Shown here: positions 1 to 64,000 of the stretch, one piece after another
Position numbering within the stretch: the first letter of the stretch is position 1
Layout: the number at the start of each line of letters is the position of its first letter
Assembly (NCBI GenBank): GCA_021821045.1
Contig: JAKACW010000007.1
Span: forward strand, 25,983 to 89,982
Length of the DNA stretch: 64,000 bases
DNA from: Pseudomonadota bacterium
GTDB lineage: Bacteria; Pseudomonadota; Gammaproteobacteria; JAADHS01
Direction of reading: 5' to 3'
The notes under the pieces: generated by a model
Databases searched by the model: none
What the model was told of the DNA's origin: nothing
What the model saw: only the letters and a program-made list of their open reading frames with translations
Position numbers and translations under genes: made by a program

Positions 1-1133
1 GAACAGCGCCCGATTAGGCAAGCCTGTCAGCGAATCGTGCAAAGCTTCATGTTCCAGTCGTTTTGCCAACATATTGCGCTGCTCAATCTCGACTGCGAGT
101 TGGTCATTCGTCGCGCCGAGGCGTCGGTTCAATCGAACGGCATGGACCCCATACGCGAGCAACAGAGTGAGAAGAACACCGCTAAAAATCACCTCGTTTC
201 GATAGCGGTCGAAAAGCGCCATAAGATTGAACCGGGATACGCCGGCGTATGGCCCCACGCGAAGACGCATCATCAAATCATGCACCGGCTTGTAGTCCAG
301 AGGTATGGTCCAGCCCGCAATCTCGGCGGCCGCCGCCGCGGGATCTTCCGGCGTCATCCGCCACAACGCCGACGCAACGGACTGGGTCAGCGACTTCGGA
401 GTGTGCGATAGCGTGGCGAAGGGCCACTCTGGGTAAAGGGGCGTACTGTGCACGAATGGCAGCAACCCATCCTCTTGTTGGTTAAGAACACGGAAATCCT
501 CCGCGCGGACAATGCCCTGCTCGACCATATGTTCGAGTACGTTGCTGCGGATGGTGCCCGCATCAACGAGCCCGTCGCGCACTGCAAGAATCACATCGTC
601 TTGAGGAAAACCGGAAAAGCGCACTTGTGCGAGGTCCCGGTTTGGATCCATTCCCGCCTGACGCAACACATCCTCGACCATCCACCAGCCGCCGAAAGCG
701 TCGGGATGCACGGCCATGAAAGTCTTCCCCTTCAGATCGGACAGCTCGCGAATATCGCGGCGATCCGCGCGCGCGAGAATGACGGCGCCGAAAACCGGAT
801 ACACGCCAAAAGGCCCGGCCTTTTCCAGCGTGGCGATGCGCGCGACGCCATGGGTCACCTCCAGCGAGGCAAACGAAGCCGGATTGGTGAGCACAAATTC
901 GATTTGCCGCTGTGCTACCGCGCGGTCGATGTCATCCAGTGTGATAGGAACAATTTCGAAGCGATGGCCGGGAAGACTTTCGGATAAATAGTCTGCGGTC
1001 GGCTTCCACGTGCGGATCGCGACCTCCGCGCCGCGAAACGCCAAGACCCCGATGCGAACCGGCGAAGTCCCCGCGTAATCCGCGGTGGGCGTAAGAGCAA
1101 GAAAGCCCAATACAAGCACCAGCGCTCGCCGCA
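1..1133 (-). CDS. Sensor protein, N-terminal part (3' end runs off window start). Has a signal peptide, a PhnD/SsuA-like periplasmic binding domain, a TM segment and the beginning of a GGDEF domain.
   Basis: Own translation of the minus strand from ATG at 1133: MRRALVLVLGFLALTPTADYAGTSPVRIGVLAFRGAEV... through a hydrophobic segment to ...LEHEALHDSLTGLPNRAL at the window edge. DSLTGLPNR is the typical start of a GGDEF domain. Absent from the ORF track because there is no in-window stop. Confidence 0.6.
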
Positions 1134-1489
1134 TAACCCTCCCCCGTGGTAACTCTGTGGCGAATACAATCTTCCTGTCGCCGGCGAATCGAGGGCTGGG
1201 ACTCTTGCCACAATGATTGCCGCGGGGGCTCGGCGGCAACTCTGACGATGGCTTCCACGATCCGGCGTCGCCCAAAACGAATATCTCTGCACTACCCGCT
1301 AATCGTCAACGGTTCTGCGCCCGCCGAATGTTTCACGACGACGCTTACCGAGCGATCATTTCTGTTCTGTAAATTTATTATAGCCAGCGCAGGTCGATTG
1401 CCAAGGCACTCGCGGAGAGCGATAGGAAAGGTCCGGGCAACTACGTACCCACTTTAGGACGATTCAGGCATCGGTTGGTAACTACGATT

Positions 1490-1945
1490 TCAACGCCGCG
1501 CCTGAAAAAACGCCTTGAGCAATTCGCCGCAGGCCTCGGCCGACACGCCGCCCACCAGTGTTACGCGATGATTGAAACCCGGCGCCTGGTCGAGCTTGAC
1601 CACGCTGGCGGCGCCGGACTTTGGGTCCGCCGCGCCAAACACGACTCTCGCGACGCGAGCGTGGACGAGGGCGCCGTAGCACATGGCGCAGGGTTCGAGC
1701 GTGACGTAAAGCGTGGTATCTGGAATGCGGTAGTTGGAGAGTGATTTCCCGGCGGCGCGCAGCGCAACAATTTCGGCGTGTGCGCTCGGGTCGTTATCGC
1801 GGATGCAGCGGTTCATGCCTTGGCCGATAACGCGATCGTCTTGCACAATGACCGCGCCGACCGGCACTTCGCCGGCCTGCGCCGCTTCCCGCGCCAGTGA
1901 CAACGCGGCTTGCATCCATTGTTCGTCGGAGGTGGTCACTCCCAC
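1490..1945 (-). CDS. tadA: tRNA-specific adenosine deaminase
   Basis: 151 aa with HAE...PCAMC zinc-binding deaminase motifs ([21 protein letters not shown]). Overlaps guaA stop as usual. Confidence 0.85.
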
Positions 1946-3510
1946 TCGATCGTCGCCGGCGGCTTGCCGGAGATGTCGTAGACCACGCGGCTGATGCCGG
2001 CGATTTCATTGATGATGCGGTTGGACACCTTGCCGAGAAATTCGTAGGGCAAGTGGGCCCAGTGGGCGGTCATGAAGTCCACTGTTTCCACGGCGCGCAG
2101 CGACACGACGTAATCGTATTGTCGCGCGTCGCCCATGACACCGACCGAACGCACGGGCAGGAACACCACGAAGGCTTGGCTGACTTTGTCGTAAAGTCCA
2201 TCGCGGCGCAGCTCTTCGATGAAGATGGCGTCGGCGCGACGCAGCATATCAGCGTATTCTTTTTTCACTTCGCCCAGAATGCGCACGCCCAAGCCGGGAC
2301 CGGGGAAGGGATGGCGGTAAACCATATCAAACGGCAATCCCAGCTCGGTGCCGACTTTGCGCACTTCGTCCTTGAACAACTCGCGCAACGGTTCGAGCAG
2401 CTTGAGTTTCATTCGCTCGGGCAAGCCGCCGACGTTGTGATGGGATTTGATGACGTGGGCTTTACCGGTGGTCGCCGCCGCGGACTCGATCACATCGGGA
2501 TAAATTGTCCCTTGGGCCAGCCACTGCACGTCGTGAATTTTGGCTGCTTCTTCCTCGAATACTTCGATGAACACTCGGCCGATGATTTTGCGTTTCTGCT
2601 CCGGATCGTCGGCGCCCTTGAGTGCATCGAGGAAGCGCTGCTCTGCGTCGACGCGAATCACCCGAATGCCCATATTCTGAGTGAAGATCGCCATGACTTG
2701 ATCCGCTTCGTTGAGCCGCAGCAAACCGTTATCGACGAACACGCAAGTGAGTTGATCGCCGATGGCGCGATGCAACAGCGCGGCGACGACCGACGAATCC
2801 ACGCCGCCGGAAAGGCCGAGCAACACATGGCTGCCGCCCACTTTGTCGCGAACCTTGATGACACTCTCTTCGATGATGGCGCTGGGCGTCCAGGTACGCT
2901 CGCAGCCGCAAATGCCGTGGACGAAGCGGTCGATAATGCGCGCGCCTTGGCGGGTGTGAGTCACTTCGGGATGGAACTGCAAGGCGTAAAAATCGCGACT
3001 CTCGTCGGCCATCCCGCACATCGGCGCATTGTCACTGGAGGCAATCATCTTGAAGCCCGGCGGCATTTTGTTGACCCGATCGCCGTGGCTCATCCACACG
3101 TCCAACAGGCCGTAGCCCTCTTGCGTGACGTGATCTTCGATATCGCGCAGAAGTTTCGAATGGCCGCGAGCCCGCACCTGAGCAAAGCCAAACTCGCGAT
3201 GACTGGCCGACTCCACTTCGCCGTCCAACTGCGCCGCCATGGTCTGCATGCCGTAGCAAATACCCAGCACCGGAACACCGAGAGTAAACACCAACTCAGG
3301 CGCCCGCGGCGTGCCGACCAGTCGCACCGATTCCGGCCCGCCGGACAAGATGATCCCCGCCGGATTGAAATGGCGGATAAAGGCGTCGTTGGTATCCCAC
3401 GGATGGATCTCGCAATAGACGCCGGCTTCGCGCACGCGTCGGGCAATAAGCTGGGTGTACTGGGATCCGAAATCGAGAATCAGAATGGGTTTAGCGTGAA
3501 TGGATGTCAT
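1936..3510 (-). CDS. guaA: GMP synthase (glutamine-hydrolysing)
   Basis: 524 aa with an N-terminal class I glutamine amidotransferase domain ([27 protein letters not shown]), an ATP-PPase SGGVDSS motif and the conserved C-terminus ...KPPATIEWE. Confidence 0.95.
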
Positions 3511-3515
3511 CGTGT

Positions 3516-5006
<1,491 letters not shown>

Positions 5007-5170
5007 TTATAGGTTTTTCATCGGTCCGCGTAAATGTTTAAGTTGAACCAAAATGCCCTGTGTGTGATGTTACGATAACGCACGGTGCAACGCCCACGCA
5101 GGCCTGCGGTCGAATTGTTGGCGTTTTCATCTGCAATTCCACGATGGCAAGAGGGTAAGAAGGGAATTTA

Positions 5171-6568
5171 ATGCCACCAGTCTCCGCCCATACCGCCTCC
5201 GGCAGCCCGCTGCCCTCCGAAGTCGACATCCTCAGCGTTTCGCGCCTCAATGCCACGGTACGCCTAATTCTCGAAGACGGCTTCCCCGAACCGGTGTGGG
5301 TCGAGGGTGAAATATCCAACTTTTCCCGGCCGAGTTCCGGTCATTGGTATTTCTCGCTCAAGGATGCCACGGCCCAGGTTCGCTGCGCGATGTTTCGCCA
5401 GGCCAACGCCAAGTTGCGGCTTACCCCGGAGCACTGCGCGCGGGTCATCGTGCGCGCCCGCGTGAGCGTGTACGAAGCACGGGGCGACTACCAACTGATC
5501 GCCGATTATATGGAGCCGGCCGGGAGCGGCGAGTTGCAGCGCGCCTTCGAAGCGCTCAAGCAAAAACTCTTTGCCGAGGGCTTGTTCGACGAAGCGCGCA
5601 AGAAGCCGCTGCCCGAGTTCGCTCAGTGTATCGGAGTCATCACCTCCCCCACCGGCGCGGCGATACGCGACATCTTGAGCGTGGTGAGGCGGCGCTTCCC
5701 CGCCATGCCCGTCATTGTTTACCCGGTGGCCGTTCAGGGCGACAACGCCGCGCCGCAAATCGAACGTGCATTGCAAACGGCCGCGCGACGGGACGAGTGC
5801 GACGTGCTCATCCTGGCCCGCGGCGGCGGATCGCTGGAAGACTTGTGGGCGTTCAACCAGGAGCGCGTGGCGAGGGCCATCGCCGCTTGTCCAATTCCCA
5901 TCGTCAGCGGCGTGGGCCACGAGATCGATTTCACCATCGCGGATTTTGTCGCCGACCATCGCGCGCCCACCCCTACCGCGGCGGCGGAGCTATTGACGCC
6001 CGATCAGAAGCAATGGATCGATTCCATCACTGCGGCCCGATCACGACTGGCCAATTTGATGCGCAAAGCGCTCATAAGCCGCCGGCAAAATCTGGGGTGG
6101 CTGGAGAAACGCCTCGATCAGCAGCACCCGGCCCAACGCCTCAATCAGCGCCGCCAACGCCTGGATGAATTGGAGCTGCGTCTGGCGCGGGCGCAACGCA
6201 CGCTTTTGCGCCATTGGCGGGCGCGCAGTGAGAATCTGCTGGTCCAACTCTATCGGCACTCGCCGTGGCAAACGGTGCAGCGCTACGGCGACCGGCAGCA
6301 TCAATTGACCCAGCGCCTGCGCCTTGCCATGCAAAACAACATCGCGCGGGCGCGTCAGCGCTTGGCGGTGACGTCACGCGCCCTCGATGCGGTCAGTCCG
6401 TTGGCGACGTTATCCCGCGGATACGCCATCGTGTCCCGCGCCGACGACGGTCGCATCCTGAAAAACGCAGCCGATGCCCGACCGGGCGAAGGCGTCGTCG
6501 CGCGGCTGTGCGAGGGAAGTCTGCTGTGTAGTGTCGACTCCGTTAAAACAACGACTGATGAGAAGTAA
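5171..6568 (+). CDS. xseA: Exodeoxyribonuclease VII large subunit
   Basis: 465 aa with an OB-fold N-terminus (VWVEGEISNFSRPSSGHWYFSLKD) and a coiled-coil C-terminal half rich in Arg/Gln repeats. Confidence 0.9.
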   Translation: MPPVSAHTASGSPLPSEVDILSVSRLNATVRLILEDGFPEPVWVEGEISNFSRPSSGHWYFSLKDATAQVRCAMFRQANAKLRLTPEHCARVIVRARVSVYEARGDYQLIADYMEPAGSGELQRAFEALKQKLFAEGLFDEARKKPLPEFAQCIGVITSPTGAAIRDILSVVRRRFPAMPVIVYPVAVQGDNAAPQIERALQTAARRDECDVLILARGGGSLEDLWAFNQERVARAIAACPIPIVSGVGHEIDFTIADFVADHRAPTPTAAAELLTPDQKQWIDSITAARSRLANLMRKALISRRQNLGWLEKRLDQQHPAQRLNQRRQRLDELELRLARAQRTLLRHWRARSENLLVQLYRHSPWQTVQRYGDRQHQLTQRLRLAMQNNIARARQRLAVTSRALDAVSPLATLSRGYAIVSRADDGRILKNAADARPGEGVVARLCEGSLLCSVDSVKTTTDEK

Positions 6569-6610
6569 GCTATGGCTCCCCTGAATAGCTGTCTGGAAGT
6601 ATCCCCATTG

Positions 6611-6670
6611 TTGGAGCGGATCATTCCGCGATTGACTCGTCGAAGAATCGCGGAATGATCCGCTCCCACA
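6611..6670. repeat. REP-like inverted-repeat element (family GTGGGAGCGGATCATTCCGCGATT / AATCGCGGAATGATCCGCTCCCACA)
   Basis: ttggagcggatcattccgcgatt ... aatcgcggaatgatccgctcccaca seen directly. Same family as at 7583, 9633, 34878, 37745, 42778, 45229 and 47238. Confidence 0.8.
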
Positions 6671-6694
6671 CAATAGCGATATCAGCGAGTTGAA

Positions 6695-7537
6695 TTGAAT
6701 CAGATGATCAAAGCGCTTTTCTTCCTCATCACCGCCACCCTCCTATTGGTCAAAGTGGCCATCGCGCAAACATTGCCCACCGAAGCCATGGTTCCCGGCG
6801 GCGTCGCCATCATCCCGGTGGCGAGCGGCGAACGACCCCGTGTGGAATACAACGGGCAGCGCGTGTTGACCATCAAGAAGGACGACAAGTGGCACGCCGT
6901 CGTCGGGATTCCGTTGGACGCTCAACTCGGCCAGCACAAATTGACGGTTAAGGCCGTCGGCGAGGAAGCCAAGGTGCAACCGCTACAAATCGCCTTCGCG
7001 GTGAGTGACAAAGCCTACGCCACCCAGCGCTTGACCATCACCGACAAACGCAAAGTCGAACCGCTGGCCGAGGACATGACGCGCATTCAAGCGGAAACGG
7101 CAAAGATCGTCGCCGCGTTTCGTCAATGGACGGACATGCTGCCGTCGGATTTGGTCTTTGCCTCACCGACCGAAGGTGTACGCAGCAGCTCTTTCGGTTT
7201 ACGCCGTTACTTCAACGATCTCGCCCGCAAACCCCATAGCGGCATGGATATCGCCGCGCCAACGGGCACACCAGTCACCGTTCCGCTCGAAGGGCGCGTG
7301 ATTCTAATCGGCGATTTCTTTTTCAACGGTCAGTCCGTATTCATCGATCACGGCCAGGGCCTAATCAGCATGTACTGCCATCTGAGCCGCATCGACGTCA
7401 AGGAAGGCCAGGAGGTGAAACGCGGCGATCCACTCGGCGCCGTCGGCGCCACCGGCCGCGTTACCGGTCCGCACTTGCATTGGACTATCAGCCTCAATGA
7501 CGCCAGGGTCGATCCGGCGCTGTTTTTGAGAGACTAA
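6695..7537 (+). CDS. M23 family peptidoglycan metalloendopeptidase (periplasmic, signal peptide)
   Basis: 280 aa with an N-terminal signal peptide and a C-terminal LytM/M23 domain (HSGMDIAAPTGTPV, GATGRVTGPHLHW). Confidence 0.8.
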   Translation: MNQMIKALFFLITATLLLVKVAIAQTLPTEAMVPGGVAIIPVASGERPRVEYNGQRVLTIKKDDKWHAVVGIPLDAQLGQHKLTVKAVGEEAKVQPLQIAFAVSDKAYATQRLTITDKRKVEPLAEDMTRIQAETAKIVAAFRQWTDMLPSDLVFASPTEGVRSSSFGLRRYFNDLARKPHSGMDIAAPTGTPVTVPLEGRVILIGDFFFNGQSVFIDHGQGLISMYCHLSRIDVKEGQEVKRGDPLGAVGATGRVTGPHLHWTISLNDARVDPALFLRD

Positions 7538-7582
7538 TGTAGGAACGGATTTATCGAAGATTCCTGCGACCAAGCTGTTCTC

Positions 7583-7649
7583 ATCGCGGAATGATCCGCT
7601 CCCACAACAATACTGCTATCCCAATGTGGGAGCGGATTATTCCGCGATT
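7583..7649. repeat. REP-like inverted-repeat element
   Basis: atcgcggaatgatccgctcccaca ... tgtgggagcggattattccgcgatt. Confidence 0.8.
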
Positions 7650-7661
7650 CTTCAGGCAATC

Positions 7662-9503
7662 CTACGCATCACTATCGCGCCCAATATCGCACCAGGCGCA
7701 CTGCTCCACCTCCGGCGCGGTGAGCACTTCCTCCGTGACCGGATTCGGCCGAAACACCGTCACACCTTTCAAGCCCAGATCGTATGCCCGCATGAACACA
7801 TCCTTGAACTTATCGAAAGGATAGTTCTTCGGAATGTTGATCGTCTTCGATATGGCGCTGTCGACATAAGGCTGCAGAGTCGCTTGCATGGCAAGGTGGT
7901 CATCGGGCGCGATGTTGTGAGCGTCAACGAAATTAACCGGCAACCCTCCCTCATGCCCTTCCCGCCACCACGCGACCGCGTAATCTTGCACGTCATAGCG
8001 ACCAAAACCGCCGTTCTCGCCGACGATGCGACGCGAATATTCGGCGGAAAATATCGGCTCCAATCCGCTGGACACGTTATTGGCCAGCAGGCTAATGGTG
8101 CCGGTCGGCGCGATGGCTAGCAAATGACTGTTGCGAATACCGTGGACCCGTATCTTGTCCCGCAGCGCAGGCGGCAACTGCCGAATAAAAGGTCGTTCGC
8201 CATACAGCCGCGGCTCATAGAACGGAAACGGCCCGCGCTCGACCGCCAATTCGACTGACGCTTCATACGCGCTGTGGCTAATCAACTTCATAATGTCGCG
8301 CGCCCGCGCCAAACTCGGCTCGCCGCCATAGCGCAGCCCAAGCATCACCAGCGCATCGGCGAGACCGGTGATGCCCAGTCCGATGCGCCGGCTGCCGCGG
8401 GCTTGTTCCGCTTGCTGCGCCAATGGAAACGGCGAGGCGTCGATCACGTTGTCCAAAAATCGCACGGCTGTGGCGACTGCATCGCGAATGCCCTCGTCGT
8501 CCATGGCGGCGGCCGGCGTAAACGGCTGACGAACGAATTGCACGAGATTGAGCGAGCCCAGATTGCACGCACCGTAGGACGGCAGCGGCAACTCGCCGCA
8601 CGGGTTGGTGGCGCTGATTCGTTCGCGATAGCCGAGATTGTTTTGATTGTTGATGCGGTCGATGAACAGCACGCCGGGTTCGGCGCTGGTGTACGCCGCT
8701 TTCATGAGCGTATCCCACAGGGCACGGGCGGACACCACCTTGTGAATGCGGCACGTCACCGGCTTTGCCGCGTGGCTCCATGCGCGCTGCAGGGTCTCGC
8801 CCTCGGCCGTTTCGCCCTCCGCCAGTGGAAAAACCAGCGGCCATGGCCGATCCTGTCGCACTGCTTCGACGAAATCATCGCTAACCAAGACGGAAACATT
8901 GAAGTGGCGCAACACGCCATGGGTTTGCTTGGCGGCAATGAACGTCTCGATATCCGGATGATCGCAGCGCAGCGTGGCCATCATCGCACCGCGGCGCGCG
9001 CCGGTGGAGAGAATCGTCGCGCACATGGCATCCCAAATTTGCATGAACGACACCGGTCCGGACGCAATGGCACCGCTCCCCCGCGCGCGTGTTCCCGCCG
9101 GTCGCAGCGTGGAAAAATCATAACCAACGCCGCCGCCCTGCTGCATGGTGATCGCTCCTTCCTTAAGCGCATCGAAAATGCCCGTCATGGAGTCGACGAC
9201 TTCACCCATGACAAAGCAATTGAACAAGGTGACGCGTTTAGGCGTGCCGGCGCCGGCCAGAATGCGGCCGCCGGGCAAGAAGCGGAAATTCTCCAGCAGG
9301 CGATAAAACGCCGTTTCGTGCTGGTGGGTGTGTTTAGGTTCAACGTGCGCGACGAACTTGGCCACGCGGCGCCATGTTTCTTCGATCGTGGATTCGCACA
9401 CGCCCGCGGCATCGCAGTAGCGGTACTTCGTCTGCCACACATGCTCCGCCAGTCCCTGGCGAAACCAGGGAGCACGGGGTGTTTTCGACTGGGAACTCGA
9501 CAT
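7662..9503 (-). CDS. nrdJ: Adenosylcobalamin-dependent (class II) ribonucleoside-triphosphate/diphosphate reductase
   Basis: 613 aa with no NrdB-like partner. Class II RNR-like motifs (NPCGELPL, GLGITGLADAL, ATAPTGTISLL). Assignment is from recollection of the family. Confidence 0.8.
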   Translation of the reverse strand: MSSSQSKTPRAPWFRQGLAEHVWQTKYRYCDAAGVCESTIEETWRRVAKFVAHVEPKHTHQHETAFYRLLENFRFLPGGRILAGAGTPKRVTLFNCFVMGEVVDSMTGIFDALKEGAITMQQGGGVGYDFSTLRPAGTRARGSGAIASGPVSFMQIWDAMCATILSTGARRGAMMATLRCDHPDIETFIAAKQTHGVLRHFNVSVLVSDDFVEAVRQDRPWPLVFPLAEGETAEGETLQRAWSHAAKPVTCRIHKVVSARALWDTLMKAAYTSAEPGVLFIDRINNQNNLGYRERISATNPCGELPLPSYGACNLGSLNLVQFVRQPFTPAAAMDDEGIRDAVATAVRFLDNVIDASPFPLAQQAEQARGSRRIGLGITGLADALVMLGLRYGGEPSLARARDIMKLISHSAYEASVELAVERGPFPFYEPRLYGERPFIRQLPPALRDKIRVHGIRNSHLLAIAPTGTISLLANNVSSGLEPIFSAEYSRRIVGENGGFGRYDVQDYAVAWWREGHEGGLPVNFVDAHNIAPDDHLAMQATLQPYVDSAISKTINIPKNYPFDKFKDVFMRAYDLGLKGVTVFRPNPVTEEVLTAPEVEQCAWCDIGRDSDA

Positions 9504-9632
9504 ACCGGCGCACCGTTTTTGTTAACGGTGGCAACAGGCTAACACCTCGGCACGGGCAGGTAAAGCGCGGCCGGATTCGCCGCGTGATCTCCTTCCGATA
9601 ATCAGCGATATTGTCGTGGGACCGACATCGTC

Positions 9633-9795
9633 GTGGGAGCGGATCATTCCGCGATTGAATCGGCAGTAGCGCCAAGTCAGGAAAGAATCGCGGTAGGAAA
9701 CCGCTCCCACAACCAACTGGGCTCCCCCCGTGGGAGCGGATCATTCCGCGATTCTTGGCCGGATCGATTGCGGATAAATCCGCTCCTACGAAGAA
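9633..9795. repeat. Composite REP-like element (hairpin unit plus extra arm); the same ~95-bp unit is tandemly duplicated at 34878-35110
   Basis: gtgggagcggatcattccgcgattgaatcggcagtagcgccaagtcaggaaagaatcgcggtaggaaaccgctcccacaaccaactgggctccccccgtgggagcggatcattccgcgatt... Confidence 0.8.
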
Positions 9796-9838
9796 CTTCC
9801 GCCTACGGAGCGCAGATCAAGCTTCGCCGAGAGGCGGA

Positions 9839-10204
9839 TCATGCAGCCAGTTCGAGCTCGACGATTTCGTCCAAGATTTCGGCAATCGAAACGCCACCAT
9901 AGTTGGCAAGGTTCGCCATGCACTCGTCCCCGCTGAGGCTCGCTGCGTAGTAAACGGCCGTCATTCCATCCTCGATATCGGAGTCGCAGAAAGCATGACG
10001 GGGAAACAGGTCCTGCAATGCGTAGTCGTCGCGAATTGACTCTAAGATACTGATCCAGCTCTCGCGCGACCGTTTTTGATGGGGATCCCAGCCCTGCCGA
10101 ACGAGCACGTCGGCCCAGAGGAACCTGTAATGCGCCTTCAGGGCAACCTTCTCGGCCAACCACTTTGATTCATCCATCGTATTCGCGCCATTGATGATTT
10201 CCAT
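9839..10204 (-). CDS. Hypothetical protein (121 aa)
   Basis: Clean ORF in the intergenic gap between nrdJ and the cytochrome gene. No family recognised. Confidence 0.3.
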   Translation of the reverse strand: MEIINGANTMDESKWLAEKVALKAHYRFLWADVLVRQGWDPHQKRSRESWISILESIRDDYALQDLFPRHAFCDSDIEDGMTAVYYAASLSGDECMANLANYGGVSIAEILDEIVELELAA

Positions 10205-10363
10205 GCTGGCTATCTTACCGGCACCACGAGCTTCGGGCGGCGCGGCAAGCTTGCCAAGTGCGCCCGAACCGCCATGCGAACATTCACAAGCTTACCAACG
10301 CGCAAACCACCAAACGTGCCAACTAAAATTCCGCTCCGTAAGGCTCCAACACGGAAAGGACCT

Positions 10364-11806
10364 ATGAGCGAACAACCACGATTTACCCGTTTTCGGCCGA
10401 CGCGCGCCGGTATCGCCGGCATAATATTGATCGCGGTCAGTGCCCTATGGGTCCTGGCCCGCCCGTTTGACTACGATCCGGCCCGATTGCCGCAGAGCGC
10501 ATCGTGCATGGAGGACCTCAAGGACACCCTCGACCGCGCGGGTCACCTTGAAGACATGGCATGGCGCGGTTGCCTCGTGGTAACGGACACCGCTCGCCAC
10601 TTTGCGCGCTATGCCACCTCCCAATCTAATCCATCCACAGCGGTACGCTCATGCATCGAGTGCCATGACGGTGCGACAGCACCCACCTTTGCCTCAATGT
10701 GGACTTACTTTCCGCGCTACAACGTCGCCAAACAGCGCGTGGAAGATTTCGCCCAAGCTATCCAGGATGAAATCGTGACTCGCTACAACGGCACCATTCC
10801 CGTGCGCAGCGACGTCGCAGTATCTACTCTCTATGTATATGCGTTTTTCAAGGCCAGCCAGGCGGGACTGACGTTTGCGCAAGATACAGTGGATCAAACA
10901 CCGATCAGCGAACTTCAGCTCCAGACCCTACGAACGACCGATTCCTGCCGCCGTGTTTTTGCACATAAAGGGTTTCCGCGGGGGCCCAATTCACCGTATA
11001 TCGTAGAAGGTTGCAACCTCGTCACGGACACGCATAACCACGTCTACACTGCCGCCAACCTCTGGCGCACAGATATGATTTGCGAGAACTGCCATCTCGA
11101 CGCCGGCACCCGCCCCTTTGCCGGACCGCTTGCCATGGGCGCGGTAATGTTGCCCATCCACATGACGCCGCTCAACAAGCCGATTCGATTCGATCGCCGG
11201 ATACTGATGTGCTTCGCCCGCTCGCTCAACTGGTTCGACATGGGGCGCGATGCGCCATTTCTGACCTACGTTCGCATGTACGCCAATTGGCTTGCTCAGC
11301 ATGACGGTTTGCAGATCGGGCGAATATACGAAGGCCGTGGCATACCCATGCTCTATGACACCGATGGCGCTGGCAGCAGCATTCTTGCCGGAGAAAAGGC
11401 TTACCAAAAGCACTGCATCCGATGCCACGGGAAAAACGCCTGGGGCGGGATGGGCCCCGTGTACAACGGGAAGGAACCGCCGCCGATCGCCGGACCCAAT
11501 AGCTTTACAGCGTTGGCCACCACCGCCTCGCGCAACCGCTTGGCAGGCTTCATTCTAAACAACATGCCCCCAGGGGCGAGTCACGACTCGCCGATCCTAT
11601 CCGAGCAGCAAGCCTTGGACGTGGCCATATATATAGAATCGCTGGGCCGACCGGCGGACTTCGTCAAGACCAACCGCTTGAGCCAGTTTGGTAACTATTT
11701 GTGGCTAAACGCTATTTACCACGGGGCCAGGTTGTTGCGCGATCCGATCACCTCCGCCTCCCCAATCGTCAAAGCGACGGACACCACCCATGCTTACATC
11801 GAGTAG
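10364..11806 (+). CDS. Membrane-anchored c-type cytochrome with three CxxCH haem-binding motifs
   Basis: CIECH, CENCH and CIRCH motifs. N-terminal TM anchor (AGIAGIILIAVSALWVL) after the likely start MSEQPRF. The track ORF starts earlier at 10274. Confidence 0.7.
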   Translation: MSEQPRFTRFRPTRAGIAGIILIAVSALWVLARPFDYDPARLPQSASCMEDLKDTLDRAGHLEDMAWRGCLVVTDTARHFARYATSQSNPSTAVRSCIECHDGATAPTFASMWTYFPRYNVAKQRVEDFAQAIQDEIVTRYNGTIPVRSDVAVSTLYVYAFFKASQAGLTFAQDTVDQTPISELQLQTLRTTDSCRRVFAHKGFPRGPNSPYIVEGCNLVTDTHNHVYTAANLWRTDMICENCHLDAGTRPFAGPLAMGAVMLPIHMTPLNKPIRFDRRILMCFARSLNWFDMGRDAPFLTYVRMYANWLAQHDGLQIGRIYEGRGIPMLYDTDGAGSSILAGEKAYQKHCIRCHGKNAWGGMGPVYNGKEPPPIAGPNSFTALATTASRNRLAGFILNNMPPGASHDSPILSEQQALDVAIYIESLGRPADFVKTNRLSQFGNYLWLNAIYHGARLLRDPITSASPIVKATDTTHAYIE

Positions 11807-13328
11807 CCTGGCCGTTGCGCGCGACCGCCTGTTGCCGTTCGTCCGCTCGGTGCTCATTCCCGGTGTGACCACGGCCATTGTTGCGTTTCCGCTCTCTATC
11901 GGCTTGGCGATCACCGCTGGCGTGCCTCCTGAAAACATGGTGCTGGCCAGTATCTATGCCGCATTCTTCAACGCACTTTTTGCCGCGTCGCGCTACGGCG
12001 TGCCTGGCCCCAACACAGCGGTCGCGCTCATTACCGGCGCCGCCGTGGCACCCTACGCTCCCCCAGAAAGCGGAATCTATCTTGGCTACGTTTTTGCGCT
12101 GTGCGTGATGGTTGGCGTGCTCCAGCTACTCATCGCTGTGCTGCTGCGCTACAGCGATATCATGGACTACATCTCGAAGACCGTGATCGACGGCCTCACA
12201 ATGGGCATTGGCGCAATCTTCATCCTGTCATCCCTCAACCTCGCTCTCGGGTTGGCGCCGGACTTCGGGAACCAGTGGATCGTATTCAACGCTTTTGTTT
12301 CCATCGTCGCCGCATTCGAAGGGGTCGCCAATCCCTTCGCCATGGCGACCGCCGCAATCACCTTGCTCGTAGGATTGTTCTGCAACGGACGCCCGCGACT
12401 GCGCTCCTATGCCATTGTCTTCGCCGTTCTGGCGGGCACCGTCGTCGGCAATGCGTTTGATTCCCTCACCCACACTCGCCTCGAACATGTCGGCCACATT
12501 GCATTGCCTCTCTTCAGCACATCACTGCCCGACTTCCGGCAAGTGAGCTGGTCAACGCTGTTTCATTTTGCCGGTCCCGCCCTGGCTATCGCCGTCATGG
12601 GCGCGCTCCAAAGCTTGAGCATCGCGAAGGGTTTGCGTGACTCCGGCGACCGCTATGCACCCGTGCCGGAAGCGTTAAGCCAAGGGCTGCAACACATATT
12701 CCTAGGTTTTTTTCATGGAGGGCCCGTAAGCAACAGCTTTAACAAGTCCGTTTTACTCAAACAACTCGGCGGCAACAAGTCCGCGCCGATCGTCGGCGCC
12801 CTGTTCACCGCCGCGCTGGTAGGCTGGGGCGCCTCTTTCGTGGCCATGATCCCGATGCCGGCGTTGAGCGCATCGTTGATACTGGTTGGCTTGACCATGA
12901 TCGACCCGCGTAAACACAAGGAACACTTTCGCGCCGGGGGCCTGCGCGCGCGGCTACTTGTCGTAACCGCGGGCGCGACGATTGTTCTGTCCATTGAGAA
13001 TGCCTTGGCACTCGGTGTCATGATCAGCATCGCGACCCACTTCATCCAGTTTTCCAAGACTCGATTCACGCTACATGAGTCCAGCCAGCAACTAACGGTG
13101 AAACTCCATGGTCCCTGGTTCTATGTTCCAGCAGCCAAGATGAGCCGCGATATCAATCGCGCTCTGGCTAAACGCGCTGCTTCCGACTACGATTGTGTGA
13201 CCATCGATCTGACCGAGGCCAGCATTTTTGCCCATGACGTGATCGATACAGAGTGGATGCATTCGCTGGCCGCGCGATCGAAACACCTGGTGGTGGTACC
13301 TAACCCGAAGGCGCTGGAAGATCCATAA
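11790..13328 (+). CDS. SulP family anion transporter with C-terminal STAS domain
   Basis: 512 aa with many TM helices and Gly/Ala-rich SulP-like segments. C-terminal STAS-like region (ASDYDCVTIDLTEASIF). 17-nt overlap with the upstream cytochrome gene. Confidence 0.8.
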   Translation: MLTSSSLAVARDRLLPFVRSVLIPGVTTAIVAFPLSIGLAITAGVPPENMVLASIYAAFFNALFAASRYGVPGPNTAVALITGAAVAPYAPPESGIYLGYVFALCVMVGVLQLLIAVLLRYSDIMDYISKTVIDGLTMGIGAIFILSSLNLALGLAPDFGNQWIVFNAFVSIVAAFEGVANPFAMATAAITLLVGLFCNGRPRLRSYAIVFAVLAGTVVGNAFDSLTHTRLEHVGHIALPLFSTSLPDFRQVSWSTLFHFAGPALAIAVMGALQSLSIAKGLRDSGDRYAPVPEALSQGLQHIFLGFFHGGPVSNSFNKSVLLKQLGGNKSAPIVGALFTAALVGWGASFVAMIPMPALSASLILVGLTMIDPRKHKEHFRAGGLRARLLVVTAGATIVLSIENALALGVMISIATHFIQFSKTRFTLHESSQQLTVKLHGPWFYVPAAKMSRDINRALAKRAASDYDCVTIDLTEASIFAHDVIDTEWMHSLAARSKHLVVVPNPKALEDP

Positions 13329-13492
13329 ATGGTATCGCTGAACGACGGTCGTCAACTTCAATACCTCAACCGGAATTACGAAGCAACGACATACAATCTG
13401 AATTGTCCGACCGATTGACCAGCCCTCATCCGTTCGCTAAGCTGTGGCCAACAATTGGCCACCGGTTGGCCGGGTTTCCTGTGGAGGGCCGT

Positions 13493-13717
13493 ATGAGTTA
13501 TCACGACATCATCACGATCGAGCCTGGAAAGCGTGGTGGCAAACCATGTATTCGCGGAATGCGAATTACTGTTTACGATGTGCTTGATTACCTTGCTTCG
13601 GGAATGACTCCGGAGGAAATCGTTGCCGATTTTGACTATCTCACATTGGATGACATTCGTGCGTGCTTGGAGTATGCCGCTGATCGCGAACGGCACCAGT
13701 TGATTGTCACCGCATGA
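13493..13717 (+). CDS. DUF433 family protein (antitoxin-like)
   Basis: Region ITIEPGKRGGKPCIRGMRITVYDVLDYLASGMTPEEIVADFDYLTLDDIRACLEYAA is typical of DUF433. 4-nt overlap with the downstream partner. Confidence 0.6.
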   Translation: MSYHDIITIEPGKRGGKPCIRGMRITVYDVLDYLASGMTPEEIVADFDYLTLDDIRACLEYAADRERHQLIVTA

Positions 13718-14046
13718 AGTTGCTTTTCGACGAGAACCTGTCCCCGAGGCTCGTCAGTCTGTTGGCCGATATATTCCCGGATTCTCAGCACGTCGATCGC
13801 GTGGGGCTTGGCGCCGCGCCGGACAGTTCAGTCTGGGAGTATGCGCGGCAGCATCGCTTTACAATCATTAGCAAAGATTCGGATTTCCATGAGACAAGCC
13901 TTTTGCGGGGCAGCCCGCCAAAGGTGATATGGATCAAACGCGGCAACTGCAGCACCCGCGATATTGAAGCGATGTTGCGCGACAGAGTGGACCGGATACG
14001 TGTTCTGTTGGATGATCCCGAAGCCACCTACCTCATCCTGCTCTAA
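13714..14046 (+). CDS. DUF5615 / Mut7-C PIN-like domain protein (toxin-like partner of DUF433)
   Basis: MKLLFDENLSPRLVSLLADIFPDSQHV... is the N-terminal signature of DUF5615 PIN-like proteins. Genetically coupled to DUF433. Confidence 0.6.
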   Translation: MKLLFDENLSPRLVSLLADIFPDSQHVDRVGLGAAPDSSVWEYARQHRFTIISKDSDFHETSLLRGSPPKVIWIKRGNCSTRDIEAMLRDRVDRIRVLLDDPEATYLILL

Positions 14047-14063
14047 TAGTACGAACGCCAACT

Positions 14064-15299
14064 TTACTTCAGTTCAATCTGCTTTGGACTAATCGCAAGT
14101 CCATATGCGCCTTTCTTTCCGGCCGTTTCCAGCATCTTCTCAGAAATCTCGTAACGAATACCGTTCTCATCAAACACTTGCCGAGGCTCGAGCCAGCGCC
14201 GCAAGTTTTTCGGCAGATGCTCGTGAAGAATGTCATTGATACGAATGCAGCGGGAATCAAACCACGTAGTCCTCATACCGCTTTCGAGGGCTCTGATTGT
14301 TCGATCCTGGACGGGAAACCGGCGCTCGTCCAAATTCGACAGCATGTCAATCGCGTCGGTGTTGGCGAGTGTGTCATATTCGCCGACGTCGAAGCCCTCC
14401 AGGCGTAGCAATTCGTCCACGAACAGTCGTGACAAATCACTATCGTGCTCTTCTCCGGGCCGCCGCACTGTCGCCTCCCCGTCACGGGTGACCCGCGCCA
14501 GCATTCGGAAAAAGGCGTATTCGAGGGGCCCTATCTTAAGCGTCTCTTTGTGACCGTTCGCGCGATCCACGATCTGCACTTCGGCCCGGTCCGCCGGCAA
14601 ACACAGATGGATGTCATGGGGTCGATTGCCGAGGTCAAAAAGCGCCATGAGGTTCCGAAAACTCAACTGAGTCCCCAAACGCGACAACTCCTTCTCCGGC
14701 AGCTCCTCTCGCATTCGGATGAAAGGGATATCCGCCAAAACGACTTCTGCATCCTTGGGGTGAACGGTTCTTTTAAGACGGCTATTTTCAAGTACTGTGT
14801 CGTCTCGCGTCGGAAAAAAGAACCCGGGTACGCCTTCGAACTCCTCCGACACCAAAACATGGCTCAGGCAGTCCTGATGCCGCCCGAACAGGCTCATGGC
14901 ATACCCAAGATAAAAGGTCATCGTTTTCCTGCCGCCCGCGATCGATGCGTGAATGTTCACGTTGGCGTCTGTGGCAATATCCCGCACCTCCTGGGTGATG
15001 AAGTCCGCTAATGCCTCATGATCCGCGAGCGACCGGGCATCCTCGACCGGATTTCCGTTAGCGCCCGGGACGACGCGAATGTGATCGTCGCTGAACGAGG
15101 GCTGCGGCTGCTCGCACTGCGCGCAAAGGGCCGCGATTTGCCCGGCAAGCCCGCTGCTTATCGCAATGTCTTTTCCCCGCTGCGTCGTAATGATCCGGAT
15201 CGAATCCGGCCAGGCCAGCTTCTGTTTATTTATGGCGTAAAGCGTCTCCGTTACAACCGCCGGTGACAGGCCCGTCACGGCCAATAACATCGTTCTCAT
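14064..15299 (-). CDS. CRISPR-associated CARF-domain protein, Cas_NE0113 family-like
   Basis: N-terminus MRTMLLAVTGLSPAVVTETLYAI matches the signature start of the NE0113 CRISPR-associated family, which has a CARF Rossmann fold. 411 aa. Adjacent to csx1. Confidence 0.6.
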   Translation of the reverse strand: MRTMLLAVTGLSPAVVTETLYAINKQKLAWPDSIRIITTQRGKDIAISSGLAGQIAALCAQCEQPQPSFSDDHIRVVPGANGNPVEDARSLADHEALADFITQEVRDIATDANVNIHASIAGGRKTMTFYLGYAMSLFGRHQDCLSHVLVSEEFEGVPGFFFPTRDDTVLENSRLKRTVHPKDAEVVLADIPFIRMREELPEKELSRLGTQLSFRNLMALFDLGNRPHDIHLCLPADRAEVQIVDRANGHKETLKIGPLEYAFFRMLARVTRDGEATVRRPGEEHDSDLSRLFVDELLRLEGFDVGEYDTLANTDAIDMLSNLDERRFPVQDRTIRALESGMRTTWFDSRCIRINDILHEHLPKNLRRWLEPRQVFDENGIRYEISEKMLETAGKKGAYGLAISPKQIELK

Positions 15300-15366
15300 T
15301 CATCGTACTCCATATTCTGCGGTCGATCGAAGCACCAGCCTACACAACTCTGCCTCGGATCGGCCG

Positions 15367-15384
15367 CCTCACAAGCTTGCGAGG
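15367..15384. promoter_or_regulatory. Palindromic CAAGCTTG-core motif (CCTCACAAGCTTGCGAGG) upstream of the NE0113-family gene; candidate operator
   Basis: 16/18 inverted repeat seen directly, ~70 bp upstream of the start at 15299. Motif family recurs around the island. Confidence 0.3.
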
Positions 15385-15450
15385 CTTATCTTGGCTCCAT
15401 CGTTATACAACCTTGGGGCAGTAGGGGGACAGCCACTGGGCCCGCGCGAA

Positions 15451-16656
15451 TCACCGCAATAGAACATCCAAAAGACTGCGCAATTCTTCGGCGACCTTCT
15501 CTTCATCCTTGGTGATCGTCGCATCACTTGCCATAGACGGTCGGTTTCCGTGGGCGAAGGCATTCCGAAATTTCGTCAAACGACCATACGCAGCACGCAG
15601 TGACTTTTCGCCCCGCTTGCCGTCATGGAATTCCGTTATTGCCTTGTCCCTGGTGGCATATTCGAACGCGCGTTCGTCGGCCCTTAACAGCGAGGTAATA
15701 AAAGCCTCCTGTGCAAATATGCACGCTCGCGGGTAGTCGCGCTGTTCAAGGAACAACCATGCCAACGATTTTTGATGAGCAACCAAATGGTTCGATTTTA
15801 CCCATGACATCCGCTCTTTTAATGCTGGCGCAAATAGCGCAGCCGTCGGTCCTAGATCACCGTCCAATACTGGCAAGAAGGTACCTAGACTCTGGCGCGC
15901 TTGGCTCACGTTGAAGGTACGTTCGTAGTATGCAGCTCTCTTGAGTGCCGCGAGTTTGTCGTCACCAATACCATCCTTCGCCAACAGCGGGACAAACACG
16001 CCGTAATCCGCGCTTTGATCGTACCGTGCAACGGCCTGCGCCCAATCCGCGAGATGCAGCAGACCACTCAGCTCATAAACCTGCGCCATGCCGGTGTCCG
16101 GATCGAAAAGACCGTAGTAAATGCCTTTAATCTGCGACTTGACGGCATCGCGCAGATAAAGGGCACTGATCAGGCCGAGCATGGGCAAGTGGCGAAAACC
16201 GTGGGTTACGTCCAATACAACCTCGTCATGTCGCGCCACGTGCGCAGCCAGCGCTCGAAGGATCTCGATCTGCTCGGCTTCGTCTTGACCGTATGGGATG
16301 AGATTGAGATGGATGGGTATGCCAACGCATTCTGACAGCAGCGGTTCCGCCCGCGCCAACAGGTCTGCAGACACCGCCTTGGCCTCCGTGGCCGCGATCA
16401 ATTCCAGCCGAAGGTCTTCGTCGCCGGTGTTTGCGGCCACAGTTTCCACGAGATGATCCCACATGCTGCCACTGGTACCGAGTATCACCAGTCTCTCGGG
16501 CTGGATCCGATTGCGCAGCGCCCAGCCAAAGAACGCTGTGGGTTCCGCCTCGACGCTGTCGGCGAAGCAGTAGCGTGTCTTGCGGTAACCATCGACACCT
16601 TTAGGAGAACGACCAAGAAAGCTGATCTGTACGCGTGCCAATGCTACTCCCTCCAA
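15451..16656 (-). CDS. csx1: Csx1 family CARF-HEPN ribonuclease (Cas_DxTHG)
   Basis: DVTHGFRH (DxTHG motif). C-terminal HEPN R-x4-H motif in KFRNAFAHG. 401 aa. Confidence 0.8.
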   Translation of the reverse strand: MEGVALARVQISFLGRSPKGVDGYRKTRYCFADSVEAEPTAFFGWALRNRIQPERLVILGTSGSMWDHLVETVAANTGDEDLRLELIAATEAKAVSADLLARAEPLLSECVGIPIHLNLIPYGQDEAEQIEILRALAAHVARHDEVVLDVTHGFRHLPMLGLISALYLRDAVKSQIKGIYYGLFDPDTGMAQVYELSGLLHLADWAQAVARYDQSADYGVFVPLLAKDGIGDDKLAALKRAAYYERTFNVSQARQSLGTFLPVLDGDLGPTAALFAPALKERMSWVKSNHLVAHQKSLAWLFLEQRDYPRACIFAQEAFITSLLRADERAFEYATRDKAITEFHDGKRGEKSLRAAYGRLTKFRNAFAHGNRPSMASDATITKDEEKVAEELRSLLDVLLR

Positions 16657-16665
16657 AGTGCTGTT

Positions 16666-17673
16666 TTAGTCCGCCGCGAGCTGAAAGTGACCCAACCCCA
16701 TGGTCGTTCCCTTGCCCGCATGGACCCACTGCCCAAGCCAGAGGTACGGCCAGAATGGCGCCAGATCGTCACCCTGGATAGTGAACGAGCCGACGATGCC
16801 GTCCATAGCGATCCTCTTGTTCTGTCGCGACGAGTAGCGGTTCCACCGGTGCCAATGAAGATCGCGATTGATGATCTCCACTTTGCGCGATGCCGCAACC
16901 AGGCCCGCAAAATCGGTGTCTAGTGGAGTGCCTGTGTGGAAGTATTGCAGCATGGAAATACGGCGAAGGAGATTGGTGAAGAGGTCGGAAAAGGTCAATT
17001 CTTCGGATCTAACGATCTTGTTGTGCCGGGCTAGACGCAACGGCTGTTCAATTATCACCGTCACATTTTCGCGTAGCGCTACCAGCGCCGGCCTAGTTGG
17101 TCGAAGCGGGCGCAACTGCCCATCGTCAAGAATCTCATGCCATGCGGGCGGCACGCCAGGATCAGCCTGGCATACGCTCGAAAGTATCAGCCTGCCGTCG
17201 CCTCGGCCGACGCCGCGTTGGGTCGCTAACGCAAGTGCCTGTACAAACAGGCCTAGGAAGCGATTGCCATGCCCGACGAGGATCAACTCGACCTCCACCT
17301 GCTCTCCGGCGCGCACGAGCGAACCACTTTTCCCGCTCGGCCTCAGCAGATACGGATGAGGCGCGTTGGTGTACAACCGCATTCTTTCCGTGTTCGGCGG
17401 CGGTGGACTCAGAAACAAATAGCCGTAGGCGCACGCCAGTTGCTGCGGGCAGCCCTCGCACTGGGAAAAGCCCGTGATGCAGCTCAGTTCCCGCAACGCG
17501 TGCCCCAGCACACCGCGCCAGGTCGAGCCGCTAAACTCGGGCAATCGCACGCTTTCGATCGCGGTAAACGTCAGCAAATATTGGCCCAGCGGCAACATCG
17601 GCTGCGTCATAGCCGCGGCCGCTCGTGCAGCATCGCTCCTGACAGTCTCGGATTCAGCGGAAGCTAGCATCAC
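16666..17673 (-). CDS. cas6: Cas6-like crRNA endoribonuclease (putative)
   Basis: Extreme C-terminal glycine-rich loop HAGKGTTMGLGHFQL. N-terminal ferredoxin-like segment (YLLTFTAIESVRLPEFSGSTWRGVLGHAL). Cys cluster CITGFSQCEGCPQQLAC. ATGA overlap with the upstream gene. Confidence 0.55.
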   Translation of the reverse strand: MMLASAESETVRSDAARAAAAMTQPMLPLGQYLLTFTAIESVRLPEFSGSTWRGVLGHALRELSCITGFSQCEGCPQQLACAYGYLFLSPPPPNTERMRLYTNAPHPYLLRPSGKSGSLVRAGEQVEVELILVGHGNRFLGLFVQALALATQRGVGRGDGRLILSSVCQADPGVPPAWHEILDDGQLRPLRPTRPALVALRENVTVIIEQPLRLARHNKIVRSEELTFSDLFTNLLRRISMLQYFHTGTPLDTDFAGLVAASRKVEIINRDLHWHRWNRYSSRQNKRIAMDGIVGSFTIQGDDLAPFWPYLWLGQWVHAGKGTTMGLGHFQLAAD

Positions 17674-20201
17674 CGACGCCCCCGCTGCATCCTGTTTGAA
17701 CCACGCCCCCGATCACCGTACCGTTCGTTTTGTGACTGTTCTTTCGTATCGTCAGTCGGCAGGTAGCCTAGTCCCCGATTGGCGCTATTCAGTTCCGGCA
17801 GCGACTGGAAGCGCTTGCTGCTCATCGGGTCATTGTTCTTTAATTTCTCGTTGTTTACGAACCACTCATAGATGGCTGTCGCATCCGTGCGTTGCGCATC
17901 AGGCCGGGGATAATGCACCGGCAAGCCTCCGCCCGGAGCCGCGTTGATCAAGGCCTTCACGAACGGCACACCATCGAATGAACGGCTGCCGTAAGCTCGA
18001 CACACCGCCTCCTTGAAGGCGCTCTCCAACCTCGCGATGGCGGCATCGTCGCACTGCGTGATCGCGCTGTCAGCCCCGCCGCTCAGATCACGGTAACGCT
18101 GCGCCAGCTGCTGCCCACTGCGCAACGCCACCCCCTGAAGCTCCAGCCTGACGGAGCCGAAACCCAGGGGCTTGCCTCCCCCGAGGCGATGACAATGATC
18201 CGCCGGCCAGCGCAGCAGCCACAGCAAGGCGCCGAGTTCCACCTCACTCAAGTTGGTCACGTCGATATCGAAAATGAACTCCGCGCCGGGCTTGATCCAG
18301 GATTTGGTGGAGCGGTTCTGATTGCTGCGGGGCTTGTCGCCGGCATAACGGTACTCCCGGTACAACGTCTGACCATCGTTCGCTCGGACGGCTTCCGTGC
18401 CCGAGCCGCGGGCGGACCAGTACCCCGGCGCGCCGACAGTCAAGGCGTGATGGGGATAGACCTTGCGACCGCGCAGGGTCTGCCCCTCTTCCTTGACATA
18501 AAATGCCTCGACCTTGGAAGTTCCGGCTCCCGCAGAGAGCTTTTGCACATTGCCGTTCTTCTCGCTGCCGATATAGAACCGCGCCTGCGCCGGCTTGGGT
18601 TGTCCGAGAATCGCCAACGCGAGGCCATTGTCGTCCTCGATGGGCTCGATCGCCGCCGGCCCCGTCGTACACACAACGGGGCCAACACTCAGTTGGCCGC
18701 GCCAGGCTTCCTTGCCATTGTGGTAGTTGCTGACCCAGCCGAACACCCGCTCCGCCGGCGACAGTTGCGATCGATCCTTCGCCGGCATCAGACTGGAATC
18801 GATCAGAACGTTAGGCGCATCGCGATAAAGACCACGAGAAATCGTCACTGGATACAGATCGACGACGCGCCAGCCCACGTCCTTTTCTTTTTCCACCTTC
18901 GCATAGCACAAGGTGCCGGGTTCCAGCTTCTTCTCGGACTCTGCGAACTGCCTGGGATTGACGTGCCGAGACCATTCACAAGAAGGGTTATTTAACGCAG
19001 ATGGACGGGTAATTCCCGCGGCAATTTCTTCCTTGTGGATCTCTTGGTAATTGCTTATCAGTGCCGTCCAGCGCTGTTTCACTTCAACTGGGATCTGCAC
19101 CGTCTCCGCCGCGCCATCCACGAAGAACAAGCGTTCATCATGCTTGTTATTCATGTTGCGATTTGAAACAAATACCCAGCCCTCCACCCACTGGCGCGGC
19201 GTCCCCGCGTCAGGCATTGACCCGCTTTTGACTTGAGTTGCGGACACCAAATCCGTGGGACGCGGCGCACTGTCGTACGGCCTCATTCGAACGACGCGCC
19301 AGAATTTGAAACGATTCGAGCGATGATTCCACAACTCGATCTCGGCCCAAACCCGTTGACCATGCCGCAACAACTCTCGACCGGAACGAAGAAAGTGTTG
19401 ATCACGGTAGGCAGGAATCCACGCCGCATAAAGCGGCCCTGCCGGAGCACCGCCCCCACCAATTCTGCTCGTCCCCGTGAGCAACTGGGCCGTCTTGCCA
19501 TCCTCACCAATCCGAACCGGCACCACGGCTCCTCCGTCATTCGACGGCAGCCGCAGCCCCAAGGGATTTTCGTGCTTATCCAACGCGCCAAAGCGGCTGT
19601 TGGTCGCCGCCTCGAACACCGAGCGCAGCATTCCCTTAACCGTCGTGGTGGGAATGAGCGGGGCGCCATGGGCGTCGCAGCGGGTTTCGAAAATCTTGTG
19701 GCCCTGCTGTGTCGTCGGGGCGCGCGAGGCATCGGGAATGAGCAGAGGGGTTGCCACCGTAATCTTGACGCTCAGCCGACCGCTCCAACGGTCCGCCAAG
19801 TAAGCGTGATGCCCGCAAGGCGCACTGTCGCCGAGATCGGCGTCATTGGTGTTGCGCCTGGGCGCCGGGATGAAGTTGTACGGATTTTCGAACTTTTCGG
19901 TGCCCGCACGCGCCGCTCCGGCCGGACCGGCTTGTTGTGCTTGTGACGATTGAGGGTGCGGCTCTCCGACTCTCCAAATCAGAGAAACCTGGCCTTTGGA
20001 ATTTTTTACGTACTGGACCTCGATACCAACGAGATCATCCATCTTGCCGGTCCAAATGCGCTTCAACTCAGGACTGAGCATTGTTTCGTTTATCACACAG
20101 AGCTGCTCGCCATTGTTTGTCTTCTGCATGATGAAGAACTGTTTCTTTCTTCCTTTATCAACAGTCCGCAGCTGTATCGTCGACCTCAACTCCTCGCTCA
20201 T
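17670..20201 (-). CDS. Large Cas7-family RAMP protein with ~500-aa insertion (all1473-like). Start taken at MSEELRS.
   Basis: ENPYNFIPAP, then TTVKGMLRSVFEAATNSRFG (Cas7 GSSxKG-like loop), then a distant C-terminal G-rich loop LGGGKPLGFGSVRLEL. ATGA overlap with the upstream gene stop at 20198-20201. Confidence 0.6.
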   Translation of the reverse strand: MSEELRSTIQLRTVDKGRKKQFFIMQKTNNGEQLCVINETMLSPELKRIWTGKMDDLVGIEVQYVKNSKGQVSLIWRVGEPHPQSSQAQQAGPAGAARAGTEKFENPYNFIPAPRRNTNDADLGDSAPCGHHAYLADRWSGRLSVKITVATPLLIPDASRAPTTQQGHKIFETRCDAHGAPLIPTTTVKGMLRSVFEAATNSRFGALDKHENPLGLRLPSNDGGAVVPVRIGEDGKTAQLLTGTSRIGGGGAPAGPLYAAWIPAYRDQHFLRSGRELLRHGQRVWAEIELWNHRSNRFKFWRVVRMRPYDSAPRPTDLVSATQVKSGSMPDAGTPRQWVEGWVFVSNRNMNNKHDERLFFVDGAAETVQIPVEVKQRWTALISNYQEIHKEEIAAGITRPSALNNPSCEWSRHVNPRQFAESEKKLEPGTLCYAKVEKEKDVGWRVVDLYPVTISRGLYRDAPNVLIDSSLMPAKDRSQLSPAERVFGWVSNYHNGKEAWRGQLSVGPVVCTTGPAAIEPIEDDNGLALAILGQPKPAQARFYIGSEKNGNVQKLSAGAGTSKVEAFYVKEEGQTLRGRKVYPHHALTVGAPGYWSARGSGTEAVRANDGQTLYREYRYAGDKPRSNQNRSTKSWIKPGAEFIFDIDVTNLSEVELGALLWLLRWPADHCHRLGGGKPLGFGSVRLELQGVALRSGQQLAQRYRDLSGGADSAITQCDDAAIARLESAFKEAVCRAYGSRSFDGVPFVKALINAAPGGGLPVHYPRPDAQRTDATAIYEWFVNNEKLKNNDPMSSKRFQSLPELNSANRGLGYLPTDDTKEQSQNERYGDRGRGSNRMQRGRR

Positions 20202-20791
20202 TGCCCCTCCCCCACCATTGCCAGCCCCGTCAAGCGCTCCGCCAGCACGGCGCAATTGCCATCTTTCCCAGCCTCGCCCGTTGCGCGGCCGAAATATTCG
20301 CGATAATGCAGCGCCGCCCGGCGCCCACCCGCGCGCTCGGTCAGCGGCACGATCAGTTCACCGATGGCGGCCGTCGACAACCGTGTCCAGGCGCCATCGA
20401 GATCGTCGGCCTCTGCCGTCTGGCCCCACAGGATGTATTGGCCATCCTTCATCCCCTTCAGCTTCCCGACTTCCTTGCGATCCCAACCCGGTATATCGCC
20501 ATCGCTCTCGGTCAGATAGCCGGCGCGGCCGCTCTGGTCGCGCTGCGGGATTCGCAACCAGCGCAGCTCCCCCTGCGCATCGAAGAAGCGCGCCTCATAA
20601 ACGGTGTCAAGATCGAGCACGCCGCTCGCGCTGCATACCGCCCCCGCCTCATAGCGGACGAAGCCGGTCGCATGCGCGGCATAGTAAAACCCCACCAGAG
20701 CGCGCTCGCCCGCGACCACGCGCACCGCGTCCTGCAACCCAACTTCATTGTTAGTGAAACATAACAATCGAATGGTATCGGCCTCGCTCAT
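20198..20791 (-). CDS. Hypothetical protein within the type III effector operon (about 198 aa from MSEADTIR)
   Basis: Positioned between two RAMP genes with tight spacing. No family recognised; Csx19 is possible but unverified. Confidence 0.4.
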   Translation of the reverse strand: MSEADTIRLLCFTNNEVGLQDAVRVVAGERALVGFYYAAHATGFVRYEAGAVCSASGVLDLDTVYEARFFDAQGELRWLRIPQRDQSGRAGYLTESDGDIPGWDRKEVGKLKGMKDGQYILWGQTAEADDLDGAWTRLSTAAIGELIVPLTERAGGRRAALHYREYFGRATGEAGKDGNCAVLAERLTGLAMVGEGQ

Positions 20792-20792
20792 C

Positions 20793-22376
20793 TCATGCCC
20801 CGCTTGTCTGCTGATCCATCCACTGCGACCATGCCCGCTTCCACGTCTCGAGACGATCGCCGATCTCGCCAAAGTCGAATCGATCGTCCGCCGATTGCTT
20901 GCTTTGCACTACCCGCGTCTGACCTGACTCGTCCTGCCACTGCCACTCGATCATCGACACCTCGACGGTGCCGTAACCCCGGTTGGCACCAAAGCCGAAC
21001 TTGAGCCATCCTTCGCACCAATCGCGCATGACCGCGAACAACAGCGTGGCCGCCACTTCATCGGTCACCCCATCACTGCCCTCGCGCCCCAGACGCAAGC
21101 GCAATTCGATCGGCTCCCACTCGACACCATAGGGTTCAATCGCGGAGTACAGGGCACCGTCCACGGGCGCGGCGGTCCAGCGATCGACGGCAACATGAAA
21201 AGCCTGTTCGAACCCGGGGATGCGCTGGCCGAGCCGCTGGCCGAACGTTCCATGAATGTCAGCGGACTCCCCGCCCTTGGCAGAGGCCAGCCAATCCCAA
21301 TCGTTCCGGTCGATAGCCACATTCGACGAATAACAGCTGCCTATTCCCAACCAGCCGCGCGCGCCGCTGTCGAGGCTGACCGCTGACTCACCTCCCTTTT
21401 TGATCTTCTTGCCGCGCGCATGACCGAACAAGTCCGTGACGATGGGCGCATCGAGCTGCGCCAAATGACGCTCACCCACCCGCACGCTTTCCCAGCCTTC
21501 AGCACCGAGTCCCAATACGGTGCGCACGATTCTCTCGGCCTGGGCGCGCAACACGCCCTTGATCGAACTACCGGGCAGCACCAGTCGCAGCTTGGCGCCA
21601 TCCGCGGACATCAAGGGAAGCATGTCCACGGCCAGGCCGTCCTGGCCCGCCATGACCATCAAAGGGCCTTTCGGCTGCCAATGCACGCGCACCGTCAACG
21701 TGCGGGAATTCACCGGCCGGACAGCCGCAGCCTGACTCCACAATTCCTTATCCGCGCCATCACTCTCCCGGCGCAACACGGCCAGCACGCCCGTACGACT
21801 GGTCCAATCCTGCTCGCGACATTGCGCCTCCAGCAGTTCAACGCGCGCCAGACCGCGCGTCGAGCCGGCACCGATGCCGATCTCCCGCCGCTCCAACGCC
21901 GTCTTCAAATGCCACAACAGTGCGCGCCCCTCGTCCGCCATTGCATCATTTGACGCATCCAGACGCACGCAGAAACTGAACTGTGTCCCCCGCGGCAACA
22001 CCATGCGCTCATACTTGACCCTCGTCGCCGCCACGCCGTACTGGCGGTCGATGCCGTTGCCGTGCCAAACCTCCGGCACCGGGTCCCCCCTGGCCACGGC
22101 ATCATCGACGATGATGCGGCTGGCCGAACCTACATCGCTGCCCCATTGGATGCCACCCCACAGGGATGTCGGCCCGTCCTCATCGCCAACATGACCGCGC
22201 GCCCACTCGCGCAACGCCCCGGTCAACGATGTCCCTGGAATGTAATAGCGCCCTTGGCCGTTCATGCTCAGCGGCATGTCGACCTCCAGCCCGTCATCGG
22301 CCGAGCCCACATGCAGTGGATCGATGGCACGGAGCGTGCCCGTCAGAATGAGACGTCTCGCTAACGATCTCGCCAT
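20793..22376 (-). CDS. Double Cas7 (RAMP) fusion protein
   Basis: Two RAMP modules: LTGTLRAIDPLHVGS...RYYIPGTSLTGALRE and LRLVLPGSSIKGVLRAQ. C-terminal G-rich loop GFGANRGYGTVEV. Confidence 0.7.
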   Translation of the reverse strand: MARSLARRLILTGTLRAIDPLHVGSADDGLEVDMPLSMNGQGRYYIPGTSLTGALREWARGHVGDEDGPTSLWGGIQWGSDVGSASRIIVDDAVARGDPVPEVWHGNGIDRQYGVAATRVKYERMVLPRGTQFSFCVRLDASNDAMADEGRALLWHLKTALERREIGIGAGSTRGLARVELLEAQCREQDWTSRTGVLAVLRRESDGADKELWSQAAAVRPVNSRTLTVRVHWQPKGPLMVMAGQDGLAVDMLPLMSADGAKLRLVLPGSSIKGVLRAQAERIVRTVLGLGAEGWESVRVGERHLAQLDAPIVTDLFGHARGKKIKKGGESAVSLDSGARGWLGIGSCYSSNVAIDRNDWDWLASAKGGESADIHGTFGQRLGQRIPGFEQAFHVAVDRWTAAPVDGALYSAIEPYGVEWEPIELRLRLGREGSDGVTDEVAATLLFAVMRDWCEGWLKFGFGANRGYGTVEVSMIEWQWQDESGQTRVVQSKQSADDRFDFGEIGDRLETWKRAWSQWMDQQTSGA

Positions 22377-22396
22377 GACTAGTAGCCCCCTCCCAA

Positions 22397-24676
22397 TTAT
22401 TGGCGCTCGCGCGCGCGCAGCTCGCTGCGAATCGCAGCAATCCACAATGCGCGGAGCGCATCCCAGCGCAGCTCCGGGAAATCCTCCAGATCAGCCCCGC
22501 CCAGCAAGGCCCCGCCCGCCTTGTCGTTGATGAGCTTGAATGCCCTTGTTGGATCCTTTTCCAAGCAATCCCTTAACTCATCGCGCGTTCGATCGTTCCA
22601 GTTGTCGACACGGTTCTTCACTGCGCCCAGGTGCTGCAACCACTCGCGCGCGCGTTGGCGCGCGGCGTCGTCTTTTACCGCCACGACCACACTGCGCAAG
22701 GCACCGAGCTGACTGTTGGTCGGTTTGCCCGGCGCCAATCCAAGCGTGTCTTTTCTGAAAGAAGCGCTCCCGGCCAGCTCGACGGCATAACGCTCGATGT
22801 CGCGCCGGGAGGCTCTGAGCCGCAACCGTCGAATGAATGCCTGATCCTCCTTGCTAAGAGAATGCGCCGATCCTTCCTCGTCCCTGCGATCGAGCGACGC
22901 CCTCTTGCTTTTGAGTGTGTCCTCTTCCAGCACCGGCGCATTGAAACGCACCTCACCGTAGCCCTCGGCCACGCGCTCACCCAGACCGCGCATTTCCAGC
23001 GCCAGCGACTTCTGGCCATCGACATTCCCGTCCGCTTGAAAACGCACGACGGTCCCCGCTGCCAGGCCGACATACGAGGGCCGCGGCAAATTCCACGCAT
23101 GGCGCCACCCTTCACTGCGTCGCATTCGCGCAAATGAGTTTTCACTGGCTCGAAGGCCCACGCCCAACTCCTTTTCCAACTCGACGCGCAAGACCTCGGT
23201 GTCAGCGCAGGGCGCCAGCGTTGCATCACGCAGCAGCAGGTCCGAACACAGCCAGACGTCGAGATAGGCGCAGGGCGGCCGCGGCATCGGGTCGTCCTCA
23301 GCCTTGAAAGCAATGCGAACGCGACCGAAGTCATCCTTCTTCGCCTTACCCAAGCGATACTCACCAGCACCGTCGGCCAGCAACGCCCCTTCAAGCTTGT
23401 CTGCAACGGCCGCCGTCATCACGATTTCCGAGACATAACGCAATCCGGCTGGCAGCGCCTCGAAGGTATAGACTCCCCCCACTTCCGACGTCGGCCTCTG
23501 GGTCTCGTCCTCGATCGTGCCGTGAGTAAACGCTTCGACGGACGGCTTGAGGTGATAGAGCAGCTTCGCCTGATGATCGTAGGCCAGATAGCCCTCGCGC
23601 ATGGGTTTGCGCTGAATGCTATCCCCAGGCTCGCCCTCGAGAAAATTGCTGACATCCGCCCCGTTGCTTTTCTCCTTCGGCGTGTGGAAAGACAAGGGAA
23701 TCGGCAGCCCGCGTTGGTTATGGGTCAGAGGATAGGCATTCAGCACCCGCAGTTCACCGCGCGCCACGCAGCCGAAGTACGCTGACCCGACCGCTCGCGC
23801 CATGCGCTCATTCAATGCCGACAGCAGGAAGGTTCCCGGGATGTAATCCTGACTGGTGACCACGTTACCCATTACCGCCTGCGCAATCACCACCGGCGAC
23901 AGCAGATCGATCTCCACGCGCAGACGCTTCCACCCGCCATCTTCGGCGTGGCTCCCTCGCGGCGTGAAGCGCTTGGGCTCCGTCACTCTCTCAGTGACGA
24001 TTGCCGGGGGATCGCCAGCGAGAACCTTCAGCGCGTCCTCGGCCGCGATCAGGTCGCCCACACCAAAGTGGCAGCGCCCCAACCCACGGCGACGATTGGC
24101 CCCGAGGCGCTCGACGACTCGAGCCCCCGCCCACAACAACGCCAGCATGGCTTGCGTCTGTGCTTGGTCCTCGGGCAGGCTCACGACACAATCGGCCGAC
24201 AGGACACAACCCCCGATCGCCACCTCCTCCAGCCGCAGACAGTCCTCCTCCGCAACGCCGCGCGCATCCAGCTTCACGCCGGGCTTGATGAACGTCAGTC
24301 CTTGCCGCAGACCGCTCTCTTGCTCCAGCTCGGCCCGCACGGACTCCGACAAGCGCGCTTCGCGCACCGATAAGTGCGCGGCCAGCGGCGCACGTCGCCG
24401 CCGACTACCCTTGCCCGACTCATCGATCGCGCCAAATATCGCTCGCACGACATCGGCCCACGTGGCAGCCGCGCCACTCTCGCTATCCAGCCCCGCCGCA
24501 ATCTGCTCGCAGGCGTCACGCCAGATTCCGGTCAGCGTCTTGGCCGGAACATAAGGCAGATCATCCTGCGGATGACGGCGGATCAGACTATCGATGAAGC
24601 CGGGCGCGCCCGCGCCTTGGCTGACCTGCCAATCGCTATCGAAACGGACCTTGAGTGTGAATGCTTTGTTGATCAT
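22397..24676 (-). CDS. Multi-domain RAMP protein: Cas7-like plus a second RAMP (Cas5-like?) plus a C-terminal alpha-helical (Cas11-like?) domain
   Basis: Start FTLKVRFDSDWQVSQGAG...LPYVPAKTLTGIWRDA (Cas7-like). G-rich loops GANRRRGLGRCHFGV and RLGKAKKDDFGRVRI. Second RAMP core DYIPGTFLLSALNE. Helical Arg/Glu-rich tail. 759 aa. Confidence 0.6.
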   Translation of the reverse strand: MINKAFTLKVRFDSDWQVSQGAGAPGFIDSLIRRHPQDDLPYVPAKTLTGIWRDACEQIAAGLDSESGAAATWADVVRAIFGAIDESGKGSRRRRAPLAAHLSVREARLSESVRAELEQESGLRQGLTFIKPGVKLDARGVAEEDCLRLEEVAIGGCVLSADCVVSLPEDQAQTQAMLALLWAGARVVERLGANRRRGLGRCHFGVGDLIAAEDALKVLAGDPPAIVTERVTEPKRFTPRGSHAEDGGWKRLRVEIDLLSPVVIAQAVMGNVVTSQDYIPGTFLLSALNERMARAVGSAYFGCVARGELRVLNAYPLTHNQRGLPIPLSFHTPKEKSNGADVSNFLEGEPGDSIQRKPMREGYLAYDHQAKLLYHLKPSVEAFTHGTIEDETQRPTSEVGGVYTFEALPAGLRYVSEIVMTAAVADKLEGALLADGAGEYRLGKAKKDDFGRVRIAFKAEDDPMPRPPCAYLDVWLCSDLLLRDATLAPCADTEVLRVELEKELGVGLRASENSFARMRRSEGWRHAWNLPRPSYVGLAAGTVVRFQADGNVDGQKSLALEMRGLGERVAEGYGEVRFNAPVLEEDTLKSKRASLDRRDEEGSAHSLSKEDQAFIRRLRLRASRRDIERYAVELAGSASFRKDTLGLAPGKPTNSQLGALRSVVVAVKDDAARQRAREWLQHLGAVKNRVDNWNDRTRDELRDCLEKDPTRAFKLINDKAGGALLGGADLEDFPELRWDALRALWIAAIRSELRARERQ

Positions 24677-25044
24677 GCTGATTTCCCTTCTGCACGCTCA
24701 ACCGTGTTTTCAGGCACGAAGAACGGAATCGAGACCAACGCATCAAGGAACCGTGTCACTCTGGTCGGCGGCTCGCCCTGCGCCGGCCCATCATCGAAGA
24801 ACAGCCCGCCCTTGCCAAACACTGCGTCAAGCTCCTTATAACGATGCCGAAGCAAGTCGAGCCTCGCCTCAGCGGTCGCGCCGCTGCGCATCAACTCAAA
24901 GCGCAACCCGTGGAGCTGACTTGCTGGAACATTGCTGCGACCGCTGTCCCTATCACGAGCCAGCATGGCCGCAGCCATGCGGCGCAGATCGCCCAGACGG
25001 TGCTGGGCTACCCATCGCGCCGAGTCCTCGCGCATGCCCGCCAA
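24673..25044 (-). CDS. Small alpha-helical protein; candidate Cas11 (small subunit)
   Basis: 123 aa between the Cas10-like gene and the RAMP genes. ATGA overlap with the downstream gene. Call is by position and size only. Confidence 0.3.
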   Translation of the reverse strand: MAGMREDSARWVAQHRLGDLRRMAAAMLARDRDSGRSNVPASQLHGLRFELMRSGATAEARLDLLRHRYKELDAVFGKGGLFFDDGPAQGEPPTRVTRFLDALVSIPFFVPENTVERAEGKSA

Positions 25045-25086
25045 TCTTTCGGCCGGCGTTACGACATAAGGTCCTGCAAAAAGTCT

Positions 25087-26409
25087 CTACGTGATCGCCT
25101 GACCACCGGCATCGCACTGCTGTTCAAGCTGCGAGCGCAGGTCATCGAGCCCAGTGAATGAAGCGTCGAATAACACATGGAAGTCCAGTGACGAACATGG
25201 ATATGGTCTGTCGTCTCCGTCTGCGGTTCGGACCCGCTGCTTAACCGGATCCTTGGCCTGCTTGATCAATTCGGAAGCCAATTCATAAGCGCTGAAGAAC
25301 GGAAACTGCGGCTTGACGATCGCCACGCCGGCGCCCGCGCCGAGATAAGACACGCCGAATGCCCGCTTGGCGATCTCGGAACTGGTCGGTCCCTGTGCGA
25401 TAGCATCTTCGAAAGCGGCCAGATACGTTTCGGTGAACTCCAGCGCGTAAACGCCGTCGATCAGCACCGTGAGATCATCACCGCCCACCACCAGGGGAAC
25501 GACCGGCAAAATGCTCTTGGACTTTCGCCGCCGACGTGGATGGGGCCGCTTCGCCAGAAGCTTACAGGCCTCCGTGAAAGCCTGCTCAGCGGCCGCATCG
25601 ATGTCCAGCGAAAATTCGCGGAAGGTTTGAAGGTAGGCGGATTTGTCATCGCCGCAATACTTCTCGAAGTTCAAGATGATCTGTCCGAACCCGCTCCCGT
25701 CGGCATGCACCACGGCCAGCCAGTCAGCACCCAAATCATCGATCTGATCGGCCAGCTCCAATTCTCTGCTGGATTCGTCGACCGACCGGATCATCCTGAG
25801 GGCGCGATCACGCCACTTCTTTCGAACTTCCTGATCCGACTTCGACACACACATCTGCGAAGTCGTCTCGCCACCGTCAGGACGATTCGCCGCGCCACCG
25901 GAGTGGGCGCAGGGCGCAACGAAAGGCAAACGGGCGAAGCGTGCCAGCGGCTGCGGCCGCGTCGAGCGAATCTGGTTGAACCGCTGATGAAGCTGCACCA
26001 TCACCTGCGGCAGCTTAAGCGGGTCATCGAATTCTTGAATCGCACCGCACACATCCAGGCCCGGCGCCTCTTGCAACGCCCGCAACGTCACGGCCTCGAT
26101 GACGTTCTCTGCCTTATCCTTTGCATCAGTCACAAACAAGGCCTTGCCGGATACCGCGGTGACGACTTCAAAGCCACCCTGGGCACCCGGCTGGCGCAGC
26201 GGCGTGCGCTGCTGACGCAATTTCTCTCGCATCCGTTGGGGGTCGTCGCTCCAGAAACTGGCCCCCCCATTCTCCGCGATGGCTTCCAGCACCCATTGCG
26301 TTCCGGCTCGGTAGATCAGCTCCGAGGCACCCACGTTTTCCCGCAGTTTGTTGGTCGCGAAAACGTAGCTTTGATTACCCGAAGTTTCGATCAGAACAAG
26401 AAACGGCAT
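25087..26409 (-). CDS. cas10: Compact Cas10-like Palm/cyclase protein lacking an HD domain (GGDD motif)
   Basis: Palm strand LAVVHADGSGFGQI and catalytic VVGGDDLTVLIDG. Possible degenerate N-terminal palm FLVLIETSGNQSYVF. No HD motif. Only 440 aa. Confidence 0.6.
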   Translation of the reverse strand: MPFLVLIETSGNQSYVFATNKLRENVGASELIYRAGTQWVLEAIAENGGASFWSDDPQRMREKLRQQRTPLRQPGAQGGFEVVTAVSGKALFVTDAKDKAENVIEAVTLRALQEAPGLDVCGAIQEFDDPLKLPQVMVQLHQRFNQIRSTRPQPLARFARLPFVAPCAHSGGAANRPDGGETTSQMCVSKSDQEVRKKWRDRALRMIRSVDESSRELELADQIDDLGADWLAVVHADGSGFGQIILNFEKYCGDDKSAYLQTFREFSLDIDAAAEQAFTEACKLLAKRPHPRRRRKSKSILPVVPLVVGGDDLTVLIDGVYALEFTETYLAAFEDAIAQGPTSSEIAKRAFGVSYLGAGAGVAIVKPQFPFFSAYELASELIKQAKDPVKQRVRTADGDDRPYPCSSLDFHVLFDASFTGLDDLRSQLEQQCDAGGQAIT

Positions 26410-26557
26410 ACCCCTCCTTTCATCCCAACAACGAACTCGTCGTCATCACTTTGTTAGCACCGCACAGCGGACTGCTCGACTTGGGGACCGTGCTGGCTTT
26501 TCGTTTTGGGCATGACCTTACCAAAACCACGATTGATTACCAATCCCCTGAGCTAAA

Positions 26558-27409
26558 CTAATCCCGCTGGGGGCTTCCCTTTCCGCGACATACCGTTTCC
26601 CCCAAGAACACCACGCCCTCGTAGACTTCGCATACTCGCGTTTTGCGCGCATTCAATTGCAGCCCGAGCCGCCGCAACGCCTTCTCCGCCAACGCGTGGG
26701 CCGTTCGGGAAGAGTCCACGTCTGGCGTCATCAACAAAAAATCATCCGCATAGCGCACAAACGTAATGTTCGCTCGCGCCATTGCGCGATCAAATGCATG
26801 TAAGTAAAGGTTGCACAGAAACGGCGAAATCACGGCCCCTTGCAGCAAACCGCGCCTACCCTGAAGCAGGCCCGAGGTATGAGGCCCTACGTCCAACCAG
26901 GCCTTTACCAAGTTTAAGAGCCAACGATCGCCGAAAGTTCGCTTTACCATGCGCAAGAGAGGGCCATGCGGCACCCGATCGAAGAACTTTTCGATATCGG
27001 CGTCCACCACCCAACGCAACCCCGTATGCACCCGTTCCCGGACTTTCCGCAACGCATGAGGCACACCCCGACCGGGCCGATAGCCGAAGCTGTCGTGATG
27101 GAAGAACGCTTCCGCTCGCGGCTCCAGCACTTGCAGAATCAATCGCTGGGCAAATTTGTCGCGCCGATATTGGGCCGACAGCACGCGCCGTCCCCCATCG
27201 CCCTTTTTCACGGCCCATTGGCGGATCGGCAGCGGCCGATACCGGCCCTCGCGCAACTCTTCGACAATCGTCAACAGATGAAACGGCGAATTCTTCTGCA
27301 AATCTTGCTCCTCGGTACCGGGTGCCCAAGGCGCCGCATCATTGCGCAGCACGCGCCACGCTTGCTTCACATTCGCCGCACAAAGCGCCGTGGTCATGAT
27401 ATCGCCCAT
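26558..27409 (-). CDS. Reverse transcriptase (group II intron-like RT domain, no maturase or endonuclease)
   Basis: RT motifs FGYRPGRGVPHA, WVVDADIEKFFDRV, AVISPFLCNLYLH, YADDFLL, LQLNARKTRV. Second Met at 27397 forms an ATGA overlap with the cas1 stop. Confidence 0.85.
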   Translation of the reverse strand: MGDIMTTALCAANVKQAWRVLRNDAAPWAPGTEEQDLQKNSPFHLLTIVEELREGRYRPLPIRQWAVKKGDGGRRVLSAQYRRDKFAQRLILQVLEPRAEAFFHHDSFGYRPGRGVPHALRKVRERVHTGLRWVVDADIEKFFDRVPHGPLLRMVKRTFGDRWLLNLVKAWLDVGPHTSGLLQGRRGLLQGAVISPFLCNLYLHAFDRAMARANITFVRYADDFLLMTPDVDSSRTAHALAEKALRRLGLQLNARKTRVCEVYEGVVFLGETVCRGKGSPQRD

Positions 27410-28413
27410 GGGTTTTCTTCCTCGCTTCGGCCGAGGACTTTCTGAAAATCGTTGACCACGCCCCTCGCTGCCGTGTCGATGGATTGCTCCTCGGCAACCT
27501 GATCGTCTGCGGTCTCGCCCGGCTGCTCAGCTTGGCGCGCACGCGCCGGCCACTGATCGCACCACAGTCGCCACGCACCATAAAAGCGTGAGCGTGCTTC
27601 CTTCGATAAACGGCAGCCTTCGTGGTCGCTCAGTGTGAAATCCGCCGGTGTTACTTGGCCATCTAACAACCGCAGCACGAAAAGATCCACGCCTGGACGC
27701 AACGCCTCCATCAAGTCGAGCGACAATCCCGGCCGTGCCGGCGCCACTTCATGCAAAAACCCGAGATAGGGATCAAACCCCGCGGCGCACGCTTGGCGAT
27801 GCACCACTCCCAGAGCAAGCGTATAGCCCAACGACAGCATCGCATTCACCGGATCGCGCGGGGGTCGCCGATTGCGCGATTCGAACATCCAATGGGGCGC
27901 CATTTGCGATCGCAGCCAGGCATACCACGCTTTCGCGGCCCGCCCTTCGACGCCCATCAACGCCGCATTGTCCCGAGCCAAAGCCGTATCTTGTTGGCAT
28001 TGGGTCAGAATCGCGCTGCACTCCTGGCCGATTCCCAATCGCTGCAATAGATCACAACCGGCCGCCAACTTCTCCCGCACCATCCAACGTGCCAGAACAA
28101 GACGCCGCCCAAGTTCCTGATATGCGCGGTACTGCCGGGCCCGCCAGTGCACGAAAGAACTCAGGCCACTTCCCAGCCAACACACCTCCCCCTTGCCCCG
28201 CGCCGGCATCAGCGCCACGGGTACGGCACTGTCCGCCAACGCGCGCCATACATCGCAGCGAACCGACGGACTACCGTACACCACCACCGATCCGAGCACC
28301 GCAAGTGGCACCCGTTTAAACGCACCATCGGCGTAATCGATGCGCAAAGCCTTGTTCTCGACGCTGACACTCAGATCGCGCCTGTCGAGTATCAGCGTCA
28401 ACCCGCCGCTCAT
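27394..28413 (-). CDS. cas1: CRISPR-associated endonuclease Cas1
   Basis: Start MSGGLTLILDRRDLSVSVENKALRI. Conserved RRPPRDPVNAMLSLGYTLAL Cas1 motif. The track ORF extends further upstream to 28530. Confidence 0.85.
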   Translation of the reverse strand: MSGGLTLILDRRDLSVSVENKALRIDYADGAFKRVPLAVLGSVVVYGSPSVRCDVWRALADSAVPVALMPARGKGEVCWLGSGLSSFVHWRARQYRAYQELGRRLVLARWMVREKLAAGCDLLQRLGIGQECSAILTQCQQDTALARDNAALMGVEGRAAKAWYAWLRSQMAPHWMFESRNRRPPRDPVNAMLSLGYTLALGVVHRQACAAGFDPYLGFLHEVAPARPGLSLDLMEALRPGVDLFVLRLLDGQVTPADFTLSDHEGCRLSKEARSRFYGAWRLWCDQWPARARQAEQPGETADDQVAEEQSIDTAARGVVNDFQKVLGRSEEENPWAIS

Positions 28414-28760
28414 GCCGCCCTCCCGAAACCGGCCAGCAACCGGGCCAGTAACGACGCCCTTTCGGGTTCCGCGGTCGCCGCCACTTCCGCCACAGGCTGC
28501 CCGGGGCTTGCCATGGCATCGTTCAGCCACAAGCCCGCCGGATGCGGAACGGGATACGCACGCAAGTCGTCTTCAGCAAGATCCATCAGCCCGCTGACTT
28601 CATCGAGAACCTGGGTCAGCCCGTTGCGGTTCGCGCACACCAGGAACACCGATTCCTGTAAAGCCATGCCACGGCGCGAAATGCAGCGATGCACCCGTTG
28701 CAACCGACGCGAGTCGCAAATGTCATAGGACACCAAATGCCAGCGCTTCGAAAAGTCCAT
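28410..28760 (-). CDS. cas2: CRISPR-associated endoribonuclease Cas2 (paralogue a)
   Basis: WHLVSYDICDSRRLQRVHRCISRRGMALQESVFLVC...EDDLRAYPV fits the Cas2 fold signature. Stop overlaps the cas1 start. Confidence 0.7.
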   Translation of the reverse strand: MDFSKRWHLVSYDICDSRRLQRVHRCISRRGMALQESVFLVCANRNGLTQVLDEVSGLMDLAEDDLRAYPVPHPAGLWLNDAMASPGQPVAEVAATAEPERASLLARLLAGFGRAA

Positions 28761-28777
28761 GTTTGATCTCCTTTTCT

Positions 28778-29062
28778 TTAAGCCACGTGCAGCCAGCGGC
28801 GGAACAGACTGTCCTGGTCACCCACGCCCCGTCCGTTGACTTCCGCATTGGGCGACAACCAAGCCAGCATCAACTTGTCCCCTTGCGGATCGATCAGCTC
28901 CAGGAGCTGTACGTACAACTCCTCGGCCTCCTTGTGGTTGAGTAAGCACTCGTGCACGGACTTCTGCCCGTCGATGCGCCACTGCTGAAGGCGTTTATGA
29001 ACACGCCGACGGCGAACGGGGTTGCCGATGTCGTACGCGATGATGGCGGGTTTGCGTTTCAT
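28778..29062 (-). CDS. cas2: CRISPR-associated endoribonuclease Cas2 (paralogue b)
   Basis: MKRKPAIIAYDIGNPVRRRRVHKRLQQWRIDGQKSVHECLL...GDKLMLAWL (Cas2-like). Start chosen at MKRKP. Confidence 0.65.
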   Translation of the reverse strand: MKRKPAIIAYDIGNPVRRRRVHKRLQQWRIDGQKSVHECLLNHKEAEELYVQLLELIDPQGDKLMLAWLSPNAEVNGRGVGDQDSLFRRWLHVA

Positions 29063-29133
29063 ATGTTTTCCTCCGGTGGTTGTGATCTTGTGAATGACGC
29101 ACATCGTATGCGCCACAGCTCGGTTCAGGGCGT

Positions 29134-29149
29134 TTCGCAAGCTTGCGAA
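29134..29149. promoter_or_regulatory. Perfect 16-bp palindrome TTCGCAAGCTTGCGAA between cas2b and the CRISPR leader; candidate operator
   Basis: Seen directly. A near-identical copy TCGCAAGCTTGCGA lies at 31524-31537 on the other flank of the array. Confidence 0.35.
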
Positions 29150-29296
29150 GTTTCGCCGCGCCGATGGCGTGGAATTCCGCGGGTTGCCGGCGAGCCGTCC
29201 GCGCTTGACTGGCGAGGCGACGATTGAGGTAGAATTCCGCGCATCGACCTTTGTTCTTTTACAATTTGAAACTGAACGCGCTGCGCGAGCACATCA

Positions 29297-29330
29297 CCGG
29301 CCGCGAAAAAGCTAACTTTTTCGCGGCCGG
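29297..29330 (+). terminator. Perfect 15-bp-stem hairpin followed by TTGACT and a T-rich tract; intrinsic-terminator-like element at the leader boundary
   Basis: ccggccgcgaaaaag-ctaa-ctttttcgcggccgg then ttgactcaaaattttttggtt, seen directly. Confidence 0.4.
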
Positions 29331-29393
29331 TTGACTCAAAATTTTTTGGTTACTAAGCTATTGATTGAGCCGCGGTTTGGAAATGTGACAAGG

Positions 29394-31506
29394 GTTCAAA
29401 CGTGTCCCTGACGAAGAAGGGATTGAGACTTTTTTGCTTGAGCAACGCCTTGCGGGTCGGCGTTCAAACGTGTCCCTGACGAAGAAGGGATTGAGACCTC
29501 ACGGTTTTCGAGTTCATACCGGGAGACGAAGTTCAAACGTGTCCCTGACGAAGAAGGGATTGAGACCTCTGAGCGCGTCCTGTTGGCAAGGTTGCTGGCG
29601 TTCAAACGTGTCCCTGACGAAGAAGGGATTGAGACAGGACGTGGTCGTCTGCGCGGCAAGCGCGCAGGGTTCAAACGTGTCCCTGACGAAGAAGGGATTG
29701 AGACCAAAACGCCTCGTCCCCAAGCAACACAAAGTGGTTCAAACGTGTCCCTGACGAAGAAGGGATTGAGACCCCGGCATTTGCTACCTTGCGGCAGCGC
29801 CTGTTGTTCAAACGTGTCCCTGACGAAGAAGGGATTGAGACCCAGCGCGGCTTGCGCGATGGAAATCTCGCTTGGTTCAAACGTGTCCCTGACGAAGAAG
29901 GGATTGAGACAGGCAGTTGTTGTCACATCAGCCACCCGACAAAGGTTCAAACGTGTCCCTGACGAAGAAGGGATTGAGACGAAAAACGCAGCCCCAACCA
30001 GTCTCCGGCATTTGTTCAAACGTGTCCCTGACGAAGAAGGGATTGAGACGCCCGCGTCGGCCCTCACTCCGGTTAACGGCCGGTTCAAACGTGTCCCTGA
30101 CGAAGAAGGGATTGAGACCAGGGCGGCCTCACGCCCTCTTGTGTCTTCGAGGTTCAAACGTGTCCCTGACGAAGAAGGGATTGAGACGCGTAGCGTCGAG
30201 AGGTCGCGCTTGATCTGTCGGTTCAAACGTGTCCCTGACGAAGAAGGGATTGAGACTATTTTCGCTTGCGCGAGAGCGTTGCCGCTCTGTGTTCAAACGT
30301 GTCCCTGACGAAGAAGGGATTGAGACTAGGGTGTTCGGCGTCGCAAATGTGGACTGGGTGTTCAAACGTGTCCCTGACGAAGAAGGGATTGAGACCGCGA
30401 ATGCAGCGCGAGGGTCAATGTAAGTTGGTTCAAACGTGTCCCTGACGAAGAAGGGATTGAGACTTGATCTCAGAACATGAGGTCGCTGCGGCGTTAGGTT
30501 CAAACGTGTCCCTGACGAAGAAGGGATTGAGACCAGGGCCAATTCACCATCAAAGATGGCTTGAGCGTTCAAACGTGTCCCTGACGAAGAAGGGATTGAG
30601 ACGGAGGGTTCATGCATCGGTGGATCTCCTTTGAAGTTCAAACGTGTCCCTGACGAAGAAGGGATTGAGACGAAGAGGACGAGGCCGGGGGCATCGCAGG
30701 CATTCGTTCAAACGTGTCCCTGACGAAGAAGGGATTGAGACAGCTTCCATCGTTTTATGGAAGCGGCGGATCTAGGTTCAAACGTGTCCCTGACGAAGAA
30801 GGGATTGAGACTTCGAGTACAAAACGGTATGTGGTGTTTTCCAGGTTCAAACGTGTCCCTGACGAAGAAGGGATTGAGACTCGAAGATCCACTCTTTATT
30901 CCTCTTGATAGAGTTCAAACGTGTCCCTGACGAAGAAGGGATTGAGACCCTTCCCCGCCGCCCTGTCCTTCGCCCGACTCTGTTCAAACGTGTCCCTGAC
31001 GAAGAAGGGATTGAGACGTTCACTGGGGGCTAGCCCAGTGAGCCAGTGCGGTTCAAACGTGTCCCTGACGAAGAAGGGATTGAGACATACGAAACGGAGA
31101 CGCCATCGCTGGCTCGAGGGGTTCAAACGTGTCCCTGACGAAGAAGGGATTGAGACGCCAACATACCGCACCGCATCCAGGAACCCTAGAGTTCAAACGT
31201 GTCCCTGACGAAGAAGGGATTGAGACTTGTCCTTCTCGAGCTGCAGCAGGACGCAGTTGGGTTCAAACGTGTCCCTGACGAAGAAGGGATTGAGACACTT
31301 CGGCTTCGGCCTCGAAGGGTGTCTCCGAGGGTTCAAACGTGTCCCTGACGAAGAAGGGATTGAGACTCACAAACAAGGTCGTAGAACGCAGTTTTGCGGG
31401 TTCAAACGTGTCCCTGACGAAGAAGGGATTGAGACTGGTCCGTCGGGACTCCGCAACGATCTCAAAGATGTTCAAACGTGTCCCTGAAAAAAAGGCGACA
31501 AACATT
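29394..31506 (+). CRISPR. CRISPR array: 31 direct repeats (30 intact of 36 bp plus 1 degenerate terminal) and 30 spacers of 32-35 bp
   Basis: Repeat GTTCAAACGTGTCCCTGACGAAGAAGGGATTGAGAC at 29394, 29462, 29531, 29600 ... 31400. Terminal degenerate copy at 31471 (GTTCAAACGTGTCCCTGAaaaaaaggcgacaaacat). AT-rich leader 29331-29393 on the cas2 side. Repeat 3' end ATTGAGAC resembles the type III 8-nt crRNA tag. Confidence 0.97.
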
Positions 31507-31523
31507 CGCGTCCCGCTCCCATC

Positions 31524-31537
31524 TCGCAAGCTTGCGA
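31524..31537. promoter_or_regulatory. Palindrome TCGCAAGCTTGCGA immediately after the degenerate terminal repeat; candidate operator
   Basis: Seen directly; mirrors the site at 29134-29149. Confidence 0.3.
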
Positions 31538-31639
31538 ATGCTCGCGCATGAACCGCTTGTTTTATGCTTGGAGCAGAGCGAGCCGTGGCGGCCGCTTCGA
31601 GCCGGGTACGCACCGCGGCCGGTTAAGGGAAAAGAAACT

Positions 31640-31897
31640 ATGCTTCGTTGCGGCAACTCAATCCGTCTCACCGGCCCCGAATTGGCGGGCCTGGCCAAAA
31701 TCGCCGGCGTTTACCCGGAGAAGATCAACTCGCTCAATGATCTCAGGCGGTTTATTAACCGTCGGCTGCGCGTCTACTGCGGGCCTTCGCCGGAAGAGCG
31801 ATTGTTGCGTGCGCTGCTCATCGAGGAACTGAATCGGTATCGGGATCCGGGCGGCAGGGTGCCGGCCCCACAGTGCGTGGAAAAGGACCACTCATGA
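31640..31897 (+). CDS. Hypothetical small protein (about 85 aa, from MLRCGNSIRLTG)
   Basis: ORF downstream of the array. No family recognised. Confidence 0.2.
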   Translation: MLRCGNSIRLTGPELAGLAKIAGVYPEKINSLNDLRRFINRRLRVYCGPSPEERLLRALLIEELNRYRDPGGRVPAPQCVEKDHS

Positions 31898-32178
31898 ACG
31901 GCTATGACATCATCGGCGACATACACGGCCACGGCGCCGAGGACCAGCGCGGGGTGCTTGCCATCGTGCGGCCTGTGGTGAATTGTGGAAGCGCGCTTGC
32001 GGTGATGGGAAATCACGAATTCAATGCCGTGTGTTTTCACACTCGCCATCCCGAATCCGGCCGCCCTCTGCGCGACCATACGCCAAAGAACCTGACGCAG
32101 CATCAAAGCTTCTTACAACAGTTTCCTCATCCCGCTCGGGATTTATACCCAGAACTTTTCGGACATCCGCCAGGGTGA
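31894..32178 (+). pseudogene. Truncated calcineurin-like metallophosphoesterase (ApaH/PrpE-like) N-terminal fragment
   Basis: MNGYDIIGDIHGHG...VMGNHEFN has GDxHG and GNHE motifs. It lacks the GDxxDRG motif and stops after ~95 aa, where full-length enzymes are about 220-250 aa. Confidence 0.45.
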
Positions 32179-33703
32179 CGCGCCCCGCGCCGACATTGCC
32201 TTCGCCATCCCTTGCTTGCCGCAACATGACTGCCCGCGCGAGGGCTTCACTCAGTTTGCGCATGTCGCGCGCGTTTCCCGACCTTGGGTCGCGCCTGTTG
32301 TAAAGGCTCTGAATATGTCGTTCGAGCGGTGCCCGCCCGCTCTTCTGCAGCGCAATCCCCTCCGCGTCAAGGTCCGCCTCGAGAATAGCCATTAACTGCG
32401 CCGGTGCGTAATCGGAAAACGCCTCGTGTTCAGTGAATCGCGATCTCAGGCCGGGATTGGCTTCGACGAACTTCGCCATGTTCTCCGTGTAACCCGCGGC
32501 CACCACCACGAACTGGCCGCGGCAGTCCTCCATTTTTTTGAGCAGCGTCTCAATTGCCTCGGGCCCAAAGTCCCATGGGGCATCCTTCACCAAGGCGTAG
32601 GCTTCGTCGATAAATAGCACTCCGCCCATGGCGCGCTCGATGGCATCGGCGGTATTCAATGCCGTTTGCCCCACGAAGCCTGCAACAAGCTTGCTGCGAT
32701 CGACTTCGTGAAGATGACCGCGCTCGAGCAGACCGAGCGCGCCGTAGATATTCGCCAGAATCCGCGCGACCGTGGTCTTGCCCGTACCGGGATTCCCGGA
32801 GAAAACCCAATGGTGAACCAGCCTTTTCAAGTAATCCGGATTGTGGCGACGCGCATAACGAACCAGTTCGATGGTCTCATGGATCTTCTGCTTGAACGAA
32901 TCCAGGCCCACCATTGCATTCAATTCGTCCATAGCCTCTTTTAGTCGGGGCTCGTCGATGGGCGCCTGCCAGTATTTGGGCTCGTGCTCGTCACGGACAG
33001 CGATGATGTCCTGCGCTACGATTTGGGATAGTTGCGTGACGCGCTCTCGTTCGGGCAAGTCCATGCATCGAGTGCTGTGCATTATGATCGCCCTTTCGAT
33101 CAACAGCCGGGCATAACGACCGTTAGCGTGGAGGCGGTCTCGCGCGCGATACGCGTCGTTGAAGTTCTGCTCGAGCTCGGAAACGGCGCCATCGCTCAAT
33201 ACAAAATCCTGTTGGGCAGCAATCGCTCGCGCGATCTTCACCATATCCTCGGGCGTGTAATCGTCGAACGTCATGTCAAACCCAAAACGCCCCTTCAAGC
33301 CCGGATTCGATTCCAGGAACGCATTCATTTCGGCAGTGTAGCCCGCGCAAATCACTACCAATCGATCACGGCGGTTTTCCATTTCCTGAACCAGTACGTC
33401 AACCACCTGCTTGCCGTAGTCGACGCCGTTGTTGGAGTTCAGCGCATAGGCTTCGTCAATAAATAGCACGCCGTCCATTGCCTGCTCGATAGCGGACTTG
33501 ATCTTTTCCTCTGTGCCGCCGACGTTCACGCTCACCAGTTCGGCGCGGCCGACTTCCACGACATGACCCCGCTTGAGCAGGCCCAGATCACGCAAAATGG
33601 GACCGACCAGCCGAGCGACCGTGGTCTTTCCCGTACCGGGGTTGCCTTTGAACACGCAGTGTAGATTGAGCGAGGTCTCCCTCAGGTTGCGCCGCTTGCG
33701 CAT
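32021..33703 (-). CDS. Tandem AAA+ ATPase (two CbbX/SpoVK-family modules). As sequenced it is separated by a frameshift from its N-terminal membrane domain.
   Basis: Two copies of GNPGTGKTTVAR (Walker A), GVLFIDEAYAL (Walker B), CAGY/AAGYT and NPGLKGRF/NPGLRSRF modules. 560 aa. Confidence 0.8.
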   Translation of the reverse strand: MRKRRNLRETSLNLHCVFKGNPGTGKTTVARLVGPILRDLGLLKRGHVVEVGRAELVSVNVGGTEEKIKSAIEQAMDGVLFIDEAYALNSNNGVDYGKQVVDVLVQEMENRRDRLVVICAGYTAEMNAFLESNPGLKGRFGFDMTFDDYTPEDMVKIARAIAAQQDFVLSDGAVSELEQNFNDAYRARDRLHANGRYARLLIERAIIMHSTRCMDLPERERVTQLSQIVAQDIIAVRDEHEPKYWQAPIDEPRLKEAMDELNAMVGLDSFKQKIHETIELVRYARRHNPDYLKRLVHHWVFSGNPGTGKTTVARILANIYGALGLLERGHLHEVDRSKLVAGFVGQTALNTADAIERAMGGVLFIDEAYALVKDAPWDFGPEAIETLLKKMEDCRGQFVVVAAGYTENMAKFVEANPGLRSRFTEHEAFSDYAPAQLMAILEADLDAEGIALQKSGRAPLERHIQSLYNRRDPRSGNARDMRKLSEALARAVMLRQARDGEGNVGAGRVTLADVRKVLGINPERDEETVVRSFDAASGSLAYGRAEGGRIRDGECENTRH

Positions 33704-34366
33704 GTCGGCAACACGAGCACGATTGTATAGGTTGTTTTGACGGACTCTATTCCGATGAGCGCCTCCAGCCGCGCCATTGCTTCCTTGCCGTCCATGGTCG
33801 GCGTGTTTGGCACGGGTTCGGCTTTGGCGGCAGAGGCCGGCTGTTCGACCGGCATTGGCTGCGAACGCATCTCAGCCTGCGGCAAATAGGTGCGACGGGC
33901 GGCTTGAAAGGCCATCCGCTCGCGCTCATTCTTGATGTGCCTCCACGAGATCCACCCGATAATGAGCGCAATAAGAACGGTCTCCGTGTTGGCGAAGAAC
34001 ATCACGATAGAGAAGACCAGAGCCGCCCAAGCAACCCAATAGCTCAAGCCGGGCGAGAAGGCCGGATCGCTCCGGCGAAGCAAACGCACCATCCCCGCGA
34101 GTTTCTCAAGCATCAGCAGAACCAGCCAACCCACGGCCCACACCAAGCCGACGCGCAAACCCAGCAAGTAACTCACCGTTAACTCCATACCCGCCGCGGC
34201 CCGTACACGCTCTTGTAGAACAGCCGGATCGGGAACAAGGTAAAGCAAGGCGAACGTTCCCAGCACGAAGGCTGCAAGATTCCTCCCGACGAAGTCGAGA
34301 ACGGCTTTTACGCGAGGCGTTGACACGTAAGGATTCTCCTTTGCTGGGTGACCGAGTGAAGGGCGC
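33682..34366 (-). CDS. N-terminal membrane segment (about 4 TM helices) of the same AAA+ protein, out of frame with it
   Basis: Translation MRPSLGHPAKENPYVSTPRVKAVLDFVGRNLAAFVLGTFALLYLV... ends ...EAMARLEALIGIESVK. This aligns with EAMDELNAMVGLDSFKQK preceding the second AAA module. Frame restores with +1 A in the A4 run of gtcAAAAcaacc (by codon walk, about 33700-33715). Confidence 0.5.
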
Positions 34367-34396
34367 ATTACATCACGGCCGGGGCGACTCGCTGCG

Positions 34397-34412
34397 ATTC
34401 GAAAGCTTGTGA
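34397..34412. promoter_or_regulatory. TTCGAAAGCTTGTGAA palindrome-like motif. With CAAGCTTG copies at 34476-34483 and 34519-34526 it lies in the divergent promoter region between the membrane-AAA+ gene and csx16.
   Basis: Seen directly. Confidence 0.3.
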
Positions 34413-34590
34413 ACCGCGATCCCGTGAAGCCTTCACGACTATTAAAGCCGACACAACCGCCACCGCGGGGATTAACAAGCTTGCATGACGCCCGCCAGGA
34501 ATCGCTCGGGGCGATCGGCAAGCTTGTGGAGGGTCAATGATTCTCCAGAAAATCCCATAATGGTTTCTCAACACGTGCCAGGGAGGAACC

Positions 34591-34965
34591 ATGACTGTAT
34601 TTTTCGTATCCAGACATAAGGGTGCCGTGGGGTGGTCGGCGCAACACGGGCTACGCGTCGACACGCTAGTGGACCATTTGGATCCGCAGGAAGTCCATGA
34701 GGGCGATACGGTGATCGGTTCGTTGCCATTGCATCTGATCGCGAAGGTCTGCGAGCGCGGCGCCCGCTTCCTTCATTTGGCCATCGACATTCCCGCTCAG
34801 TGGCGCGGGCAAGAACTCACGGCGGAGCAGCTTAGTCAGGCGGACGCGCGGCTGGAGGAATATGTGGTACGCAGAATCGGAAAGAATCGCGGTAGGAAAC
34901 CGCTCCCACAACGAACTGAGCTTCCCTTGTGGGAGCGGATCATTCCGCGATTGAATCGGCAGTAG
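34591..34965 (+). CDS. csx16: Csx16-like (Cas_VVA1548 family-like) small CRISPR-associated protein; candidate ring nuclease
   Basis: N-terminus MTVFFVSRHKGAVGWSAQHGLRVDTLVDHLD resembles the FxSRHxGAxxW start I recall for Csx16. The last ~28 codons are supplied by REP repeat sequence starting at 34878. Confidence 0.45.
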   Translation: MTVFFVSRHKGAVGWSAQHGLRVDTLVDHLDPQEVHEGDTVIGSLPLHLIAKVCERGARFLHLAIDIPAQWRGQELTAEQLSQADARLEEYVVRRIGKNRGRKPLPQRTELPLWERIIPRLNRQ

Positions 34966-35110
34966 CGCCAAGTCAGGAGAGAATCGCGGTAGGAAACCGC
35001 TCCCACAACCAACTGGGCTCCCCCCGTGGGAGCGGATCATTCCGCGATTGAATCGGCAGTAGCGCCAAGTCAGGAGAGAATCGCGGTAGGAAACCGCTCC
35101 CACGACATTG
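34878..35110. repeat. Cluster of REP-like elements including a tandem duplication of a ~95-bp composite unit
   Basis: gaatcgcggtaggaaaccgctcccacaa...gtgggagcggatcattccgcgattgaatcggcagtagcgccaagtcaggagagaatcgcggtaggaaaccgctcccacaaccaactgggctccccccgtgggagcgg... repeated twice. Confidence 0.85.
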
Positions 35111-35132
35111 CGCCGTCCACAGAGACACCGCT

Positions 35133-36527
35133 CTACTTGCGGGCGACGAATTTTTTCAGGCGCTTGCGCTTTTGGATTTGGCGCTTGGTGAGGACGTTCT
35201 TGCGACCCTTGTACGGATTCTCGCTGGTGCGAAACTCCACACGCACCGGCGTGCCGTAGAGCTTGAATGCTTCGCGAAAGACATTGCCGAGGTAGCGGGC
35301 GTACGGCGCCGGCACCAGCGCGGTTTGGTTGCCGTGGATCACGATCAACGGCGGCATGCTGCCGCCTTGGTGAGCGTAGCGCAATTTGATGCGCCGTCCG
35401 CGCACTAATGGCGGCTGGTGCTGCACCATGGCGGCTTCCAGAACCCGATTCAACTCCGGCGTCGTGAACTTGCGCGTCGCCGCCGCGTAGGCGGAATCGA
35501 TCGACGAGTACAACTCACCGACGCCCGTGCCGTGCAAGGCCGAAATGTAATGCACCTTGGCGAAATCCAAGAAATCCAGCTTGCGATCCACGTCGTTGCG
35601 CGCGTGCTGGCGCTGGTCGGGCGTGAGGCCGTCCCATTTGTTGAGCGCGATTACCACGGCGCGACCGCTGTCGAGCACCATGCCCGCCAAGTTCAAATCC
35701 TGATCGGTAACGCCTTCCCGCGCGTCGAGCACGAGCACGACGACATGGGCGGCTTCGATGGCTTGAATGGTTTTCGCGACGCTGAACTTCTCCACCACGT
35801 CATCGATCTTGCCGCGACGGCGCACGCCGGCGGTGTCAATGATTACGTAGGGCCGTTCATCGCGAGTGAAGTTGATGGCGATACTGTCGCGGGTGGTTCC
35901 CGGCTTGTCGAACACCAACACCCGCTCTTCGCCGAGAATCCGATTCACCAGTGTCGACTTGCCGACATTGGGTCGGCCGACCACCGCGAAACGCAGCGCG
36001 TCCGGTTGGGCATCGGCGACAATGTCTTCACCCGGCGGCGGCAGCGAACGCGCCACCGCCTCGGACAACTGATCGACACCCTTACCCGCAGTGGCGGCGA
36101 TAGCGATCACATCGCTGAAACCCAGGGTGAGGAAATCGCTGATGGCTTCGACGTTGTTCAGATGCTCCGTTTTGTTCACCGCCAGAAAACACGGTTTGCC
36201 CGAACGACGGATCATCTGAGCAATCGTCTCGTCCGCGGCAGTCATCCCGGCTTGACCGTCGACGAGAAATACAATGGCACTTGCCTCGGCCATGGCGCGT
36301 TGCGCCTGCGCGGTCATGAGATCCTGGAAATCATCCTCGGCGTCCGCCAACCCGCCCGTATCCACCACGATGCAGGGTCGCCCGCCAAGTTGCGCGCGGC
36401 CGTAAATTCGATCGCGGGTCAGGCCGGGGCGATCGTACACCAACGCATCGCGAGAGCCCGTCAGGCGGTTGAACAGCGTGGATTTGCCGACATTAGGACG
36501 GCCGATGAGCGCGACAACAGGGAGCAT
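35133..36527 (-). CDS. der: Ribosome-associated GTPase Der (EngA)
   Basis: Two GTPase domains (GRPNVGKSTL twice) and a KH-like C-terminus. 464 aa. Confidence 0.95.
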   Translation of the reverse strand: MLPVVALIGRPNVGKSTLFNRLTGSRDALVYDRPGLTRDRIYGRAQLGGRPCIVVDTGGLADAEDDFQDLMTAQAQRAMAEASAIVFLVDGQAGMTAADETIAQMIRRSGKPCFLAVNKTEHLNNVEAISDFLTLGFSDVIAIAATAGKGVDQLSEAVARSLPPPGEDIVADAQPDALRFAVVGRPNVGKSTLVNRILGEERVLVFDKPGTTRDSIAINFTRDERPYVIIDTAGVRRRGKIDDVVEKFSVAKTIQAIEAAHVVVLVLDAREGVTDQDLNLAGMVLDSGRAVVIALNKWDGLTPDQRQHARNDVDRKLDFLDFAKVHYISALHGTGVGELYSSIDSAYAAATRKFTTPELNRVLEAAMVQHQPPLVRGRRIKLRYAHQGGSMPPLIVIHGNQTALVPAPYARYLGNVFREAFKLYGTPVRVEFRTSENPYKGRKNVLTKRQIQKRKRLKKFVARK

Positions 36528-37685
36528 CTAAATGTCATCCAGAGTTAGCGCATCGACCACGCCGGCGCCGCTGACCAACAGCACTTTGCCGGCCGCCACC
36601 TGCGGTTGATACACCACGGGTGCCTGGTCGATGCGCAGGCGATGCAGCACATGGCCGTCGACGGCGTCGATCCAATGAACGAAACCGGCGCCGTCGCCGA
36701 CCACCACATAGTCGCCGCTTATTGCGGGCGCGGTGACTTCGCGACCGGTTAGCGCGACCTGGCGCCAAATCACTTGCCCGTTGGACCGGTTGAGCGCCCA
36801 CAACGCGCCGTCGTCCGCGGTGACATACAGCGTGCCATCGCGAACCGCCAAACCTCGTGTGGACGCGATATCCCGGCTCCAGAGTGTACGGCCCGTTTGC
36901 AGGCTGACCGCCAGCACCCGGCCCTGAAACGCCGCTGCGTAAACCACGTCATCGACAACCAGCGGTGTGGCGTCGACGTCCACCATGCGATCCAATTCGG
37001 AACGGCCCTTGGGCACCGCGACTTCGACCCGCCAGCGCTCTTTGCCGTCGAATAAGTTCAAGCCGACCAATTTGCCATTGGCCAACCCCAGCACAACTTT
37101 GTCCTCGGCGATGCGCGGCGCCGCGGAACCGCGCAACGTCAGCAGCGGCACGCTGCTGTCATAACGCCACAATTCGCGCCCGCTCGCCGCGTCGAAGCCA
37201 AATACTTTTCCGTCGTTGGATTGCACGACCACGACGTCCTGCGACGCCTGCGGCGGCGCCAACACTTCGCTGCTCACCTTGGCTTGCCATACTGTGGCCC
37301 CGGTCACCCGATCCAATGCTAGGACATCGCCCTTGAATGTGCCGATGAACAATCGCTCCGCGTCGACGCCGACGCCCGCGCTGATGGGCATACCGGTGTC
37401 GATGCGCCAAAGGATTTTCCCGTTGTCAACGTCATAACAAACAATCACGCCGAAGCTGTCTGTCCAGATGACTTGCTTGTCCGCGACATGCAATGGCAGC
37501 GCGCCACGACGGTCGTCGAAATGATTGGGGTGAAGCCGCAACCAAGCTCGCGACACGGGCAAATCGGTTTCCAGCGGCGGCAATGGTGGGAACGGCTCGC
37601 TGGGCAGGGTGGAACAGCCCGCGACAACGACGACCGCGCCAACAAACGCGCCGACGATTAACTTGTTAAGGCCTATTGCCTGCAT
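36528..37685 (-). CDS. bamB: Outer membrane protein assembly factor BamB
   Basis: Lipoprotein signal (VVVVAGCS). Repeated PQQ-like beta-propeller motifs (ALDRVTGATVWQ, FDAASGRELWRY, ALNRSNGQVIWRQ). Start taken at MQAIG. Confidence 0.85.
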   Translation of the reverse strand: MQAIGLNKLIVGAFVGAVVVVAGCSTLPSEPFPPLPPLETDLPVSRAWLRLHPNHFDDRRGALPLHVADKQVIWTDSFGVIVCYDVDNGKILWRIDTGMPISAGVGVDAERLFIGTFKGDVLALDRVTGATVWQAKVSSEVLAPPQASQDVVVVQSNDGKVFGFDAASGRELWRYDSSVPLLTLRGSAAPRIAEDKVVLGLANGKLVGLNLFDGKERWRVEVAVPKGRSELDRMVDVDATPLVVDDVVYAAAFQGRVLAVSLQTGRTLWSRDIASTRGLAVRDGTLYVTADDGALWALNRSNGQVIWRQVALTGREVTAPAISGDYVVVGDGAGFVHWIDAVDGHVLHRLRIDQAPVVYQPQVAAGKVLLVSGAGVVDALTLDDI

Positions 37686-37744
37686 AACGATTTCCAGAAA
37701 CGCACCATCGCGAAACGACGCTGTGGCATTCTCGTTGTGGGAGC

Positions 37745-37826
37745 GGTTTCCTACCGCGATTCTTCGTCCGATTCGTTTACAAAGCCAAGTCGATCGCGGA
37801 ATCATCCGCTCCCACATTGGTTGGCG
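37745..37826. repeat. REP-like inverted-repeat element
   Basis: tgtgggagcggtttcctaccgcgatt ... atcgcggaatcatccgctcccaca. Confidence 0.8.
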
Positions 37827-37832
37827 ATTACC

Positions 37833-38465
37833 CTACTTCGCCCCGCCCAAGTCATCGAGCTTCATTTGCAGCGTAGCGCGATCGCCGGCGTATTCCTGCG
37901 AGTTCAAGGCGAGGTTGTAGGCCTGACGGGCCTGCTCCGTCTGACCCTTGGCCGCGTAAATATCGCCGCGCAGTTCTTCGATCATGGGCGAGAAACTACC
38001 CGACGCACCGGTCGCGATCAACGCCAGGGCTTCGTCGTGCTTGTCCTGCGACCACAACAACCGGCCAAGACGCAGCCGCGCTACTTCTTTGATGGCTTCG
38101 TCCTTGCCGTTATCAAGCACCCACTGCAGGTAGGTTTGCGCCGATGACACGTCGCCTTGATCGTGCTTGACCTTGGCCATGGCCATCGCCACCAGGTCGC
38201 CGTAGGGCGTGTTTCGATATTGGCTCAGCAAGATGCCGCCCTTGTCCATGACGGCGGCATAATCCTCGGCTTCCAGCGCGGCCATCACGCTTTCGTACAA
38301 CAGCGATGCCTCTTCGGACTTCTTGAGTTGCGTATTCTGCCAATAGCGGGCGCCGCCGAACGCCAGCAGCCCGACAATGACCAGCGTCGTCACCTTTTTG
38401 CCGTTCTTGTCCCACCACTCGCGCACCTCGCGTAGTTGTTCGTCTTCGGTTTGCAGCTCTGCCAT
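37833..38465 (-). CDS. yfgM: YfgM-like TPR membrane protein (ancillary SecYEG translocon subunit family)
   Basis: Start MAELQTEDEQLREVREWWDKNGK, one TM helix, TPR-like C-terminal region. Conserved position between hisS and bamB. Confidence 0.7.
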   Translation of the reverse strand: MAELQTEDEQLREVREWWDKNGKKVTTLVIVGLLAFGGARYWQNTQLKKSEEASLLYESVMAALEAEDYAAVMDKGGILLSQYRNTPYGDLVAMAMAKVKHDQGDVSSAQTYLQWVLDNGKDEAIKEVARLRLGRLLWSQDKHDEALALIATGASGSFSPMIEELRGDIYAAKGQTEQARQAYNLALNSQEYAGDRATLQMKLDDLGGAK

Positions 38466-38491
38466 ATCTTTCCTTTCTTGTCGTTTGGCGC

Positions 38492-39805
38492 TCAGCCGCG
38501 CTGAACAAGCCAACCCGCTAACCATTGGGCGATGTCCGCCCGGGCCACCGCGATCTGCGGCCGCTCTTCGCGCAAAAACTTCACGCCCACTTCACCGCGC
38601 TCCACTTCCGACTCGCCCATGACCAGGGCCAGCGGTGCGCCGCTCTTGTCCGCGCGTTTGACTTGACTCTTGAATGAGCCCCCGCCGCAGTGCAATGTCA
38701 CGCGCAAACCCGGAACGGCAGCGCGCAACTGTTCGGTCAGGGTCATCGCCTGCGCCGCCGGCTCCTCGCCGACCGCAACGCAATAGGCGTGGGGCACCGG
38801 ATCCGCCGGCATGCTCTGCTCTTCTTTAACCAACTCGACCAAACGTTCCACGCCCATGGCAAAGCCGATGGCGGGCGTCTCCGGCCCACCCAACTGCGCC
38901 ACCAGCCCGTCATAGCGACCGCCGGCGCACACCGTTCCCTGGGCGCCCAAACGCGTCGTCACCCATTCGAACACCGTCCCGGTGTAATAATCCAACCCGC
39001 GCACCAGGCGAGGATTGATTTCATACACGATGTCCGCCAGGTCCAACAACTTTTGCAGTCCGTCGAAATGGGTCTTGGACTGGGCATCGAGAAATTCCAG
39101 CAAGGTCGGCCCGCCCCCGACGACCGCCTGCACTTGCGGATTCTTGCTATCGAGAATGCGCAGCGGGTTGGTGTTCAACCGTCGGCGACTGTCCTCATCC
39201 AACTGGGGCTCATGGGCCCGCAGGTACTCGGTCAAAGCTTCACGAAAACGCGCCCGCGCATCGGCCGAACCCAGATTGTTGATTTGCAGGGCAACGTGAC
39301 GCAGACCCAATGCCTTCCACAACCGCGCCGTGAGCAAAATGACCTCGGCGTCGATGTCTGGTCCCGGCATGCCGAACGCTTCCACGCCGATCTGGGTGAA
39401 CTGGCGATAGCGCCCGCGCTGCGGCCGTTCGTGGCGAAACATCGGACCGGCATACCACCAGCGGTGAGACGATTGACGCAATGCGCTGTGCTCGATCGCC
39501 GCGCGCACGACGCCCGCCGTGCCTTCGGGCCGCAATGTCAGACTGTCGCCATTGCGATCGGCGAAAGTGTACATTTCCTTCTCGACGATATCCGTCACCT
39601 CGCCGATGCTGCGCTTGAACAGCGCGGTGTCCTCGACGATCGGGATGCGGATTTCCTGGTAACCGTAGGACTCCAGCCAGCGCCGCACGGTGTCCTCGAC
39701 GAACTGAAAATGGGTCGAGCGAAAGCCTTTGCCGTCGTCGGCTGACGGCGGCAAAATGTCATGCATGCCGCGCACGGCTTGAATCGGACTGGACATGGCT
39801 GTCAA
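38492..39805 (-). CDS. hisS: Histidine--tRNA ligase
   Basis: Start [19 protein letters not shown], class II aaRS motifs ([14 protein letters not shown]), anticodon-binding C-terminus. 437 aa. Confidence 0.9.
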
Positions 39806-39831
39806 CTAAGGGATCGCGGCCGTGGCCGCTC

Positions 39832-40737
39832 CTACTCACCTAATTTGAATTTGGCGACCTGGCCGCGTCGCGGCTGTCTGAATTCCACGGGTTCGCCATT
39901 GTACTCGACGGTCACGACCGGCGCATTACCTAAAACCACGCTAATGGGCGGGATACCCGATACCGACAAGGTCTGCCCCGCCTTTCCCACCCGCGACATC
40001 AGCCTGGTGTTGACGGCATCGGTGAGTTCGACCCAGGAATCATCACCGAAATGGAGCGTGACCGTCGCTTCGGGCCGCAGCGGCGGCGCAGACTCCGCCG
40101 GTGGCTCAACGGCCAGCTCCGGCGCCGTCGTTTCGATGTCCGACTCGGGAGTAACCGGACCGGACTCCTCCGGCGGCAAAGTGAGGCCACCGCCGTTTTC
40201 GGCCGACGGCGTGCCGGGGATGTCCAACGTCAACGGCAGACCGGGCGAGTTATCGCCCGGTTGCGGTAGCGTTACCGATTGCTCATGGGACGCCGACTTG
40301 AATAGGCCGTACACGGATTTGCCGATCCACGCGACACCCAACACGGCAACCAATACTCCACCCAGGGTCAGCACCTTTTCCCACGGAAACTCGCCCAGAA
40401 TCCTAGGGCCGGGACGCACGGACGTCAGCGGCGACAACGGCGGCGGCTGGCGATCGACCTGCGATGCGTCGAAGGCGGCAACCAGCGGATCCGGATCCAG
40501 CTCCAGCAAGCGCGCATAGTTGCGCAGGTAGCCTTTGGTAAACACGGGACTTGGCAGGCCCGCCACGTCATCGCTTTCGAGCGCCCTGAGATGGCGGATA
40601 TCGACCCGCAATTGCTTCGCCGCGTCCTCGAGGCTGAGCCCCATGCCTTCGCGCTTGCGGCGCAGCTTCTCGCCGATCTCCAACGGCGCGGCCTGGCGCG
40701 TCACCTCAACGTTTTCCGGCTCGTGCGGCGGTGTCAC
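39832..40737 (-). CDS. rodZ: Cytoskeleton protein RodZ
   Basis: N-terminal XRE HTH (IGEKLRRKREGMGLSLEDAAKQLRV), TM segment, Pro-rich linker, C-terminal DUF4115-like domain. Confidence 0.8.
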   Translation of the reverse strand: MTPPHEPENVEVTRQAAPLEIGEKLRRKREGMGLSLEDAAKQLRVDIRHLRALESDDVAGLPSPVFTKGYLRNYARLLELDPDPLVAAFDASQVDRQPPPLSPLTSVRPGPRILGEFPWEKVLTLGGVLVAVLGVAWIGKSVYGLFKSASHEQSVTLPQPGDNSPGLPLTLDIPGTPSAENGGGLTLPPEESGPVTPESDIETTAPELAVEPPAESAPPLRPEATVTLHFGDDSWVELTDAVNTRLMSRVGKAGQTLSVSGIPPISVVLGNAPVVTVEYNGEPVEFRQPRRGQVAKFKLGE

Positions 40738-41666
40738 GGCACGACCTCGGGGGATGGCGTTGCGGCATCACTGTCGACGGGAAACGTCGTATTGAACTCA
40801 TCTTCGAGCGGAGCCGTGGGTTCAACCGGTGTGGGTTGAACAGGAGGCGCCGCGACTTCCTCCGACACAATGACTTCCAGCGGTTTGCCTTTCTGCGCTT
40901 TGCGCTTCTCCGCGTCCTCGGCTTCCAACTCCGCCAAACGGCCCACTTCGGCCGATTCCGGATAGTCAGTGCGCAGCATCTGCGAATACTTCTCGACCAA
41001 GTCGGGACTCTCCAACTCCCGCTCGATCTGCACGCCGAGCAACAATACCGCCGCCGTCGGACGGCCAACGCTGAGGTAACGCTCCAAATAGGCCCGTGCG
41101 CGCCAGAAATCGCGCTTGTCGAAATGCAGGCGCGCCATTTGGTAAAGCGACTTTGGCAAATCAGGTTTGAGCTTCAAGGCCGAACGAAAATACTTCTCTG
41201 CTTTTGCCGCGTCGGGCTTGCGCAGGGCGCATTGACCAAGATTCTCGTAGACGGCTTCCGGCTTGCCGTAGCCCGGCACCTTCAGCACCTTGAGAAACAT
41301 GGTTTCCGCTTCCTCCAGCCGCTTCTGGCCACACAGGAACGCGCCGAAATTGTTCAACAAGAACGGATCGTCGGGAGCGATGGCAAGCGCTTCGCGAAAA
41401 TGATGCTCGGCCGTTTTCTCGTCTTCGAGACGGTTGTAGAACTCGGCCGCGTAGTGGTGGGCTCGCGCCGAATGTGGATCGAGCTCCAGGGCCTTCATCA
41501 AAGGATCTCTGGCGCGCGGAAGATCACCGCGCTGCAAGTAAGCCAGGCCGAGATCGGTGTAGACATCGACCTTGTCTTGTTCTTTCTTAGTCAGTTCCTT
41601 GTTTGAAGAGCAGGCTGTAAACGTCAGAGCCAATATTATCGCTATCCCTAGCTTGAATCCCTTCAT
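40734..41666 (-). CDS. pilW: Type IV pilus biogenesis/stability lipoprotein PilW (PilF) with TPR repeats
   Basis: Lipobox [11 protein letters not shown] repeats. Conserved position between rlmN and rodZ. Start taken at MKGFKL. Confidence 0.7.
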
Positions 41667-42754
41667 GCGTTCGCGGCCTCCTGCTGCGCCCGTAGTCGAC
41701 GCTTGGTTCGATCCATGACGCGGCCGGCCAATTGTCCGCATGCCGCGTCGATATCCTCGCCACGGGTACGCCGAATCGTCGTGGTGTAGCCCGCCTCCAT
41801 GAGTATAGTCTGGAAGCGGTAAATGGCTTCATCCGGTGAGCGCTGGTACTTGGTGCCGGGAAACGGGTTGAAGGGAATGAGGTTGATCTTCGAGGGAATG
41901 CCGCGCAATAGCTTAGCCAGTTGGCGCGCGTGTTCGGGCAAATCATTCACGCCGTCGAGCATGACGTATTCCCAGGTGATCGAGCGGTGCGTATGACCTT
42001 CCATGTATTCGCGACACGCCGCCACCAGTTCCTCGATAGGGTACTTCTTGTTGAGCGGAACGATCTGATCGCGCAGTTCATTGTTCGGCGCATGAATCGA
42101 CACGGCCAAGCTCAAATCGCAGACTTGTTTCAGACGGCGCAGCGCGGGCACCACTCCGGCCGTGCTCAGGGTCACGCGACGCTTGGACAAGCCGTAGGCC
42201 AGGTCGTCCATCATCAGGTTGGCGGCCTTCACCACGTTGTCGAAATTCAGCAGCGGCTCGCCCATGCCCATCATGACGACGTTGGTGATGACCCGTTCGC
42301 GCGGCTCGTCGCGCAACGCATCGCGCGCAATCATCACTTGGCTGATGATCTCAGCGGTAGTGAGGTTGCGATTGAAACCTTGTTGCGCCGTGGCGCAAAA
42401 CTGACAATCCAATGCGCAACCGACTTGGGATGAGACGCAAAGCGTGCCGCGATTGGTCTCGGGAATGTAGACCGTCTCGATGCAATTGCCGCTGTCCAGA
42501 CGCAGCAGCCATTTGCGCGTGCCATCCGCCGCCGCCTGCTCCCACACGATCTCGGGCAGACGAATTTCAGCCGTCTCCTTCAAACGCTGGCGCAGCGCCT
42601 TGGAAAGATTGCTCATGGCGTCGAAATCCATCAACCCCTGCTGATGGATCCACTGCACCACCTGATCGGCGCGAAACGCCTTCTCACCCAGTTCAACGAA
42701 AAACTGGCCAAGGGCGGCGCGATCGTAGTCCAGCAGATTTACAAGCGAATTCAT
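41663..42754 (-). CDS. rlmN: 23S rRNA/tRNA (adenine-C2)-methyltransferase RlmN (radical SAM)
   Basis: [10 protein letters not shown] radical-SAM cluster motif. 363 aa. Typical RlmN ends. Confidence 0.9.
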
Positions 42755-42777
42755 CGAATACCTTCAGTCGGCGCTGT

Positions 42778-42842
42778 TGTGGGAGCGGTTTCCTACCGCG
42801 ATTCGCACCGGAGTCAATCGCGGAATGATCCGCTCCCACAAA
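42778..42842. repeat. REP-like inverted-repeat element
   Basis: tgtgggagcggtttcctaccgcgatt ... aatcgcggaatgatccgctcccaca. Confidence 0.8.
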
Positions 42843-42864
42843 CTTTCACATCTAATTGGTCCGT

Positions 42865-43299
<435 letters not shown>

Positions 43300-43475
43300 A
43301 AAACTGCTCCCAAATTTGACTGACGTAGAGAAACTAGGTTTCAGAAGCGCCGATAAAAACGCCTCCGCAAAAATACAAAACCCGCGCTAAAACACGGGCT
43401 TACGAAGTGAGGGGTATTTTACAGGAGCGGCCGGGGGGCCGCAATGGAATACCGAGGACAATCGGCCGCTCGTTG

Positions 43476-44006
43476 CTAGAGGCCGGATTCCTCGGCCAGC
43501 TCTTCCAAGGCATAGAGCGTTTTCTGCGGAACACGCTCAAGGGGATAGTAGCGAGCAATCACGTCAAGTGCTTGCTCGTAGGTGGATAAGCCCAGAAAGC
43601 GCAACAGGTACCGCACGTCGTCAAGGTCATGAAACTCTTCTCCGATGCGCATCGCCATGCACTTCATCGCGAACAGGTATTCCGGCTGGGCGTTGAATAC
43701 CTTGAGATGGCTAAGTTCCATGTAGCGGTCAAAGCGACCCTTTTCGCTCAAGAAACCTTTTACCGCGTCATTCAACCAGTGCTTGGGGATACCCTCCTCA
43801 CGGGCTATTTCCAATGCGGCGGCGCGAATATGCGAGGCGGGCTCGAAAAACGCATCGATGTCTTTGGTTGAGGCGCGGGCGCTGAACACCAGACACATCA
43901 CGGCGCCGCCGACTAGAAAAATCTCGCCACGCACATTGTCGCGCTGCAGTTTTTCGTTCAAACGCGCCAACAACGCGTCGATTCCCGCCTTTTCCAGCCC
44001 GCTCAC
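43476..44006 (-). CDS. Nucleotidyltransferase-fold protein (toxin-like component of a two-gene module)
   Basis: GEIFLVGGAVMCL...STKDIDAFF resembles a minimal nucleotidyltransferase GG...DxD core. Inserted between ndk and the isc operon. Family not verified. Confidence 0.45.
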   Translation of the reverse strand: MSGLEKAGIDALLARLNEKLQRDNVRGEIFLVGGAVMCLVFSARASTKDIDAFFEPASHIRAAALEIAREEGIPKHWLNDAVKGFLSEKGRFDRYMELSHLKVFNAQPEYLFAMKCMAMRIGEEFHDLDDVRYLLRFLGLSTYEQALDVIARYYPLERVPQKTLYALEELAEESGL

Positions 44007-44008
44007 GT

Positions 44009-44509
44009 CTAGACCCGCTCGCCGACCGAAGCGTCAATGAAAATATTGCGTCGGCGGAATGGCGGCGGCGAGTTAGCAAGCAAATACAACCGCAGCGATT
44101 TCAGCGATGCGCCGAAGTAAGGCTCCGCTAACGGGGAAATCGATCGAGTCCAAGGCGGCGGGTCTTGTGACTTTTGATGCGCGGCCACCTCGACCATTGC
44201 GGCAACGTAGTTGGCCAGAAATGGGGAAAGCGCCAAGCTCGGGGGCGACGCAACGCATGTTTGGAACGCACTTGGTTCAAGCGCCGCCAAAAAGTCGCTG
44301 AGCTCAGCCAATACGATCTTGTGGTTTTCTCCTCGGGCAAGACGGGCCAAATAATCCTGAAATTGCTCCTCGCCCGGTGCGAACAGGGCCGAGAGCACCC
44401 ATTCGGATACCGACAAATCTGCCGCCGTCGCAGCCGCCTTGAGGCGTGCTTTTTGCTCCGGCGTAATGCGGATTTGGAGCTGTTCGGACTTTTGATTTGC
44501 AACAGTCAT
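44009..44509 (-). CDS. RHH (CopG/DUF1778-like) domain protein, antitoxin-like partner
   Basis: N-terminal LQIRITPEQKARLKAAATAADLSVSEWV ribbon-helix-helix signature. 3-nt spacing to the downstream nucleotidyltransferase gene. Confidence 0.45.
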   Translation of the reverse strand: MTVANQKSEQLQIRITPEQKARLKAAATAADLSVSEWVLSALFAPGEEQFQDYLARLARGENHKIVLAELSDFLAALEPSAFQTCVASPPSLALSPFLANYVAAMVEVAAHQKSQDPPPWTRSISPLAEPYFGASLKSLRLYLLANSPPPFRRRNIFIDASVGERV

Positions 44510-44623
44510 GTCGTGACACTAGGTCAGTCGAGGGCACTTGTCAATACACGCGTATTTACAAGCGCTGCGCATGACAGATAAAGACTACATTTTGTGCGCC
44601 TTCAACCCGGTTCGCTACGACGC

Positions 44624-44824
44624 CTACGCCCGCTCGTCAATCCACGCCATCTGGATAGCTTCGAGGATTTTCTCTCCCGATTGGTCCGGCGCGTCGTCGA
44701 AATCCTCCAACTCGCAGACCCAACGGTGCAGGTCGGTGAAGCGGACATACTGCGGATCGATGTCCGGATGCTTTTCGTCCAGGGAGATGGCGATTTCGAG
44801 GCTGTCGGTCCATTTGAGTCCCAT
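44624..44824 (-). CDS. iscX: Fe-S cluster assembly protein IscX
   Basis: 66 aa acidic protein [24 protein letters not shown]... at the end of the isc operon. Confidence 0.8.
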
Positions 44825-44833
44825 GGTGTTCTC

Positions 44834-45172
44834 CTATTTGCGCTCGGCCACCATGTTGATGGTGTATTTGGGAATTTCAATAACCAAATCCTGGTTCTGC
44901 ACCACGGCCTGACAGCTTAAGCGCGATTCAGGTTCAAGGCCCCAGGCTTTGTCCAGCAGGTCTTCCTCGTTTTCACTGGCTTCGGGCAAGGAATCGAAGC
45001 CTTCGCGCACGATGACATGACAAGTTGTGCAGGCGCACGACTTCTCGCAGGCGTGCTCGATGGGAATATCGTTCTTCAACGCAGCATCGCAAATGGTGAT
45101 ACCGGACTCGACGTTGATCACAGCCCCTTCCGGGCAGATTTCTTCATGGGGCAAGAAAATGATTTGTGGCAT
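44834..45172 (-). CDS. fdx: ISC-type [2Fe-2S] ferredoxin
   Basis: MPQIIFLPHEEICPEG..., Cys ligands CEKSCACTTCH...C. 112 aa. Confidence 0.9.
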   Translation of the reverse strand: MPQIIFLPHEEICPEGAVINVESGITICDAALKNDIPIEHACEKSCACTTCHVIVREGFDSLPEASENEEDLLDKAWGLEPESRLSCQAVVQNQDLVIEIPKYTINMVAERK

Positions 45173-45228
45173 TGTTCAGAAACACCCTAATCTAGCTGCA
45201 ATCTCTTAATGTAATCGCGGTGCATGCT

Positions 45229-45313
45229 TCGCTGTGGGAACGGTTTCCTACCGCGTTTCATCGATCGAAACATCTCTAGTGCCGAGTCGATCGCGGAATG
45301 ATCCGCTCCCACA
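45229..45313. repeat. REP-like inverted-repeat element
   Basis: tgtgggaacggtttcctaccgcgttt ... atcgcggaatgatccgctcccaca. Confidence 0.8.
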
Positions 45314-45327
45314 TTGGAAATCCGCGC

Positions 45328-47214
45328 CTACAGTTTATTCAATTCATCCACGCGCTTGCCGGCCAACGCTCGCTTTATGCCGTCATCCATCCGACGCGCG
45401 GCGAACTCCTGGCTCACCTTGTCCAGCGTATCGATCGCGCCCTTAATTGCGCGATGATCATGGCCTTCGCGTACGCGGGCCAGTTCGTCCGCCGCGGTCT
45501 CGATGGCCTGTCGTTCCGCTTCGCTCAACAGCCGCTCGCCATCGACACTCAATGCCGACCGAATTGCCTCGAGCAAGCGATCGGCTTCGACTTGCTGCTC
45601 CCGCAGCACTCGCGCCTGGACATCCTCTTTGGCGTGGGCCATGGAGTCGAGCAATAGCCGTTCGATGTCCCCCTCCGCCAAGCCATAAGACGGTTTGACT
45701 TCGACGCGGCTTTCGACGCCCTGGGTCATCTCCTTGGCGCTCACGTTGAGAAGGCCGTCGGCGTCCACTTGAAACGTCACTTGAATGCGTGCCGCACCCG
45801 CCGCCATGGGCGGAAAACCGCGCAGTTCGAAGCGGGCCAAGGAGCGGCAATCGCTGACCAGTTCGCGCTCGCCCTGTACAACGTGAATGGACATGGCGGT
45901 CTGGCCGTCTTTGTAGGTGGTGAATGTTTGTGCCCGCGCCACGGGAATGGGCGTGTTGCGCGGGATGACTTTCTCCACCAGCCCGCCCATGATTTCCAAG
46001 CCCAAGGACAAGGGCAACACATCGAGCAACAACATTTCGTCGCCGGGTTTGTTGCCGGCCAAGATGTCGGCCTGGATCGCCGCGCCGATGGCAACGACTT
46101 TGTCGGGATCGATGTCGACCCGCGGCGCGCGACCGAAGAACTCGCCGACTCGACGACGCACTAAAGGCACACGGGTCGCACCGCCCACCATGATCACTTC
46201 GGCGATGTCGTCCGGCGTGATTCCGGCATCGGCCAGAGCACGACGGCAAGGCAGCAAGGTTTTCTTCACTAGAGGTTCGATCAGCGTTTCGAAGGTCGTG
46301 CGATCCAAGGTGCCGTGCCACGGATCGTTGCCATTGGGGCGGGGCACGATCACTTCGACCTTCTCAGCATGGGTCAGCGCTTCCTTTGCCGCGCAAGCGA
46401 TGTTCAGGAGCTGGCGCCATTGCGCGGGCGAGAATTTGGTCATCCCCAGACCCGCGTGATCCTTCAACCACTGGGCCACGACGCGGTCCATATCATCACC
46501 GCCCAACGCCGTATCGCCGGCGGTGGCCAGGACTTCGAACACGCCGCGGTTGAAACGCAAAATGGAAAGATCGAAAGTGCCGCCGCCCAGATCATAAATG
46601 GCGTGAACACCCTCCGCGGCGTGATCGAGACCGTAGGCCACCGCCGCCGCCGTGGGTTCGTTGAGCAAACGCAGAACGTTCAAACCCGCCAGCTTGCCGG
46701 CATCGCGGGTGGCTTGCCGTTGCGCGTCGTCGAAATAGGCCGGCACAGTGATCACCACACCGGTCAGTTCGCCGCCCAACGTTTGCTCGGCGCGGTAACG
46801 CAGTGCTTTGAGTATCTCCGCCGATACCTCGACCGGCGAAAACGCGCCGACATCCGTCTGCAACCGCACCATCCCCTGCTCGTCTTCGACGAAGCGATAA
46901 TGGTCGGCGGCGCCGGCTTTCTTTGCGTCGGCAAGACCGCGGCCCATGAAGCGCTTGCCCGATACAATGGTGTTGTGGGGATCCGTAGCGGATTTGGCTT
47001 TCGCCGCCGCGCCCACCTCAGGAGGCGCGCCCTCGCGGTAGCGAACCACGGATGGCAACAACGACTGTCCCTGCTCGTCCGGCAAAACGTCGGCCACGCC
47101 GCTGCGCACCGACGCCACCAGGGAATGGGTGGTGCCCAAATCGATACCGGCGGCGAGGCGGTGCTCGTGAGGCGCCTGTGATTGACCCGGTTCGCTGATC
47201 TGAAGTACTGCCAT
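45328..47214 (-). CDS. hscA: Fe-S protein assembly chaperone HscA (Hsp70)
   Basis: Start [12 protein letters not shown], Hsp70 ATPase motifs ([20 protein letters not shown]). 628 aa. Confidence 0.95.
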
Positions 47215-47237
47215 GTCGATAAATCGTAACCAATGTT

Positions 47238-47310
47238 TGTGGGCGCGGTTTCCTACCGCGATCGATCACCCGAGTCACGACCGCAGTCATTTTTATCGCG
47301 GAATAATCCG
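47238..47310. repeat. REP-like inverted-repeat element (degenerate)
   Basis: tgtgggcgcggtttcctaccgcgat ... atcgcggaataatccgctcc. Confidence 0.7.
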
Positions 47311-47314
47311 CTCC

Positions 47315-47860
47315 TTATTCCGCGCGAAATAACGAAATCTCGTCCAGCTCGCTTTGTAGCTTGGTGAAAAACTGCGCTTTCGCGATGAGTCCCTGCGCGT
47401 GTGTCATCTTTTCTTGTTTGCTGTCATCGCCGAGCGCCCGGGCCAGTTCATCTTGCAGGGCCGCGAGCTGATGTTTGATCTCCGCCGCCAACGCGCGCGC
47501 ATCCTGTTCGGAAAACGTTTGTTTAAGCTCGCCCAACCGTTCCCGCAAATCCATTTGGGCCATTAAAAACGCCCCGTCGCGCACAGTCTGGGCCTCATCG
47601 TTCAGCGCCACGCCGTGCAATTCGAGCCAGTAGCGCGCCCGGAGCAATGGATCTTTAAGCACCCGGTACGCTTCGTTCACCCGCGCCGCCAATTGCACCG
47701 CCAAGCGTTTGGCCTGATCCGATCCGCCGGCGTGACTGTCGGGATGGGTGGCCCGCTGCAGCGCCCGGTAACGCTCGTGCAACAGACTGCCATCCAACGC
47801 GTAACGGCGCGGCAGATCGAATAGAGCAAAATAGTCTTGATTGAACGACGTCGTGCCCAT
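47315..47860 (-). CDS. hscB: Co-chaperone HscB (J-domain)
   Basis: J-domain with HPD (HPDSHAG). 181 aa. Positioned between iscA and hscA. Confidence 0.85.
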   Translation of the reverse strand: MGTTSFNQDYFALFDLPRRYALDGSLLHERYRALQRATHPDSHAGGSDQAKRLAVQLAARVNEAYRVLKDPLLRARYWLELHGVALNDEAQTVRDGAFLMAQMDLRERLGELKQTFSEQDARALAAEIKHQLAALQDELARALGDDSKQEKMTHAQGLIAKAQFFTKLQSELDEISLFRAE

Positions 47861-47877
47861 AACCGCGGATGGGCGCG

Positions 47878-48201
47878 CTAAACGCTAAAGCTTTCGCCGC
47901 AGCCGCAGGTGTCTTTGACGTTGGGGTTATTGAACTTGAACCCTTCGTTCAGCCCTTCTTTGGCAAAATCCAGCTCGGTGCCGTCGAGAAACACCAGGCT
48001 CTTCGGATCGACCAGCACCTTCACGCCGCGATCCTCGAAAACCGTATCCGACGCCGCGACTTCATCGGCGAACTCCAGAACATAGGCGAATCCGGAACAG
48101 CCGGTGGTGCGCACGCCCAAGCGCAAGCCCACGCCTTTGCCGCGCCCCTCGAGGAAGCGCTTGACGCGATCGGCTGCTCTGTCCGTTAAAGTGATGGCCA
48201 T
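47878..48201 (-). CDS. iscA: Iron-sulfur cluster insertion protein IscA
   Basis: 107 aa, C-terminal CGCGESF motif. Confidence 0.9.
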
Positions 48202-48207
48202 GGCGTA

Positions 48208-48609
48208 TTACCCTGCTTGCGCTTTGGCGCCGCTCTGTTTTTGCCGGTAATCCTTCACTGCCGCCTTGATGGCGTCTTCGGCCAATACGGAACAATGGAT
48301 TTTCACCGGCGGCAACGCCAGCTCGGTCGCGATGTCGCTGTTACGGATTTGCGCCGCCTGCTCCAGGGTCTTGCCCTTGAGCCATTCGGTCACCAATGAG
48401 CTTGACGCAATGGCCGATCCGCAACCGTAGGTTTTAAAGCGCGCGTCCTCGATGACGCCCTGCTCGTTGACTTGGATCTGCAGCTTCATCACATCGCCGC
48501 AGGCGGGCGCGCCCACCATGCCGGTGCCAACTTTGGGATCCTTAACGTCCAGCGAACCGACGTTGCGCGGATTTTCGTAATGATCGATGACCTTATCACT
48601 GTATGCCAT
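48208..48609 (-). CDS. iscU: Fe-S cluster scaffold IscU
   Basis: MAYSDKVIDHYENPRNVG..., GAPACGD, LPPVKIHCS motifs. The track ORF starts earlier, at 48690. Confidence 0.95.
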   Translation of the reverse strand: MAYSDKVIDHYENPRNVGSLDVKDPKVGTGMVGAPACGDVMKLQIQVNEQGVIEDARFKTYGCGSAIASSSLVTEWLKGKTLEQAAQIRNSDIATELALPPVKIHCSVLAEDAIKAAVKDYRQKQSGAKAQAG

Positions 48610-48632
48610 ATAAAGAACCTGCAACTTCCTTC

Positions 48633-49853
48633 TTAATGCGCCGCCCATTGCACTTTGGAAAGGTCGACGCCTTCCTGGTGCATTTCCCACAATGGCGACA
48701 AGTCGCGTAGCTTGGCGACTTTTTGTCGAACCAAATTCACCGCGTAGTCGATGTCTTCTTCCGTCGTGAAGCGACCGATGCTGAAGCGAATGGAGCTGTG
48801 CGCCAGTTCATCGCTGCGCCCGATGGCCCGCAGAACGTATGAGGGCTCGAGGCTGGCGGAAGTGCACGCCGAACCGGAGGACACGGCGATGTCCTTCAGC
48901 GCCATGATCAACGATTCACCTTCGACGAAATTGAAGCTGACGTTCAGGTTGCCCGGCACGCGATGCTCCAGGTCGCCGTTGACGTAAACTTCATCCATAT
49001 CCTTCAAACCGTTCCACAAGCGGTCGCGCAACGCTTTGATGCGCGCCGATTCCGCGGCCATTTCTTCCTTGGCGATGCGAAAGGCTTCGCCCATACCGAC
49101 CAACTGATGAGTGGCCAAGGTGCCCGACCGCATGCCGCGCTCGTGACCTCCGCCGTGCATCTGCGCGTCCAAGCGAACCCGCGGCTTGCGGCGCACATAC
49201 AACGCGCCGACGCCCTTCGGTCCGTATATCTTGTGGGCGGAGAACGACATCAAATCCACTTTCGTCGTATCGAGATCGATGGGTACCTTGCCCGCACTTT
49301 GCGCAGCATCCACGTGGAATAGAATGCCCCGCTCGCGCGTCAACTCCCCAATTGCAGCGATATCCTGAATCACTCCAATCTCGTTGTTCACATGCATGAT
49401 GGACACTAACACCGTGTCATCGCGCAGCGCGCCAACCAGCTTGTTCAAATCCAATAGACCATTCGGTTCGGGATCCAGGTACGTCACTTCGAATCCTTCG
49501 CGCTCCAGAGCCCGGCAGGTATCCAGCACGGCCTTGTGCTCGGTCTTGCAGGTCACGATGTGGCGGCCTTTTTTCTGATAGAAATGGGCCGCCCCTTTAA
49601 TGGCCAGATTGTTCGATTCCGTTGCGCCGGAGGTCCATACAATTTCTTTTGGATCGGCGTTGACCAGCGCGGCCACGTGCGCCCGCGCCTCTTCAATCGC
49701 TGCTTCCGCGTTCCATCCGAAACTGTGGGAACGGGATGCCGGATTGCCAAAATTACCTTCCAGGGTCAGACATGCCATCATCTTCTGCGCGACACGCGGA
49801 TCGACCGGCGTCGTGGCGGCATAGTCCAAATAGATCGGCAATTTCACGGTCAC
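48633..49853 (-). CDS. iscS: Cysteine desulfurase IscS
   Basis: [15 protein letters not shown]-binding [10 protein letters not shown], active-site SSGSACTS. 406 aa. Confidence 0.95.
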
Positions 49854-49885
49854 ACCCTACCTCCTTGATATATAGCCAGCAGTTT

Positions 49886-50380
49886 TTAACTGCGTATCAT
49901 CACTGGTTCTTCGACCAGATTAATCACTTTCCCGCCATGGCGTTGCGCGAGGTCTTGGCGCGCGGCAATGGCTTGCACCGCTCTGTTCTGAACGAGCTTG
50001 CCCAGCGAGATGTTGCTCAAGAAATCGTGAATCTGATCGCTCAGATCGCACCACAGTTCATGGGTCAAACACGGTTGACCGTCTTGGCAGTCGCCCTTGC
50101 CGCCGCAACGGGTGACGTTTACCTTTTCATCGATGGCCGTGATCACGTCTGCAACAGCGATCTCATCGGCCGGCCGGCTCAACCGATAGCCGCCGCCTGG
50201 ACCGCGAGCGCTGTCGACCAGACCCTGTTTGCGCAAACGCGCGAAGAGTTGTTCCAAATAAGAAAGAGAAATACCCTGACGTTGTGAGATGTCCGCCAGC
50301 GGCACTGGATTTTCGGTGGCGTGCAACGCCAAATCCAACATCGCAGTGACCGCGTACCGACCCTTTGTAGTTAAACGCAT
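49886..50380 (-). CDS. iscR: Fe-S cluster assembly transcriptional regulator IscR (Rrf2 family)
   Basis: [20 protein letters not shown] Rrf2 HTH. Cys ligands in the C-terminal half. 164 aa. Confidence 0.9.
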
Positions 50381-50493
50381 AAATCTACCCTTCTATTGTC
50401 TCAAGGAATGTATGGACATCACGATTGTACAAACTTGAGGCACATAGTCAACAAGCTTTTATAAACCGCGCAACGACGTTGTCGTCTCCCGAG

Positions 50494-51294
50494 CTATTGT
50501 CCAGCCCGCTCGCCTTCAGGGCGATCGAGCGGCCGGTCATCCGGCAGTGCCTCCTTAATTTCATCGGCATCCAGGGCGGGAATAGGAATGTCCTGAATTT
50601 CCCCACCTAACTCCTTGATCGCTCCGCATATTTTATCCATCTTCGCGTCCATGCCATGGACGTGGTCCAAAATGCAGTTGATCGCATGGGCCACGGGATC
50701 CGGCGTGTCCTTCGTCAGACCGTAGGCGTCGAAACCCAGTTTTTCCGCCATTGCGACATGCTGGGGCGACAGTTCTACCGTCGACTTTTTCACCACCCGC
50801 CCCGGAATGCCGACGACGGTGGTGCCCTCGGGCACGTCCTTAACCACCACGGCGTTGGAGCCAACGCGGGCATCGTTGCCGATGTATAAGGGGCCCAGCA
50901 CCTTCGCTCCCGCCCCGACGATGACATTGTCGCCCAATGTCGGATGACGCTTGCCTCTCTCCCAGCTGGTTCCACCCAGAGTCACACCGTGGTACAGGGT
51001 GCAATCATCGCCAATTTCCGCTGTCTCGCCGATCACCACGCCCATACCATGATCGATAAAAAACCGCCTGCCGATGCGCGCCCCGGGATGAATCTCCACG
51101 CCGGTCAACCAGCGAGCGAGCGTGGAATTCACACGAGCCAACCACTTCGCCCCATGCCGCCACAACCAGTGACTCAGCCGATGCGCGATGACCGCGTGAA
51201 CGCCGGGATACGTGGTTAAGACTTCAAACGCATTACGCGCGGCGGGATCCCGGTCAAATACGCACAGGACATCTTCTTTTATATGGCGCCACAT
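50494..51294 (-). CDS. cysE: Serine O-acetyltransferase
   Basis: SATase N-terminal domain plus left-handed beta-helix hexapeptide repeats ([26 protein letters not shown]). An extra C-terminal extension is present. Confidence 0.8.
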
Positions 51295-51416
51295 CGCATT
51301 GTTCCGAGGTGCAAATTACAAAACTTGACTGTTTTAGTCAAGATTAACTTTCCGTTAAACCCGAATTCTAGTCTAACAACCCGGGACGCTGGCAACTTTG
51401 ACCGTTGATTGCCCCG

Positions 51417-52148
51417 TTAGCGTCGCCCATCTGCGGCCTTGGCCTGCACCGCCTTGAAAAACCCGCGCAGAATGTTGACCTCATTTTCATCGAGACGGGT
51501 GCGCCCAAATAGTCGTCGCAGACGCCGCATCACCACTTGCGGATTGCCGACATCGAAAAAGCCCACCTCCCGCAACGCCTGCTCCATGTGCTCGTAGAAG
51601 CGCTCCATCGCCCGCGCATCCACATATTGCAGACTGTCGGTCTGCGCCATCTGGTCCGAGTTGGCCAGACTCGCCAGACGCATCTCATACGCGATGATCT
51701 GAACGGCAGCGGCAATATTTAGCGAGGCATACTCCGCATTAGCGGGAATCTCGACAACAGCATGACACAGCGCCAACTCGTCGTTGGTCAACCCGGTACG
51801 TTCACAGCCGAATACCACAGCCACTTCGCCGCTCGCGCACTCAGCGACTGCCGCCTCCGCCACGGCGCGCGGCGTGTAACGGGGCAAGTCCAAGCGACGC
51901 GCGCGGGACGTCGTGCCCAAAACCCAAGTCGCTCCAGTCAGGGCCTCGTTAAAATGCTCCACGACCTGCGCCCCTTCGAGCACGTCCTCCGCCCCCGAAG
52001 CACGGGCGCGCGCCTCATCGCTCAGATGGTTTCGCGGCGCCACGAGAACAAGGCGCCGTAAGCCCATGTTTTTAATCGCTCGGGCGACGGCCCCGACGTT
52101 GCCGCCATGGGAAGGATTAACCAAAACGAACCTGATCTTTGATAACAT
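51417..52148 (-). CDS. trmJ: tRNA (cytidine/uridine-2'-O)-methyltransferase TrmJ (SpoU family)
   Basis: MLSKIRFVLVNPSHGGNVGAVARAIKNMGL SPOUT N-terminus. 243 aa. Confidence 0.8.
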   Translation of the reverse strand: MLSKIRFVLVNPSHGGNVGAVARAIKNMGLRRLVLVAPRNHLSDEARARASGAEDVLEGAQVVEHFNEALTGATWVLGTTSRARRLDLPRYTPRAVAEAAVAECASGEVAVVFGCERTGLTNDELALCHAVVEIPANAEYASLNIAAAVQIIAYEMRLASLANSDQMAQTDSLQYVDARAMERFYEHMEQALREVGFFDVGNPQVVMRRLRRLFGRTRLDENEVNILRGFFKAVQAKAADGRR

Positions 52149-52354
52149 ACCGCCCTACCGAGGAACTTCCGATTAATTCGCCGCAACCGCGCACGCTGCG
52201 GGAACGAGCATGCTCGCGAACGAGTCGCGGCCATGACCGCACCCACCGTTGGCCCCACCTTGCGTCTGGCGATCGGCGCCTTGATCGAATTAGTCGGAAC
52301 GGCCGAGAACACACCAATTCAACCACATACGAACCGAACCTAGGGCTCCCTGTA

Positions 52355-53137
52355 ATGCACCCAATGCTCAATATCGCTGTGCGCGCCGCGCGCAAAGCCG
52401 GCACCATCATCACCCGCTCTATGGAGCGAGTGGACACTTTAAGTGTCACCACCAAGACCCGCAACGATTTCGTCACCGAGGTGGATCAGCGCGCCGAGCA
52501 GGAGATCATCGCCGTCATCAAGAAGGCTCACCCCGACCATGGCTTCCTGGCCGAGGAAAGCGGCGCCCAAGGCAGCGGCGATTACCTTTGGGTGATCGAT
52601 CCGCTGGACGGTACCACCAATTTTCTCCATGGCTTTCCCCAATTCGCGGTCTCCATCGCCTGCCAGCACAAAGGCCGGCTCGAACATGCGGTGGTGTACG
52701 ACCCCGTTCGCGAAGAACTTTTTACCGCCAGCCGCGGCGCCGGAGCCCAATTGAACGGCCGCCGCATGCGTGTCAGCAAAGCGCAACAACTCGAGGGCAG
52801 CCTGATCGGCACGGGTTTTCCGTTTCGTGAAATCACCCACATGGACGCCTACATGAGGATGTTTCGCAGCCTGATGCCGGAAACGGCGGGAATTCGTCGG
52901 GCGGGCGCAGCCACGCTGGATTTGGCCTACGTCGCCGCCGGGCGCTTGGATGGCTTTTGGGAATTCGGACTGAAGCCTTGGGACATGGCCGCGGGCGTGT
53001 TGCTCATTCAGGAAGCGGGCGGCTTTGTCTCGGATTTTACGGGTAGCGAAGACTATGTTAACTCGGGCAATATCGTAGCCGGCAACGCGAAGATACTGAC
53101 GCAACTGATACAAAAAATTAAAGAATTCGCGGTATAG
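52355..53137 (+). CDS. suhB: Inositol-1-monophosphatase SuhB
   Basis: Start MHPMLNIAVRAARKAG, IMPase motifs (WVIDPLDGT, WDMAAG). The track ORF starts earlier, at 52139. Confidence 0.85.
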   Translation: MHPMLNIAVRAARKAGTIITRSMERVDTLSVTTKTRNDFVTEVDQRAEQEIIAVIKKAHPDHGFLAEESGAQGSGDYLWVIDPLDGTTNFLHGFPQFAVSIACQHKGRLEHAVVYDPVREELFTASRGAGAQLNGRRMRVSKAQQLEGSLIGTGFPFREITHMDAYMRMFRSLMPETAGIRRAGAATLDLAYVAAGRLDGFWEFGLKPWDMAAGVLLIQEAGGFVSDFTGSEDYVNSGNIVAGNAKILTQLIQKIKEFAV

Positions 53138-53536
53138 GGGCGCTCAAAGGTTGAATTGTGATGGCCGATACTCTCAAGCAGTAGGGTCGGACAATAAATA
53201 TAACTTCGAAAGAGACATCACATTTATGAAACAAGTTATTGATAACCTAAACGACTTCGTCACATACATGGCTGTAAACTACACCACCATGCCCTTCGAC
53301 GAGATCGTCATTGGCGAACCCGACCAAACCGATAGCAGCGACCTTCGCCATCGCGGCGCAAAGGCGGACGTGATTCCGCTGCACTGCTCCATCGCAAACC
53401 GCTGAGCGGCAGATCTCTATCAGTTAACCTCTAAACTACGCGTCGACTGCGCACTCAGCGCGCGTTTGTGCGGCACATGCCGTTGCCGCCACCGGGTATA
53501 CTGTTGCGCGAGCTTCGCATCGCAACGGAACCGATC

Positions 53537-54355
53537 ATGCCCGCACAACGCTACGCCCTGCTTTCGGCCCAAGACATCAAGTCGCTGCTTGAGCAAACCC
53601 CCGCTCCCCATGTTATCAATCTGTGCACGGACGCCGGTCGCCGCTGCAATCTCCCGGGCGCCGTTTATCTGGACTACAAGCAACTGGTGCGGCCCGCGCC
53701 GCCGGTGCTGGGGCTCCTGCCGGACAGCGCGACGCTGAGTCGCGTGCTGTCGGCCATCGGCTTGACCCCCGATGCCGACGTCATCGCCTACGACGACGAA
53801 GGGGGCGCCCGCGCCTGCCGCTTGTTGTGGACTTTGGATACCTGCGGCCACCGCGGCCGCCTCATGCTGCTGGACGGCGGCACGCAGGCGTGGCAGCAGG
53901 CGGGGTTTGGCTATGAACCGACGGCGGCGACGCCGGTTCCGACCGTGTACCCGATCGAAACCACCGCGACCGCCCACGCGGACAAAGCCTATATCCTCGC
54001 CCACCTGTCCGACGGCACGACTCAAGTGCTCGATACTCGCTCCCAGAACGAATACGACGGCAGCCTGCCCCGCGCCAACCGCAACGGACACATCCCGGGA
54101 GCGATCAACGTGGAGTGGACCAAAGCCATGCAGAGCGCGCCGGGAAAGCCGCTCAAACCGCTGGCCGACATCGCGAAGCTGTACGCCGATGCGGGCCTCG
54201 ATCGAAACAAGGAAGTCATCGTCCATTGCCACTCCCACCACCGTTCCGCCCATTCCTACTTCGTACTGAAGTTATTGGGCTATCCCAAGGTGCGGGCATA
54301 CAGCGGTTCATGGTCGGAATGGGGCAACGCACCCGACACCCCCGTCGAGAAATAA
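53537..54355 (+). CDS. Two-domain rhodanese (thiosulfate/3-mercaptopyruvate sulfurtransferase-like)
   Basis: Two rhodanese modules. Active-site loop CHSHHRS in the C-terminal domain. Start taken at MPAQRYALLSAQD. Confidence 0.8.
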   Translation: MPAQRYALLSAQDIKSLLEQTPAPHVINLCTDAGRRCNLPGAVYLDYKQLVRPAPPVLGLLPDSATLSRVLSAIGLTPDADVIAYDDEGGARACRLLWTLDTCGHRGRLMLLDGGTQAWQQAGFGYEPTAATPVPTVYPIETTATAHADKAYILAHLSDGTTQVLDTRSQNEYDGSLPRANRNGHIPGAINVEWTKAMQSAPGKPLKPLADIAKLYADAGLDRNKEVIVHCHSHHRSAHSYFVLKLLGYPKVRAYSGSWSEWGNAPDTPVEK

Positions 54356-54917
54356 TCCAACACACGCCAACCGAACAACAAGTGGACACCTATCGCACGT
54401 GACAACTATCGAACACACCCCGCTGATGCACAGGTGTCATAGCATTGTTTAATAAGGATATATACAAGAAAATGATCTACAAGTTACACTATGGGTTACA
54501 GTTTTTCGAAGGTTACCTGCTTCGCAATTATTTGTTATAAATTACTGTTTTATATAGTTTAAATATGAGTACCTGTTGCCCATTATCCCTTGTCATATCT
54601 GTACTTGACTTATATTGCCGATACCCCTTAATTTACCCAGGGTAACGCAGTTCATTGTCAAGCGAGTCGCTATCTCGATAAAGATTTTTGACCTCCCTGT
54701 CAAAAATCGACTCGCCAACGCGACGATTAATTCTTTTTGCCCCGACCGGCCTGCGTCCGCCACGACTACGTATGACATTGCTCATAAATTCGCTCGTCAC
54801 ACTCCGTCATGGCTACACCACAATGCCTCTACGGCAACTACAGCCGCTGCTGCATCTTCTCCGTAACTCGCTCTCGCTCATAACTGCGAATATGCAGACG
54901 GCGTTGCCTATTGGGGA

Positions 54918-55121
54918 CTAATCGCCCTCGCTTCCGCTCTCCATGGCGATCAGCGGGAGCTGCTGCGCGGCGGCAGCTGTGTTTTCCTGTACGGCCTTGA
55001 GACCGTGATCCGCCGCCAGAGCGGCCTTCCAGGCGTGCTGCAGGGTTTCCGCGAAAGCATTCGTCATCGGCGCAAACAGGAAACATGCCAACAAATAACA
55101 GTAACCGCTATTCTTCATCAC
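54918..55121 (-). pseudogene. Truncated outer-membrane factor (TolC/OprM family) gene; only the first ~65 codons remain
   Basis: Signal peptide plus LQHAWKAALAADHGLKAVQENTAAAAQQ typical of an OMF N-terminus, then a stop. An AT-rich non-coding tract follows at 54360-54917. It sits where an RND operon's third gene is expected. Confidence 0.45.
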
Positions 55122-55130
55122 CCTGTTACT

Positions 55131-58100
55131 CTACTCAGAAGGTGTCGCTGAAACAGCCCGTCGGTGCAACCAGCCATGCAGGTGTTTTAAACCATTCTCA
55201 ACCAGCGAATAGACAGCGGGCACTACGACCAAAGTCAACAGCGTGGAACTGACCATGCCGCCGATCACCGCCACTGCCAATGGACCATTGGTGTCGGCGC
55301 CGGCCCCGAAACCCAGTGCTGCCGGTAGCATAACGATGATAACCGTCAGCGAGGTCATGAGGACCGGGCGAAGACGTAGCGGACACGCCGTCAGTAGCGC
55401 CTCCCTGATTTCTTTGCCCTCTGCACGCAGCTGGTTGGTCAGGTCGATCAACAGGATGGAATTTTTTGCGACCAGCCCCATCAGCAACACCAGCCCCATC
55501 ATCGAGAATATATTGAGACTCATGTCCGCCAGCCACAGCCCGGCTACACCACCGACGATGGCCAGCGGCTGGGCCACCATAATGACGATGGGCTGGATGA
55601 ATGAGTCGAACTGGCTGGCCAACACCATATAGACCAGTACGATGGCGGAGACGAAGGCAAACAGCATGTACTTGGCGGTCTTCTCGAATTCCTCCGCGCG
55701 GCCGATCATCTTGATCTCGTATCCGGATGGCAGCAGCTCCATAGCAACCTGTTTGACCAGTTCGGCTGCTTCGCCCTCGGAGATGGTGGGCGTGGCAAAG
55801 AAATTGCCCGAATACCTCAGGTCGAAGCGGGTCACCACGGCCGGGCCGATGTCCTCCTTGAGACTTGCCACCGTGTCCAGACGTACTAACTTGCCGTCGC
55901 GCCCGCGCAGGTAGATGCGATGCAGCTCATCCGGTGTCTTGAAGCTGCCCTCGATGGCTTTCAGACGCACGTCGTAACGTTCGCCATCGCCGGGCAAATC
56001 GTTGTACTTGGCCACATCCAGACCACCAGCCAACACGTTCACCGCCAGCGCGATTTCCTGCGCGGACAAACCGATGTCCTGGGCGCGGGTGCGATCAATC
56101 TGCAGGGTCAGTTGCGGCAGTTCCAGTTGCAGATCGAGATCCACGCTCCCCAATTCCGGCATGCTGTTGAGCCGTTGCTGCAGCTTGTGGCTCCATCCAG
56201 CGACGCTGGCGACATCGGGTCCCAGCAGTACGAACTGCAGGGGTTCGCCACGCTGCCCGCCCAAAGGTGGAATCGGGGAAGGAAAGGCCTTGATGCCGGG
56301 AATTTCCGCCAATTCATCGCGCAACTGGTCGATAATCCGGTACATGTGCAGATTGCGTTGTTCGCGCGGTTGCAGACGGATGAAGATCTCACCGCGGCTG
56401 GATTGTCCGGTTTCACCGGTGCCGATGGTCGAGAACCAGCTGGCAATCCCCTCATGCTGGCGCAGTCGTTTTTCAACTTCAGCCAGACGGCCGTCGGTAT
56501 ACGCCAACGTGGAACCCAGGGGTGTCTTGAAGCTGATCAGAAAACGTCCTTCGTCTTCCTCCGGCAGAAAACCCTTGCCGAGTTCGCCCATAAAAAAACC
56601 GCTGGGATAGACTGCCACGATGGTTAACAGCACCACCAGCCAGCGAAAACGCAAGGCGCCGTGCAGCATCCGGCGGTAGGCCCGTTCCAGGGCACGAAAA
56701 CCTTCTTCGAGGAATCGATAGAGCTGGCCATGCTTCTGCGCTACGTTGAGGTATCGGGAACAGAGCATCGGCGTCAGCGTAACTGAAACAAACAGGGAGA
56801 CCAGCACTCCGAACGTTACCACCACCGCGAAGGAACGGAAGAAACTGCCGATGACGCCCTGCATGAAAATAACCGGCGCGAAGATGGATACCAGGGTCAA
56901 GCTGGCCGCTATGACCGCAAAAACCACCTGATTGGTGCCGTGCAGGGCGGCGGTTTTTGCATCGAGGCCACCTTCTTCGCGATGCCGGTAGATGTTCTCC
57001 AACACCACGATGGCATCGTCCACCACGATACCAATCAGCAGCAGCAAACCCAGCAGCGTCATGGTATCGAAGGTGTAACCAAAGAAGTACATCACCGCCA
57101 CCGCGCCCAGCAATGACACCGGAATGGCCAGGGCGATGATGGCGGTGGCGCGCAAACTCTTGAGGAACAGCCAGACGACCAGGGCAGTCAGCAATGTGCC
57201 CAGTACCAGGTGCTCCTCCAATGCAAAAACCAGTTCATTGATCAGATCGGCATCGTTGGAGGCAATAGCGATTTTCATACCTGGCGGCAACTGCGGAATG
57301 ATCTCTTCATTCAGGCGCTGCTCTACCGCCTCGATAATAGCTACCGCGTTGGCGCCGGTCACCTTGACAATACCCAGACCCACGGCGGTCTCGTCATTGA
57401 AACGGGCCAGCCGCCGGTTGTCCTCCAGACCGTCTACCACCTGCGCAATATCGCTGATGCGAATCGGCGCACCCTCACGATAGGCGACGATCAAGTGTTC
57501 CAGATCCGCAGGCTGATGGAACTCCAGGTCGAGCTTGATCAGGTATTCACTGGTATCACCCACCAGGAATCCACCCGGCATCTGGAAGTGCTCGCCCTGG
57601 AAGGCACGAATCAGATCCTGGGTAGTGACGCCATAGGCGTTCATCCGATCCACATCGAGATTGACACGAATGGTGCGCTCGCGCTTGCCACCGAGACGTA
57701 CCTCGCCTACACCGTCGATATTCTCCAGCCGTTTCTTGATCACCGTACGCGTGTATTGATTGAGCTGCTGAAGCGTGCGGTCGCCCTGCAGCGTGATCCA
57801 CATGATAGGAATGGCGCCGAATTCGACCTTGGCTACCACTGGCGGATCGGCATCGTCGGGCAGATCCCGCAACGCCTGGTTGACCTTGGCCTGCACCTCG
57901 TTGAAAGCCACGTCGACGTCCTTGGTCAGATTAAAGGTAATACGCACTACCGAGGCGCCAGGCGATGAGTCGGACTGCACGTGTTCGATCCCCGGAACAC
58001 TGTTGACCGCTGTCTCGATCAGGTTGGTGATACTGGCATCGATGATCTCAGGATTGGCACCGGGCAAGGTCGTGGTCACCGAGATCATCGGGAAATCGAT

Positions 58101-58217
58101 ATAGGGGTAACGGTCAACGCCGATACGATCGAAGCTGACCAGTCCGAACAGAACCAGCACGGCACTGAGCATCCACGCCAGCACATGTCGGTTGATGGAA
58201 ATCTCTGGCAGTGTCAT
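55131..58217 (-). CDS. RND efflux permease (AcrB/HAE1-like)
   Basis: 1028 aa, 12 TM helices and large periplasmic loops. Start MTLPEISINRHVLAWMLSAVLVLFG. Confidence 0.9.
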   Translation of the reverse strand: MTLPEISINRHVLAWMLSAVLVLFGLVSFDRIGVDRYPYIDFPMISVTTTLPGANPEIIDASITNLIETAVNSVPGIEHVQSDSSPGASVVRITFNLTKDVDVAFNEVQAKVNQALRDLPDDADPPVVAKVEFGAIPIMWITLQGDRTLQQLNQYTRTVIKKRLENIDGVGEVRLGGKRERTIRVNLDVDRMNAYGVTTQDLIRAFQGEHFQMPGGFLVGDTSEYLIKLDLEFHQPADLEHLIVAYREGAPIRISDIAQVVDGLEDNRRLARFNDETAVGLGIVKVTGANAVAIIEAVEQRLNEEIIPQLPPGMKIAIASNDADLINELVFALEEHLVLGTLLTALVVWLFLKSLRATAIIALAIPVSLLGAVAVMYFFGYTFDTMTLLGLLLLIGIVVDDAIVVLENIYRHREEGGLDAKTAALHGTNQVVFAVIAASLTLVSIFAPVIFMQGVIGSFFRSFAVVVTFGVLVSLFVSVTLTPMLCSRYLNVAQKHGQLYRFLEEGFRALERAYRRMLHGALRFRWLVVLLTIVAVYPSGFFMGELGKGFLPEEDEGRFLISFKTPLGSTLAYTDGRLAEVEKRLRQHEGIASWFSTIGTGETGQSSRGEIFIRLQPREQRNLHMYRIIDQLRDELAEIPGIKAFPSPIPPLGGQRGEPLQFVLLGPDVASVAGWSHKLQQRLNSMPELGSVDLDLQLELPQLTLQIDRTRAQDIGLSAQEIALAVNVLAGGLDVAKYNDLPGDGERYDVRLKAIEGSFKTPDELHRIYLRGRDGKLVRLDTVASLKEDIGPAVVTRFDLRYSGNFFATPTISEGEAAELVKQVAMELLPSGYEIKMIGRAEEFEKTAKYMLFAFVSAIVLVYMVLASQFDSFIQPIVIMVAQPLAIVGGVAGLWLADMSLNIFSMMGLVLLMGLVAKNSILLIDLTNQLRAEGKEIREALLTACPLRLRPVLMTSLTVIIVMLPAALGFGAGADTNGPLAVAVIGGMVSSTLLTLVVVPAVYSLVENGLKHLHGWLHRRAVSATPSE

Positions 58218-59296
58218 TCGTCTTTGACCTCAATCAGCGCGCCATCGGTCAGAAAACCCGCACCATCCGCGACGACTCGCTCACCAGCGGCAAGACCCTC
58301 AAGAATCTCAACCTGCCCGGCCTGCCGCAAGCCGGTGCTCACTACCCGCTGCACCGCCCTGCCGTCCTTGATAACGTAAATCACGGTGCTTGCGGGCCGA
58401 CGCACGACGCTGACCTCGGATACCATGACCGCGTTCTCGTGCCGGGCTACCCTCACCGCACCAGTCACACTCGCACCCGGTTCCCAGGGCCCCGGATTCT
58501 CGACATTCACAATAATCTGGACCGAACGGCTGCCAACGGTGATAGAGGGGCGTACCTCACTGATTGTGGTTTCGACGCTGACATCCGGGGCCGATGGACT
58601 GCTCAACCTGACTGGCAAGCCGGTGTGTAATTGTGACAACAGGGTTTCGGGATAGGGTAAGCGCGCCTTGAGCCAGTCAAGGTTGCCGATACGCATCAAC
58701 GGCGAAGCAACTTTTACATAGTCTCCTACAGAAACCTGAGTATCATCGACACGCCCTTTAATCGGACTCAGGACCCTGGTTTTCCTGATGTCGCGCTCAG
58801 CCTGTTGCAGACGCACCCTGGCTCCGGTAAGTTCGGCCTGCAAGGCACCGAACTGTGCTTCCACATCATCCAGCGCGGACTGATTTGCCGACTTTTTCTG
58901 AACCAGTGCACGATAGCGCTGCACACCCAGACGTTGTGCACGGATCAGGGCCTGCAGACGCTCGATGTCAGCCTCGGCCATGTCCTTCGCGAGTTGAAAA
59001 GCTTCCGGGTCGATCTCGGCCAGCACCTGCCCTTGCTCAATCCGATCTCCCACATCGACATTGACCGCCGTCAGTCGACCGGCCACCTCAGCGGCAATGA
59101 GTGGCGCAACCTTGGCTTCCAACTGGCCGACGGAGGGTTCCCATACCTCAACATCGCGAGACTCGGCTACCGTCACAGTGACCGGCACCATGCGGACAAT
59201 CGGTTCCTGTTTGTCCGCTGGCTGTTCCGTTTTTCCTGACGTTGAAGTCATCAACAGGGTGCAGAGTAACAGTCCGGTGAGTGTTGCTTTATTCAT
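58214..59296 (-). CDS. RND efflux periplasmic adaptor (membrane fusion protein)
   Basis: Lipoprotein/TM start, coiled-coil hairpin, beta-barrel domains. 4-nt overlap with the permease gene. Confidence 0.85.
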   Translation of the reverse strand: MNKATLTGLLLCTLLMTSTSGKTEQPADKQEPIVRMVPVTVTVAESRDVEVWEPSVGQLEAKVAPLIAAEVAGRLTAVNVDVGDRIEQGQVLAEIDPEAFQLAKDMAEADIERLQALIRAQRLGVQRYRALVQKKSANQSALDDVEAQFGALQAELTGARVRLQQAERDIRKTRVLSPIKGRVDDTQVSVGDYVKVASPLMRIGNLDWLKARLPYPETLLSQLHTGLPVRLSSPSAPDVSVETTISEVRPSITVGSRSVQIIVNVENPGPWEPGASVTGAVRVARHENAVMVSEVSVVRRPASTVIYVIKDGRAVQRVVSTGLRQAGQVEILEGLAAGERVVADGAGFLTDGALIEVKDE

Positions 59297-59322
59297 TGCG
59301 AATCCTCGGCGGTTCAATCTCA

Positions 59323-59982
59323 TTATTGGTTTTTCCGTCCCTTCACATCGGATAACGCACCCCGCAACAGAAGGTCAAACACATCGCTGCTGTAACGGGC
59401 CGGCGTTCTGGCAAAGCCACCCTCGGCCAGGTGTGCTGTTACTGATCGGTTTTCAAAGAAAAACACGTTCGCGCCCAACATTAAAAACGCCAGCAATGCC
59501 GGATCGAATTCCGCGCGCAAGAGTCCCTGTGCCTGCCCGTCACTCACCATGCTCACTAGGCGGGTGAAGTAATCGGCGAATACCTGACTTGCCAGCGCCT
59601 GTTCCCGGCTTTCCTCACTTTCCGCTATTTCGCGCAGAATGAGCCGCACAGAATCCGGGCTCTTCAACATTGCCGCCAGATGTGAAGCAAAAAAATTCCA
59701 GAGATTATCGACCGCAGCGGATGGATCGCCGGCCTGTGTATCGGCCAGACTGCCAACCGTCTCTTCGCAAGCTGCTTTCAACACCGCAAGGTAAAGCGCT
59801 TCCTTGGATCCGAAGTGATGAAACACATTGGCCTTGCTCACCCGCGCCTGGCGGGCGATTTCATTCATGGAAACCGCATCAAACCCCTTATCCGCAAACA
59901 GCTGTTTGGCCACACCAAGAATGGCGAGTGCGCCCTCACTCAGGGTGTGAACAGGCGTCGATTTCTGACTGGCTTGTGCCAT
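59323..59982 (-). CDS. TetR family transcriptional regulator (likely efflux repressor)
   Basis: TetR HTH GFDAVSMNEIARQARVSKANVFHHFGSKEAL. First gene of the efflux operon. Confidence 0.85.
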   Translation of the reverse strand: MAQASQKSTPVHTLSEGALAILGVAKQLFADKGFDAVSMNEIARQARVSKANVFHHFGSKEALYLAVLKAACEETVGSLADTQAGDPSAAVDNLWNFFASHLAAMLKSPDSVRLILREIAESEESREQALASQVFADYFTRLVSMVSDGQAQGLLRAEFDPALLAFLMLGANVFFFENRSVTAHLAEGGFARTPARYSSDVFDLLLRGALSDVKGRKNQ

Positions 59983-60068
59983 TCGTTTTTCTCCTGCCCG
60001 CGCGATTTATAGGCTAATCAGACTGACCGACCGGTCAGTGAATTGATGCTAGCAACCGCTTCAACGAC

Positions 60069-60257
60069 ATGCAAGGTCAAAATCAACACTGGGATATGCT
60101 CGAAGAAACGGCTGCGGAATACCCCTCCGAGGGAAAACCAGCCCCCATGGAGTATGAAGTCGGTCGGAATGGGTTGGCGCTAAAAAGTGCTGCACTCGCA
60201 GCCCCAGCCATTATCTCCAGCAGCGCGGTTGGTGGCGAACCCCTGCCGCATGGCTAA
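60069..60257 (+). CDS. Doubtful small ORF (62 aa, Ala-rich) ending ...SSAVGGEPLPHG; overlaps the start region of the E2-E1-JAB gene
   Basis: ORF track only. Internal GG near the C-terminus is noted but there is no beta-grasp-like pattern. Confidence 0.15.
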   Translation: MQGQNQHWDMLEETAAEYPSEGKPAPMEYEVGRNGLALKSAALAAPAIISSSAVGGEPLPHG

Positions 60258-62556
60258 TCCGGGTAATTCTGGAAATACGCCTCCCTGGGCAATCCAACAT
60301 GCGCTGAACCAGATTGGCAAACACCCGCATGTAGATGCCATCGGGCCTGTCAAAATTAGCCCCGATGGCATCTGCTTGGCTTCTGCATCTATCAGGACGA
60401 ACCTGCCCACCGTATGGCGAGCTGCCGGCAAGAGCCCGACCGGGGTCCGGCTTGTTGAGCCTGTCTTCTTCCAGTTCCCGGCAGACTATCCGGCCAACCC
60501 GCCACGGATATATCTCCGTACCGATTTCAACCGCTCCCTCCCCCATATCCAGCCGGGCAACCCAGAGGACCCAGTTGAACCATGTTACTTTGAAGGTGAC
60601 CCGCGTGAGTTGCTTCACAGACAGGATATTGGCGCCATCGTCAATCAACTGGTCTACTGGCTGGAACGAGCGGCAAAAGACGAACTGATCGATCAGGAGC
60701 AGGGCTGGGAACCTGTCCGCCGTGACAGCATTGATGACTATGCTGTTGTGGAACACAGCTCATTGCGACAACTTGTTGGGAAACGCCCCGCGTTCAGATT
60801 CCTCCCTGTCGATTACGTCAAGTACATTCCGACTGTTGGGTCACAAAGGTCCGAGAAAGGGTATTCCTTCTATGGTTCAGTGCAATCAGATCCTGTGCCG
60901 GTTAACTGGGATTACCTGGGAGCATTACGTGTTCCATCAACGTCCTCGAAGGTCTTCCAATACGGGGATTCCATCGCCATATTTGCAACGCCAGGCAGAT
61001 TGCCGTCAGGCACGCCGTTTATATACGACCATTATGTGCCAGAAACGGTTACCAACGTATCAACACTGATACAACAGGCCTATGAATATGGATGCGGGAA
61101 AGAACTTGAAGATACCCTCTCCCACTTGCATCAGATAACTGAAAACGTTCAGGGTGTTACTCAACGCATTCCCATTCTTATCATCCTCTGCGCGAGACGG
61201 CCGACACATTTAATCGGTTCCAGCAGCGATCTGGAACTCATCCCCTACCTGCTCGAGACGCTGGCGCCGATGTTTACTGACGACTATGCTACTTTTCCTG
61301 TTCATCCTGTTGCATTGCGACATGCAATCTCGCCACAGCTCCTGCGGGATGTGTCGGGCATTAACATACCTGATGACCGTATGCTCGTGCACCTTGGTTG
61401 CGGCAGCCTGGGGTTGAAGATAGCCCTTCATATGGCTCGCGCCGGCCTGGCCCCCTCGATAGTTGCAGATAACCGAACCTTGTCGCCGCATAATACCGCC
61501 CGTCATGCACTTATACCCGTCAAAGAACGTTTCGATATCTCGTGGATGAACCGGAAAGCTGGTGCATTATCTGGCGCTATCAGTGGTCTGGGACAATCCG
61601 CCGATGCCGTAAATATCGATGCAGTTTCACTCGGTGCTGACAAGAAGCGGTTGTGGAAAGTCATACCCAAAAAGACGTGGGCCGCGGTTAATTCCACCGC
61701 ATCTCTCGCGGTGCGTGACACACTGGCCGTACTCCCCACGGAAACCATGCCCGCACGCGTACTCGAAACGTCATTATTCGCCGAGGGCTCAGTGAGCCTG
61801 ATGACGATCGAAGGGCCTGACAGGAATCCGAACACGTCGGATCTAATCCTTGAGGCCTACGAGATAATTCGGTCAGATGAAACACTCCGCGAACGTTTTT
61901 TCGGTAACAATGGGGATCTGGAGCGCCAGGAAATTGGGCAGGGTTGTTCATCCACAACAATGATAATGCCCGATGCCGATATTTCTCTGTTCTCCGCATC
62001 CATGGCTCGCAAGCTATTGGAAATGCGGAAGCGGCAATTACCCGAATCCGGCCAAGTGCTTATCGGCAAGCTGGATGATGATGGGCTCGGGATGACCTGG
62101 ACAACCGATGATATAGCCCCGTATCACAGCGTACAGGCGGAAAACGATTCGACCGGGCAGATCCGGATTTCACCACGCGCTCACCAGCTGATTATTGAGG
62201 AATGCGGGCGATATCAGGCAGTTGAAACGGGTGGCATCATAATGGGATCTGCCTCAGAAATCAGAAAGACGATAGTCATCACCAATGTCCTGCCCGCTCC
62301 TGCTGATTCACAACGCTCTGCAGCAACGTTCGTACTCGGTACGCAGGGTGTTAAGCAGATGGTGGAAGATTACGCCAAACCGACCGGCTACGTCTTACAC
62401 TGTGTTGGGACATGGCACATCCACCTTCAGGACACAGGAGGATCACCCCGCGATTATCAGACGGCTGAGATGATTGCTGCGAAGATTGCGATACCGTCAG
62501 TTCTGCTGATAAAGACACCTTCTGGTTATCGAGCAATCCTTGCGAGAGGTGATTGA
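60187..62556 (+). CDS. E2-like + E1-like (ThiF/MoeB fold) + JAB/JAMM peptidase triple-fusion protein (ubiquitin-like conjugation machinery)
   Basis: UBC-like FFQFPADYPANPPRIYL...PEDPVEPCYFEG. E1 Rossmann LVHLGCGSLGLKIALHMARAG plus ADNRTLSPHNTARH. JAMM motif E...HIHLQDTGGSPRD. Visibly lower GC than the flanks. True start may be MANPGNS at 60253. Confidence 0.65.
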   Translation: MLHSQPQPLSPAARLVANPCRMANPGNSGNTPPWAIQHALNQIGKHPHVDAIGPVKISPDGICLASASIRTNLPTVWRAAGKSPTGVRLVEPVFFQFPADYPANPPRIYLRTDFNRSLPHIQPGNPEDPVEPCYFEGDPRELLHRQDIGAIVNQLVYWLERAAKDELIDQEQGWEPVRRDSIDDYAVVEHSSLRQLVGKRPAFRFLPVDYVKYIPTVGSQRSEKGYSFYGSVQSDPVPVNWDYLGALRVPSTSSKVFQYGDSIAIFATPGRLPSGTPFIYDHYVPETVTNVSTLIQQAYEYGCGKELEDTLSHLHQITENVQGVTQRIPILIILCARRPTHLIGSSSDLELIPYLLETLAPMFTDDYATFPVHPVALRHAISPQLLRDVSGINIPDDRMLVHLGCGSLGLKIALHMARAGLAPSIVADNRTLSPHNTARHALIPVKERFDISWMNRKAGALSGAISGLGQSADAVNIDAVSLGADKKRLWKVIPKKTWAAVNSTASLAVRDTLAVLPTETMPARVLETSLFAEGSVSLMTIEGPDRNPNTSDLILEAYEIIRSDETLRERFFGNNGDLERQEIGQGCSSTTMIMPDADISLFSASMARKLLEMRKRQLPESGQVLIGKLDDDGLGMTWTTDDIAPYHSVQAENDSTGQIRISPRAHQLIIEECGRYQAVETGGIIMGSASEIRKTIVITNVLPAPADSQRSAATFVLGTQGVKQMVEDYAKPTGYVLHCVGTWHIHLQDTGGSPRDYQTAEMIAAKIAIPSVLLIKTPSGYRAILARGD

Positions 62557-62602
62557 CGCAAATTGGTTTCCATAATATGACCCTGCTCCAGGCCGTATCC
62601 AA

Positions 62603-62848
62603 TCAGTAGTACTGTCGGATGTACCCAAATGCCTTGTCGAACAAGTCCTGATCCATGATCTTGTACTTTACATAAATCGCCTTGCGCAGTGCTTTCTGGA
62701 CTTCGCGCTCGCCGGCCTTGGTGTCCTTATATCCCGTAAAGCGAATTACTATGGCGCCGCGCTGCTGCGATAAAAGCCGGTGATCACTTGTTTGACAAAG
62801 AGTCAGATTGCTTTTCACGCATTGTCTAGAATCACCGGCTCGATACAT
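62603..62848 (-). CDS. Hypothetical small protein (81 aa); possible degraded RelE/ParE-like toxin remnant
   Basis: DHRLLSQQRGAIVIRFTGYKD faintly resembles the RelE/ParE C-terminal pattern. Very uncertain. Confidence 0.2.
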   Translation of the reverse strand: MYRAGDSRQCVKSNLTLCQTSDHRLLSQQRGAIVIRFTGYKDTKAGEREVQKALRKAIYVKYKIMDQDLFDKAFGYIRQYY

Positions 62849-63492
62849 TTGGATTCATCGTCTTTCGGGCTGTTCACCCGCTTACTGACTGGGTACAAGG
62901 TCATCTGCTTGGCCGGATAGGGACGCAGCAAACTGAGCAGATGTTCAGTGTCCGCGGTCTCGTGACCCAACCAGGCGTCATAATTGTCTGGATCCAGAAT
63001 CACCGGCATCCGGTCATGGATGGGCCGCAGCAGTTCGTTGGCGTCGGTTACGACGATGGTACAGGATTCGATGGTCTTGCCCTGCTCGCCTTCCCAGTAC
63101 TCCCACAGGCCGGCAAAGGCGAAGAGATCCGTATCCTTCAACCGCACCGCATAGGGCTGGCGACCGCGGGCTGTCCGTTCCCACTCGAAAAAGCCGCTGG
63201 CAGGCACCAGGCACCGCCGCTGGCGGAAGGCCGTGCGGTAGGCCGGCTTGGTGGCCACGGTTTCAGCGCGTGCATTGATCATACTGAACTTGGTCTTCTC
63301 TTCCTTGGCCCAGTGCGGGATCAGGCCCCAGTGCAACATGACCAGTTCCCTCCCCGCCTCACCCTCCCGTATTGCGGCGATATCCTGCGAGGGCGCGATG
63401 TTGAAACGCGCGGTCAGGAGTGGCATCTGCTTCAGGGCGAACTGCTCCAGCAGACGCTTGCGGGGTGTATCAAGGTAGAAGCGGCCGCACAT
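62815..63492 (-). CDS. yedK: SOS response-associated peptidase (SRAP/YedK, abasic-site processing protein)
   Basis: Starts MCGRF with catalytic Cys2. ...HWGLIPHWAKEE..., FFEWE motifs. 225 aa. Confidence 0.85.
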   Translation of the reverse strand: MCGRFYLDTPRKRLLEQFALKQMPLLTARFNIAPSQDIAAIREGEAGRELVMLHWGLIPHWAKEEKTKFSMINARAETVATKPAYRTAFRQRRCLVPASGFFEWERTARGRQPYAVRLKDTDLFAFAGLWEYWEGEQGKTIESCTIVVTDANELLRPIHDRMPVILDPDNYDAWLGHETADTEHLLSLLRPYPAKQMTLYPVSKRVNSPKDDESKCIEPVILDNA

Positions 63493-63765
63493 AACTCAGA
63501 CGCTAGCCTAGCCGATCTAGGGACGCCAGCAACAACAGACCGAGCTTGAAAAGCGGCTTACTTGTGGCATGTAAGTCATTGTTTTGTCGTTTTTCTCCGC
63601 GCCACCGATTCAGCACGGTGCCTGTCAATTCCGTCTAGGTCCTATCACAATCCGCCAGCCAATAAAGCCTCGAAAGCAGCCATCGCGCCGCCACCTTTCC
63701 TTCTTTTTGTTCAGCAACAGCATCTTAACATAGCGCCACGAATCAGCACTTGGGAGCACTGGCGA

Positions 63766-64000
63766 TGACCGAACCCCTCTCAGCGACACATCAATACCTA
63801 CTCGCGCACTACGGGCCATTGTTGACATTCAATCACTTAGCAGAGGTATTGCACCTCAGCCCGAACGGAGTCCGTATGGCCATCGCGCGTAAGCGCCAAC
63901 CGCTGGCGGTGGCGCTGGGCCAGGCGCGACGGCAGCTGGGCCGGCGGGTCTATTTCGAGGCGCGTGTAGTGGCCGAGGCCATCAACCGCTGCAGGACGAT
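63766..64000 (+). CDS. PrtN/AlpA-like DNA-binding protein, N-terminal part (runs off window end)
   Basis: MTEPLSATHQYLLAHYGPLLTFNHLAEVLHLSPNGVRMAIARKRQPLAV resembles the pyocin-activator PrtN family start. Assignment is from memory. Confidence 0.3.

Follow-up and report, generated by a model that had tools for sequence, protein, structure and literature searches.

Organisation of the locus

The window, the whole stretch of 64,000 nucleotides that was analysed, carries a type III CRISPR locus, and between its CRISPR array and csx16 sits an AAA+ gene that is interrupted by a frameshift. The features discussed below are, in order of position:

25087, minus strand: lesion in cas10, codon 441 TAC to TAG (Y441*), in the same haplotype as the deletion in the AAA gene
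29394-31500, plus strand: CRISPR array, 30 identical 36-nt repeats (GTTCAAACGTGTCCCTGACGAAGAAGGGATTGAGAC) and one degenerate terminal repeat
32021-34326, minus strand: whole gene for a membrane-anchored tandem AAA+ ATPase, 771 aa when intact (from the ORFs, their frames and the intact protein P0122)
34326-33682, minus strand: upstream ORF, 214 aa, with four TM helices, a linker and the first helix of AAA module 1
33703-32021, minus strand: downstream ORF, 560 aa, with two AAA+ modules
33949-34299, minus strand: N-terminal membrane domain, about residues 10-126, four TM helices (helices, hydropathy)
33790-33948, minus strand: Pro/Ala-rich linker, residues 127-179, of which 135-171 are predicted to be disordered (pLDDT <50)
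33729/33730, minus strand: deletion junction (sequences of all five loci, alignment, and the gap-free fit of the intact sequence to EccA1 and CbbX)
32957-33789, minus strand: AAA+ module D1 and lid, residues 180-460, Walker A at 33623-33646
32150-32953, minus strand: AAA+ module D2 and lid, residues 462-729, Walker A at 32774-32797
32021-32149, minus strand: C-terminal tail, residues 730-771 and stop, predicted to be disordered and within a low-confidence stretch that starts at residue 711 (pLDDT about 30 for 711-771)
34591-34965, plus strand: csx16, of the cA4-specific ring nuclease family (PF09652, E=3e-35; TIGR02620; PADLOC Csx16)

The two minus-strand ORFs are the halves of a single 771-aa gene and not two genes, and both frames stay open across an overlap of about 190 nt. 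Translation likely starts at GTG 34326, which follows AAGGAG at a spacing of 9 nt and is chosen by the gene callers in every assembly; ATG 34368 is a less likely start. Scanning of 31400-35200 gave no promoter-like site, and terminator-like sites were no more frequent there than in the background. A TGGCAC motif upstream of the AAA gene was considered as a sigma-54 site and dismissed, as its spacing is wrong.

The AAA gene and csx16 are divergent and separated by an intergenic gap of 264 bp; the ring-nuclease activity of the Csx16 family is described in PMC12409355. The 30 identical repeats of the array enclose 29 spacers, and within the window no self-targeting spacer was found, only chance matches of 11-16 nt. 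At its 3' end the AAA gene adjoins the remnant of a metallophosphoesterase gene, the homology of which extends to about 32164, and this gives the stretch there the look of a rearrangement zone. A 121-nt repeat (9633-9753 and 34832-35146) was considered as a marker of island boundaries and rejected, since the element is REP-like, palindromic and dispersed, and at least six other partial copies of it lie between genes. When intact, the locus encodes a Cas10 with GGDD, Csx1 (CARF-HEPN), a CARF5/NE0113 protein and Csx16, and with these genes it is competent for cOA signalling.

The nature of the interruption

An earlier note on this DNA had described one frameshift-interrupted gene for a membrane-anchored tandem AAA+ ATPase of the CbbX/SpoVK type, a description that the intact protein and the profile and PDB matches given below bear out. 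The intact fusion that the note asked for does exist. It is the 771-aa protein P0122, encoded at loci L004 and L005 in assemblies from two sequencing runs. In alignment, the DNA of the gene at these two loci is that of the window except for 10 extra bases, ATTCGCCAGC, between 33730 and 33729. These bases make up codons I200, R201 and Q202 and the first base of L203, and across the junction the intact product reads VKTTIRQLYNRARV. The deletion thus falls inside the N-terminal helical hairpin ahead of the Walker A motif of D1 and shifts the frame. It is shared by loci L001, L002 and L003, and every other assembly of the window's haplotype carries it, although the assemblies with the deletion may stem from one sample.

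The earlier note had proposed that insertion of one A in an A4 run fuses the two frames, and had offered three causes for the interruption: a sequencing error, an inactivating mutation, or phase-variable or frameshift-regulated expression. One added A does restore a long ORF. The run is however found at 33735-33738 and not at about 33700-33715, and the true product is not that of the repair by one A, which would give 768 aa (VKNNLYNRARV at the repaired site) with a helix three residues short of the spacing in CbbX, EccA1 and P0110 and shorter than in all aligned relatives, whereas the restored sequence aligns with these three without gaps. That the organism has an intact gene, hidden by a sequencing or assembly error at the homopolymer, is a reading to which we give hardly any weight. 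The lesion is a 10-bp deletion that lies just 3' of the A4 run and outside it, which excludes a homopolymer error, and what sets the two alleles apart is a whole block of bases. An assembly artefact is also unlikely, since the identical deletion is called with different assemblers from three assembly sources (NCBI GCA_027343985.1, ENA ERZ27237524 and Logan SRR13304626).

Expression of the full-length protein from the broken allele, by phase variation or by programmed ribosomal frameshifting, would suit the overlap of the two open frames and the nearby A4 run. There is however no repeat tract at the indel, where microhomology is at most 1 bp, and the required -1 shift would need a slippery heptamer (X XXY YYZ), which on direct reading of the sequence is absent at and after the A4 run; the lack of both excludes the two mechanisms. 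A shift at the run would moreover still drop three residues of conserved spacing, and the intact allele is simply 10 bases longer. We therefore regard a regulatory interruption as having practically no chance of being right, and it is the second of the three options, the inactivating mutation, that the comparison with the intact allele upholds.

A further possibility is that the split is tolerated, with the membrane stub of 214 aa and the soluble tandem ATPase of 560 aa both being produced and working jointly or separately. The ATG at 33703 lies 22 nt ahead of the stop of the upstream ORF, so that coupled reinitiation is conceivable, and the Walker A and B motifs are intact in both modules. 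Against this, no Shine-Dalgarno sequence precedes ATG 33703, and the 560-aa product lacks part of the nucleotide-binding hairpin, namely the first helix and half of the second. No relative is split in this way, and P0110, the sole relative that was aligned over its full length, keeps the hairpin in both modules. A tolerated split is in our view improbable, even if the 560-aa ORF could be translated by reinitiation with some activity left. The allele of the window is a recent pseudogene, or at best a crippled split into the membrane stub and the soluble ATPase.

The deletion does not stand alone. In the same haplotype the nonsense mutation Y441* shortens Cas10 from 578 aa to 440 aa, and over about 18.3 kb only three sites separate the intact from the broken haplotype, namely a nonsense, a frameshift and a synonymous difference. 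Two of the three, those in cas10 and in the AAA gene, are thus gene-inactivating. Those of the other cas genes that were compared match their family models at or near full length. With cas10 being a pseudogene, the type III system of the window strain is probably non-functional.

Domain architecture and classification

Four hydrophobic helices are encoded in the upstream ORF, at about residues 13-33, 49-72, 91-110 and 109-125, in accordance with the roughly four TM helices noted earlier, with positive charges on the predicted cytoplasmic side; by the positive-inside rule a topology with both termini inside is predicted. This N-terminal membrane domain is an orphan with no detectable homologue: phmmer with the N-terminal 195 aa gave no match among 1.84 billion representatives, Pfam gave no family at threshold (DUF4190 only below it), and Foldseek with the model of the domain gave no meaningful fold match in the PDB.

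The 560-aa ORF holds two complete AAA+ modules, as the earlier note had also stated (PF00004 twice and AAA_lid_6 twice, with Walker A at residues 20 and 303 of the ORF product). The helix that belongs in front of module 1, EAMARLEALIGIESVK, is encoded in the upstream ORF, close to its end at 33682, and aligns with the helix preceding module 2, again as read earlier. Against TIGR02881 the 771-aa protein scores 468.9 bits (E=3e-141), with EccA and CbbX as the next-best models, and CbbX and EccA1 are matched in the PDB with E of about 1e-45 and 38-40% identity, so that the feature is far beyond chance. In the AF2 model, 10-residue blocks of the AAA modules have a mean pLDDT of mostly 83-96, falling briefly to 60-77 in a loop and where D1 meets D2. 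Foldseek with the full model places CbbX at the top, followed by p97, Cdc48, Rix7 and NVL across both modules.

The protein is a member of the SpoVK/CbbX/EccA clade of classical AAA+ chaperones. The SpoVK-EccA-like clade has been defined by a GY signature, NPGL(K/R)xRF, a sensor-2 arginine and a helical hairpin (PMC11513918), and these are found here in both modules. The Walker motifs are GNPGTGKTT and VLFIDEAY in D1 as well as D2, and sensor-1 is AGY in both, aligned with the AGY of CbbX and EccA1. The arginine-finger region is NPGLRSRF in D2 and NPGLKGRF in D1, where the Asn and the second Arg are kept and the first Arg is replaced by Lys, a Lys that is also present in both modules of P0110. 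[quoted passage not shown] The two helices before Walker A are placed by AF2 at 180-189 and 194-215 in D1 and at 462-474 and 479-498 in D2. The modules differ in pore loop 1, which has no aromatic residue in D1 (SVNVGG) and keeps one in D2 (AGFVGQ).

Within the clade, none of the named families fits. SpoVK proper, the equivalog of TIGR02881, is specific for sporulation in Bacillota, with an N-terminal domain that is small and beta-rich and with one module only, whereas the host here is a gammaproteobacterium as judged by its der relatives, the N-terminus is a 4-TM domain, and the cut-off of 422.95 is passed with 468.9 only by summing two stretches. CbbX (TIGR02880) is scored at 386.3 against a cut-off of 459.25, and the neighbours are a CRISPR array, the phosphoesterase remnant and csx16. 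For EccA (TIGR03922) the score is 411.8 against 466.65, with a match to the AAA part only (profile positions 270-550). FtsH does not fit either, since there is no peptidase domain and a second AAA module follows D1.

The C-terminal tail has no counterpart in CbbX, EccA1 or P0110. It is encoded antisense to the metallophosphoesterase remnant and is for this reason probably not native. A vestigial third Walker A, GNVGAGRVT, was suggested in the tail by MAFFT placement and discarded: the motif lies about 25 residues past sensor-2, within the D2 lid, where RVTLADV corresponds to the lid-end motif, and has a BLAST E of 1.2.

A probable membrane-bound remodelling machine

The explanation that we think is quite probably correct is that the window holds one 771-aa gene, with a 4-TM anchor, a linker of about 50 residues and two modules of the SpoVK/CbbX/EccA clade, which is inactivated here and which arose as a lineage-specific insertion encoding a substrate-remodelling machine. 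By analogy with related ATPases the intact protein would form a hexameric double ring tethered at the cytoplasmic face of the inner membrane. D2, with its canonical aromatic pore loop and a complete set of catalytic motifs, would be the threading motor, and D1, with full nucleotide motifs and no aromatic pore-loop residue, would serve mainly in assembly or regulation. Neither a protease domain nor a gene for a protease partner is present, and the machine may remodel or extract one dedicated substrate at the membrane with no degradation. The gene would have landed between the CRISPR array and csx16 by the insertion that brought it into this lineage.

Relatives and distribution

The nearest relatives in sequence are multi-module proteins of the SpoVK/Ycf46 type with 39-46% identity, and among 5.8 billion clusters no protein exceeded 46%. 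P0122 had no relatives in genome, metagenome and viral contigs, in a search seeded with exact peptide patterns that finds close relatives only. Among sequenced genomes the organism has no close relative; in 47 related genomes Der identity reaches 62% at best, and in none of these 47 relatives anchored on der was an AAA homologue found within up to 10 kb on either side of that gene. From plasmids, tblastn recovered only relatives of CbbX type, EccA type and beta-helix-AAA type below 46% identity, and none of them is annotated as CRISPR-associated. The TPR-type relatives P0024 and P0006 lie in housekeeping neighbourhoods with purE and DUF2807 genes and not in CRISPR loci. The AAA gene is thus a lineage-specific singleton of recent inactivation.

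A possible link to type III CRISPR immunity

No functional link to type III CRISPR is proven, and only the position of the gene and its co-inactivation with cas10 point to one. The gene may have a part in type III immunity, but we would sooner bet against it, and a little more doubtful still is the stronger claim that the intact protein is an undescribed ancillary factor of the type III system. Such a factor could be a membrane effector, an ATP-driven ring that perturbs the membrane or pulls out a membrane protein when the system fires, or it could be a reset factor, similar to TRIP13, that together with the adjacent cA4 ring nuclease Csx16 switches the signalling off. Selection against a locus that was costly or autoimmune would then account for its loss together with cas10.

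Several observations speak for an ancillary factor. The gene has the array (29394-31500) on one side and csx16 (34591-34965), from which it diverges, on the other, in a locus with the genes for cOA signalling. That two of the three differences between the haplotypes hit cas10 and the AAA gene is easier to explain if the two genes act in a single costly pathway. Among type III effectors, Cam1, Csx23 and CorA are known to be membrane-bound (PMC11229360), and tandem ATPases of the SpoVK family have been predicted as add-ons of CoCoNuT defence systems (PMC11090510). A parallel with the Csx3/Crn3-'AAA' fusions was also considered and found weak, because the fused domain is a kinase/transferase domain according to the eLife paper and not a classical AAA+.

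Other observations speak against such a factor. Pfam, NCBIfam and PADLOC give no CARF, SAVED or other sensor domain, and neither a family match nor a PDB fold match points to a sensor of the CARF, SAVED, Csx23 or CorA N-terminal type, even though the N-terminal domain could hold a novel one. Recurrence with type III loci across lineages was not seen in a limited sampling: in three related type III-D loci the sequence flanking cas10, of which up to 10 kb was available per side, contains no AAA gene. The earlier note had raised the idea of an ancillary defence effector and suggested guilt by association as a check, but no orthologues came up in the protein search or in the pattern-seeded contig scans, the three type III-D loci are without the gene, and association lends the idea no support. 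The housekeeping contexts of the nearest relatives, beside purE and DUF2807 genes, also argue against it, as does the rearrangement-zone look of the 3' end where the gene abuts a remnant. Two surveys of type III accessory genes contain no ATPase of CbbX/SpoVK type (PMC6546367) and no ATPase effector of any kind (PMC11229360). A further point against it is that, if cas10 was lost first, a toxin that depends on Cas10 would no longer have been under counter-selection.

The most specific version, that the intact 771-aa protein acts in the cA4 pathway beside Csx16 as a membrane-tethered double-ring AAA+ remodeller, either an ATP-driven membrane effector or a reset factor, and that the window is a natural double knock-out (cas10 and the AAA gene) favoured by selection on account of the cost of the active locus, is one we regard as unlikely, slightly more so than an ancillary factor in general.

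For the annotation, the two ORFs should be merged into one pseudogene, and cas10 of the window genome is likewise a pseudogene. Members of the SpoVK/CbbX/EccA clade are regarded as chaperones with narrow substrates, the client being picked by the N-terminal domain, and a membrane-anchored version with two modules extends the repertoire of the clade to the membrane. Since the CRISPR link is unproven and the gene a singleton, the interest is modest. If it truly is a gene of the CRISPR pathway, the type III accessories would gain their first ATP-driven unfoldase, and the natural intact and broken alleles, which beyond the two lesions have one synonymous difference over about 18 kb, would be ready-made test material.

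Comparison with known systems

Among the defence systems, Cam1, Csx23 and CorA resemble the window protein in combining a defence locus with TM helices (PMC11229360), but each of them has a nucleotide-binding sensor and no ATPase, whereas the window protein has no detectable sensor. The type III-A CoCoNuT add-on shares the SpoVK-family tandem ATPase in a defence operon (PMC11090510); unlike the window protein it has one active module only, LRR and beta-barrel C-terminal domains and no TM anchor.

The closest likeness is to the SpoVK-EccA-like clade itself, with the clade signatures in both modules and CbbX as the best structural match. The members of this clade have variable N-terminal domains that recruit substrates, and no protease partner (PMC11513918). 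The window protein has a tandem of two modules, against a single one in each of CbbX, EccA and SpoVK, and a 4-TM anchor instead of a TPR, beta-helix, beta-prism or small SpoVK N-terminal domain. Its immediate neighbours include no genes for Rubisco or type VII secretion, and sporulation is specific for Bacillota and not expected in a gammaproteobacterium. The multi-module relatives of SpoVK/Ycf46 type have TPR and three to four AAA modules in 1100-1340 aa, with N-terminal regions that are different from and unrelated to that of the window protein, and they are without a membrane anchor except P0110, which has predicted hydrophobic segments. P0110 has a different N-terminal region followed by two AAA modules and is colinear with the window protein over both of them.

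The tandem D1-D2 arrangement is shared with the type II AAA+ unfoldases (p97/Cdc48, Rix7/NVL and Drg1), and the Foldseek matches span both modules, but identity to the window protein is 16-19%, and these proteins are soluble, have N-terminal adaptor-binding domains and are eukaryotic or archaeal. In FtsH and in Msp1/ATAD1 an N-terminal TM anchor is followed by a cytoplasmic classical AAA+ ring, and they are the working model for the pulling of substrates at or out of the membrane. FtsH differs from the window protein by its M41 protease domain and single AAA module, and Msp1 by having one TM helix and one module. Both stand outside the SpoVK-EccA clade, of which FtsH is the sister group (PMC11513918).

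Results

The AAA gene, which encodes a membrane-anchored tandem AAA+ ATPase, is split in the window into two overlapping reading frames.

Reading frames of the AAA gene and the remnant at its 3' end
33703..32021, minus strand: 560-aa ORF with two AAA modules, each followed by AAA_lid_6
end at 33682, minus strand: upstream ORF overlapping the 560-aa ORF, 214-aa product
31894-32178, plus strand: metallophosphoesterase gene remnant, with homology to plasmid metallophosphoesterases

The Walker A motifs of the 560-aa ORF are at residues 20 and 303. For the upstream ORF the most plausible start is GTG 34326, which has AAGGAG nine bases before it and is picked by the gene callers in every assembly; this ORF encodes four hydrophobic helices, then a Pro/Ala-rich linker and then the helix EAMARLEALIGIESVK, which corresponds to EAMDELNAMVGLDSF before module 2. 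The domain matches, the helix counterpart and the four hydrophobic helices agree with the anatomy of the earlier note, which had placed two AAA modules in one frame and the first helix and TM helices in the other. The fusion of both ORFs into one protein also stands, as an intact 771-aa form (P0122) was found. At 90% identity, the protein of the 560-aa ORF clusters with both the 214-aa upstream product and P0122, which is encoded on contigs of two sequencing runs, L004 (SRR33230236) and L005 (SRR33230277).

Over the AAA gene and its flanks, all bases of these two contigs equal those of the window except for an extra ATTCGCCAGC between 33730 and 33729. Judged from the alignments, the intact allele is the ancestral one and 10 bp have been deleted in the window (microhomology at most 1 bp), because the intact protein reads VKTTIRQLYNRARVADM at this site, in gapless alignment with EccA1, CbbX and the tandem relative P0110, and insertion of one A would yield VKNNLYNRARV, three residues too short. 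The lesion had been thought to be a slip in an A4 run at 33700-33715, a run that is actually located at 33735-33738. Homopolymer sequencing error, phase variation and programmed frameshifting had all been considered, and each is either excluded or highly improbable: the indel spans a block of 10 bases that lies outside the homopolymer, there is no repeat tract at it, and the -1 shift that would be required has no slippery heptamer. The pseudogene, also among the options, is the right reading, since the deletion breaks the frame. The same deletion is shared by three contigs (L001, ENA ERZ27237524; L002, NCBI GCA_027343985.1; L003, Logan SRR13304626) that equal the window outside the CRISPR array; these possibly derive from one sample, and were therefore counted against an assembler artefact and not as independent populations.

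The best family models for the 771-aa protein are SpoVK, EccA and CbbX, of which only the SpoVK model passes its cut-off, and only by summing the two modules; EccA1 and CbbX, which have solved structures, match at E about 1e-45. The signatures given for the SpoVK-EccA-like clade (PMC11513918), namely GY, an Asn four residues ahead of the arginine-finger position, a sensor-2 arginine and a helical hairpin before Walker A, are all present in both modules, D1 and D2. The modules are 38.7% identical, and each is equally far from CbbX as from the other, which points to an old duplication. The pore loop of D1 (SVNVGG) has lost the aromatic residue that D2 (AGFVGQ) has. An AF2 model, made from an input alignment of 22 sequences, has 10-residue block means of confidence mostly of 83-96 in the AAA modules, with dips to 60-77, about 45-60 in the membrane domain and about 30 in residues 711-771. 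Foldseek ranked CbbX first, followed by p97, Cdc48, Rix7 and NVL over both modules. An AAA module of P0122 also matches phrog_4339, a PHROGs phage family of unknown function, at E=4e-66, and phages therefore also carry ATPases of the SpoVK/CbbX/EccA clade.

The last ~48 codons of the AAA gene overlap the metallophosphoesterase remnant in antisense, which suggests that the gene arrived through rearrangement, and its C-terminal tail is probably an accident of rearrangement. Residues 17-90 of the remnant match plasmid metallophosphoesterases (best E=7e-11) and its ORF stops after 94 residues; on visual comparison with the motifs usual in this family, an internal stretch seems to be missing.

Surrounding locus
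14064-28530, minus strand: type III-D locus with fused RAMP proteins (759, 550 and 861 aa), Csx19, Cas10 (short, HD-less) and Cas6
14064..15299, minus strand: CARF5/NE0113 protein, second CARF protein of the locus
15451..16656, minus strand: Csx1 (CARF-HEPN), CARF protein of the locus
25087..26409, minus strand: cas10 with nonsense at codon 441, plus a 120-aa ORF downstream
29394-31500, repeat end ATTGAGAC on the plus strand: CRISPR array, 30 identical 36-nt repeats and one degenerate terminal repeat
9633-9753 and 34832-35146: dispersed REP-like palindromic intergenic repeat (GTGGGAGCGG...CCGCTCCCAC)
6610-6669, 7583-7649, 37734-37815, 42776-42839, 45233-45312 and 47234-47262: partial copies of the REP-like repeat

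The repeat end of the array would, as we assume from type III repeat ends, fit transcription toward the 3' end of the AAA gene, and its spacers had no match in the rest of the window. Two cas2 genes are called beside cas1 on two near-identical contigs, L001 and L004. The REP-like repeat forms tandem units of ~97 nt beside der, and the last ~30 codons of csx16 run into one copy of it.

In cas10 of the window, codon 441 is changed from TAC to TAG at 25087, leaving ORFs of 440 and 120 aa, and this strain probably lacks an active type III system. SRR33230236, SRR33230247 and SRR33230277 have an intact 578-aa Cas10 (P0245), whose GGDD is at residue 309 and which has no match to an HD domain. When the window was compared with four intact contigs (L004, L005, L066 and L067) over 14673-29430 and 31398-34907, ~18.3 kb, only three differences were found: the premature stop in cas10, the 10-bp deletion in the AAA gene, and one synonymous change, CTA to TTA at 15287, within the CARF5/NE0113 gene.

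Discussion

Two inactivating changes among three is above what neutral drift usually gives, with a chance that we roughly estimate at a few percent if 10-15% of random changes are inactivating. This suggests that the loss of both cas10 and the AAA gene was tolerated or favoured, and may point to selection in favour of losing the locus, but the shared pattern falls short of showing that both genes belong to one pathway.

A functional link between the intact AAA protein and the type III CRISPR system would agree with the joint loss, with the position of the gene between the 31-repeat array and csx16, a member of a family with demonstrated cA4-specific ring nuclease activity (PMC12409355), and with the type III-D variant around it, which has fused RAMP proteins, Csx19, Csx1 and the CARF5/NE0113 protein. 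We nevertheless find such a link rather unlikely. No sensor domain was detected in the protein, a search of 1.84 billion representatives gave no homologue of its membrane domain, and no protein in a 5.8-billion-cluster database exceeds 46% identity; the nearest relatives are proteins that combine TPR with three modules and are encoded beside purE and DUF2807, in housekeeping contexts. The co-occurrence with type III loci that had been proposed as a check was looked for, and three related type III-D loci (Cas10 ~40-43% identity) lack any AAA gene within the at most 10 kb available on each side of cas10. One survey of type III accessories lists no ATPase of the SpoVK/CbbX/EccA clade (PMC6546367), and another lists no ATPase effector of any kind (PMC11229360). 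The lack of orthologues is weak evidence in either direction, because the organism is sparsely sampled (closest Der 62% identical, closest Cas10 43%). The interest of the gene is modest unless the CRISPR link is demonstrated experimentally.

[quoted passage not shown] Taking these, type II AAA+ proteins and the membrane-anchored FtsH and Msp1 as analogues, we would expect the intact protein to form a hexameric double ring on the cytoplasmic side of the inner membrane, with 24 TM helices and flexible linkers as its anchor; D2 would then act as the threading motor and D1 as a ring for assembly or regulation.

The Cas1 gene, upstream, is separate here from the RT gene, downstream, whereas a relative has an RT-Cas1 fusion. 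The AAA protein itself, which is lineage-specific, joins a membrane anchor to two modules, a new architecture within a known AAA+ clade.

Follow-up and report, generated by a model that had tools for sequence, protein, structure and literature searches.

An E2-E1-JAB gene in the window, that is, the whole 64,000-nucleotide stretch analysed here, encodes Cap2_3, one of the two components of the anti-phage system 6A-MBL; the system was in all probability acquired horizontally and is now incomplete. The partner gene, encoding a metallo-beta-lactamase (MBL)-fold effector, survives only as a 3' stump, an arrangement that is fixed in the lineage and in which the stump is decaying. Most probably, the local cap2_3 is a broken relic and the locus no longer works in defence.

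The E2-E1-JAB fusion is an already known family, described in 2006 as operon type “6a” and found “almost always” beside a specialised MBL, with which it forms a two-gene operon (Iyer, Burroughs and Aravind; PMC1779556). Since it is also covered by a curated NCBIfam equivalog model, the novelty that an earlier note on this DNA implied for a compact module of three activities does not stand. Reviews state that experiments in Pseudomonas aeruginosa have confirmed the anti-phage activity of 6A-MBL. This activity is reportedly the finding of van den Berg et al. 2024.

In an intact system, following an outline summarised in PMC11601596 and conjugation chemistry borrowed by analogy from Cap2 and Cap3 of type II CBASS, the E1 domain would adenylate the C-terminal glycine of the MBL-fold effector. 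Thioester transfer would then carry the activated effector to the E1 cysteine (here Cys566) and on to the E2 cysteine (Cys112), and its ligation to a target would prime or activate defence. The JAB domain would remove conjugates, or expose the glycine by trimming a short extension at the C-terminus.

Identification of the cap2_3 gene

The gene and its domains are laid out as follows.

60187..62556, + strand: maximal cap2_3 open reading frame (ORF), 789 aa from a GTG start (ORF list)
60250..62556, + strand: cap2_3 gene, E2-E1-JAB triple module, 768 aa plus stop (exact match in a public assembly; NF058523)
60286..60744, + strand: N-terminal E2 domain, UBC-like, Prok-E2_A (Pfam PF14457, E=3.9e-25)
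61357..62049, + strand: E1 domain, ThiF/MoeB/Cap2-like adenylation (PADLOC E1-E2, 4.1e-15)
62146..62553, + strand: C-terminal JAB/JAMM metallopeptidase domain, Cap3-like (PADLOC JAB, 1e-16)

The 789-aa frame is present exactly as the earlier note gave it, and the ATG at 60250 is likely to be the true start, rather than the GTG at 60187. The 768-aa product is recorded verbatim in a public assembly, an exact-product look-up with the 789-aa, GTG-started product gave no match, and in intact relatives the stop of the preceding MBL gene and the counterpart of this ATG overlap (ATGGCTAA). The protein matches the NCBIfam model NF058523 (“anti-phage 6A-MBL system cap2_3 protein”) at 558.1 bits, well above the equivalog cutoff of 320, and the full model is covered, residues 82-775 of the 789-aa ORF aligning with model positions 3-665 of 665.

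As in other Cap2_3 proteins, E2 (Prok-E2_A), E1 and JAB domains follow one another in a single polypeptide (Pfam, PADLOC, Foldseek), with the E2 cysteine, the E1 glycine loop, arginine, aspartate and cysteine, and the JAB E...HxH...S..D motif all present. The Pfam match to Prok-E2_A covers residues 68-186; the UBC-like motif PANPPRIYL...VEPCYFEG contains the candidate catalytic Cys112 (768-aa numbering; 60583-60585), and His99 is encoded at 60544-60546. The E1 region contains GCGSLG (residues 383-388, at 61396-61413), D407, N415, R418, K436 and the motif ADNRTLSPHNTARH, with the PADLOC E1-E2 match spanning residues 397-764; the candidate catalytic Cys566 (61945-61947) lies within a low-confidence mobile loop (pLDDT <50 at residues 555-571). 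In the JAB domain (PADLOC match, residues 654-765) the motif reads VETGG...WHIHLQDTGGSPRD, and the key residues are E659 (62224-62226), H723-x-H725 (62416-62424), S732 and D735. Across 29 homologues, H99, C112, G383, G385, G388, D407, N415, R418, K436, C566, E659, H723, H725, S732 and D735 are all invariant, and every one of them is kept here.

An AlphaFold2 model of the protein (mean pLDDT 81) has as its top Foldseek match full-length Cap2 (7TO3_A, E=4.9e-20, 645 columns), and its JAB domain is matched by Cap3 (9ILD_A, E=1.5e-6, TM 0.63, rmsd 3.4 Å); a profile search against PDB sequences matched Cap2 7TSQ at 1.5e-7 over residues 374-494. Sequence identity of the structural matches is 13-16% to Cap2 chains and 19% to Cap3. 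All three motifs that the earlier note had picked out (UBC-like with a candidate cysteine, ThiF/MoeB-type E1, C-terminal JAMM) are thus borne out by domain matches, and the structural model upholds both the proposed folds and the kinship with CBASS enzymes.

The same note had taken the low GC of this patch as a sign of horizontal acquisition and had named a tetR/efflux operon and yedK as its flanks, and both observations hold. The cassette has a GC of 0.535 where the window averages 0.586, which puts it at the 1.6th percentile among segments of the same size, and GC3 is 0.547 against 0.71-0.76 in the neighbours; the flanking genes match TetR and SRAP/YedK in Pfam, with an RND pump and a membrane-fusion protein among the precomputed Pfam matches. 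Immediately to the right lies a further low-GC feature.

62603..62848, - strand: 81-aa ORF, convergent with cap2_3 (GC 0.484)

The C-terminal 37 aa of this ORF show 43% identity (tblastn, E=2e-5) to loci L085 and L086, intact cassettes with a small ORF directly 3' of cap2_3 (10354..10533 in L085), and the 81-aa ORF is probably a remnant of the right flank of the donor island. Neither this ORF nor the 62-aa ORF described below gave a Pfam, NCBIfam, PADLOC or PHROG match.

A 3' stump in place of the MBL gene

Upstream of cap2_3, three features define the truncation.

59983..60107, strand not applicable: junction region, intergenic DNA upstream of tetR, adjoining the MBL stump (sequence inspection, alignment)
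60069..60257, + strand: 62-aa ORF enclosing the MBL stump, directly 5' of cap2_3
60108..60257, + strand: remaining 3' end (stump) of the MBL-fold effector gene of 6A-MBL, last ~46 codons plus stop (TAAEYPSEGKPAPMEYEVGRNGLALKSAALAAPAIISSSAVGGEPLPHG, then stop)

The stump ends in ...GGEPLPHG and a stop, the MBL proteins of loci L002 and L003 (389 aa) end in exactly the same tail, and the stop of the stump overlaps the start of cap2_3 by 8 nt, as in intact operons; the catalytic MBL domain is wholly absent. The MBL HMM aligns over no more than positions 341-389 of its 389 (at 60108-60254), blastn homology to the L002, L003 and L084 cassettes is limited to 60117-62563, and in the alignment with intact relatives homology ends left of ~60110, pointing to a deletion or recombination breakpoint at ~60108-60117. 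A full-length, same-strand NF058524 gene, which completes the two-gene 6A-MBL system, is missing directly 5' of cap2_3, and no second MBL match was found in the 64-kb window or in the 8.5 kb beyond it in L001 (~72 kb covered). With the MBL gene reduced to its last codons, Cap2_3 is therefore left here without its cognate substrate and effector. The earlier note correctly saw no intact effector gene adjacent to the fusion, but missed the stump at 60108-60257: the effector is absent because the MBL gene was lost, and not by virtue of a new compact design.

Within the junction region, a perfect 8+2+8 palindrome at 60022-60039 (ACTGACCG-AC-CGGTCAGT) looks, from its sequence, like a TetR operator; a sigma-70 promoter scan upstream of cap2_3 found no + strand promoter. 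A look-up with the exact TetR protein, meant to reveal either an unoccupied site or a complete cassette at this chromosomal position, brought up the same truncated arrangement and no other, so that deletion in situ and acquisition of an already truncated fragment are not distinguishable as routes to this structure.

The MBL partner in related genomes

The cap2_3 gene was compared across 80 loci with a Cap2_3 homologue, all from other genomes (GTDB species representatives). A full-length MBL gene lies directly 5' on the same strand in 74 of them, and the remaining six have either a contig end (L019, L047, L058, L060) or a fragmented MBL gene (L025, L032). Wherever upstream sequence is available, Cap2_3 thus has an MBL next to it, which argues for a strict cis partnership. 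The partner conserved in the 80 loci is the MBL; no small gene recurs in such a role. Accordingly, the separate ubiquitin-like protein (Ubl) that the earlier note proposed to search for is not a component of the Cap2_3 family, whose partner is an MBL-fold enzyme, and no such Ubl was found among the Gly-ending ORFs of 50-200 aa within ~14 kb and the L001 extension, a list in which only the MBL stump ORF is meaningful.

The full-length partners in related loci are ~385 aa long and belong to NF058524 (‘6A-MBL_enzyme’, 432-454 bits). Their C-terminal residue is glycine in 66 of 76 cases; 64 of the 76 end in ‘HG’, and the other partners carry HG followed by 1-4 extra residues. This C-terminal ...HG tail of the MBL itself is the presumed conjugated end, and the survey (MBL gene 5' in 74/80, HG end in 64/76) provides comparative support for conjugation of the MBL C-terminal glycine. 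All examined relatives at 78-80% identity keep the MBL (383 aa) together with cap2_3, in cassettes that adjoin a BrxR/WYL regulator inside defence islands. The earlier note had allowed that orthologues might reveal a known multi-gene biosynthetic pathway: they do place the gene in a known multi-gene system, one that is anti-phage and not biosynthetic.

Fixation, decay and alternative readings

The truncated junction is common to loci L001, L082, L083 and L089-L091, and the truncated layout recurs in other samples, on at least 24 contigs that carry P0001. Over the block 59983-62602 the window and L001 are 100% identical, so dN/dS from that pair is uninformative; the informative comparison is with a sister haplotype (haplotype B; L082, L083), which carries a 1-nt deletion at 60211 and 7 substitutions within 133 nt of the stump. 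Frameshift included, 8 of 133 nt differ between the two haplotypes (P<=0.002 against the synonymous rate), and the stump is decaying.

Whether cap2_3 is decaying with it bears on an alternative that we regard as unlikely, namely that the orphan enzyme is still functional and selected, with its substrate encoded elsewhere (candidates would be a further MBL, an enzyme resembling CD-NTases, or a host protein whose C-terminal tail is suitable) or with a role as a JAB deconjugase or decoy. The 2.3-kb ORF remains open and keeps all its catalytic residues; neither haplotype shows a stop or an indel in it, while three indel events fall within the 267 nt of neighbouring non-coding and stump DNA; and its identity to the outgroup P0019 (63.6%, versus 61-63% for intact-operon relatives) reveals no long-term acceleration. 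The absence of indels and the unaccelerated rate would fit continued selection on an orphan enzyme, as would the fixation of the arrangement on those contigs from different samples. Against this, cap2_3 has a pN/pS of 0.58 when the two haplotypes are compared, a value that cannot be told from neutral (0.14 in the neighbouring RND pump), and the MBL-less lineage has 3-4 private substitutions at positions at least 96% conserved, compared with a median of 1 in other homologues. These include the non-catalytic changes G126D, W636G and S389L, the last directly after GxGxxG and beside the nucleotide-binding loop. Moreover, the 80 other loci show the enzyme always with its adjacent MBL where upstream sequence exists, and the ~72 kb covered here contain no candidate substrate. 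We therefore retain the reading of a broken relic, in which the cap2_3 ORF is still intact probably because the MBL loss was recent. It is more doubtful still that Cap2_3 was kept and repurposed after the MBL loss, acting on a substrate in trans, on a tag derived from the MBL tail, or as a JAB deconjugase that modulates the defences of the island; if true, this would be a natural case in which a bacterial E1-E2-DUB enzyme has become independent of its cognate substrate.

Two further readings concern the stump itself. One would see a new minimal system, in which the peptide of the 62-aa stump ORF is adenylated and conjugated by Cap2_3 as a miniature ubiquitin-like tag. The stump does keep the MBL tail, the part held by the E1 active site in complexes of Cap2 with the CD-NTase C-terminus (going by the titles of 7TSQ and 7TSX), and ends in the family-typical HG; an ATG-started ORF runs through it, with a stop that overlaps the cap2_3 start as it does in intact operons. 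However, the 1-nt deletion at 60211 destroys this frame in haplotype B and, together with the 7 substitutions, means that the peptide is not conserved, by which the reading is largely refuted; the ATG at 60069 is preceded by no Shine-Dalgarno-like sequence, no promoter was found, and the 62-aa ORF has no family match, making such a tag highly improbable. There is an even slighter chance that the MBL is missing through an artefact of assembly or binning, for example a chimera of a tetR contig with a cassette contig, the real operon being intact. The related sequences do derive from metagenome assemblies, but the identical junction recurs in assemblies made independently, by different pipelines and from different samples, and in two haplotypes. 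Because six independent assemblies carry it (Logan SRR14932512, SRR28748390 and SRR13304626; ENA ERZ27309217 and ERZ27237524; NCBI GCA_027343985.1), we reject an artefact.

Read as a relic, the locus is a clean, dated example of defence-system decay, with the effector lost first and the enzyme still pristine-looking. It is also a warning for annotation, as a cap2_3 match alone would be miscounted as a 6A-MBL system.

Comparison with known systems

With ThiF/MoeB adenylyltransferases, Cap2_3 shares the Rossmann-type adenylation fold and GxGxxG. In contrast to these enzymes it has E2 and JAB domains and no ThiS/MoaD neighbour, and does not belong to a biosynthetic operon; its scores lie far below the model cutoffs (TIGR02355, 15 bits versus 376.55; TIGR02356, 12.5 versus 275) and below threshold for Pfam ThiF (13.5 versus 28.1). 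A sulfur-carrier role of the ThiF/MoeB kind is ruled out by these scores and by the context.

The Bil (type 6e) and Bub systems also employ E1, E2 and JAB-type functions, in phage defence or in related settings, and the Cap2_3 model has structural similarity to BubCD (9EA4, E ~1e-7). Those systems, however, have separate beta-grasp Ubl, E1 and E2 proteins, and Bub is without catalytic cysteines, whereas the Cap2_3 family conserves both cysteines and has no Ubl; of a separate Ubl gene with a C-terminal glycine, the only relevant candidate within ~10 kb is the MBL stump ORF.

The best structural matches are Cap2 and Cap3 of type II CBASS (for example Enterobacter cloacae Cap2-CdnD02; 7TO3, 7TSQ, 9ILD). 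The two systems would follow the same logic, in which an enzyme of the system itself is adenylated at its C-terminus by E1 and passed on by the E2 cysteine, with JAB undoing the conjugation. In contrast to CBASS, Cap2 and Cap3 form one polypeptide here, identity is only 13-19%, and the 6A-MBL partner is an MBL-fold hydrolase instead of a CD-NTase, with no cyclic-nucleotide effector; in place of CD-NTase and cyclic-nucleotide effector genes, the neighbours are TetR/RND and SRAP.

The 6A-MBL system itself is distinguished from the locus by two features: the local MBL gene is cut to ~46 codons, leaving the two-gene system incomplete, and the divergent regulator is the TetR of the RND pump, as opposed to BrxR/WYL in the closest intact relatives. 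In all other respects compared, the locus resembles it, with a full-length cap2_3 member above cutoff, the E2-E1-JAB order, conserved catalytic residues, the MBL 3' end retained upstream, the 8-nt stop/start overlap and a defence-island neighbourhood.

Family membership and architecture of Cap2_3

The E2-E1-JAB fusion gene of the window, cap2_3, occupies the ORF that the earlier note had described (60187..62556, +; GTG start, 789 aa), which contains all of the motifs quoted there, although the more likely start is ATG 60250, giving 768 aa. The 768-aa product has an exact match in a public assembly, and in intact relatives the stop codon of the preceding gene and the equivalent of this ATG share bases (ATGGCTAA). 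Domain searches bear out the three-part architecture (Prok-E2_A in Pfam, E=3.9e-25; JAB, 1e-16, and E1-E2, 4.1e-15, in PADLOC), as does an AlphaFold2 model based on an alignment of 29 homologues (mean pLDDT 81.2), for which the top match among solved structures is full-length type II CBASS Cap2 (7TO3_A, E=4.9e-20, 645 aligned columns); the C-terminal domain resembles Cap3 (9ILD_A, E=1.5e-6, TM 0.63). All residues invariant in the 29 homologues are kept, among them both cysteines, the adenylation motif and the metal-binding residues of the JAB domain.

Later papers credit van den Berg et al. 2024 for phage defence by 6A-MBL, a two-gene system in which Cap2_3 is the conjugating enzyme. The window protein is a genuine member of an established family that has a name and a curated model, the NCBIfam equivalog NF058523 ('anti-phage 6A-MBL system cap2_3 protein'): its score is 558 bits (curated cutoff 320), and the match spans the whole model. 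This family, conserved over its full length, gave 187 matches at E<=1e-5; among the 120 matches listed, most are ~770 aa long and 39-80% identical, except for a 99%-identical allele (P0001), and the nearest named relatives are Ca. Thiodiazotropha and Thiolapillus. The name 6A-MBL traces to Iyer, Burroughs and Aravind 2006 (PMC1779556), who described the triple fusion as operon type 6a, nearly always beside a specialised metallo-beta-lactamase, and later papers count the system among known phage defences of Pseudomonas aeruginosa and, in one case, among known jumbo-phage defences.

A truncated MBL partner

Open reading frames neighbouring 80 homologue-encoding loci from different genomes were clustered, and an MBL (metallo-beta-lactamase-fold) profile was built from the clusters. 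In 74 of the 80 loci, cap2_3 is immediately preceded, on its own strand, by a full-length gene of ~385 aa, usually with a gap or overlap of <20 nt; four of the other six end at a contig edge (L019, L047, L058, L060). Fragmented copies at two loci, L025 (4721-5986) and L032 (4924-5986), consist of several frame fragments beside an intact cap2_3, and may represent more effector decay, or frameshift or sequencing errors in long-read MAGs. The partner in relatives is NF058524 ('6A-MBL system MBL-fold protein'; 432-454 bits, cutoff 220). All relatives examined at 78-80% identity (including L084 from Ca. Thiodiazotropha and L085-L088) keep a BrxR/WYL regulator (-), a 383-aa MBL gene (+) and cap2_3 (+), within defence islands whose other neighbours differ.

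Features of the window locus and of its neighbourhood are as follows.

60108-60254 (+): MBL stump, matching only positions 341-389 of 389 in the MBL profile
60187-62556 (+): cap2_3
62815-63492 (-): SRAP/YedK gene, intact, 225 aa; also intact in L089
54918-55121 (-): 67-aa ORF with a signal-peptide-like N-terminus, MMKNSGYCYLLACFLFAPMTNAFA...
L001 12195-19036, right of the window end: AbiEi-like gene, Gabija, Wadjet (JetD and a 1528-aa gene)
L082 13196-18409 and L083 11029-16242: TIR_2 protein and BREX genes (BrxL, PglZ)

In the two closest genome relatives, L002 (79% identity) and L003 (72%), the MBL proteins are 389 aa long and end in ...GEYPSEGKPAPMEYEVGRNGLALKSAALAAPAIISSSAVGGEPLPHG before the stop, a C-terminus identical to the tail of a 62-aa ORF in the window (60069..60257). 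Homology to the L002, L003 and L084 cassettes (blastn) starts at 60117 in all three and ends at 62563, 62562 and 62545, respectively, running 6-7 nt beyond the cap2_3 stop in L002 and L003; left of ~60110 lies the tetR upstream region. No second MBL homologue was found with the MBL profile in the 64-kb window or the 8.5 kb beyond. The defining full-length partner of 6A-MBL is thus missing, and the complete system is therefore absent. That no effector gene is adjacent, as the earlier note had it, is literally true; the cause is truncation of the effector gene (stump at 60108-60254) rather than a new compact design.

Distribution and origin of the truncation

An assembly artefact was rejected, as the identical junction recurs in six samples that were assembled independently (L001, L082, L083 and L089, L090, L091, the last group including NCBI GCA_027343985.1), and P0001 is found in the truncated context on at least 24 contigs. 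The truncation is fixed in this lineage. Block 59983-62620 exists in only two haplotypes, A (the window and four others) and B (L082 and L083). The MBL body may have been lost by deletion at this site, or the fragment may already have been truncated when it was acquired; no strain was found in which the corresponding chromosomal position holds an intact cassette or is empty. A low-GC 81-aa ORF follows cap2_3 on its 3' side, and its C-terminal 37 aa are similar to a small ORF in the equivalent place in L085/L086, a likeness suggesting that part of the donor's right flank arrived with the cassette. Over the tetR upstream region, stump and cap2_3 (59983-62602), L001, L089, L090 and L091 match the window at 100% identity, and in the RND genes just left of this block L001 differs from the window by 0.6-1%; the sharing or sweep of the block appears to be more recent than that of the DNA on either side.

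Decay versus constraint

Between haplotypes, the stump shows 8 differences in 133 nt, including a frame-breaking 1-nt deletion (P<=0.002 against the cap2_3 synonymous rate), and non-coding plus stump DNA, 267 nt in all, contains three indel events; cap2_3 shows 15 nucleotide differences (5 synonymous and 9 nonsynonymous codon changes) and no indel. Across 60108-60249, the haplotypes differ at 6% of positions, versus 0.9% synonymous divergence in the adjoining cap2_3, an excess that may reflect recombination over a short tract, a hotspot of mutation, or selection acting on the translation-initiation region of cap2_3. The pN/pS of cap2_3 (0.58) is indistinguishable from neutral (p=0.35); that of the neighbouring RND pump is 0.14. 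Three positions at least 96% conserved among 113 homologues are changed in the MBL-less lineage, by G126D, S389L (immediately following GxGxxG) and W636G, with G516S in the window only; private changes at conserved positions number 4 in the window (median 1, 90th percentile 3).

These data point to decay or relaxed constraint, whereas comparison with the outgroup P0019 speaks against decay: the lineage is 63.6% identical to it, versus 61-63% for intact-operon relatives, with no long-term rate acceleration. Overall, the pattern fits a recent effector loss, after which constraint on cap2_3 may have relaxed without visible degradation so far; selection on the orphan gene may also continue. A mini-tag role for the 62-aa stump ORF is appealing but has little support, as haplotype B disrupts its reading frame and neither a ribosome-binding site nor a promoter signal was found for it.

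Composition and neighbourhood

The low GC reported earlier holds (cassette 0.535, window mean 0.586; 1.6th percentile of equal-sized windows), with a GC3 of 0.547 versus 0.71-0.76 in neighbours, and the flanks hold, as described, a TetR/RND efflux operon on one side and the SRAP/YedK gene on the other. A perfect palindrome in the tetR-proximal intergenic region (60022-60039, ACTGACCG-AC-CGGTCAGT), which carries a 4-nt CGGA insertion at its centre in haplotype B, resembles a TetR operator; should transcription of cap2_3 now begin in the divergent tetR region, TetR could conceivably control it. Within 58214-59982 (-), haplotype differences are 3 synonymous to 7 nonsynonymous in the membrane-fusion protein and 1 to 6 in TetR, versus 12 to 5 in the RND pump gene, hinting that parts of the efflux operon are also under relaxed constraint. 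Just downstream of the pump gene lies a low-GC stretch (0.49; 54250-55130); its 67-aa ORF has no Pfam match, and our guess is that it might be the start of a truncated outer-membrane factor gene. Homology between L001 and the window ends at 54413.

To the right, SRAP/YedK is called as only 110 aa in L001, L082 and L083 (an indel, with ~6% nucleotide divergence), and the DNA beyond it diverges by 12-13%, versus <1% on the left flank, suggesting a recombination boundary beside the cassette. Beyond yedK and flhDC, a few kb right of the cassette, sister contigs carry differing defence cargo, so that the cap2_3 relic borders a variable defence hotspot; the L001 Gabija comprises GajB and a GajA split into 244-aa and 318-aa ORFs.

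Comparison with known systems

By analogy with Cap2/Cap3, Cap2_3 would conjugate MBL via the C-terminal Gly of MBL itself, from E1 to E2, and the JAB peptidase would reverse conjugation or process a precursor. A survey of partner C-termini supports this mechanism for 6A-MBL: Gly is terminal in 66 of 76 full-length proteins ('HG' in 64), and the few exceptions carry 1-4 residues after HG, tails that the JAB peptidase could trim. With the MBL body lost, the window locus is left without substrate and presumed effector. The observation made in the earlier note is confirmed and its interpretation partly supported: the E2-E1-JAB fusion family was already known, and a new compact design is not borne out, the partner being full-length in most related loci and truncated here. 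The description that suits this locus best is a degraded 6A-MBL system bordering a variable defence island.
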